Part shown: in pieces, positions 1-32,000 of the stretch
How positions within the stretch are numbered: position 1 is the stretch's first letter
Layout: the number at the start of each line of letters is the position of its first letter
Origin: an uncultured Opitutales bacterium
GTDB taxonomy: Bacteria; Verrucomicrobiota; Verrucomicrobiia; Opitutales; Intestinicryptomonadaceae
Assembly (NCBI GenBank): GCA_934660865.1
Contig: CAKUIA010000003.1
Location: 30,001-62,000, forward strand
Direction of reading: 5' to 3'
DNA: 32,000 nucleotides
Notes under the pieces: model-generated
Told to the model about the DNA's origin: nothing
Databases searched by the model: none
The model's input: the letters and a program-made list of their open reading frames with translations, nothing else
Made by a program: the position numbers and the translations under genes

Positions 1-1455
1 TTTGTCGGGCACCGGCTTTGCCGCCAAGAAAAGCCCGCCGGGCCTTTTGTTGCCCAAAAACACGGTGTTGTTCGAGCCGTCGGGGTTCATCGCCCAAAGG
101 TGGTGGAATGAAACCTGGCTGCGCTGGTTGTAGTCCCAACGCATATATACAACGCGGCCGTCTTTTAAAAGGGCGGGGGTGTCGTCTTGGTCGGGGTTTA
201 CGCTTATGTTGCGTATCATATTTTCCTTAGAATACCACCTGTGCAGATTGTTTGCCGGCACAAAAAGGCATTGCACGGTTTTCGGCTGGCGGTTTGAAAT
301 ATAAAGAATGTCGCCGTTGGGCATATAGCAGGGTTCAAAGTCGTCCCAGTCGCCCGTCATGGGCAAAAGTTTCAGGTTTTTGCCGTCTATGTCTACCTCG
401 TAAAGTTTAAAATGGTTGCTTGTTCCTTTTCTATACGAAAACAGAATTTTCTTTGCGTCGTAGTGAAGCCTGCAGTCGCGCACCGAGCCGTCGGGGTCGT
501 CTACAATATATTCGTAGTCGCCCGTTTTTATGTTGTAGCGCACAAGCTTGCCGCCCATGCGCGAAAACATTTCCTGGTTAAACCACAAGTCGGCTTTGGA
601 ATTGCCCTCGGGGGTTTCGGCGTATACGCTTTTGCCCACGTTTGCATACCAGTGCGCGTCCCGGCTAGACGACCTTACGCAAAAAACAACCTCGTCGCAG
701 CCGAGGGCTTGCAGTGCCTTTTGCTCGAACTCTTTTTGATAGTCTTTTATTTTAGGGTCCTGCTTGTCGTCGGAAAGGCTTATGTAGTCGTAGACAACCC
801 ATCTTTCGGAGTTTGCGCTTTTAAAACGGTGGGGCTTTATTTCAATTAAATTGTCTTTTTCCTTCAGGCTTTTGGCGGGAATGTTTATTTTAGACAGTGC
901 CGGAATGCCCCATGTTTGGGGGTGGTAGGCAACCACCGCCGAAATGTTTGCCTTTTCGTAGTTGAACTTGTGGGGGTTTGCAATGCGGGCAAGTTTTTTG
1001 CCGTTTAAAAATATGTCCAAAAAATTGTCGTGGCGGCAATATTCATCGGTCAGTCCTATTCTTAATATGTAGGTTTTGTCGGGGTGGCTTTGGGCCTTTG
1101 GCGCGTCGAACTTAATCGCGTAGTCGGCGGCTTGAGCCGAGCCGCTCCAGCGGCAGCCCGAAATTGGGTGTACAAAGGGCCAGTCTTTGTCTTTGTTTTT
1201 GCCAACAACAAAAGTAAAGTAGCGATTTGTGTCTTTAAAGAATTTTTCGCAGCCGTCTACGTCCCTAAATGTGCGCCTCGGCTGTGTATAGTCGTTGTTA
1301 TAGGCGTGGCGGTCGTCGGCTAAATTTGCAAAGGTTTTAAATTCTTTTGCAAAAGAGTCGGGCTTGCCTATTTGAAATATCGTTTCGCATTCTGCATAAT
1401 TGCAAAAGACAACTCCCGCAACAGCCGCAATTTTTAAGGTGTTTAAAAGTTTCAT
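1..1455 (-). CDS. Secreted protein, truncated by the window edge: signal peptide + N-terminal beta-sandwich (CBM-like / polysaccharide-lyase-4 domain III-like) + TolB/PD40-like beta-propeller
   Basis: Absent from the ORF track because it runs off the window. The reverse complement of 1453-1455 is ATG, preceded by GGGGGAG, and my hand translation stays open for all 485 codons down to position 1. The N-terminus MKLLNTLKIAAVAGVVFCNYA is signal-peptide-like. It is followed by IFQIGKPDSFAKEF, and later by the blade-like motifs DAHWYAN, NGDILYISNR and TPALLKDGRVVYMRWDYNQR. The plus-strand ORFs at 412-849 and 1084-1323 are antisense shadows of this gene. Confidence 0.6.
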   Translation of the reverse strand, partial: MKLLNTLKIAAVAGVVFCNYAECETIFQIGKPDSFAKEFKTFANLADDRHAYNNDYTQPRRTFRDVDGCEKFFKDTNRYFTFVVGKNKDKDWPFVHPISGCRWSGSAQAADYAIKFDAPKAQSHPDKTYILRIGLTDEYCRHDNFLDIFLNGKKLARIANPHKFNYEKANISAVVAYHPQTWGIPALSKINIPAKSLKEKDNLIEIKPHRFKSANSERWVVYDYISLSDDKQDPKIKDYQKEFEQKALQALGCDEVVFCVRSSSRDAHWYANVGKSVYAETPEGNSKADLWFNQEMFSRMGGKLVRYNIKTGDYEYIVDDPDGSVRDCRLHYDAKKILFSYRKGTSNHFKLYEVDIDGKNLKLLPMTGDWDDFEPCYMPNGDILYISNRQPKTVQCLFVPANNLHRWYSKENMIRNISVNPDQDDTPALLKDGRVVYMRWDYNQRSQVSFHHLWAMNPDGSNNTVFLGNKRPGGLFLAAKPVPDK

Positions 1456-1548
1456 AAATGCTCCCCCAAAAAAAGAAATATTTAAATGCAATTTCTAAAT
1501 TCCGTCGGCGCAAAGGCTATGCTTGCGGCAAAGTTTATGCAAGCAAAA

Positions 1549-2364
1549 TTAGCGGCGGTTTATAAGCAAATTCGGGTCGCTTTTTTTCATTACGCTTTTC
1601 GAGAGCTTTTTGCCGTCTTTGCCCAGCAGCAGCTTGCAGTGCGCAAAGGCGGGAATTTTCCAGCCGAAAGCGTTGTATATTGCCATTTGTTTTGCAGTGC
1701 TAAGCAAAAGGTCTTTGCCTCTTACAACTTCGCTTATCTGCATAAAATGGTCGTCTACAACAACGGCAAGCTCGTACGATGGGGCGTTTTGCCTCCGCCA
1801 AACAAGAAAATCGCCAAAATCTGCGCCCGCGGTAAATTCCTGCGCGCCCTCAAAGGCGTCGGTAAAGGCAAAGCTTTGCGCGTAGTTTAGGTTAAAACGC
1901 CAGTTTAATCGGTCGAAGTTGTCGGGAACGCTTCCCAATTTATACGAAGGGTCTATAAGCGACTTTTTAAATATCCTTTCGCCTGCGTCGTACCGCGAAA
2001 GGGGGCAGCTTTGGGCAATCTCTTTTCGGCTAAGATTGCACGGGTATGCCAAGCCCTTTTTTATCAGGGCAACCAAAATTTGTCTGTATAAGTCGAAGCG
2101 CCCGCTTTGCAGGTAGGGCGCAAACTGCCCGCCAATGCCGTAGCCTTCAGTACAGACAATGCCAAAGCGCTTTAGGTCTTTTACGCATTGTTCGATATAT
2201 TCGGGCTTGCAGCGGTCTTTGTCGATGTCTTCAATCCGCAAAACAAGGGCGCCATTGGCCTTCTTTGCCCTTAGGTACGCCGTTTTAAAAGTCTCCAAAT
2301 GCCCCGCGTGCAAAAAGCCCGAGGGCGTAGGCGCAATTCTTCCCCTGTAAAATGCGTTTGCCAT
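1549..2364 (-). CDS. gluQ: Glutamyl-Q tRNA(Asp) synthetase (truncated GluRS paralog)
   Basis: RGRIAPTPSGFLHAGH (HIGH-type motif), LRIEDID and KKLSKS (KMSKS-type motif). At about 270 aa it has a class I catalytic domain only and no anticodon-binding domain. I placed the start at the internal ATG (MANAFYRGR, 2364), because the track start at 2412 would collide with the divergent gene. Confidence 0.85.
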   Translation of the reverse strand: MANAFYRGRIAPTPSGFLHAGHLETFKTAYLRAKKANGALVLRIEDIDKDRCKPEYIEQCVKDLKRFGIVCTEGYGIGGQFAPYLQSGRFDLYRQILVALIKKGLAYPCNLSRKEIAQSCPLSRYDAGERIFKKSLIDPSYKLGSVPDNFDRLNWRFNLNYAQSFAFTDAFEGAQEFTAGADFGDFLVWRRQNAPSYELAVVVDDHFMQISEVVRGKDLLLSTAKQMAIYNAFGWKIPAFAHCKLLLGKDGKKLSKSVMKKSDPNLLINRR

Positions 2365-2411
2365 AATTTTTTGTTGTAAATACAAAGATGTATATTTAGC
2401 TTTGCGTTTCA

Positions 2412-3074
2412 ATGAAATTTACAGCTTTACTTTTGTTTGCGTGCGCGCTTTTTACCCAACTTTGCGCGGCGTCTACCGGCACCGACCTTAGGTGGCAAAG
2501 TTCAATATCAAGCTTTAAGGAGTACGATTCGGAAAATTCGTACCCAAAAAACGGCGTGCTGTTTGTGGGCTCCGACATTATAAATATATGGAAAACCGCC
2601 GACTGTTTTCCCGAATTTGGCGTTATAAACAGGGGCTTTGGCGGCTCCAACGTGCAGGATTTGTTCAGGTATTACAACGACATTATACTAAAATACAGGC
2701 CCGCCACAATAGTGATAGGCACGGGCGACGCCGACTGCGCGGGCAAGCGCCCGGCCGAAATGGTTGCAAGCGATTTTAAATCTTTGCTGGAAAAACTGCG
2801 TGCGGATATGCCCGACGCAAAAATAATCGTTTTGTCGGTTCCAAAAAGCCCGTCGCGCAGCGTATATTTCGACAAAATAGACGCGCTTAACGCAAAACTT
2901 GCCGAATATATAGACCAAAAGGGCGGCAAAAATACCGTGTTTTTCGACGTAAACGCGGTTCTTTGCGGCAAAAACAAAACGCCGCAAAAAGATATGTTCA
3001 GAAAAAATATGCTGCACTTTAGGCGCGCAGCCTATACCGAGATTTCGGAAAACTTGCGCAGCTTGCTGAAATAG
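2412..3074 (+). CDS. Secreted SGNH/GDSL-family esterase-like protein with non-canonical catalytic blocks
   Basis: Signal peptide MKFTALLLFACALFTQLCAAS. The block order is SGNH-like: FVGSDIINIW (GSD where GDS is expected), NRGFGGS, IGTGDAD, and NMLHF (NxxH where DxxH is expected). Confidence 0.6.
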   Translation: MKFTALLLFACALFTQLCAASTGTDLRWQSSISSFKEYDSENSYPKNGVLFVGSDIINIWKTADCFPEFGVINRGFGGSNVQDLFRYYNDIILKYRPATIVIGTGDADCAGKRPAEMVASDFKSLLEKLRADMPDAKIIVLSVPKSPSRSVYFDKIDALNAKLAEYIDQKGGKNTVFFDVNAVLCGKNKTPQKDMFRKNMLHFRRAAYTEISENLRSLLK

Positions 3075-3159
3075 CGCAGCTTGTGTGCGCTGCAATACTC
3101 CGTAAAAATTTAGTAAAAAAAGCTTGAACACAAACGCTGTTCCCGTTTTAATCAAACTT

Positions 3160-3903
3160 ATGAATTATCGTATTTTTGCTTTACTTTCCCTATTGTTCTT
3201 TTGTGTGTCGGGCTCGGTTTTTGCGCAGAATAAAACGCAGAACGCCGCTGCCGACGACGACATGCAACTGGAAACTTCCTCTAAAAAAGCCCCCGCAAAA
3301 CGCGGTGCTAAAAAGGGCGCAAAGGCCAACCAGAAAGACCCTGTTTTGGTCGAAAGCGTAGACTTTAAAAACGTGCAAATAGGCAGGGCAAACAACTGGA
3401 TTAGGGCAACGGTTAAACTGCGCTGCATAGACAATCCCGACGCCGAAACCAACAAAGACCTTAACCCCGACTGGGTCCGCAATGTAGAATTGAAAATCGT
3501 GTGCGCCTATAAAGACGAAAAAATGGGCTCGGCGGCAAACCCCAAGTTTGTTTGGTTTAGCTCCAGCGCCACGTTGTTTGCGATGAAGCGCAACAGCGCA
3601 AGCTCGCTTACTTTCTATATCCCGTGGGAGGCCTACAACGTATACAGAATAAAAGACACCCCCTACGCCTGGTTGGTAGACCTTTCCGTAAACGGCACAA
3701 ACTACCCGCTTACAAAAAACAACCTAAAACAGCGCTGCAGTTTGGGCACGCAGGGCAAAACCTTTGTAGAAAAGGCTGTTGCCAATTTAGACGCCAACAA
3801 GGGCGTTATGGTTCCCTACGAAAAGGCGCCTTTCTATGTCCAGTATAACGAGCTTAACTATATGGACAAAAACGGCGTTCCTCCCACATTGGTTTCCGAA
3901 TAG
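3160..3903 (+). CDS. Sec-secreted beta-rich protein with a Lys-rich linker; first gene of the pilus/secretin-like cluster (Amuc_1102 position)
   Basis: The ATG at 3160 gives MNYRIFALLSLLFFCVSGSVFA|Q, a classical Sec signal; the track TTG at 3124 adds 12 non-signal residues. A disordered basic stretch follows (KKAPAKRGAKKGAKANQKD), then a beta-rich domain. There is no class III (prepilin) G|FxxxE signal. Confidence 0.5.
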   Translation: MNYRIFALLSLLFFCVSGSVFAQNKTQNAAADDDMQLETSSKKAPAKRGAKKGAKANQKDPVLVESVDFKNVQIGRANNWIRATVKLRCIDNPDAETNKDLNPDWVRNVELKIVCAYKDEKMGSAANPKFVWFSSSATLFAMKRNSASSLTFYIPWEAYNVYRIKDTPYAWLVDLSVNGTNYPLTKNNLKQRCSLGTQGKTFVEKAVANLDANKGVMVPYEKAPFYVQYNELNYMDKNGVPPTLVSE

Positions 3904-3975
3904 TGTAAATTTTTAAACTGGGCGCAAGGCGCGGGCTTTGCCGCCCAAATTTTATAAAAAAACTTCAATAAAAAT

Positions 3976-5640
3976 ATGGCTTCGAAAAGCAAACTAATAA
4001 TAAATTGCGGAACAACATACGTAACAGCGGGGCTTTTTAGCTGCGACTCGAAAAAGCTTGTTCTGGAAAAGTTTTACGCCGAAGAGCTGCTTTACGACTA
4101 CTCCGACCAGTCGCAATGGTTGCCGGCTCTTACAAGCGCGCTTAAAAAAATGAACTTGTCGGGCAAGGCGGTGGTTATTGCCCCCGCAAGCATTATACTG
4201 CCCAAAACCATACAAGTTCCCCACGTAACCGGCGACAGGCAAAAGGAAGTTATCGGCTTTGAGGCCGCAAAGAACATTCCCTACGACCTTAGCGAAGTAA
4301 CATGGGACTATCAGGTTATTTCCGACGACGGCGTTGAAACCGAAGTATTGCTTGTTTCTATGCGCAAGTCGGCGGCAAACGATTTTTGCGATGCGATAAG
4401 CCAGGCGGGCGTTGTTCCCGAATCTTTGGAGGCTTCGTCGGTGCTAGACTATAACGCCTGGAAGCTCTTTTCTTTGCCCGAAAACGCCATTATGCTTAAC
4501 GTTGGGGCAAGAACTACAAATATGATTATCTCGCGCGACGAGGGGCTTTTTGTAAGGAGCATTCCCATAGGCGGCAACTCGCTTACGCAGGCCATTGCCG
4601 ATTCGCTGGGCAAAAACTTCCAGCAAACCGAGGGCATAAAAACAACTTTCTATTCGAACGAGGCAAACTACAATTCTTCCGACGCCGCCGCCGACATTTT
4701 CAAGAACAACGAAAAGGCGGTTATAAAGCGCATAAGCATGGAAATAAAGCGCTCTATATTGGCGTACCGCCGCAAGGTGAAAGACCCTGTTTCGAAGATT
4801 TACCTTACCGGCCGCGGCTCGCTTTTGCCCGACTTTTCGCAGATTTTGTGCGAAGACCAGGGCGTTAGTGTAGAATACCTTAACCCGCTGGAAAATTTGG
4901 CCATAAGCCCGAAGGTAGACGGCAACGTTTTAAATTCCAATTCGGCGGCTCTAAGCGAGCTTATTGGCGAAGCTTCGCGTTTGGTGTTGGGCGAAAAGGC
5001 CGTTGGCGTAAACCTTTTGCCGCCCGAAATAGGCGCGCACTTGGCATTCGAGGCAAAACGCCCGCTTTTGATTGTTTCGGCGCTGATTTTGGCGTGCTCT
5101 ACAATTTTGCCGTTTGTTTATGTAAACAATGCAATTTCGGCCCGCAAAAGCCTTACAAAAGAGCTTAACAGAGCCGTTCCCGCAATGAACGAGCGCATAG
5201 AGCAGGTTGCCGCCAACAAGGAGAAGGTAGACAAGCTTATCGCCAAAATAGGCGACTTGGAGGGCTTGGCAAACACCAAATCCAACTGGATGAATTTCTT
5301 TGTAGACCTTGAAAAGCGTATTGTAGAGGCCAAAGACGTATGGCTTGAAGGCCTTAACGTTGTAAGGACGGCCGCCGTAAAAGACGCAAAGGGCAATATC
5401 CGCAAAAAGGCTGAATATAAGCTGGAAGTAACCGGCCGTTTGCTTTTGCGCGATGTAGACCCGAAAGACCCCTCGCGCTACGACTCGGCAGCCGCAACAA
5501 AGCGCATAACCGATTTGTTAAAGACTTTCAAGAATTCGGATTTTATAACCGACTATTTGAATGTAAAGACAGACCCCACCAACCCGAGGGTTTTGAAATT
5601 TACGTTCACGCTGTTGGTAAACGAGAAAAAGCCCATATAA
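3976..5640 (+). CDS. pilM: PilM-PilN fusion protein (actin-like ATPase-fold PilM domain + INLLP motif, TM helix and periplasmic PilN-like domain)
   Basis: The N-terminal ~340 aa have PilM/FtsA-like grammar (LIINCGTTYVTAGLF, MLNVGARTTNMII, IPIGGNSLTQAIA, IYLTGRGSLLPDF). From residue 345 (nt 5008) the sequence is VNLLPPEI, which is the PilN N-terminal signature, followed by a TM helix (LLIVSALILACSTILPFVYV), a coiled coil and an alpha/beta domain. Confidence 0.75.
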   Translation: MASKSKLIINCGTTYVTAGLFSCDSKKLVLEKFYAEELLYDYSDQSQWLPALTSALKKMNLSGKAVVIAPASIILPKTIQVPHVTGDRQKEVIGFEAAKNIPYDLSEVTWDYQVISDDGVETEVLLVSMRKSAANDFCDAISQAGVVPESLEASSVLDYNAWKLFSLPENAIMLNVGARTTNMIISRDEGLFVRSIPIGGNSLTQAIADSLGKNFQQTEGIKTTFYSNEANYNSSDAAADIFKNNEKAVIKRISMEIKRSILAYRRKVKDPVSKIYLTGRGSLLPDFSQILCEDQGVSVEYLNPLENLAISPKVDGNVLNSNSAALSELIGEASRLVLGEKAVGVNLLPPEIGAHLAFEAKRPLLIVSALILACSTILPFVYVNNAISARKSLTKELNRAVPAMNERIEQVAANKEKVDKLIAKIGDLEGLANTKSNWMNFFVDLEKRIVEAKDVWLEGLNVVRTAAVKDAKGNIRKKAEYKLEVTGRLLLRDVDPKDPSRYDSAAATKRITDLLKTFKNSDFITDYLNVKTDPTNPRVLKFTFTLLVNEKKPI

Positions 5641-5678
5641 TTTGCCGGCGCAATCTTGCATAGAAAAAGGATTTTTAA

Positions 5679-6695
5679 ATGAATTACATAAAAAAGCACC
5701 CACTATTTTTTGCCGTAATAGCATTGTTGTTGGTAGCCTTTGTTGGCGGCGCGGCGTACGATGCGGTTTTGTTCGGCGATTTGTCGAAAGCCGAAAAGGC
5801 CTACAAAAAGGCGGCTTCGGCGTTTAAGGCCGCCCAAAACGAAGACCCTTCGGTAGAGTCGGTCGAAAAGTCGCAGCAAAACATTAAATATATTCAGGGC
5901 AAGCTCGACAAGCTTGTAAAAAGCCTAAGCCCGGCGTCTTCCGACATAATAAAGCCGGCCCCGATGAAAGAGGGCTTTGCCTTTGTGGAAGCCTTGCGCG
6001 GCATGGTAGATTCGTGGACGGCCGAAGCCAAAAGCAAGGACATTTACCTTAACGAAAACGAAAATTTCGGCTTTAAGAAGTATTATGTTGCAGGATCTAA
6101 CCCTCCCAGAGACGAGGCGGTTCCCGAATTGTGGAAGCAGGCTTCGGTTTTGGGCTACATAATGCACCAGCTTATAGATTCGAAAGACGAAAACGTGCCC
6201 ATGAAAATAAACAGCGTTATGCGCGAGGTTATTCCCGTAGAGATTTCCAAGGAGGAGGCCGCCGCCAACGCCAACAAGCGCAACACCCGTTCCAGGAGGG
6301 TTCGCCAAAGGGTACAGGCAAGCAGCGACACCTTTAAGATAGACGACATTGTTTCGGCAAGGGTAGACGGCAGCATAGACACATTGGCCTACAAAATTAC
6401 CTTTACCTCGCAAACCGACGTATTGCGCAATTTCCTTAACAAGCTTAAAGACTTTAATATTATGCTTGTTGTGCGCTCCGTAGAGGTAAAATTGGGAGGC
6501 CCCGTTAACGACGAAGCCGCTTCGGTAGATTCTTTTGAACAGGAACAGCCCGCCAAAGAGGGCGCCGAAAACGGCAAAGACGCCGCAAAAGAACCCATTA
6601 TTACCGACAATTTGTCGGAATTTACGGTTGTAATAGAATATGTTGAAATGGCCAAAGACGAAGACGTTTCGAAAGACCAAAAAGACAACAAATAA
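5679..6695 (+). CDS. N-terminally anchored PilO-like protein, Amuc_1100-family candidate
   Basis: TM anchor HPLFFAVIALLLVAFVGGAAY, then a coiled coil, a ferredoxin-like C-terminal part and an acidic tail. Segments line up with my recollection of Akkermansia Amuc_1100. FVEALRGMVDSWTAEAKSKDIYLNENENFGFKKY matches FQNELKTFRDSLISSCKKKNILITDTSSWLGFQVY. YKITFTSQTDVLRNFLNKLKD matches LEIAFQGDRESVLKAMNAITG. Confidence 0.55.
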   Translation: MNYIKKHPLFFAVIALLLVAFVGGAAYDAVLFGDLSKAEKAYKKAASAFKAAQNEDPSVESVEKSQQNIKYIQGKLDKLVKSLSPASSDIIKPAPMKEGFAFVEALRGMVDSWTAEAKSKDIYLNENENFGFKKYYVAGSNPPRDEAVPELWKQASVLGYIMHQLIDSKDENVPMKINSVMREVIPVEISKEEAAANANKRNTRSRRVRQRVQASSDTFKIDDIVSARVDGSIDTLAYKITFTSQTDVLRNFLNKLKDFNIMLVVRSVEVKLGGPVNDEAASVDSFEQEQPAKEGAENGKDAAKEPIITDNLSEFTVVIEYVEMAKDEDVSKDQKDNK

Positions 6696-6721
6696 CGGCA
6701 ATTTTTTGAAGGATTTTATAT

Positions 6722-7606
6722 ATGAACAAACATTACGATAAAATTTGCTTTGTATTGGCGCTACTGGTGTTGGCGGCAAGCGCGGTGTTCTATTTCTACA
6801 ATAGCCCGAATATTTCAAAATTCGAAAAGAAGGCAAAGGCGGCGTTGCAAAACGGCCCGCAGGGCGAAAAGTGGGTAGACAAAGATGCAAAGTTTACAAT
6901 TTCGCAGTCGATGGCGTGGGAAAACCCGCCTGCGCAGTCGGAAGACACAAGCTGGCTTTTTGAATTGTTTACCCCTCCCAAAATTTGGGTAGACAAATCC
7001 GGCAAATTCATAACCGAAGCCCCCATTACCGTTGCCGAAGTAAAAACTCCGTTCGAAATCAAATTCGCTTCGGTTACAAGCGCAGTTTACGGCATAAAGC
7101 TTACAGGTTATATAGGCTCGTCGGAAAACCCGATTTTCCAATTCCAAAATGCCGACAACAATATGGAATTTACGGGCAAAAAGGGCGTGCCCATATCCAT
7201 TAAAGACCCCACCGACATTAGCGGCAAAAGGCGCATAGACCTGGGCTTTAAGGTGCTGGACTTTAAAAAGTTTACAACCAAAAACGCCGACAACACCATT
7301 ACCATTGGTATGACCGTTGTTTTTGAAGACAAACGCCTAAGCAAACCCGTAGAGATTTCTACAGGCAAGCCCACGCTTTTGCCCGCCGAACGCCGCATAG
7401 AAATTGTGTCGGCGAAAGACCCGAACCAAAAATGGCTTATAAAGGCCAAGGGCGAAAAAATCGAATATAACAAGTCGGTTTACACGGTAAAAGACCTTTC
7501 GTTCGACAACGCTTTTGTTGTTGTAGAGCAACTTTTGCCCGACAACAAGGGCACGGTTACCAAAAAGCTGGACGCTTCGGGCGAGCACGACTTGGAAACC
7601 AAGTAG
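6722..7606 (+). CDS. Bitopic beta-rich protein in the PilP position (Amuc_1099 position); function unknown
   Basis: Single N-terminal TM helix (ICFVLALLVLAASAVFYFY) followed by about 260 aa of beta-strand-rich sequence. It starts 26 nt after the previous gene. No family motif recognised. Confidence 0.4.
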   Translation: MNKHYDKICFVLALLVLAASAVFYFYNSPNISKFEKKAKAALQNGPQGEKWVDKDAKFTISQSMAWENPPAQSEDTSWLFELFTPPKIWVDKSGKFITEAPITVAEVKTPFEIKFASVTSAVYGIKLTGYIGSSENPIFQFQNADNNMEFTGKKGVPISIKDPTDISGKRRIDLGFKVLDFKKFTTKNADNTITIGMTVVFEDKRLSKPVEISTGKPTLLPAERRIEIVSAKDPNQKWLIKAKGEKIEYNKSVYTVKDLSFDNAFVVVEQLLPDNKGTVTKKLDASGEHDLETK

Positions 7607-7622
7607 ACTGCCAAATAACCCC

Positions 7623-7645
7623 CAACAGCCTGCACAGGGCTGTTG
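7623..7645 (+). other. Intercistronic stem-loop between the PilP-position gene and the secretin gene
   Basis: CAACAGCC-tgcacag-GGCTGTTG gives an 8-bp perfect stem with a 7-nt loop, 17 nt after the stop at 7606. It is followed by a very AT-rich stretch of about 90 nt rather than a clean T-run. Confidence 0.35.
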
Positions 7646-7738
7646 TGTGTAAAATTTTTACAAAATAAAGCTTTTAAAAAATAAAAAAGACGTTATAGTC
7701 TGGATTATTAACTAAACGAAAATATACAACTAACAGAT

Positions 7739-10576
7739 ATGAAAAGAAATCGAGTTAAAAAGCTGCTTGCTTTCGCAGTGGTGCTATTCGCGGGCTTGTC
7801 GTTCGCGGTATCGTCGTATGCGCAGGCAGACAAAACCCAGCAGAAAATAAGCCTAATGGTTGCGGCTGTGCAGGCTAGAGACAGCGGCGACTTGGCCACA
7901 TCAAAGAAATCCCTCGAAGAACTGTTGAAAATTGCCCCCAAAGACAAGGCGGTTCAGCAGCTTCTTATGGACGTAAATGCGGCTATAGAAGCTCAAAACA
8001 AGGCAGTAGCCGAAGCGAAAGCCGCCGAGGCAAAGAAGGCGGCCGAAGCTAAAAAAGCGGCCGACGCCAAGAAGATTGCCGAAGCAAAATCTGCGGTAGA
8101 AGCCAAAAAAGTTGCAGAAGCTAAAGTTGCAAAAGAAACCAAAGAAGCCGCCGAAAAGGCCGCTATAGACCAGGCTTTGGCTGCTGCAGAGCACAAGCAA
8201 AAGCTTACTGTCGACAAGGTATACGAATTGATTGACGAATCGTACACCCTTATAGACGACGAAAAGTTGGCGGACGCAGCTCAAAAGATTTCTACAGCCG
8301 ACGCAAAGTTGGCCGAATGTGATTCCGCAACAGAATTGGTAAAGAACGCCAAGAAGGAAATTAAAGCCGTAAAAGCTGCGTTGGCAAAAGAAAACGCAAA
8401 AGCGGCTGCCGCCAAGGGCGACTTTGCAAGCGCAAAACAATATGCGCAAGACTATGCCGAAAAATCCGACAATTCCTCCGACTCGAAGCGCTTGGCCGAC
8501 AAGATTGCCAGAGACGACGAAAACCCCTACAAGAACACTTTGGAATCGGTAAGTCCCGAATATGTTGAACGCCAAAAGGAAGTTAAAAACCTTATCAAGC
8601 GCGGTAAAATTCAGTATTTGTATGGCGACTACGACGGCGCTGCCATAACATTCCGCTCGGTAGGCACGTTAGATTCCAACAATATAGAATCTTTGGCATA
8701 CCTTAAGCTAATCTCCGAAAAGCTTAGCAAAGTTGGCCGCAAGACTATAGAAAGCACAAGGGCTTCGATGCTTAACGACGTAAACGAAGCTTGGAGATTG
8801 CCCCAGGTTTATTCCGGCACTTTGGCTACAAACGAAAAGGGTGTAGTAGCATCTCCCGTAGCTGCAAAGTTAAAGGAAATTGTTATCCCCGAAGCTAACT
8901 TCCAGGAAGTTCCCCTTGCAAAGGTTGTAAGCACACTTTCCACTTTGTCGGTTGAATACGACAAGTCTACAGACGGCGAAAAGGGTGTTAATATGGTTCT
9001 CTACGGAGCCGAAGGCAGCAACGCCAAGAATGTTTCCATGGTATTGCGCGGCGCAACGCTTGGTCAAATCTTAGACTTTGCAACACGCCAAGTTGCCTAC
9101 ACCTACGATATAGAAGACGACGTTGTTGTAGTCCGCAAGGGTGCCGAAAATCAACCCACATTGCAGACCGACACGGTTTCGTTCCCCCTCTCGCAGGCAA
9201 CCGTAACCCGCATGTTGGGTATTTCGGGCACTAAGGCCGAAGGCGAAGGCGGCGGCAACGATCCCTTTGCAAGCAATGCGGCTTCGGCCGACAACGGCGG
9301 CGACAAGAAAGACGATATGATAAAGCAGTTCCTTACCAAAGCGGGCGTAGAATTTGGCCCTGCAAGCGGTTTGGTATTCGACGGCACTACAATTATCGTA
9401 ACAAACACGCCCCGCAATTTGGACAAAATCCGCAACATATTGCAGCGCTACAGCGAAGTAAAACAGGTAGAAGTTGAAACCAAGTTTATTGAAGTAAACC
9501 AGGGCAACTTAGACCAGTTGGCATTCAACTACAATATATCGCGCGGCAATGAATCTTTGTTCAGGACCTATAACACCGAAATGGGTACTGAAATTAGCTA
9601 TGCGAATAACCGTTTGCTCTCGATGACAAAGTCGCAGACAAACGCGGGTGCTACACCGACAACCATTGTAAATTCCGAAGCTAACGCAACTACCGGTAAA
9701 GTTGATGATCCGTACAAAGTACCTCAGAACATACCCGATGTTCCCTCGTCGATTAACTTGGCTAAGAATGCAATAACAACAGCCGACACTATCTTGGGCG
9801 TAATTAACGGCTTCCAAGCTAGAATGGCTATTACCGCAATTAGCCAGGAACAGGGCAGCGACTTGCTTTGCGCACCCAAGGTAACGGTTCTTTCGGGCGA
9901 AACCGCTCAAATTAGAATCTCGCAAGAATTGCGTTATCCCGAACAATGGGGCGACGTTCAATCTAACGTAGGTCAATCTTCGGGTTCGAACACAGGCGGC
10001 GGTGCAGCAGGTGTTACAATCACCCCCGGTACTCCGCAAGACTTCGTAAAATACGACGTTGGTGTTGTAATGGAAGTTACCCCCACGGTAGAAGAAGACT
10101 CGTCTATAACCTTGTTGCTAAACCCCACCGTAAGCGAATTTGAAGGCTTTATGGAATACGGCGGCGTTGCAGTTGCCTTGTCGGGCTACATAACGGTTAC
10201 CGTTCCCTCGGGCTTCATTCAGCCGGTATTCTCGGTTCGTGAAGTTCGCACAAAGGTTACAGTGTTCGACGGCGCAACCGTTGTATTGGGCGGTTTAACA
10301 CGCGAAGAAGTTAAATCTGTAAACGACAAAGTTCCCGTTTTGGGCGATATCCCCTTGTTGGGCCGTCTCTTCAAATCGAAGGGCGAAACTCGCCAAAAGA
10401 AGAACTTGTTGATATTCGTAACGGCAAACAGAATCTCTCCTGGAGGCAGCATAGCCAACGAACAGTTCTCGGCAATGCGTCCAGGCAGCTTGTATCAAAG
10501 CCCGATAGTTGTATCGCCTGGCGGAGCTATCAAGCGTATCAGAGCTGTAGAAAAAGACACAGCCGCTACAAAATAA
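7739..10576 (+). CDS. Secretin (type II/type IV pilus secretin family, GspD/PilQ-like) with a long helical N-terminal extension
   Basis: Signal peptide ending SSYA|QA. An N0/STN-like domain is present (IPEANFQEVPLAKVVSTLS...VSMVLRGATLGQILDFATRQVAYTYDIEDDVVVV). The secretin core starts at VEVETKFIEVNQGNLDQL (nt 9467). The hallmark C-terminal motif is VPVLGDIPLLGRLFKSKGETRQKKNLLIFVTANRI. Confidence 0.9.
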   Translation: MKRNRVKKLLAFAVVLFAGLSFAVSSYAQADKTQQKISLMVAAVQARDSGDLATSKKSLEELLKIAPKDKAVQQLLMDVNAAIEAQNKAVAEAKAAEAKKAAEAKKAADAKKIAEAKSAVEAKKVAEAKVAKETKEAAEKAAIDQALAAAEHKQKLTVDKVYELIDESYTLIDDEKLADAAQKISTADAKLAECDSATELVKNAKKEIKAVKAALAKENAKAAAAKGDFASAKQYAQDYAEKSDNSSDSKRLADKIARDDENPYKNTLESVSPEYVERQKEVKNLIKRGKIQYLYGDYDGAAITFRSVGTLDSNNIESLAYLKLISEKLSKVGRKTIESTRASMLNDVNEAWRLPQVYSGTLATNEKGVVASPVAAKLKEIVIPEANFQEVPLAKVVSTLSTLSVEYDKSTDGEKGVNMVLYGAEGSNAKNVSMVLRGATLGQILDFATRQVAYTYDIEDDVVVVRKGAENQPTLQTDTVSFPLSQATVTRMLGISGTKAEGEGGGNDPFASNAASADNGGDKKDDMIKQFLTKAGVEFGPASGLVFDGTTIIVTNTPRNLDKIRNILQRYSEVKQVEVETKFIEVNQGNLDQLAFNYNISRGNESLFRTYNTEMGTEISYANNRLLSMTKSQTNAGATPTTIVNSEANATTGKVDDPYKVPQNIPDVPSSINLAKNAITTADTILGVINGFQARMAITAISQEQGSDLLCAPKVTVLSGETAQIRISQELRYPEQWGDVQSNVGQSSGSNTGGGAAGVTITPGTPQDFVKYDVGVVMEVTPTVEEDSSITLLLNPTVSEFEGFMEYGGVAVALSGYITVTVPSGFIQPVFSVREVRTKVTVFDGATVVLGGLTREEVKSVNDKVPVLGDIPLLGRLFKSKGETRQKKNLLIFVTANRISPGGSIANEQFSAMRPGSLYQSPIVVSPGGAIKRIRAVEKDTAATK
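8003..8164 (+). repeat. In-frame 18-nt (6-aa) tandem repeat, 9 units, encoding an Ala/Glu/Lys helix inside the secretin N-terminus
   Basis: Residues 89-142 read AVAEAK AAEAKK AAEAKK AADAKK IAEAKS AVEAKK VAEAKV AKETKE AAEKAA. At the DNA level the units use varied synonymous codons, so the repeat is old or under selection rather than a recent slippage product. Confidence 0.8.
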
Positions 10577-10600
10577 TTAGTTAGTTATATTTTCGAAAGT

Positions 10601-10631
10601 GGGGCTTACCGCAAGGTAAGCCCTTTTTTTG
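10601..10631 (+). terminator. Rho-independent terminator of the secretin cluster
   Basis: GGGCTTACC-gcaa-GGTAAGCCC gives a 9-bp stem with a GNRA-like tetraloop, followed by T7 (10624-10630), 25 nt after the stop codon. Confidence 0.8.
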
Positions 10632-10634
10632 TCT

Positions 10635-10677
10635 GGAATTTATACGCAAAATTTGCGCTAAAAAATTCCTTTTTTTT
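10635..10677 (+). terminator. Second, tandem hairpin + T8 (back-up terminator or palindromic operator)
   Basis: GGAATT...CGCAAA-a-TTTGCG...AATTCC is an imperfect 35-nt palindrome with its core at 10645-10657. It is followed by T8 (10670-10677). Confidence 0.45.
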
Positions 10678-10751
10678 AAGTCGTGTTTTTATGGAGATTT
10701 TTTTGCGCATTTTCAGTTGCGGGCATTATAGGCCGCAAATTTCCCTAACAA

Positions 10752-10784
10752 TAAAAAACAAAAAAAGCCGCAAAGTTTGGCGGC
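10752..10784 (-). terminator. Possible weak terminator for the exonuclease gene
   Basis: The minus strand reads GCCGC-caaacttt-GCGGC followed by TTTTTTTGTTTTTT. The stem is only 5 bp. Confidence 0.35.
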
Positions 10785-10840
10785 AAACTGCAAAGGGCAA
10801 ATTTTGCTTGGCAGTTGAACGAACAAGACTCAAAAAATTT

Positions 10841-11494
10841 TTAAAACAGGCCAAGCTGGTTGTCGTTTGCGGAAATTTGGGCAAGCCACTTAACCGTTAG
10901 GCTTTCGAACCCTTTTAGCTTTGAAAGCGCAATTATAATTTCGGCGCAGGCTAGGGCGTCGTAGGGGGCGCAGTGCCACTTTCGGCGCGCTGGCGGGCAA
11001 AAAAGTTTGGCGTCGTCGTTAAGCTTGTCTAAAAGCGAAAGGCTTTCTATAACATTGCCTAGCGCTCCGCTTTTTAGCATGGGGAAGATTTTTTTTACCA
11101 AAACAAGCGTGTCTATAAAAGGCGGCCACGAAAATGTTGTGGTGTTGTTGGTAAAGTCGGTAAATGCGCTTGGGTTGGGAAAATAGCTGTTTAGCATAGA
11201 GCTTTCTGCGCTTTTATTGTGGGCGGCAAAAAGCCCCCTTTTGCGCATGGCAATAAAATCTTTTGCAAAGCATTCAAACTTGGGGGCGCTTTTTAGCTCC
11301 TGCTCCGAAAAGCCGCACATATCCATGGTCTTTTGGGCCACTTTCGACTTTGGGGCGCACATTGCAGTTTTAAGCGAAACAATTTGCCAATCTACAATTT
11401 CTACAACGCCAAATTCCACAATGCCGCACGCTATTGCCCCCTCGAAATCTAGGGCAAAAATTGGTATTTTATCGCTTGCGTAATCCTTTGGCAT
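10841..11494 (-). CDS. DEDDh (DnaQ-like) 3'-5' exonuclease
   Basis: Exo I is IFALDFEG (DxE). Exo II is AAHNKSAESSML, with Glu where the usual Asp sits. Exo III is WHCAPYDALA (Hx4D). I prefer the ATG at 11494; the track uses the TTG at 11500. Confidence 0.7.
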   Translation of the reverse strand: MPKDYASDKIPIFALDFEGAIACGIVEFGVVEIVDWQIVSLKTAMCAPKSKVAQKTMDMCGFSEQELKSAPKFECFAKDFIAMRKRGLFAAHNKSAESSMLNSYFPNPSAFTDFTNNTTTFSWPPFIDTLVLVKKIFPMLKSGALGNVIESLSLLDKLNDDAKLFCPPARRKWHCAPYDALACAEIIIALSKLKGFESLTVKWLAQISANDNQLGLF

Positions 11495-11514
11495 TTGCAA
11501 CTATAAGAACATAT

Positions 11515-12285
11515 ATGGAAATGGAAATTTTCAAGAAATTTATTAACGAATTGGGCGATATTACCGAAAATTATATCGCAGGCGAATTTAAACAAAATAT
11601 AAGTTGGGACTTAAAAAACGACCATTCGCCCGTTACCCGCACCGACAAGAATACCGAGCTTATGCTTAGGGAACGCATTAAGGCGAAGTTTCCCGATCAC
11701 GGCATTATAGGCGAAGAATACGGCAACGAAAATATCGACGCCGAATACGTTTGGGTGCTAGACCCGATAGACGGAACAAAGTCGTACATAACAAAGGTTC
11801 CGCTGTTCGGCACATTGGTTGCCCTAATGCGCAACAACAAGCCGATTTTGGGCATGATAAACCAGCCCATACTAAAACAGCGCATGATTGGCGACAACAA
11901 CGAATGTCTGTTTAACGGCAAGCCCGTAAAAGTTTCGGCCGAAACCGACATTGCAAAGGCAACGGTTTTAACTTCCGACACAAGGGGAGTGCCCTTTTTG
12001 CACAGCCGCCTGGGCTGGTACGACATGGAAAAGAAGTGCTACATTTTGCGCTCGTGGGGCGACTGTTACGGCTATATGCTTTTGTGCAGGGGGCTTGCCC
12101 ATGTTATGATAGACGCGCAGCTTGAAATTTGGGATATTATGGCGCTTTTGCCGAACCTTAAAGGCGCGGGGGCAACTGTCGGCGACCTATGCGGCGGCAC
12201 CGACCACAAAAAGCACGGCTGCATGGCGTGCTGCACAAAGCAGATGTTCGACGAATGTGTTAAAATTTTAAACCCCAAAGAATAG
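11515..12285 (+). CDS. Inositol monophosphatase-family phosphatase (SuhB / HisN-like)
   Basis: IIGEEYG, WVLDPIDGTKSY and EIWDIMALLPNLKGAGA are the metal-binding motifs of the family. I placed the start at the ATG at 11515 (MEMEIFKKF), which avoids overlap with the divergent exonuclease gene. Confidence 0.8.
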   Translation: MEMEIFKKFINELGDITENYIAGEFKQNISWDLKNDHSPVTRTDKNTELMLRERIKAKFPDHGIIGEEYGNENIDAEYVWVLDPIDGTKSYITKVPLFGTLVALMRNNKPILGMINQPILKQRMIGDNNECLFNGKPVKVSAETDIAKATVLTSDTRGVPFLHSRLGWYDMEKKCYILRSWGDCYGYMLLCRGLAHVMIDAQLEIWDIMALLPNLKGAGATVGDLCGGTDHKKHGCMACCTKQMFDECVKILNPKE

Positions 12286-12308
12286 AATTTTTACAGCGCA
12301 AATTTTTT

Positions 12309-13961
12309 ATGAAGCCGTTTACAAAAGCCGTTTTTGCGGGTCTGAAAGCAGTTTTGGGCTTTGCCGCAATATTTTTGGCCGTAAACGTGCCTTCGTATTT
12401 TTCGGGCATTTCAAAGTCGCAGCTAATTAGCGCAAACAATTCGGTAAACCGCAAAACCCTTGCCGAATTTTATTTGGGCACGGCAAAGCCCGCGCTTGCA
12501 ATAGACCTTTTAAAATACGACAATTCGCCCCAGGCAAAGGCGCTTAAAGCCGCAAGCGAAACAATGCTGGGCGAAAAGGGCGTTTGGCGCGTGGCAGGCG
12601 GCGAAGAAACTTTCTTTTCGGCGCTGTATTCCACATTTTCGCTTAAAGACGAAAGCGCGCAAAGCGTATATGCGCTCTTGGCCGCGCCGCAAATAAGAAA
12701 CGCGTTTTTCGATTTCCTTTCGCAAAGCGAAATGCCCCTTGTTTGCGAAGTTTTAAAGCTGCGCAATTTAAACACGCTTTTGCTGCCCGCGGCCTCGACA
12801 TCGGCGGGGGTTCCCTATTCGGCGGCGGTTGCAATAACAGCCCTAAGCGTTCAAAGCGGCTCGTTTAACGCCGAGTTTTTAAAAGACTTTGCCCTGAAGT
12901 TGGGCAATATAAAAAACGACGACGCCTCGCGCTTTAGGTACGAATCGTACTGCGTGGGAATGTTGTCGTTCGCAAAAAGGCTTAACTGGATAGAATTGAG
13001 CGAGCTTAATTCAAAGATCGGCTCGATGTCGGACTATGTGGATTTGGCCAACGCCTTTAAAAACGCGCCCGACGCAAAGTCTTTCGATTTAGCGTTTTCG
13101 GCGCTGCTTATGTGCAAGGATATCGGCGGCATTTGCAAATATCTGGGAGACGGCAAGAAAAACGCGTGGGGCGACTTTATCTATGCAGGCGATTTGGGCG
13201 CGGGGGCTTTGGAGCTTTTGCTGAAAAACAACAGGCCCATACATAAAATGCCAAAGTGTCTGGAGGCTCTCGACATTTGGCGCATTGAAAATTCGGCAAG
13301 GGCGGGGGCGTTTTGCGCGCAGTTTCCCGCGCTTTCGAAGCTGCTTAAGTTTGCGCTTGCGCTTGCAGGCTGCTATGCAATAATTTCGTCGCTTCGCGGG
13401 CTGTTTTCGGAGAAAACCACAAGGGGCGCGCTGTTTTTCCTCCGTAATTTGTTTGCGGCGGGCATTGCGGCGCTTTTGATTATTTTGGCCGTAGAGCCCG
13501 CCATTTTCGATATAAGCTTCGGGGCGCAAAAAGCCCCCGAAATAAAATTTGCATTTTCAAACATAATAAATTCAAACAAGGTAAAATCGGTTATGGACTT
13601 CAAACTCGACATGCCGACTATAGTGTCGGTTTCGGTATTCCTGCTTTTGCAGTTTACCATATTTGTAATGAGCCTTATTAAAATTGCGGTGGTAAAAAAA
13701 CTAAAAGTTCCCGCCTCGCTAAAAATAGAGCTTTTAAACAACGAGGAAAACCTCTTCGACCTGGGGCTTTATGTAGGTTTGGCGGGCACGGTTCTTTCGC
13801 TTATAATGCTTAGCCTAAACTGGGTAGACGCGGGCCTTATGGCGGGCTATACTTCAACGCTGTTCGGCATTATGTTTACGGCGGTTCTTAAAATTTCGTT
13901 CGTGCGCCCCTACAAGCGCAGCTTGCTTGTTCAGGCCGCAACCCAAATCCAAAACAAATAG
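12309..13961 (+). CDS. Polytopic membrane protein: large N-terminal extracytoplasmic domain + C-terminal MotA/TolQ/ExbB-like proton-channel motifs
   Basis: N-terminal TM helix, about 310 aa of soluble domain, then 5-6 TM helices. The last two helices read GLYVGLAGTVLSLIML and AGYTSTLFGIMFTAVLKISFVRP. From memory, these resemble the GLLGTVxG and ALxTTxxGLxxAxP signatures of the MotA/ExbB/TolQ family. Confidence 0.45.
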   Translation: MKPFTKAVFAGLKAVLGFAAIFLAVNVPSYFSGISKSQLISANNSVNRKTLAEFYLGTAKPALAIDLLKYDNSPQAKALKAASETMLGEKGVWRVAGGEETFFSALYSTFSLKDESAQSVYALLAAPQIRNAFFDFLSQSEMPLVCEVLKLRNLNTLLLPAASTSAGVPYSAAVAITALSVQSGSFNAEFLKDFALKLGNIKNDDASRFRYESYCVGMLSFAKRLNWIELSELNSKIGSMSDYVDLANAFKNAPDAKSFDLAFSALLMCKDIGGICKYLGDGKKNAWGDFIYAGDLGAGALELLLKNNRPIHKMPKCLEALDIWRIENSARAGAFCAQFPALSKLLKFALALAGCYAIISSLRGLFSEKTTRGALFFLRNLFAAGIAALLIILAVEPAIFDISFGAQKAPEIKFAFSNIINSNKVKSVMDFKLDMPTIVSVSVFLLLQFTIFVMSLIKIAVVKKLKVPASLKIELLNNEENLFDLGLYVGLAGTVLSLIMLSLNWVDAGLMAGYTSTLFGIMFTAVLKISFVRPYKRSLLVQAATQIQNK

Positions 13962-13973
13962 CAATTTAATTAT

Positions 13974-14759
13974 ATGATACACTCTACCGCAATAATTGGC
14001 GAAAACACAAAAATAGCCGAAAGCGCAAAAATTGGCGCATACGCAATAATAGGCAGCAACGTTGTTATAGGCGAAAACGTGGTTGTGGAAGAACACGCAA
14101 AAATTTGCTCCCACAGCATTGTTGAAAACAACTGCCGCATTTGCAGCTTTACCACCATAGGCGGCGACCCGCAAGACCTGCATTTTAACACCGCAACCGT
14201 AAGCGGCACAATTATAGGCGAAAATTCGGTAATACGCGAGGGCTCTACCGTGCACAGGGCAACAAAGCCCAACGAATATACAAAAGTAGGCAAAAACTGC
14301 CTTTTTATGGCAAATTCGCATGTTGCCCACGACTGCCAAATTTCCGACAACGTTATTATTGCCTGCTTTGCCGCCGTTGGCGGACACACCAAAATAGGGC
14401 AAAACGCCTTTGTAAGCGGCGGCGTTATGATTCACCAAAACTGCAAAATAGGCGAGGGCGTAATGCTTAGCGGCAACAGCGCATTTTCGGAAAACGTGCC
14501 CCCCTATGTAAACGGCACAACCCGCAACACAATCAGGGGGCTTAACCTTATAGGCCTTATGCGCAGGGGCTGCCCAAGGGCTTCGATTGCCAATCTAAAA
14601 GAGCTTTACAGCTTTATTTTCGTAAAAAGCAAGTCCGTTAAGGCAAACGCCCAAGAGGCGAAAAAGCTTGGCATGGCAAAAACCCCCGAGGGCGAAAACT
14701 TTTTGAACTTCATTCTCGACAGCGGCGAAAGACCCATTGCCCAGCACGGTTTAAAATAA
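13974..14759 (+). CDS. lpxA: Acyl-ACP:UDP-N-acetylglucosamine O-acyltransferase
   Basis: MIHSTAIIGENTKIAESAKIGAYAIIGSNVVIGENVVV is a left-handed beta-helix hexapeptide repeat. The C-terminal helical domain carries RGLNLIGLMRRG. The length of 261 aa is typical. Confidence 0.85.
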   Translation: MIHSTAIIGENTKIAESAKIGAYAIIGSNVVIGENVVVEEHAKICSHSIVENNCRICSFTTIGGDPQDLHFNTATVSGTIIGENSVIREGSTVHRATKPNEYTKVGKNCLFMANSHVAHDCQISDNVIIACFAAVGGHTKIGQNAFVSGGVMIHQNCKIGEGVMLSGNSAFSENVPPYVNGTTRNTIRGLNLIGLMRRGCPRASIANLKELYSFIFVKSKSVKANAQEAKKLGMAKTPEGENFLNFILDSGERPIAQHGLK

Positions 14760-14760
14760 A

Positions 14761-15669
14761 ATGAAAAAGCTTGCCATAACCATAGGCGACCCCAGCGGAG
14801 TAGGCCCCGAAATAATTTTAAAATGGGCAAACGAAACCCCGCAGCTTGCAAAAAATTGCGAGGTTATTGGCAACGCCCGGCTTTTGGATTTGCTGCCAAG
14901 CTATATCGGCAAAAGGGAAATTTCGAGCGAAGTTTTTACCTTCGGCAAACCCTGCGAAAAGGGCGCAATTCTTGCCCACAATGCTTTGGAGGAAGCCGCA
15001 ATGGGCTGCAAAAACGGCGAATATTGCGCGGTTATTACAGCCCCCGTTTCGAAGGCGCAAATGGTAAAGGCAGGCTACAACTTTGTAGGCCAAACCGAAT
15101 TTTTTGAATCGCAGTGGAAGGGGCGCGCCGTAATGTGCTTTGCGGGCGAAAAGATTTTGCTTGCCCTTGCCACTTGGCACATTCCGCTTTCTGAGGTTTC
15201 AAAGGCGGTAAGTTTCGACAAAATACAGAGGGCTGCCGCCTGCCTTAACGAAATGTGCAAAATTTTGCGCGGAAAACAAAACCCCAAAATTGCGGTTTGC
15301 GGCCTAAACCCCCACGCGGGCGAAAACGGCATTTTAGGAAGCGAGGAGATGGAAACGATAAACCCGGCGTTGGACGAGCTGCGCAAAAAATACCCGAATA
15401 TTTCGGCGGCCCTTCCGCCCGACACCGTTTTTATGCGCGCGCTTAAAGGCGAGTTCGACGGCATTGTTTCGATGTACCACGACCAGGGGTTGGCCCCTTT
15501 AAAGGCGCTGGAATTCGACAGCGCGGTGAATGTTTCGATGGGGTTGGAGTTTGTAAGAACCAGCCCCGACCACGGAACGGGCTTCGACATTGCGGGCAAA
15601 AACATTGCAAGCTGCAAAAGCTTTGCCGCCGCGGTAGATGTTGCTTTGAAATTGGGAACAAAAAAATAA
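14761..15669 (+). CDS. pdxA: 4-hydroxythreonine-4-phosphate dehydrogenase family (PdxA/PdxA2)
   Basis: ITIGDPSGVGPEI, GLNPHAGENG, MYHDQGL and RTSPDHGTGFDIAGKNIA. The start lies 1 nt after the lpxA stop. Confidence 0.9.
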   Translation: MKKLAITIGDPSGVGPEIILKWANETPQLAKNCEVIGNARLLDLLPSYIGKREISSEVFTFGKPCEKGAILAHNALEEAAMGCKNGEYCAVITAPVSKAQMVKAGYNFVGQTEFFESQWKGRAVMCFAGEKILLALATWHIPLSEVSKAVSFDKIQRAAACLNEMCKILRGKQNPKIAVCGLNPHAGENGILGSEEMETINPALDELRKKYPNISAALPPDTVFMRALKGEFDGIVSMYHDQGLAPLKALEFDSAVNVSMGLEFVRTSPDHGTGFDIAGKNIASCKSFAAAVDVALKLGTKK

Positions 15670-15670
15670 A

Positions 15671-17692
15671 ATGAAATTTTTTGCATATACGCTGCTTGCC
15701 GCGCTTTTGTTTTCGGGGCTTTCGTGCTCGAAACAAAAGACGCCCGAAGAAACCCTGTTTGCCGGCGTTCCCGAAAGCGTCGCAAAAACCATAAGCGACA
15801 ACGCGCAAAAATATTTCGCAAATTCGCCCGCGCACAAAAAGCGCTATATGCAAAAGCAGGTTGACGCCTACAACGAAATTCAAAATGCGCAAATAAACCT
15901 GCCCGCCGAAACCTACGCAAAAATTTTGGCGCAGGCCGAATCGAAATTTGCCGCCGACTACATAGAGCGCAAAAACTGGCTTTTTGCCCAGACGCTTTCG
16001 TGTGCAAATTTAAACGAATACAAGTTGTCGTACCCGCAGCAAGTCTACAACGAAACGGTTTCGGTTCTCGAAAAATTCTACAAAGACGACTTCTTTAAAA
16101 TGGAGAACAATTTTTCGGAATGGGCGTCGTTTTTGTCGAGGGATTTGGACCCGAAAAAAGCGCTTTCGAAAGACGAACTTGCGCAGCTGAAAAAGCGCGC
16201 GATAGAAAACAGCAAGGGCATTGCCTCGAACGCAAAGGCCTATGCAGACGCGCAGGTGGCCGCCGCCCGCAGGCTTGCGTCTATAGGCGCTCCAAAAGCT
16301 TCGCTTAAAAACGACTTCGATTCGCTGCGCGATTTTGTTAGGGCAAAATACCCCAACGAATACGAAAAGCAGCTTGCCGAATTCGAAATCGGCATTAAGG
16401 AAATTATTGCAAACGACAGACAAATACGCTCGCAAATAAAGGCCGAAAAAGTAAGGCGCAACAACCTGCGCCTGCGCGAAAACGAAACGCTTGTAGCCGA
16501 AAGCTATTCCAAAAAAATAGAAAGCGTTTTCCAAACCTCCATATTTACAAGGCGCGGCAAGCTGGAAAACGTATATACAGCGGTTCTTACCAAGATTGGC
16601 GGGCACCCCGTAATCTTGTGCACGCAGGAGTTTTTGGAGGGGCGCCTCCCCGTAAAAATATCGAACAGCCTGGGCGAAATAGTGTGCTCTAGGGCGCTGA
16701 TTTCAAAAGACTGTCCGCTGATTGCGCTTATCCCCGACAGCCTCGACAAGGCGTTTATTCCGCTTAAGATTATGGAAAAGTTTTCGCCCGACGCCGAAAA
16801 GGATTTGTGCCTGGTTTCGCACGACTCGGGCGCGATAAAAGTGGGCTATGTGCGCATATTCTCCGAAGACGACAAATATTTTAACCTTGTGTTCGGCAAA
16901 ATCCCGCGCTTTGAACGCGATGTTGCAATAAAGCCCATAAGCCGCGACGGCACAAAATTTATGTCTACCGTGTCGCAGACGGTGCCCGGCATTTCGCAGT
17001 CGATTATTATAGACCCCGAAAATATGACGGTTATATCAATGGCCGTAAACCGCTACAATTCGGGCGTTATAGATTATTCGGGCAAAACGGGCTCTATTAT
17101 AGGCCACGAAGATATGGACTTGCCCGACTACAACACTTTGGTAAGGCAGTTCGACTCGTCGTTAAAGTCGGAAAAGCCGTTCGGTACAATAGACTTTTTA
17201 AGGCTTAACAACCTTAAGGAATGGAGCAAATTCAGCATGCAGGAGCTTGAGCGCCAAAAAACCGAAATACGCCGCTATACCGATTTAAACAACGACTTTC
17301 TCGTTTTCTTTAAGCGCAATCTATACGGCTATGCAATGCGCAGCGGCGCGCTCGGGGCCATAGCCGAAAAACATTCGATAAACCTTTTAAAGCGCAAAAT
17401 GTCGAAGGAAATGTATGTTAAGTGCTACCGCAACTATATGCTGGACGTGCTAATGGAGCTAAAGCGCAACATGCTTACCCCAGTAGACGTAGACCGCTAT
17501 TACAGCGTTTACAGAAACGCCCTGCGCTACCAGATAAACCTTAGAAAGGCCATGGCCGAATATGTTTCGGAGGGCATAAAAGACTACAATATAATAAACA
17601 TTTTGCATGCCGACTTGCTTACAAGATACAACAATCCCTATTCGTCGGTAGACATAACGCAGTTCGGCGGCGCAATGGGTTCGGGTATGTAG
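15671..17692 (+). CDS. Probable lipoprotein of unknown function: helical N-terminal half + degenerate trypsin-like (PA-clan) middle domain + helical C-terminus
   Basis: MKFFAYTLLAALLFSGLSC is a signal peptide with a relaxed lipobox. The ATG lies 1 nt after the pdxA stop. The middle region carries ILCTQEFL, DCPLIALIPD and PGISQSIIIDPENMTVISMAV in His-box/Asp-box/Ser-box order. Confidence 0.5.
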   Translation: MKFFAYTLLAALLFSGLSCSKQKTPEETLFAGVPESVAKTISDNAQKYFANSPAHKKRYMQKQVDAYNEIQNAQINLPAETYAKILAQAESKFAADYIERKNWLFAQTLSCANLNEYKLSYPQQVYNETVSVLEKFYKDDFFKMENNFSEWASFLSRDLDPKKALSKDELAQLKKRAIENSKGIASNAKAYADAQVAAARRLASIGAPKASLKNDFDSLRDFVRAKYPNEYEKQLAEFEIGIKEIIANDRQIRSQIKAEKVRRNNLRLRENETLVAESYSKKIESVFQTSIFTRRGKLENVYTAVLTKIGGHPVILCTQEFLEGRLPVKISNSLGEIVCSRALISKDCPLIALIPDSLDKAFIPLKIMEKFSPDAEKDLCLVSHDSGAIKVGYVRIFSEDDKYFNLVFGKIPRFERDVAIKPISRDGTKFMSTVSQTVPGISQSIIIDPENMTVISMAVNRYNSGVIDYSGKTGSIIGHEDMDLPDYNTLVRQFDSSLKSEKPFGTIDFLRLNNLKEWSKFSMQELERQKTEIRRYTDLNNDFLVFFKRNLYGYAMRSGALGAIAEKHSINLLKRKMSKEMYVKCYRNYMLDVLMELKRNMLTPVDVDRYYSVYRNALRYQINLRKAMAEYVSEGIKDYNIINILHADLLTRYNNPYSSVDITQFGGAMGSGM

Positions 17693-17766
17693 CGCGGCTT
17701 TTTTGCGCCCATTTTTTGCAAACCAAAAATGTGGGGTTTGTTGCGCTTTTGTTAGTTTGTTTGTTC

Positions 17767-17795
17767 TTGACGCACCCGCAATTTGCTACGATAAT
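17767..17795 (+). promoter_or_regulatory. Sigma70-like promoter with leaderless geometry for the sugar permease gene
   Basis: TTGACG (17767-17772), 17-nt spacer, GATAAT (17790-17795), then 6 nt to the ATG at 17802. Confidence 0.3.
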
Positions 17796-17801
17796 ATTTG
17801 T

Positions 17802-18833
17802 ATGATTACAATTACTTCCTATTCGATTGCGGTTGTGCTTTGCATAGTAACTATGCTTTGTTGGGGCTCTTGGGGCAACACCCAAAAATTGGCCAGCAAA
17901 GGCTGGGCGTTTCAGCTCTTTTATTGGGACTATTCAATAGGCGTTGTTTTGTTTACGCTTATGCTCGGGCTTACAATGGGCTCGATGGGCTCTACGGGGC
18001 AAAGCTTTGTTGCCGACTTAACTTCGGCCTCGCCCGAATTTGTGCTTTCGGCTTTGGTTGGCGGCATAATTTTCAATTTGTCGAACATACTGCTGGTGGC
18101 CGCCATCGACTTGGCGGGCATGGCGGTTGCCTTTCCCGTTGGCGTTGGGCTGGCTTTGGTTTTGGGTGTAATAACAACCTATATCGAAAACCAAACGGGC
18201 AATGTTCAAATGCTTGGCGCAGGCGTTGCCTGCGTGGTTGTTGCCATTATTTTAGACGCATTGGCATATAAGAGGCTAGGCCAGCTTAAAAAGGGTTCGA
18301 CAAACTCGAGCAACGGGAAAATTGTCAAGGGCATAATCGTTTCGATAATTTCGGGCTCGCTTATGGGCTTGTTCTACAGCTACGTTGTTGCCGCAATGGA
18401 AAAGACCGACGAGCTGGGCAAAATAGTTAACGAGAACGCGTTAACTGCGTATAGCGCCGTGTTTATTTTTGCAGTGGGCATTTTCCTTTCAAACTTTGTG
18501 TTTAACACGCTAATTATGCGCTTTCCCATTTCGGGCGGCAAGGTTGGCTTGTTAGACTACTTTAAAAAGGGCAATTTAAAGCTGCATATGATTGGCATTT
18601 TAGGCGGCGCAATTTGGTGCTGCGGCACAAGCCTTAGCTTTTTGTGCGCCGATGCTGCGGGGCCCGCTTTGGCATACGGCTTGGGGCAGGGGGCTACAAT
18701 GGTATCGGCCTTTTGGGGCGTGTTTATCTGGAAAGAATTTAAGGGCGCCGACAAGACAACAAACATATTGCTTGCCCTTATGTTTGTAATGTTCCTTTCG
18801 GGCTTGGGCATTTTGGTGGCCTCTAAACTGTAA
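17802..18833 (+). CDS. Sugar permease, DMT superfamily (GRP / RbsU-GlcU-like)
   Basis: About 10 TM helices. The N-terminus MITITSYSIAVVLCIVTMLCWGSWGNTQK resembles the first-helix WGS motif of glucose/ribose porters. It sits directly upstream of ribokinase. The track start at 17703 adds a non-membrane leader. Confidence 0.55.
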   Translation: MITITSYSIAVVLCIVTMLCWGSWGNTQKLASKGWAFQLFYWDYSIGVVLFTLMLGLTMGSMGSTGQSFVADLTSASPEFVLSALVGGIIFNLSNILLVAAIDLAGMAVAFPVGVGLALVLGVITTYIENQTGNVQMLGAGVACVVVAIILDALAYKRLGQLKKGSTNSSNGKIVKGIIVSIISGSLMGLFYSYVVAAMEKTDELGKIVNENALTAYSAVFIFAVGIFLSNFVFNTLIMRFPISGGKVGLLDYFKKGNLKLHMIGILGGAIWCCGTSLSFLCADAAGPALAYGLGQGATMVSAFWGVFIWKEFKGADKTTNILLALMFVMFLSGLGILVASKL

Positions 18834-18861
18834 AAACTGGCATTTAAACTATTCTTGCACC

Positions 18862-19728
18862 ATGAAAAAGACCGATGTTTTGGTTGTAGGCAGCGCCAAT
18901 GTGGATATGGTTGTAAATAGCCAGCGCATACCGCTTGCGGGCGAAACTTTGCTTGGCGGCGTGTTTGCGTGCAACAACGGCGGCAAGGGCGCAAACCAGG
19001 CGTGGAGCGCAGCCGCCCTTTGCAAAACCGCATTTTGCGGCGCAGTCGGCGGCGACGTTTTCGGCAGGGAATATGTTGCGCACCTAAAAAAGCGCAATAT
19101 AGACGTTTCGAACCTGAAAATCGTTAAGGGCACGGCTACGGGGGTTGCCCTTATTGTTGTGGCCAAAAACGGCGAAAACATAATAACGGTGGCTTCCGGC
19201 GCAAACGAAAAGCTTTTGCCTTCCGACATAAAGAAGATAAACTTTAAAAACTACTCGGTTGTTTTGTTCCAGCTTGAAAGCCCGCTAAAGACCGTAAAGG
19301 CGGGTATTGCTTCGGCGAAAAAGGCGGGCTGCATTACAGTGCTAACGCCAGCCCCCGCAATGCCGTTGCCAAACGAAATCCTTAAGAATGTAGACTTTTT
19401 AATGCCCAACGAGCACGAAATTTTGCTGCTGCAAAAAAAGCGTTATGCAGACTTTAAGGAGGCGGCAAAGTCTCTGCTTAAAAAGGGCGTTAAAAACGTT
19501 GTTATAACGCTGGGCAAAAAAGGGTGCTTGCTTGTAAATAAAAACGGCGAAAAATTCTTTAAGGCCTTAAAGGTAAAGGCTGTCGACACCGTGGGCGCGG
19601 GCGACTGCTTTACAGGCAGCTTTGCGGCGGCGCTTACGCTGTTTAACTACAATACCGAAAACGCAATAGAGCTTGCAATTAAGGCCGCTGCCGAGTCGGT
19701 TACAAAGCGCGGGGCGCAACCCGAATAG
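18862..19728 (+). CDS. rbsK: Ribokinase (PfkB family)
   Basis: VVGSANVDMV, NNGGKGANQA and the C-terminal VDTVGAGDCFTGSFAA (PfkB signature 2). Confidence 0.85.
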   Translation: MKKTDVLVVGSANVDMVVNSQRIPLAGETLLGGVFACNNGGKGANQAWSAAALCKTAFCGAVGGDVFGREYVAHLKKRNIDVSNLKIVKGTATGVALIVVAKNGENIITVASGANEKLLPSDIKKINFKNYSVVLFQLESPLKTVKAGIASAKKAGCITVLTPAPAMPLPNEILKNVDFLMPNEHEILLLQKKRYADFKEAAKSLLKKGVKNVVITLGKKGCLLVNKNGEKFFKALKVKAVDTVGAGDCFTGSFAAALTLFNYNTENAIELAIKAAAESVTKRGAQPE

Positions 19729-19752
19729 CAGGTTTGCAACTTATTGGTAATT

Positions 19753-19803
19753 AACGGAATGTTTTTTGCGGCTTAATTGCCCTAAAAATATTCCGTTTTT
19801 TTG
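19753..19803 (+). terminator. Possible terminator after rbsK
   Basis: AACGGAAT (19753-19760) pairs with ATTCCGTT (19790-19797) and is followed by a T-run. The 29-nt loop contains its own small palindrome (GGCTTAATTGCC). Confidence 0.4.
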
Positions 19804-19907
19804 TTGCATTTTCCTTTGTAAGAGGAAAGTCTTTTGAATATAAAAATTATAGGCGAAGCCTCCCAAAAAAAGCACTTGGCCGAATACAAGCGAAAGAAGT
19901 TAACATA

Positions 19908-21365
19908 TTGAAAAACGAAAAACTTTCTCAAAACCGCGCTCCCGTTTACGAGGCGTTGGAAAAGTTGAAAAAGCTGCGCATAGTCCCGTTCGATGTTCCT
20001 GGCCATAAAAGGGGCAAGGGCAATCCCGAATTGGTAGAGTTTTTGGGGCAAAGCGCGCTTAGCGTAGACGTTGGCACAATGAAGCTTGTCGACAGCCTTT
20101 GCCACCCCGTTTCGGTTATTAAAGACGCCGAGGCCATTGCCGCAAAAGCTTTCGGCGCAAAAAACAGCTTCTTTATGGTAAACGGCACCACAAGCGCGGT
20201 GCAGAGCATGATTTTATACGCCTGCAAAAGGGGCGACAAAATAATTTTGCCCCGCAACGTGCACCGCAGCGCAATAAACGCCGTTGTTTTGTGCGGGGCC
20301 GAGCCCGTTTACGTCAATCCCGCAATAGACAAAAATTTGGGCATAGCTTTGGGTATGTCGATTGCCGATGTGGAAAAGGCCATAAGGGAAAACCCCGATG
20401 CAAAGGCCATATATGTAAACAACCCGACCTACTACGGCATTTGTTCGGACATTAAAAAAATCGTAAAGCTTGCCCACAAGCACAACATTTTGGTTCTCGC
20501 CGACGAAGCCCACGGAGCCCACTTTTATTTCGGCAAAAATTTGCCCGTAAGCGCAATGGCGGCGGGGGCCGATATGGCCAGCGTAAGCATGCACAAAAGC
20601 GGCGGCAGCCTGACTCAAAGCTCGTTTCTGCTTTTGGGCAAACGCGTAAACGCCGACTATATGCGCCAGGTTATAAACCTTATGCAGACAACAAGCGGCT
20701 CGTATCTGCTTATGTCCAGTTTGGATATTTCGCGCCGCAAGCTTGCCCTAAACGGTGCCGAAATTTTTAACGGCGTTTTGGAATTGGCCGAATATGCCCG
20801 CCGCGAAATAAACAAGATTGGCGACTATTACGCGTTTTCCCGCGAGATAATAAATGCCGACAGCATATACGATTTCGACCGGACAAAGCTTTCGGTGCAC
20901 AGCCTAAACCTGGGCTTGGCGGGCATAGAAGTGCACGACATTTTGCGCGACGAATACAACATACAAATAGAGTTCGGCGACATAGGCAACTTTTTGGCGT
21001 ATATTTCGATAGGCGACAGGTTCAGCGACATAGAACGCCTTGTAAGCGCGCTTTCCGAAATACGCCGCCGCTACAAAAGGCCGAAAACGGGAATGCTTAC
21101 GCAGGAATACATTACCCCCATTGTGGTAAAGTCTCCGCAAGATGCCTTTTACGCCGAAAGCGAAAGCCTGCCGCTCGACAAAACCTGCGGCAGAATTTGC
21201 GGCGAGTTTGTCATGTGCTATCCGCCCGGAATTCCCGTGTTGTCGCCCGGCGAAATGATTACCGAGCAGATTATAGAATACATAAAATACGCAAAAGACA
21301 AGGGCTGCTCGATGACGGGAACCCAGGACTTATACATAAACAACCTGAATGTTTTAAAGGAATAG
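19908..21365 (+). CDS. PLP-dependent Orn/Lys/Arg decarboxylase (Bacillus SpeA-type arginine decarboxylase-like)
   Basis: FDVPGHKRGKG near the N-terminus and SMHKSGGSLTQSS (PLP-lysine motif). The length of 485 aa fits. The apparent start is TTG and there is no in-frame ATG nearby. Substrate not determinable from sequence alone. Confidence 0.8.
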   Translation: MKNEKLSQNRAPVYEALEKLKKLRIVPFDVPGHKRGKGNPELVEFLGQSALSVDVGTMKLVDSLCHPVSVIKDAEAIAAKAFGAKNSFFMVNGTTSAVQSMILYACKRGDKIILPRNVHRSAINAVVLCGAEPVYVNPAIDKNLGIALGMSIADVEKAIRENPDAKAIYVNNPTYYGICSDIKKIVKLAHKHNILVLADEAHGAHFYFGKNLPVSAMAAGADMASVSMHKSGGSLTQSSFLLLGKRVNADYMRQVINLMQTTSGSYLLMSSLDISRRKLALNGAEIFNGVLELAEYARREINKIGDYYAFSREIINADSIYDFDRTKLSVHSLNLGLAGIEVHDILRDEYNIQIEFGDIGNFLAYISIGDRFSDIERLVSALSEIRRRYKRPKTGMLTQEYITPIVVKSPQDAFYAESESLPLDKTCGRICGEFVMCYPPGIPVLSPGEMITEQIIEYIKYAKDKGCSMTGTQDLYINNLNVLKE

Positions 21366-21367
21366 TT

Positions 21368-22222
21368 ATGGAACTTTGGTTTACCGAGCGGCACACTCCG
21401 AACGTAAGCTTTTCTATTAAGGTGCAAAAACAGCTTTGCAGCGTAAAAAGCCGATTCCAGCAAATAGACGTTTTCGATTCCGAAGAATTCGGGCGTTTTC
21501 TCGCTTTGGACGGCTCCATTATGTTTACCGAGCGCGACGAGTTTATCTACCACGAAATGATTACCCACGTTCCGATGTCGGTGCACGAAAATCCCGAAAA
21601 TATACTAATTATAGGCGCGGGCGACGGCGGCGTTTCGAGGGAAGTGTTAAAGTATCCGTCGGTAAAGCACATAGACATTGTAGAGCTCGACGAAAAGGTT
21701 GCCGAAGTTTGCAGGCAGTTTATACCCCAAACGGCCTGCGGGCTAGACAGCCCAAAAGTTTCGCTTACCTACGAAGACGGCCTAAAGTTTATAAGAGGCG
21801 CCGAAAACGAATACGACGTAATTATTGTAGATTCCTCCGACACTACCGGGTTTTCGGAGGGGCTTTTTACAAAGGAGTTTTACGGCAACTGCTACAAGGC
21901 TTTAAAAGCCGACGGCATTATGGTAAACCAGCACGAAAGCCCCTTTTATTTAAGCGATTCAAGAGCAATGGCAACCGCGCACAAAAGAATAGGGCAGATT
22001 TTCGCCGTAAGCAAAATCTATCAGGCGCATATACCTACGTATCCGTCGGGCGAATGGCTTTTCGGGTTTGCGTCTAAAAAATACCACCCCGTAAAAGACT
22101 TTAACAAAAAGCGCTTTAATTCGCTGAAAATTAAAACCGACTACTACAATGCAAATTTACACAAGGCCTCGTTTGCGTTGCCCACTTATGTCGAAAAAAT
22201 ATTAACCAGGCAAGATTGGTAA
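21368..22222 (+). CDS. speE: Spermidine synthase / aminopropyltransferase
   Basis: MELWFTERHTPN, QQIDVFDSEEFGRFLALDG, ERDEFIYHEM, ILIIGAGDGGVSREVLKY, DIVELD and IIVDSSD. The ATG lies 2 nt after the decarboxylase stop. The track start at 21197 is a spurious upstream extension. Confidence 0.9.
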   Translation: MELWFTERHTPNVSFSIKVQKQLCSVKSRFQQIDVFDSEEFGRFLALDGSIMFTERDEFIYHEMITHVPMSVHENPENILIIGAGDGGVSREVLKYPSVKHIDIVELDEKVAEVCRQFIPQTACGLDSPKVSLTYEDGLKFIRGAENEYDVIIVDSSDTTGFSEGLFTKEFYGNCYKALKADGIMVNQHESPFYLSDSRAMATAHKRIGQIFAVSKIYQAHIPTYPSGEWLFGFASKKYHPVKDFNKKRFNSLKIKTDYYNANLHKASFALPTYVEKILTRQDW

Positions 22223-22270
22223 ACTTTTTGCTTTACACTGTGCTTTTGCAAAACAAAAATCTGACTTCGT

Positions 22271-24463
22271 ATGAAAAGGAAACTGATTTTTGTATTTGCG
22301 GCTTTTTTTGCGTGCATAGGCTCTGTTGCGGGCAAAGAAAATTTAGACTATGTGAATATGTTTGTGGGCGCTTCGGGCTACCACGTTACCGCCTACGGCG
22401 GCACTACGCCCGCGGTTGGCAGCCCCTTTGCAATGACCCAATGGTGCGCCGTCACCCGCGAAAACAAGATTTCGCGCACGGCATACCACTACGACGACAA
22501 AACATGTATAGGCTTTATGGCAAGCCACCAGCCCACAATATGGATGGGCGACTACGGCTTTTTTACCCTAATGCCGCAGTTGGGCGAACCGAAGCTAGGC
22601 GTTGAAGAGCGCGGCGTAAATATAGACCACAACAGGGAAGTTGCAACCCCCTACTATTACAAACTTGCCTACGATGTTCCCGAAGGCGGCGAAATTACAA
22701 CCGAAATTACCGCGACTAGCCGAGCGGGATTTTTTAAAATCCACTATCCGCAAAACGCAAAGGCAAAGCCCGTAATGTATATACAGGCGGCCCGCGCCGA
22801 GCAAAAACCCTTCGGCGGCGAAATTGCGGTTTTCCCCGACAAGCGCGAAATCAGGCTTTTTAACCAGGAAAGGCACGACGTCCATTTGGGCCCCGAGCTT
22901 AAAAACCTTAAAGGCTACTATGTTCTAAAGTTCGACAAGCCCTTCAAGCTTTTGGCGGTATACAACAACGGGCAAAAGAAAGACTATGTAAATTCGGTTT
23001 CGGGCGGCTACGACGTTTCGTGCGCGATAGAATTTGCCGAAGATGTCGGAACCGTTCAGGTAAAGGCGGGCTCGTCGTTTATAGGCTACGAACAGGCAGC
23101 CGAAAATCTAGATAGGGAAATCGGCGACAACTCCTTCGACAAGACAAAGGCCGTTGTAAAAGCCCAGTGGCAAAACTATTTCGACAAAATAGAAATAGAG
23201 GCGGCAAGCGAGCTCGACAAAAAAATATTTTTTACGGCCCTTTTTAGAACATTGCAGCTGCCGCGCGAATTTTCGGAATACGGGCGTTATTACAGCGCTT
23301 TCGACGACAAAATCCACGAGGGCGTTTCGTACAACGCGTATTCTTTGTGGGACACTTTCCGCGCGCAGCACCCGTTTTTGCAGATAATAGCCCCCGAAAG
23401 GGTTTCGCCGATGGTGCAGGCCTTGGTGCAAATGTATAAGGAAAGCGGCTGGCTGCCCAAATGGCCCAACCCTTCGTTTACGAATATAATGATAGGCACC
23501 CACGCCGACGCCGTTATTGCCGACGCCTACGTAAACGGCTTTAGGGATTTCGACGTAAAAACCGCCTACGAGGCAATACGCAAAGACGCAACAGTGCCCC
23601 CCAGCAACGACGAAAAAAGCCGCTGGGTAGACCGCGGGTTGTGGAGGGAAGGTTTCGGCTACGAAGCGCGCTCGGGGCTTACAAGCTATTTAAAGCGCGG
23701 CTATGTTACAAGCGACTACACAAACGAATCGGTTTCGCGCACGCTGGAGTTTGCCCTAGACGACTATTGCGTAGCGCAAATGGCAAAGGCTTTGGGCAAA
23801 GACGACGACTACAAAACCTTTATGCGCCACTCCGAAAACTACCGCAATTTGTTCAACAAAGAAACAAACTTTTTCCATGCCAAAAAGGCAAACGGGCAGT
23901 GGCACCCGAACCGCCACGAGGGTATGACCGAATCTAAAAACTGGCAATACCGTTTCTGTGTTATGCAAAACCCCTACGGACTTATAGAGCTTATGGGCGG
24001 CGAGCAAAACTTTGTAAAAAACCTCGACGAAGTTTTCGAAAAAGGCCACTACGCCCACAACAACGAGCCCTCGCACCACTATGTATATTTATACAACTAT
24101 TGCGACAGGCTGGACATTGCCCAAAAGCGCATTCCCAAAATTATGTTCGACAACTACAAAGACGAGCCCAAAGGCCTTACGGGCAACGACGATTGCGGGC
24201 AAATGAGCGCATGGTATATATTTACCGCAATGGGCTTTTACCCGATGTGTCCGGCCTCAGGCGAATATGTTTTGGGGCTGCCCCGCTTTAAGCGCATAAA
24301 AGTTGCATTGCCAAACGGCAAGTTTATAGAAGTAAAGGCCGAAAAGGCGGGCGTTGCAAAAACAATGAAAAACATCTACTTTAACGGCAAAAAGGTTGAA
24401 AAGCCCTATACTATAAAAGTAAAAGACGTGCTAGACGGCTGTTTGCTGGAATTTAAGCAATAG
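22271..24463 (+). CDS. Glycoside hydrolase family 92 alpha-mannosidase, secreted
   Basis: Signal peptide, then YVNMFVGASG...GSPFAMTQW...GFMASHQPTIWMGDYG, NNEPSHHYVYLYNY and GNDDCGQMSAWYIFTAMGFYP, which are GH92 hallmark motifs. Confidence 0.9.
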   Translation: MKRKLIFVFAAFFACIGSVAGKENLDYVNMFVGASGYHVTAYGGTTPAVGSPFAMTQWCAVTRENKISRTAYHYDDKTCIGFMASHQPTIWMGDYGFFTLMPQLGEPKLGVEERGVNIDHNREVATPYYYKLAYDVPEGGEITTEITATSRAGFFKIHYPQNAKAKPVMYIQAARAEQKPFGGEIAVFPDKREIRLFNQERHDVHLGPELKNLKGYYVLKFDKPFKLLAVYNNGQKKDYVNSVSGGYDVSCAIEFAEDVGTVQVKAGSSFIGYEQAAENLDREIGDNSFDKTKAVVKAQWQNYFDKIEIEAASELDKKIFFTALFRTLQLPREFSEYGRYYSAFDDKIHEGVSYNAYSLWDTFRAQHPFLQIIAPERVSPMVQALVQMYKESGWLPKWPNPSFTNIMIGTHADAVIADAYVNGFRDFDVKTAYEAIRKDATVPPSNDEKSRWVDRGLWREGFGYEARSGLTSYLKRGYVTSDYTNESVSRTLEFALDDYCVAQMAKALGKDDDYKTFMRHSENYRNLFNKETNFFHAKKANGQWHPNRHEGMTESKNWQYRFCVMQNPYGLIELMGGEQNFVKNLDEVFEKGHYAHNNEPSHHYVYLYNYCDRLDIAQKRIPKIMFDNYKDEPKGLTGNDDCGQMSAWYIFTAMGFYPMCPASGEYVLGLPRFKRIKVALPNGKFIEVKAEKAGVAKTMKNIYFNGKKVEKPYTIKVKDVLDGCLLEFKQ

Positions 24464-24481
24464 CATAAACATTCAACGGCT

Positions 24482-24520
24482 AAAAGCCCGCCGACTGCAA
24501 TTGCAGGCGGGCTTTTTTTG
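24482..24520 (+). terminator. Rho-independent terminator after GH92
   Basis: AGCCCGCC...GGCGGGCT forms the stem (24485-24492 / 24506-24513), with an inner TGCAATTGCA palindrome. It is followed by T7. Confidence 0.75.
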
Positions 24521-24569
24521 CGGATTATAACAATATACGCCTTGCCGTTTTTTATGTGCATTTATGCCA

Positions 24570-24606
24570 AACAAAAAGGCGCCGGCTTGATTTGTAGCCG
24601 GCGCCC
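24570..24606 (-). terminator. Rho-independent terminator of the minus-strand TIM-barrel gene
   Basis: The minus strand reads GGCGCCGGCT-acaaatca-AGCCGGCGCC, a 10-bp stem, followed by TTTTTGTTT. It lies 24 nt after the stop at 24630. Confidence 0.65.
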
Positions 24607-24629
24607 ATTGTTTTAAATATTCGGTTTAA

Positions 24630-25526
24630 TTATTTTGCAACGTTGTATTTGCAGGGAACAAAAGCCGACTTTTGGAGGTATTTTATGCTTTTGTCTATGC
24701 TTTCTAGGGGCTTAAAGTTGTATCTTTCAACTTCAACTATAATGTGCTCGGTGCCCGCTTTGTCTACATTGTTGAATATCGCGTCGAAGCCTACCATGCC
24801 GCTTTGTCCGAGTTCCTTGTCGTCTTTAATGTGCAAAAGCTTAAAGCGCTTCGGATATTTGTTAAAGTATGCAACGGGGCTGCATTCGCCGCGAACCGTC
24901 CAGTAAACGTCCATTTCGAAGAATACGTATTCGGGGTTGGTGTGCTCTAGCATGTAGTCGTACATAACCTTGCCCTGAATCTTTTCGAATTCGAATTTGT
25001 GGTTGTGGTAGCCGAACTTTATGCCGTTTTCCTTGCAAAGCTTGCCTATGGCGTTGTAGTAGTCGCAATATACCTGCAACCTTTTAAGTGTTTTAAGCTG
25101 CTGGGCATTGTGCATGCTGGGCACGCAAATATATTCCATACCCGCGGCTTTGTGCGCTTTAACGGCGTCTTTCCACCAGTTAAGCGATTCGGTAAAGTCG
25201 CCGCTTTCAAGTTCCTTTTCGCTCAATCTTTTGGAGGTGTGCGAGCTAAGAACCTTCATATTGTTGCTTTCAATGGTTTTCTTGAACTGTTCGGGTGTCA
25301 TACCGTAGAACTTGCCGTTGGAATAGCCTGCGGCTTCCACCGAAGTAAAGCCCATTTCGCCCAGGGCCTTAACCGTTTTCGAGTAGTCGGCTTTAATGTC
25401 CTGCCTTGCCGAATACATCTGAACGGAGATGTCTTTTTGACCGCCGCACATACTTGCGCATGCAGTGTTTAGAATTGCAACCAACGAAATGGCCGCCAAA
25501 GAAGTTAATGTTTTTGTTTTCATCAT
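24630..25526 (-). CDS. Secreted/lipoprotein sugar-phosphate isomerase/epimerase-like TIM barrel (xylose isomerase-like fold)
   Basis: Signal peptide MMKTKTLTSLAAISLVAILNTAC. The body shows AP-endonuclease-2/xylose-isomerase-like TIM grammar (GFTSVE, GYHNH.FEF, LHIKD). Confidence 0.6.
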   Translation of the reverse strand: MMKTKTLTSLAAISLVAILNTACASMCGGQKDISVQMYSARQDIKADYSKTVKALGEMGFTSVEAAGYSNGKFYGMTPEQFKKTIESNNMKVLSSHTSKRLSEKELESGDFTESLNWWKDAVKAHKAAGMEYICVPSMHNAQQLKTLKRLQVYCDYYNAIGKLCKENGIKFGYHNHKFEFEKIQGKVMYDYMLEHTNPEYVFFEMDVYWTVRGECSPVAYFNKYPKRFKLLHIKDDKELGQSGMVGFDAIFNNVDKAGTEHIIVEVERYNFKPLESIDKSIKYLQKSAFVPCKYNVAK

Positions 25527-25593
25527 ATAACCTGTTGTTTGTTAAAATGCGCTTAATATTCAATAGAAAAGCGGGGGTGTTTTCAAGCAGATA

Positions 25594-26907
25594 TTAAATA
25601 AAAAATCTAAGATATATGTACACAGAGCTTAACGCCAAAGAAATGAATACCGTGATTATGCCGAAGCCCATAAATTTTAGAAAGCCTATGGGAAAGCCCT
25701 GTTTTGTTGCGTTTTCCGATACAATAACGTTGGCGGCCGCCCCTATAATGGTCATATTGCCGCCCAGGCACGCGCCCAGCGAAAGGCACCACCACAAAGG
25801 CTGGGCATAGCTTTCGCCCATAACTTTGCCGATTTCCGCAATCATGGGCGACATTGTGGCGGTATACGGAATATTGTCGATTATTCCCGAAATTATGCCC
25901 GACCCCCACAATATCAGCATAGACGCCGTAAGTTCCGAGCCTTTTGTGGAGTTTATAAGCCATTGCGCCATAAGCTTTATTCCTCCCGAGGCTTCAAGGG
26001 CGCCTATTATTATAAACAGGCCTATAAAGAAAAATATCGTGTTCCATTCAACGTCTTTCCATACGTTTTGCGGGTTTTCGAATATAAGCAAAATTGCGGC
26101 TCCCAACAGGGCGACAATGCTGGTTTCTATATGGATAAAGTCGCGCAGCATAAAGCCCATAATAACAAGCAGCAAAACGCAAAGCGAGCGCACGGCCAAA
26201 AGCCTGTTTATTTTCGGCGTTGCAAGCTTTACCTTGCATTCGGCCGTGCATATAAGGTCTTTTTTAAATGCCAGCGCAATAAAGGCCGTTATGCAGATTT
26301 GTATTATTATTACAATGGGGGTAAGCTCGTTTATAAAATCCAAAAACGAAAAATTTGCCGCGCTGCCTATTATTATGTTCGGTGGGTCGCCTATCAAGGT
26401 TGCAGTTCCGCCTATGTTCGACGAAAATATCTCGCCAATCAAAAAGGGCATCGGCTTAAGGTTTAGCGACCTGCATATCGAAAAGGTTATCGGCATAAGC
26501 AAAATTACGGTTGTAACGTTGTCTAAAAAAGCGCTTACTGCAGCCGTAAAAAAGCAAAGCGACACCAAAATTTTAAGGGGGTTTCCCTTTGTAAACCTCA
26601 CTATTTTTACCGCCGCATACGAAAATATGTCGCTTCGGGACGTTATCGAAACAATAATCATCATCGAAATCAGCAAAAATATAACGTTAAAATCTATGTA
26701 GTTTACATAGTATAGGGGGTTGGGCAGGTTGTCCGAAAATTTGTCCTGGCTTACCATTCCGAAAATAATCGCCAAGCTCGCTCCTATAAGGGCAACCGTA
26801 ACTTTCGGGATTTTCTCCAACGCTATGAATATGTAGGCAATCAGCAGCAAAACGGCGGCCGACGCCACGGGATATTGCGTTATTAGATTTTGTGTTAGGC
26901 TGAACAT
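25594..26907 (-). CDS. Ion transporter superfamily permease (ArsB/NhaD / CitMHS-like)
   Basis: 437 aa with about 11-12 TM helices and an internal two-fold repeat. GGTATLIGDPPNIII in the first half is mirrored by LGGNMTIIGAAANVIV in the second, which is typical of ArsB/NhaD-type permeases. Confidence 0.6.
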   Translation of the reverse strand: MFSLTQNLITQYPVASAAVLLLIAYIFIALEKIPKVTVALIGASLAIIFGMVSQDKFSDNLPNPLYYVNYIDFNVIFLLISMMIIVSITSRSDIFSYAAVKIVRFTKGNPLKILVSLCFFTAAVSAFLDNVTTVILLMPITFSICRSLNLKPMPFLIGEIFSSNIGGTATLIGDPPNIIIGSAANFSFLDFINELTPIVIIIQICITAFIALAFKKDLICTAECKVKLATPKINRLLAVRSLCVLLLVIMGFMLRDFIHIETSIVALLGAAILLIFENPQNVWKDVEWNTIFFFIGLFIIIGALEASGGIKLMAQWLINSTKGSELTASMLILWGSGIISGIIDNIPYTATMSPMIAEIGKVMGESYAQPLWWCLSLGACLGGNMTIIGAAANVIVSENATKQGFPIGFLKFMGFGIITVFISLALSSVYIYLRFFI

Positions 26908-26983
26908 CTTTTAGTATTTTATCTGTTTAGGTTGCGCACTTTATGCGGTTTTGTCGTGCGTTTGGCATAAATATATTCCGCCA

Positions 26984-27012
26984 AAGATATATTTGCCGCA
27001 TTTTTTTGTCAA
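26984..27012 (-). promoter_or_regulatory. Candidate promoter for the permease gene
   Basis: The minus strand reads TTGACA (complement of 27007-27012), 17-nt spacer, TATCTT (complement of 26984-26989). This predicts a 5' UTR of about 70 nt. Confidence 0.3.
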
Positions 27013-27162
27013 TAAATTGATTGATTGAATTTTGCGCAATCGGCAATGCGCCTTTTTTTGCCCGCATTTGCGCGCGAAAAAAAAGCTTTACAAATCGTCA
27101 AAAAATGAGATGATTTTAACTTTATAAATTTTATTTACTCGAAAAGAAAGACTGGATAAAAG

Positions 27163-27264
27163 ATGGCAAACTTGAAAAAGAAGAGACGCTTGAAGATGAA
27201 CAAGCACAAGCGTTCGAAGCGTTCAAAGGCTAATCGTCATAAGAAGCGCACATGGGACTGCTAA
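27163..27264 (+). CDS. 33-aa highly basic micro-protein, bS22-like (AURKAIP1/COX24-type small ribosomal protein) candidate
   Basis: Below the ORF-track size cutoff. ATG at 27163 and TAA at 27262. The translation is [33 protein letters not shown], with 19 of 33 residues Lys/Arg/His. It has its own terminator 24 nt downstream and sits in an otherwise empty 520-bp gap. Confidence 0.55.
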
Positions 27265-27287
27265 GTGCGCAGTCAGAACAATTTTCA

Positions 27288-27314
27288 AGCCGGCATTCAA
27301 TGCTGGCTTTTTTT
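27288..27314 (+). terminator. Rho-independent terminator of the micro-ORF
   Basis: AGCCGGCA-ttcaa-TGCTGGCT gives 8 bp with one G-U pair, followed by T7 (27308-27314). Confidence 0.6.
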
Positions 27315-27373
27315 ATGGACAATTTGCCGTTGCGCTGTAAAAGCGTTTCCAAAAAAGGGCTTTTTTATGCAAC

Positions 27374-27409
27374 AAAAAACGGCAACCGAAAGTAGGCAGC
27401 CGTTTTTTT
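27374..27409 (-). terminator. Possible bidirectional terminator downstream of hisA
   Basis: AAAAAACGGC...GCCGTTTTTT has A- and T-tracts flanking a short GC stem with a 15-nt loop. It lies 25 nt beyond the hisA stop. Confidence 0.4.
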
Positions 27410-27433
27410 GCGTTTTAATTGAAGCTTTCCTGT

Positions 27434-28174
27434 TTACAGCTCGCTGCAAAGGCGCTTTAGTTCGCTTTGGGTGATTTTCCCCTCGTATACGGCCTTGCCC
27501 GTTATTGCCCCGTTTAGATTGGGGTATTTTTTTGAAAGCTCCTTTAGCGCCAAAATGTCTTTGGCCGACGCAATGCCCCCCGAAGCTATAACCGACGTGT
27601 TAAATGGCAGTGTTTTTTCGAGCATTTTGCTTTGGGCTGCAATATTCGGGCCCGTCAGCATGCCGTCGGTGTCTATATCGGTGTATATTATGGTTTTAAC
27701 GCCTCTTTTTGCCATATCTGCGGCAAAATCAAGCGCGTGTTTGTCGCTTACGTTTACCCAGCCGTTTGTTGCAACTTTGCCGCCTTTGGCGTCTATACCA
27801 ACTGCAATCTTTTCGGCATATAAAGATACCAATTCGGATACAAATTCGGGGTTTGTGCACGCCTTTGTGCCTATAACCGTGCGGCTTACCCCGCATTCAA
27901 GCGCGGCTTTTACCGACAAAACATCGCGCATGCCGCCGCCGAGCTGCACTTTTACGCCCATTAGGCAGATTTTTTCGACTATGCCAAGCACCGAGGTTTT
28001 TGCGTCGAATGCGCCGTCGAGGTTTACAATGTGTATCCATTTCGCGTCGGCGTCTACAAACATTTTCGCGGCGTCTATCGGGTTTTCGAAATACACCGTT
28101 TGCTGGTTTGCCAAGCCCTGTTTAAGCCTTACGCATTTGCCGTTTTTTATGTCTATGGCGGGGTATACTATCAT
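27434..28174 (-). CDS. hisA: ProFAR isomerase (histidine biosynthesis HisA)
   Basis: MIVYPAIDIKNGKCVRLKQG, IHIVNLDGA, QLGGGMR, IIYTDIDTDGMLTGPN and ASGGI. The length of 246 aa fits. Confidence 0.9.
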   Translation of the reverse strand: MIVYPAIDIKNGKCVRLKQGLANQQTVYFENPIDAAKMFVDADAKWIHIVNLDGAFDAKTSVLGIVEKICLMGVKVQLGGGMRDVLSVKAALECGVSRTVIGTKACTNPEFVSELVSLYAEKIAVGIDAKGGKVATNGWVNVSDKHALDFAADMAKRGVKTIIYTDIDTDGMLTGPNIAAQSKMLEKTLPFNTSVIASGGIASAKDILALKELSKKYPNLNGAITGKAVYEGKITQSELKRLCSEL

Positions 28175-28182
28175 AATCTTGT

Positions 28183-28213
28183 TTGCAAATTTTTAAAATC
28201 TGTAAACTATAAT
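28183..28213 (+). promoter_or_regulatory. Candidate priA promoter
   Basis: A perfect TATAAT at 28208-28213 with TTGCAA at 28183-28188. The 19-nt spacer is suboptimal. The ATG lies 34 nt downstream of the -10 element. Confidence 0.3.
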
Positions 28214-28246
28214 CAATGCAATTTTATATTAGTCAATTTTGAATTT

Positions 28247-30487
28247 ATGGGTAGCTTTCCAAAAGCGGCGTCGGTGATACTCTTTAACGGATTCGGCAAA
28301 GAGCTTACATACCTTGTGCCCGACTCGCTTGACGGAAAGGTTTTAATAGGTTCGCTGGTTAAAGTGCCCCTTAGGGGAACTATGGCCGACGGCATTGTAT
28401 GCGATATAAAAGACTACAGCTTTGCGGACTATCCGGAATTTAAGCTTAAAAATTTGTATTCGGTTATAGGCGAATGCCCCGTATTGACAAAAGAGCTTTT
28501 CGACTTGGCCAAATGGATTTCTTCGTATTATGCCTGCAGCGTGCAGCAGGCGGTAGAGGCAATGCTGCCTGCGGTTGTAAAATCGGGCAGGGAGGTTCAA
28601 ACGTGTTTCGAAATTAGCCTGAACGAAAATGTTGAACAAGCCGAAATAGACGCGCTAAAAAAACGCGCAAAAAACCAGTATAAAATCTGCGAATATTTAA
28701 GGAAAAACAAGTTTCCCATTTTAAAGGCGGCCCTGTGCAAAAGCCTTAATGTTTCGCCGTCGTCGGTAGAGGCTTTGGTGGAAAAAAACATTGTGCGCCA
28801 GCGCGATACCGAGATTTTAAAATTCGCCTTCGACGACGACATTTCGCAGAACGAGGTGGTTGCCGCAAAGGATTTGCCCTTAAACGAACAGCAGCAAAAC
28901 GCCCTAAACGACATTTGCGGGCAGCTTGCCCAAAACAAATTCAAAACACATTTGCTTTACGGCGTTACCGGTTCGGGCAAAACCGAAGTATACATAAGGG
29001 CAATGCGCAGCGTTTTGGAAAAGGGCGGCTCCTGCATTTTTATGGTGCCCGAAATTTCGCTTACCCCGCAAACGGTTGGCAGGCTTAGAAGCAAGCTTAA
29101 TTTAAGCGCAAGCGAGCTTGTTGTTTGGCACAGCAACCTAAGCGACGGGCAAAGGCTGCAGGCTTGGAGGTCGATGATAAACGGCACGGCAAAGGTTGCC
29201 GTGGGCGCGCGTTCGTGCGTTTTTGCGCCAATGCAAAACCTAAAGCTTGTTATTGTAGACGAAGAGCACGACACCGCCTACAAGCAGGAGAACGCGCCGC
29301 GCTACAACGCAAGGGATTTGGCGGTATACAGGGCGTCGCTAAACGGGGCGCTGGCGCTGCTGGGGTCGGCAACGCCGTCGCTTGAAACCTTATACAACGT
29401 TAAAAACGCAAAGTATTCCGTCAGCAAAATGACATCGCGCGTAGACGACAGGGCAATGCCCAAGATTATGCTTGTGGATATGAAGCGCGAAAAGCCCAAC
29501 GCCATATTTTCGAACATATTGCGCGACAAAGTGCTTGCCAGGCTAGACTGCAAGGAACAGGTGATTTTGTTTTTAAACCGCAGGGGCTATTCAAAACTTT
29601 TCCAGTGCCCCGATTGCGGGTATGTGGCAACATGCCCTAATTGCTCGGTTAGCCTTACATGGCACCGCAAGGAAGACTATGTTATGTGCCACATGTGCGG
29701 GCACAAAGAGAAAGCCCCGCAAAAATGCCCTAATTGCGGTTCGCCTAAAGCCAAGTGGAAAAGTTTTGGCACGCAAAAGGTTGAAGAATACATATCGCAG
29801 ACATTCCCGCAGGCAAAGGTTGCCCGCATAGACGCCGATACAATGAAAAAACGCGACGAATACCGCCGCATTTTCGGCGAATTTAGAAAGGGCAACATAG
29901 ATATGCTTGTGGGAACGCAGATGATTTCGAAGGGTTTGGATTTCCCCAAAGTTACGCTTGTAGGCATATTGAACGCCGACATAAGCCTTAATATGGAGGA
30001 TTTCCGCGCAAACGAGCGCACCTACCAGCTTATTGTCCAGGTTTCGGGCAGGGCGGGCAGGGGCACCGGCGGAGGCGAAGTTATTGTGCAGACGATGAAT
30101 CCCGACGCCCCGCCCATACAATATGCGCGAAAGGACAATTTGGAGGACTTTTTAAGGGAGGAGCTCGAAAACAGAATGAGGTTTTCGTACCCGCCCGCAA
30201 AGCGCCTTATAAGGCACATATTCAGGTCGCGCAACCCCGACAAGCTTGCGTTTTACTGCGAGCACTTCGCAAAAAAGGCCGAGCTTGAACTTGGTTCTTC
30301 GGTTTTAATGCGCGGGCCCGCCCCGGCTCCCATAGAGAAAATCCAGGAATACTACCGCTGGCACCTGTGGTATTTTTGCGGTAATGTACGAAGCACCGTC
30401 GAAAAGATTATGCGCGTAAGAAATTCGTTTACATTCGACAAAGACATTGAAGACGTTTTGGACGTAGACCCGTATTCTACAATATAG
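28247..30487 (+). CDS. priA: Primosomal protein N' (replication restart helicase PriA)
   Basis: Walker A GVTGSGKTEVY, Walker B VIVDEEHD, and the Cys-rich zinc module CPDCGYVATCPNCSVSLTWH...CHMCGHKEKAPQKCPNCGS. I placed the start at the ATG at 28247 (MGSFPK); the track start at 28031 overlaps hisA. Confidence 0.9.
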   Translation: MGSFPKAASVILFNGFGKELTYLVPDSLDGKVLIGSLVKVPLRGTMADGIVCDIKDYSFADYPEFKLKNLYSVIGECPVLTKELFDLAKWISSYYACSVQQAVEAMLPAVVKSGREVQTCFEISLNENVEQAEIDALKKRAKNQYKICEYLRKNKFPILKAALCKSLNVSPSSVEALVEKNIVRQRDTEILKFAFDDDISQNEVVAAKDLPLNEQQQNALNDICGQLAQNKFKTHLLYGVTGSGKTEVYIRAMRSVLEKGGSCIFMVPEISLTPQTVGRLRSKLNLSASELVVWHSNLSDGQRLQAWRSMINGTAKVAVGARSCVFAPMQNLKLVIVDEEHDTAYKQENAPRYNARDLAVYRASLNGALALLGSATPSLETLYNVKNAKYSVSKMTSRVDDRAMPKIMLVDMKREKPNAIFSNILRDKVLARLDCKEQVILFLNRRGYSKLFQCPDCGYVATCPNCSVSLTWHRKEDYVMCHMCGHKEKAPQKCPNCGSPKAKWKSFGTQKVEEYISQTFPQAKVARIDADTMKKRDEYRRIFGEFRKGNIDMLVGTQMISKGLDFPKVTLVGILNADISLNMEDFRANERTYQLIVQVSGRAGRGTGGGEVIVQTMNPDAPPIQYARKDNLEDFLREELENRMRFSYPPAKRLIRHIFRSRNPDKLAFYCEHFAKKAELELGSSVLMRGPAPAPIEKIQEYYRWHLWYFCGNVRSTVEKIMRVRNSFTFDKDIEDVLDVDPYSTI

Positions 30488-30517
30488 CGCAGGCGTTGAG
30501 CCGCATTTGCGCGCGTT

Positions 30518-30575
30518 CAAACATTGCAAACAAAGCAAACCCACGTTTGACCCCTTTGCCGCGCGGTTTTAAATT
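30518..30575 (+). promoter_or_regulatory. Three direct CAAAC repeats at 9-nt spacing, one inverted copy, and a leaderless-geometry promoter
   Basis: CAAAC occurs at 30518, 30527 and 30536, and GTTTG at 30545. These are followed by TTGACC (30547-30552), 17-nt spacer, TAAATT (30570-30575), then 6 nt to the ATG at 30582. Confidence 0.3.
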
Positions 30576-30581
30576 CGGGTA

Positions 30582-30983
30582 ATGGAAACGCAATCTTCAG
30601 AACTTTTGGGATTGGGCCTTACGGCGGCTACCGCCCTGCTTGGCGCGTATTATTTGGCTTTGAAAATAAGGGATATGCAGGCCGAAAAACCCGATCCGAA
30701 AATAACGTATGTAACATATACAAGTATGGAAAAAATGCGCAACGAACTAATGCGCATAATAACCGAGTCGGGCGGCGAGCTTAGGCTTTTGCGCTCGGAA
30801 ATAAGGGAGGACATTCGTCTAATGCAGCGCCAGTATGCCCAAAGCCTGGGCGAAACGCGCGAGCTTATAAGCAAAAACGCGCAAAACATAAGCTCGCTTA
30901 TAGCGCAAAGCGCGCTTGCAAACCAGCGCATAGGCGAACTCGGAGTTAGAGTGGAAAAAATCGCGTCAAAGGCTGTAAAATGA
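30582..30983 (+). CDS. Small bitopic coiled-coil protein (phage-module associated)
   Basis: N-terminal TM helix LLGLGLTAATALLGAYYLAL followed by about 90 aa of heptad-like helix. No family motif recognised. Confidence 0.4.
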   Translation: METQSSELLGLGLTAATALLGAYYLALKIRDMQAEKPDPKITYVTYTSMEKMRNELMRIITESGGELRLLRSEIREDIRLMQRQYAQSLGETRELISKNAQNISSLIAQSALANQRIGELGVRVEKIASKAVK

Positions 30984-31243
30984 GCTACTGCAAAATTATG
31001 GTGCGCACGGCAATACTGCTTCAGCTAAGGGCGGCAAGCCCCGCGCAAATGCCCGTAAAAAACCTTCTGTGCGGGCTTAAAATCGCGTCGTTCGAAATAG
31101 GCGAAAGCGAGCTTTTGCGCGAGCTGGACTACCTTGAAAAGAAAGGCTACATAAAAATGGGCGAAGACGAAATTTCGCCGTCGTATAAGCGCTGCACGCT
31201 AAGCGCTTTGGCCTACGACTATCTCGAAAGAAGGGGCTTTTAG
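30980..31243 (+). CDS. Small winged-helix-like protein (phage-module associated)
   Basis: 87 aa. LLRELDYLEKKGYIKMGEDE resembles the recognition helix plus wing of wHTH proteins. The start overlaps the upstream stop (ATGA). Confidence 0.35.
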   Translation: MSYCKIMVRTAILLQLRAASPAQMPVKNLLCGLKIASFEIGESELLRELDYLEKKGYIKMGEDEISPSYKRCTLSALAYDYLERRGF

Positions 31244-31244
31244 T

Positions 31245-31640
31245 ATGCCGCCAAAAGTTGTTGAAACACAAGCCGCTAAAACGGCGGCTTCTTCGGCAAA
31301 GCCGAAAAGGCGCGCAAAAAAGAGGGCGCTTGGCACTCCCTTTTGCGAGTATCTCGACAAAATACGCGCGGCGCGCGAAAACGCAATTACGGCCTCGGAA
31401 ATAGTTTTGGGCACGCTTTGCGACAAGCGCAAGGTTTTGGTGGATTTAATTTTGGAGGCGCTGTTCGACTATTTTTGCGAAAGCGACATTGCCGAAATTA
31501 CTCCCGCCGCCCTTAACGCAATAGCGGGGATAGTGCAAAAACTTTCGGCTACGGCCAAAGACGACAACGGCAAAACGCCGTCGGGCGAAATAGGCGGCGA
31601 AACACTCGCCCAAATAGAGGACAAACTTAAGTTGTTATGA
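31245..31640 (+). CDS. Putative small terminase / DNA-recognition subunit (assigned by position only)
   Basis: 131 aa with a basic N-terminus (AKPKRRAKKRALG) and a helical body. It lies immediately upstream of, and is translationally coupled to, the large terminase. Confidence 0.3.
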   Translation: MPPKVVETQAAKTAASSAKPKRRAKKRALGTPFCEYLDKIRAARENAITASEIVLGTLCDKRKVLVDLILEALFDYFCESDIAEITPAALNAIAGIVQKLSATAKDDNGKTPSGEIGGETLAQIEDKLKLL

Positions 31641-32000
31641 GCTTTTTTTTGCCGTATCAAAAAAAGTGGCTTTTGGACAATTCGCGTATCAAGCTTATGC
31701 AAAAGAGCCGCCAGATAGGAATGAGCTGGACATCGGCATACAGCCTTGTGCGCCGCCATGCCCTAAGCTCGCAAAGGCTGGATTCCTGGGTAAGCTCGCG
31801 TGACGAGGTGCAGGCCTCCTTGTTTGTGCAAGACTGCAAAAAGTTTGCCGAAATTTTGAACATAGCCTTTGCCGAAAGCGTGGGAATGGGGGTGTCGAAA
31901 GGCGCGTCGTCGTGCGAAATAGGGTTTTTTAACGGGACTAAAATACATTCGCTAAGCTCGAACCCCGACGCGCAGGCGGGCAAGCGCGGCAACCGAATTT
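31637..32000 (+). CDS. Phage terminase large subunit, N-terminal ATPase domain (truncated by window end)
   Basis: Not in the ORF track because it runs off the window. The translation is MSFFLPYQKKWLLDNSRIKLMQKSRQIGMSWTSAYSLV...SSNPDAQAGKRGN. KSRQIGMS matches the terminase Walker A variant (T4 gp17 has SRQLGKT). The LPYQxxW...D.S opening resembles Mu gp28-type terminases, from memory. Confidence 0.7.
   Translation, partial: MSFFLPYQKKWLLDNSRIKLMQKSRQIGMSWTSAYSLVRRHALSSQRLDSWVSSRDEVQASLFVQDCKKFAEILNIAFAESVGMGVSKGASSCEIGFFNGTKIHSLSSNPDAQAGKRGNRI

Follow-up and report, generated by a model that had tools for sequence, protein, structure and literature searches.

Classical type IVa pilMNOPQ operons, such as that of Pseudomonas aeruginosa, stand alone in the genome, typically unlinked from pilB, pilC and pilA. 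The N-terminal INLLP peptide of PilN binds PilM. In Akkermansia muciniphila, the Amuc_1102-1098 locus is now named MUL2 and has been described as important for mucin acquisition (bioRxiv 10.64898/2025.12.30.696933). This locus has been linked to mucin uptake into the cell and, in one proposal, forms a type-IV-like pilus system that attaches to fucose-rich glycans; its synteny in Verrucomicrobiales and Chthoniobacterales has been the subject of an earlier survey. Amuc_1100 was reported to resemble PilO/PilN in structure, and pilus or pseudopilus proteins are found at further Akkermansia loci too (bioRxiv 10.64898/2025.12.30.696933). The original prediction for the DNA analysed here compared a five-gene cluster with this locus and called the function of the Akkermansia locus not established, a statement that these reports make outdated.

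The DNA that we analysed (the window) is a stretch of 32,000 nucleotides from an uncultured human-gut Opitutales bacterium (Verrucomicrobiota; 47% GC). As predicted, the ORF listing and direct reading gave five co-directional genes, g1 to g5, at positions 3160-10576 of the + strand, with intergenic gaps of 72, 38, 26 and 132 nt and a strong terminator (Table 1). The terminator (fold -23.4 kcal/mol, z = -3.3 against shuffles) closes the operon. All five genes are real, because four of them matched families significantly and the order of all five is conserved in dozens of related genomes.

Table 1. Features of the cluster, with positions in the window.
Feature	Position	Strand	Size or form	Description
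g1	3160-3903	+	247 aa; start is the ATG giving a Sec signal peptide	Sec-exported, predicted Ig-like beta-sandwich protein; predicted Amuc_1102 (MUL2A) counterpart
Hairpin, g1-g2 gap	3919-3947	+	GC-rich	Fold -20.5 kcal/mol, z only -1.3
g2	3976-5640	+	554 aa	Natural PilM-PilN fusion; Amuc_1101 (MUL2B) counterpart
G-V-N-L-L-P motif of g2	5005-5022	+	Residues 344-349	PilN N-terminal INLLP peptide, covalently joined to the PilM domain
TM helix of g2	5062-5130	+	Residues ~363-385	Sole hydrophobic segment in g2
g3	5679-6695	+	338 aa	Bitopic membrane protein; Amuc_1100 counterpart, PilO/GspM-like
g4	6722-7606	+	294 aa	TM-anchored protein in PilP/GspC position; Amuc_1099 counterpart
Hairpin, g4-g5 gap	7623-7645	+	Perfect 9-bp hairpin	Without a clear T-tract
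g5	7739-10576	+	945 aa	Outer-membrane secretin; Amuc_1098 counterpart
Secretin domain of g5	9836-10426	+	Residues 700-896	Secretin PF00263, 7e-36
Intrinsic terminator	10601-10634	+	10-bp stem, 6 GC pairs, 4-nt loop	Followed by T7

The proposed equivalence to Amuc_1102-1098 withstood direct family or structure tests for all five genes, the best family or structure match of each protein being its Amuc counterpart. For g2 to g5, the best NCBIfam families were Amuc_1101_fam (1e-73, 249 bits), Amuc_1100_fam (1e-23, 84 bits), Amuc_1099_fam (E 7e-4, score 19, N-terminal 93 residues only) and Amuc_1098_fam (2e-114, 383 bits), all far under their equivalog cut-offs of 650, 180, 50 and 750, respectively. 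A precomputed match to Pfam PF28028 (Amuc_1100) exists for a protein identical to g3, and the top PDB matches of the g3 profile were the Amuc_1100 structures 6LAD and 6KNY (E 2.4e-4). The first gene, g1, encodes a signal peptide (residues 1-22, VFA|Q), a Lys/Ala-rich linker (residues 23-60), a beta-sandwich and two C-terminal helices. It gave no Pfam, NCBIfam or PDB match by sequence, including with a 38-sequence profile, and no sequence similarity to Amuc_1102. Its AF2 model (pLDDT 82.9, pTM 0.81) was compared with 350,542 PDB chains using Foldseek; the top match was the Amuc_1102 crystal structure 7DSZ_C (E 9.7e-4, prob 1.00, TM 0.49, 161 columns), with 9% identity in the structural alignment, and no other chain reached E<=1e-3. 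Judged by its predicted fold, g1 is the counterpart of Amuc_1102.

The cluster is thus a distant counterpart of MUL2, a system of known kind and not a new one. The two share five genes in identical order and of similar sizes (NCBIfam models of 608, 326, 321 and 805 positions for Amuc_1101, Amuc_1100, Amuc_1099 and Amuc_1098, and a 192-residue Amuc_1102 crystal chain), and in both a Sec signal or signal anchor is present on every protein but the PilM-like one (Akkermansia side: Ottman 2017). In contrast to MUL2, the cluster lies in another Verrucomicrobiota order and has different flanking genes and a longer secretin with an Ala/Lys-rich N-terminal extension.

The reading of g2 as a PilM-PilN fusion was borne out. 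g2 comprises a cytoplasmic actin-like PilM domain (residues ~1-335), the PilN N-terminal motif, one TM helix, a periplasmic coiled coil and a C-terminal domain. It matched PilM_2 (PF11104, 8e-26), and its PilM domain matched Myxococcus xanthus PilM (3JC8, 1.5e-27); the closest solved relatives of this domain are M. xanthus and Thermus thermophilus PilM. When the last 230 residues were searched as a profile, the top PDB match was M. xanthus PilN, starting at INLLP (3JC8_Na, E 0.0034, a marginal value). Residues G344, N346, L347, L348 and P349 were invariant across 15 homologues, GVNLLP aligned with RINLLP in 5EOU, an engineered chimera of P. aeruginosa PilM and PilN(1-12), and the TM helix aligned with that of PilN.

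g3 has an N-terminal TM helix (residues ~8-30), a coiled coil, an alpha/beta domain and an acidic tail, and its predicted likeness to PilO agrees with its membership of the Amuc_1100 family, reported as PilO/PilN-like. g4 has an N-terminal TM anchor (residues ~8-27) and an extended linker, in which a W..F-T-P-P-x-I motif is conserved; its C-terminal region (residues 113-290) is all-beta. Its family comprises 296 representative clusters at E<=1e-3; Amuc_1099_fam was matched by 18 of 74 family members, and no other NCBIfam family was matched. For the confident AF2 model of g4 (pLDDT 91.9), no PDB fold matched significantly (best E 0.024, TM 0.13), and neither PilP nor GspC was among the 50 PDB matches listed. 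In the original description g4 is a PilP-position protein, and its likeness to PilP is indeed one of position only. Compared with the type IVa systems of M. xanthus (3JC8), P. aeruginosa and T. thermophilus, the cluster shares the M-N-O-P-Q gene order, the actin-like PilM domain, the INLLP motif, TM helix and coiled coil of PilN, a PilO-like bitopic partner and a secretin. It differs in that PilM and PilN form one chain, the PilP slot holds a larger TM-anchored protein, the secretin has no Pfam AMIN or Secretin_N match, and an extra Sec-dependent, predicted Ig-like protein is encoded first.

The five-gene order was intact in 43 of the 47 Opitutales loci with enough flank (gut, marine and freshwater), that of the cultured Coraliomargarita akajimensis among them, and two of the four exceptions were ORF-calling artefacts. 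Flanking genes vary among the lineages that carry the cluster. The module is thus kept in different genome backgrounds, as anticipated, but the label of a 'PVC-type' apparatus was an over-reach, since the relatives retrieved were all Verrucomicrobiota. A g1 homologue is the first cluster gene in nearly all Opitutales loci and is duplicated in tandem in one of them (L041). Most gut-clade loci have a strong hairpin (-16 to -34 kcal/mol) in the g1-g2 gap, which spans 70-280 nt; such a hairpin was absent from the marine clades compared. The hairpin at this site in the window may act as a partial terminator or stabiliser that allows an excess of g1 over g2-g5. The hairpin in the g4-g5 gap was not conserved in the other loci compared.

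Next to the cluster we found none of the genes that drive or form a pilus, in agreement with the original prediction for the 32 kb. A Pfam scan of the 20 other long ORFs, taken as the window's genes, detected no T2SSE, T2SSF, N_methyl or prepilin peptidase; these ORFs have housekeeping or catabolic functions only (GluQRS-like, GDSL, RNase T, IMPase, LpxA, PdxA, PfkB, decarboxylase, spermidine synthase, GH92, CitMHS, HisA/F and PriA). A regex search of all six frames for G[PSA]TGSGK[ST] and prepilin signals found none. The source contig carried no pilin, PilB/GspE or PilC genes in ~10 kb on either side of the window; within ~52 kb of the cluster in this host there is no motor, platform, peptidase or prepilin gene, and no gene of these four kinds lay within 10 kb of the cluster in any gut-clade locus. 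In three marine Opitutales loci (L056, L057 and L070), a prepilin gene (GFTLIE, N_methyl) was found 1.6-3 kb downstream of the secretin gene on the same strand. In L057 and L070 it is followed by a gene for a PilB-type ATPase (MshEN+T2SSE), and L056 stops short of that position. An ATPase 86% identical to this one lies on another contig (L087) inside a pilin-PilB-PilC(T2SSF)-prepilin operon. Of the 43 loci whose downstream sequence reached at least 4 kb, only 3 showed such adjacency, and these three loci are related; a terminator and non-coding DNA separate the cluster from the pilin/PilB module. The absence of these genes had been taken as distinguishing the cluster, and this does not hold, since type IVa operons likewise stand alone and a prepilin gene is nearby in three marine loci.

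The reading that we favour, and hold to be fairly likely, is that the cluster is the Opitutales version of MUL2, encoding the scaffold and outer-membrane channel of a split type-IVa-pilus-like glycan-foraging machine with its motor encoded elsewhere. Several points weigh against it: the cluster itself codes for no filament subunit, because g1 is not a class III prepilin; g4 shows neither a PilP nor a GspC fold; the NCBIfam scores lie well under their cut-offs; the PilN match is marginal; and pilin/PilB genes are near the cluster in three related loci only. The empty surroundings in this host and in the gut-clade loci speak against it too and would suit a self-sufficient five-gene machine without pilins or ATPase, towards which the original prediction leaned. 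Its scaffold would gate a secretin that exports, and perhaps polymerises, g1 or admits large glycans to the periplasm, with an energy source other than a PilB-type ATPase. The five genes do move as a unit while their neighbours change, the Akkermansia work ties the locus to mucin uptake, and g1 has traits of a major-subunit gene (first position, hairpin and long gap after it in gut lineages, and the tandem copy). However, to our knowledge PilM-PilN-PilO scaffolds work only with a PilB/PilC motor, from whose genes their operons are normally unlinked, and the marine relatives place pilin and PilB genes near the cluster, with PilC next in the orthologous operon. Furthermore, g1 has no pilin-type N-terminal helix, on which type IV filaments are built, and in one marine clade g2-g5 are retained while a neighbouring g1 is missing, so g1 is dispensable as a substrate. 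We consider such a machine unlikely.

In g5, a signal peptide precedes an N-terminal region (residues ~30-330) that is rich in Ala and Lys and helical or TPR-like; the protein further has periplasmic N-domains and the secretin domain. Among solved structures, its closest relatives are the GspD channels of T2SS and the PilQ channels of T4P, and it scored GspD (TIGR02517, 1.6e-35) above PilQ (TIGR02515, 8.5e-27). Together with the GspL architecture of g2 (cytoplasmic actin-like domain, one TM helix, periplasmic domain), a weak match of g3 to GspM (E 0.064), T2SSM and GspL_C matches in single family members, and a g4 anchored by a TM helix like GspC and not lipidated like PilP, this is consistent with a type II secretion platform and channel for releasing glycan-degrading enzymes, in which case pseudopilins and GspE/F would have their genes at other loci. 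Nevertheless, the cytoplasmic domain of g2 matches PilM and not GspL, INLLP is a PilN signature, the genes follow the pilMNOPQ order, neither order nor context being that of a gsp operon, no GspC HR or PDZ fold was detected for g4 (model against PDB), and both NCBI and the literature on Akkermansia treat the family as pilus-like, all of which makes a type II system rather improbable. A role as scaffold and channel for a competence (DNA-uptake) pilus of the kind found in Thermus and Neisseria would account for the relatedness of g2 to T. thermophilus competence PilM and for the HofQ-type DNA-uptake porin models that match the g5 C-terminus, but it is highly improbable given that these matches span generic secretin and PilM cores only, that the Pfam scan of the window ORFs found no com genes nearby, that the Akkermansia phenotype concerns mucin, and that competence systems have nothing equivalent to the additional Amuc_1102-like and Amuc_1099-like proteins.

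In the favoured arrangement, a split pilus-like machine, g2 and g3 would form an inner-membrane alignment ring, and g4, in the connector position held by PilP or GspC elsewhere, would tie this ring to the g5 secretin. g1, probably made in excess, may be a periplasmic or surface component with an accessory or glycan-binding role. The genes for the PilB-type ATPase, PilC platform, prepilins and prepilin peptidase would lie in other parts of the genome, an arrangement known from classical split type IVa systems. If Akkermansia is a guide, the machine may help Opitutales to capture or take up complex glycans of host or algal origin.

Five co-directional genes, g1 to g5, with intergenic gaps of 72, 38, 26 and 132 nt, lie upstream of a strong intrinsic terminator. 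The original prediction had described this cluster, with its gaps and terminator, and had seen no pilin, ATPase or platform gene in the window; ORF calling, folding, and Pfam and regex scans confirmed the observation as written. The 20 other long ORFs that we took as genes of the window matched only housekeeping and catabolic functions in Pfam scans, and neither the GspE/PilB Walker A motif nor a class III prepilin signal was found in a six-frame regex scan of the window. Pilus motor genes were also missing from the ~10 kb that the source contigs add on each side; the ~52 kb around g1-g5 thus hold no PilB ATPase, PilC platform, prepilin peptidase or class III prepilin.

Coordinates of the five-gene cluster, its terminator and the prepilin or prepilin/ATPase regions at three related marine Opitutales loci
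Feature	Sequence	Coordinates	Strand	Basis or remarks
g1	window	3160-3903	+	ORF listing/reading of window
g2	window	3976-5640	+	ORF listing/reading of window
g3	window	5679-6695	+	ORF listing/reading of window
g4	window	6722-7606	+	ORF listing/reading of window
g5	window	7739-10576	+	ORF listing/reading of window
Strong intrinsic terminator	window	10601-10634	+	10-bp stem then T7, -23.4 kcal/mol, z = -3.3
Prepilin region	L056	19297-20013		
Prepilin/ATPase region	L057	17932-20529		
Prepilin/ATPase region	L070	18979-21514		

Several other features of the surroundings were recorded. Right behind priA are three small, tightly packed ORFs of 133, 87 and 131 aa (window 30582-31640) that have no Pfam match; the middle one weakly matches phrog_436. 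They are directly followed on the source contig, just past the 3' end of the window (L093 10453-11739), by a terminase large subunit gene (Terminase_6N/6C). The trio and the terminase could be what is left of a prophage, or a packaging module of the GTA type. Two long ORFs, 12309-13961 (550 aa) and 15671-17692 (673 aa), have lpxA, pdxA and a gene for a sugar/ureide permease around them and match neither Pfam nor NCBIfam. Some 3 kb before the window begins, between secA and a GluQRS-like gene, the source contig encodes a 1063-aa protein (L001 4288-7479) with CBM-like and HZS_alpha (beta-propeller) Pfam matches. The ORF at 412-849 (145 aa), which is perhaps no genuine gene, matched no family, and an exact look-up in a public collection returned no identical called gene.

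The five genes map in order onto Amuc_1102, Amuc_1101, Amuc_1100, Amuc_1099 and Amuc_1098 of Akkermansia muciniphila, and we consider it highly probable that the cluster is of this type. The equivalence, proposed in the original prediction, agrees with the best NCBIfam families of g2-g5 and with the match of g1 to the fold of 7DSZ. All four NCBIfam scores are well under the curated equivalog cut-offs, and the proteins are distant homologues, not Akkermansia-type equivalogs. The best family of g2 is Amuc_1101 (NF045709; E 9.9e-74, residues 1-500); its score of 249 bits is below the cut-off of 650, and g2 is therefore a homologue and not an equivalog by the NCBI threshold. g2 carries a PilM domain (PF11104, PilM_2, 8e-26), the closest solved relative of which is M. 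xanthus PilM (3JC8, 1.5e-27). Behind this domain comes the invariant motif G-V-N-L-L-P (residues 344-349), then the only transmembrane helix (~363-385) and a periplasmic region. When the last 230 residues were searched as a profile, the top PDB match was M. xanthus PilN (E 0.0034), in an alignment that begins exactly at the INLLP motif of PilN and covers only the motif, the transmembrane helix and the coiled coil. The phmmer alignment of g2 to 5EOU, an engineered P. aeruginosa PilM-PilN(1-12) chimera, extends through '...NLLP'. Collectively, the PilM domain, the GVNLLP motif and the alignments to PilN and 5EOU indicate at the sequence level that g2 is a natural PilM-PilN fusion, joining a predicted cytoplasmic PilM to the N-terminal INLLP peptide of PilN, and its PilM domain would bind the GVNLLP peptide. 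Pfam PilN and PilO gave no match, including in scans of 33 g2 C-terminal regions for PilN. No PilN/PilO-type paralogy of the g2 C-terminus and g3 emerged from hhalign, which aligned nothing past the transmembrane helix.

g3 has an N-terminal transmembrane helix and belongs to the Amuc_1100 family. It matched NCBIfam Amuc_1100_fam (NF038287) with E 9.9e-24 and 84 bits, below the cut-off of 180, and a protein identical to g3 bears a precomputed Pfam PF28028 'Amuc_1100' match that is unmarked, meaning an E of at most 1e-5. The Amuc_1100 crystal entries 6LAD and 6KNY were the top PDB matches of a 38-sequence g3 profile (E 2.4e-4). Amuc_1100 reportedly resembles PilO/PilN in structure (bioRxiv 10.64898/2025.12.30.696933), and g3 would be PilO/PilN-like by analogy, solely through its homology to Amuc_1100 and this statement. 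g5 contains a secretin domain (PF00263, 7e-36), has neither an AMIN nor a Secretin_N Pfam match, and finds by far its best family in Amuc_1098 (NF042912; E 2.2e-114, model positions 13-803 of 805), at 383 bits against a cut-off of 750.

g4 has an N-terminal transmembrane anchor followed by a conserved W..F-T-P-P-x-I linker, and the C-terminal part of its AlphaFold model (pLDDT 91.9) is all-beta. Its sole family signal is a weak one to Amuc_1099_fam (NF042425; E 7e-4, 19 bits versus a cut-off of 50, N-terminal 93 residues). The same family, and no other, was matched by 18 of 74 g4 relatives (best E 2.5e-5), and the position of g4 in the cluster agrees with Amuc_1099. Comparison of the model with PDB folds gave nothing significant (best E 0.024), with neither PilP nor GspC among the 50 matches listed, and searches of PDB sequences, including with a profile, gave no interpretable match. 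With a transmembrane helix, no lipobox and no PilP among the fold matches listed, g4 does not resemble the PilP lipoprotein, whose beta-sandwich binds the N0 domain of the secretin.

The first gene encodes a protein with a cleavable N-terminal Sec signal peptide. No sequence relatives of g1 outside its own family were detected in Pfam, NCBIfam, PDB sequences or the homologue search. Single-sequence and profile searches of PDB sequences returned nothing relevant to g1, which only fold comparison tied to Amuc_1102. Since a word-indexed homologue search with g1 alone found just two near-identical matches, its relatives were collected via synteny. The AlphaFold (AF2) model of g1 (pLDDT 82.9, pTM 0.81) shows a beta-sandwich with two helices behind it. 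The best PDB match of the model, and the sole one at E<=1e-3 among 350,542 PDB chains, is the Amuc_1102 crystal structure, 7DSZ (E 9.7e-4, probability 1.00, TM 0.49 over 161 columns), indicating that the first gene encodes an Amuc_1102-like Ig-fold protein (MUL2A). A reading of g1 as a lipoprotein, from 'LFFC', was discarded because the family does not conserve the Cys and the residue at -1 is wrong for a lipobox.

An invariant F..P motif (F152, P155) is common to the g1 family, whose alignment (A2) also has a conserved C-terminal tail at residues ~240-247, P-[S/T/A]-[Y/F]-[I/L/V]-x, with a nearly invariant P242. The model has low confidence in this tail, which could serve in docking or strand exchange. 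In gut lineages (related loci L005-L035, L067, L075, L083) the spacer between g1 and g2 is long, and in most gut-clade loci it measures 70-280 nt and contains a strong hairpin rich in GC, of -16 to -34 kcal/mol, which lies at 3919-3947 in the window; in marine clades the spacer is 20-60 nt and has no hairpin. The g2-g3 and g3-g4 gaps are tiny in all loci. The long hairpin-bearing spacer suggests that g1 transcript is in excess of g2-g5 in gut lineages. One Opitutales MAG (L041) has three extra tandem g1 paralogues, at 6769-8860 and 9146-9931, upstream of the regular copy. A marine clade of nine loci (L045, L046, L048, L053, L054, L055, L059, L061 and L064) keeps g2-g5, and no g1 homologue was found anywhere in the flanks retrieved for it; upstream of g2, L055 has a NUDIX gene and a gap of 400 nt.

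The exact window proteins are also present on human-gut metagenome contigs. The nearest named relative of g2, 97% identical, is from an uncultured Opitutales MAG from Hadza samples. g2 is 65% identical to other gut Opitutales, ~50% to 'Coraliomargarita sp. CAG:312', Merdousia and Intestinicryptomonas porci, and 32-40% to marine and freshwater Opitutales such as Thalassobacterium, Coraliomargaritaceae, Puniceicoccaceae and Rariglobus. A synteny scan with one genome per species yielded 139 relatives, and the best 80 of the 139 loci were analysed. All five genes were found in the same order at 43 of the 47 Opitutales loci with enough flanking DNA, and two of the four exceptions were ORF-calling artefacts. 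The same cluster is present in cultured C. akajimensis. Flanking genes vary by lineage, and g1-g5 therefore behave as an autonomous, vertically inherited module. All relatives retrieved belong to Verrucomicrobiota, which leaves the PVC-type apparatus that had been proposed, or a PVC-wide one, unsupported.

The Akkermansia cluster has been known since 2017 as a pili-like gene cluster with products abundant in envelope fractions (PMC5332112), and reviews speak of a type IV pili gene cluster in which Amuc_1098 is the PilQ secretin (PMC10688800). Under its present name, MUL2, the cluster is described as important for mucin acquisition (bioRxiv 10.64898/2025.12.30.696933), so that the earlier view of a locus without established function is out of date. 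A need for the locus in growth on mucin glycans or in their uptake is reported for A. muciniphila only, in secondary sources (among them PMC13174399 and bioRxiv 10.64898/2025.12.30.696933). [quoted passage not shown] The present analysis extends this known type of locus to Opitutales, among them lineages of the human gut.

The lack of motor genes beside the cluster has to be read against the organisation of classical type IVa systems, such as that of P. aeruginosa, in which the pilMNOPQ operon lies apart from pilABCD and pilTU. Because pilMNOPQ is a separate operon there, missing pilin, ATPase and platform genes in 32 kb (or ~52 kb) are not diagnostic. Of the related loci, 43 reach 4 kb or more past the secretin gene, and three of these, all from marine Opitutales (L056, L057 and L070), have a class III prepilin (GFTLIE, N_methyl PF07963) on the same strand 1.6-3 kb downstream of the secretin; in L057 and L070 an MshEN+T2SSE ATPase (PF00437, about 1e-125) is immediately behind it, and L056 ends before that position. 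On a metagenome contig with an 86% identical ATPase (L087, operon at 188-5263), the operon goes on with a PilC-type platform (T2SSF, 5e-41) and a second prepilin, in the order pilin, PilB, PilC and a 436-aa prepilin-like protein. Opitutales therefore possess such motors, sometimes beside the cluster. Such adjacency occurs patchily, in three marine loci that are related to one another, and a terminator lies between the two modules. With the marine PilB as query, just six contigs, all of them short, came up in metagenomes, none assignable to the organism of the window. The absence of a nearby motor thus stands for the window and fails as a distinguishing feature, since classical pilMNOPQ operons stand alone and three marine loci adjoin a prepilin. 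The balance leans towards a split system rather than a motor-less cluster, and the pilin-PilB(-PilC) operon of the L057/L070/L087 type is a candidate cognate motor for the cluster family. In Akkermansia, too, further pilus and pseudopilus proteins are encoded far from the cluster (bioRxiv 10.64898/2025.12.30.696933).

We somewhat favour a split machine, with scaffold and channel encoded here and the motor elsewhere. g2 and g3 would assemble into an inner-membrane alignment ring, which g4, as a lineage-specific connector in place of PilP or GspC, would couple to the g5 secretin. Filament assembly through the g5 channel would be powered by a PilB/PilC/prepilin set encoded at a distance, and g1 would be a Sec-exported Ig-like accessory, periplasmic or surface-located and probably overproduced relative to the other components. 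The system may serve glycan capture or uptake. An autonomous secretin machine working independently of pilins, which would fit the surroundings of g1-g5 in the window and sits poorly with the prepilins beside three marine clusters, seems unlikely. A T2SS-like secretion platform is a little more doubtful still: g5 scores higher with GspD than with PilQ models and alone resembles a T2SS component, but there is no significant GspL, GspM or GspC match (GspM E 0.064; GspL_C 0.071 in 1 of 33 members), and g4 has no GspC fold, so that of GspC, GspD, GspL and GspM only a GspD-like protein is seen. A competence pilus is very improbable. Similarly doubtful to the T2SS reading is a far-reaching proposal in which g1-g5 form a complete pilin-independent apparatus across Verrucomicrobiota. 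Its secretin, run by a PilMN/PilO-type ring and the new connector g4 without PilB/PilC, would either move large glycans inward or display or polymerise the Sec-delivered Ig-like g1/Amuc_1102. Should this hold, secretin machines would gain a new functional class.

The window cluster is a divergent extension of a known system, not a new one, with a function partly known in the model organism. Which motor is used, what the Amuc_1102- and Amuc_1099-like proteins do and in which direction transport runs are questions of the whole MUL2 field and not specific to the window. In the envelope of A. muciniphila the Amuc_1098-1102 proteins rank among the most abundant; they include the therapeutic candidate Amuc_1100 and are reportedly needed for mucin foraging. 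The five-gene module is near-universal in a second order, Opitutales, where its hosts include human-gut CAG-312-like lineages common in non-industrial populations, marine polysaccharide degraders, and the cultured strains C. akajimensis, Intestinicryptomonas porci and Thalassobacterium. This breadth gives comparative leverage: conserved motifs in g2 (GVNLLP), in the g4 linker (W..FTPP) and in g1 (FYxP), a clade naturally without g1, and marine loci that name a candidate motor, with a prepilin in three and a PilB-type ATPase in two.
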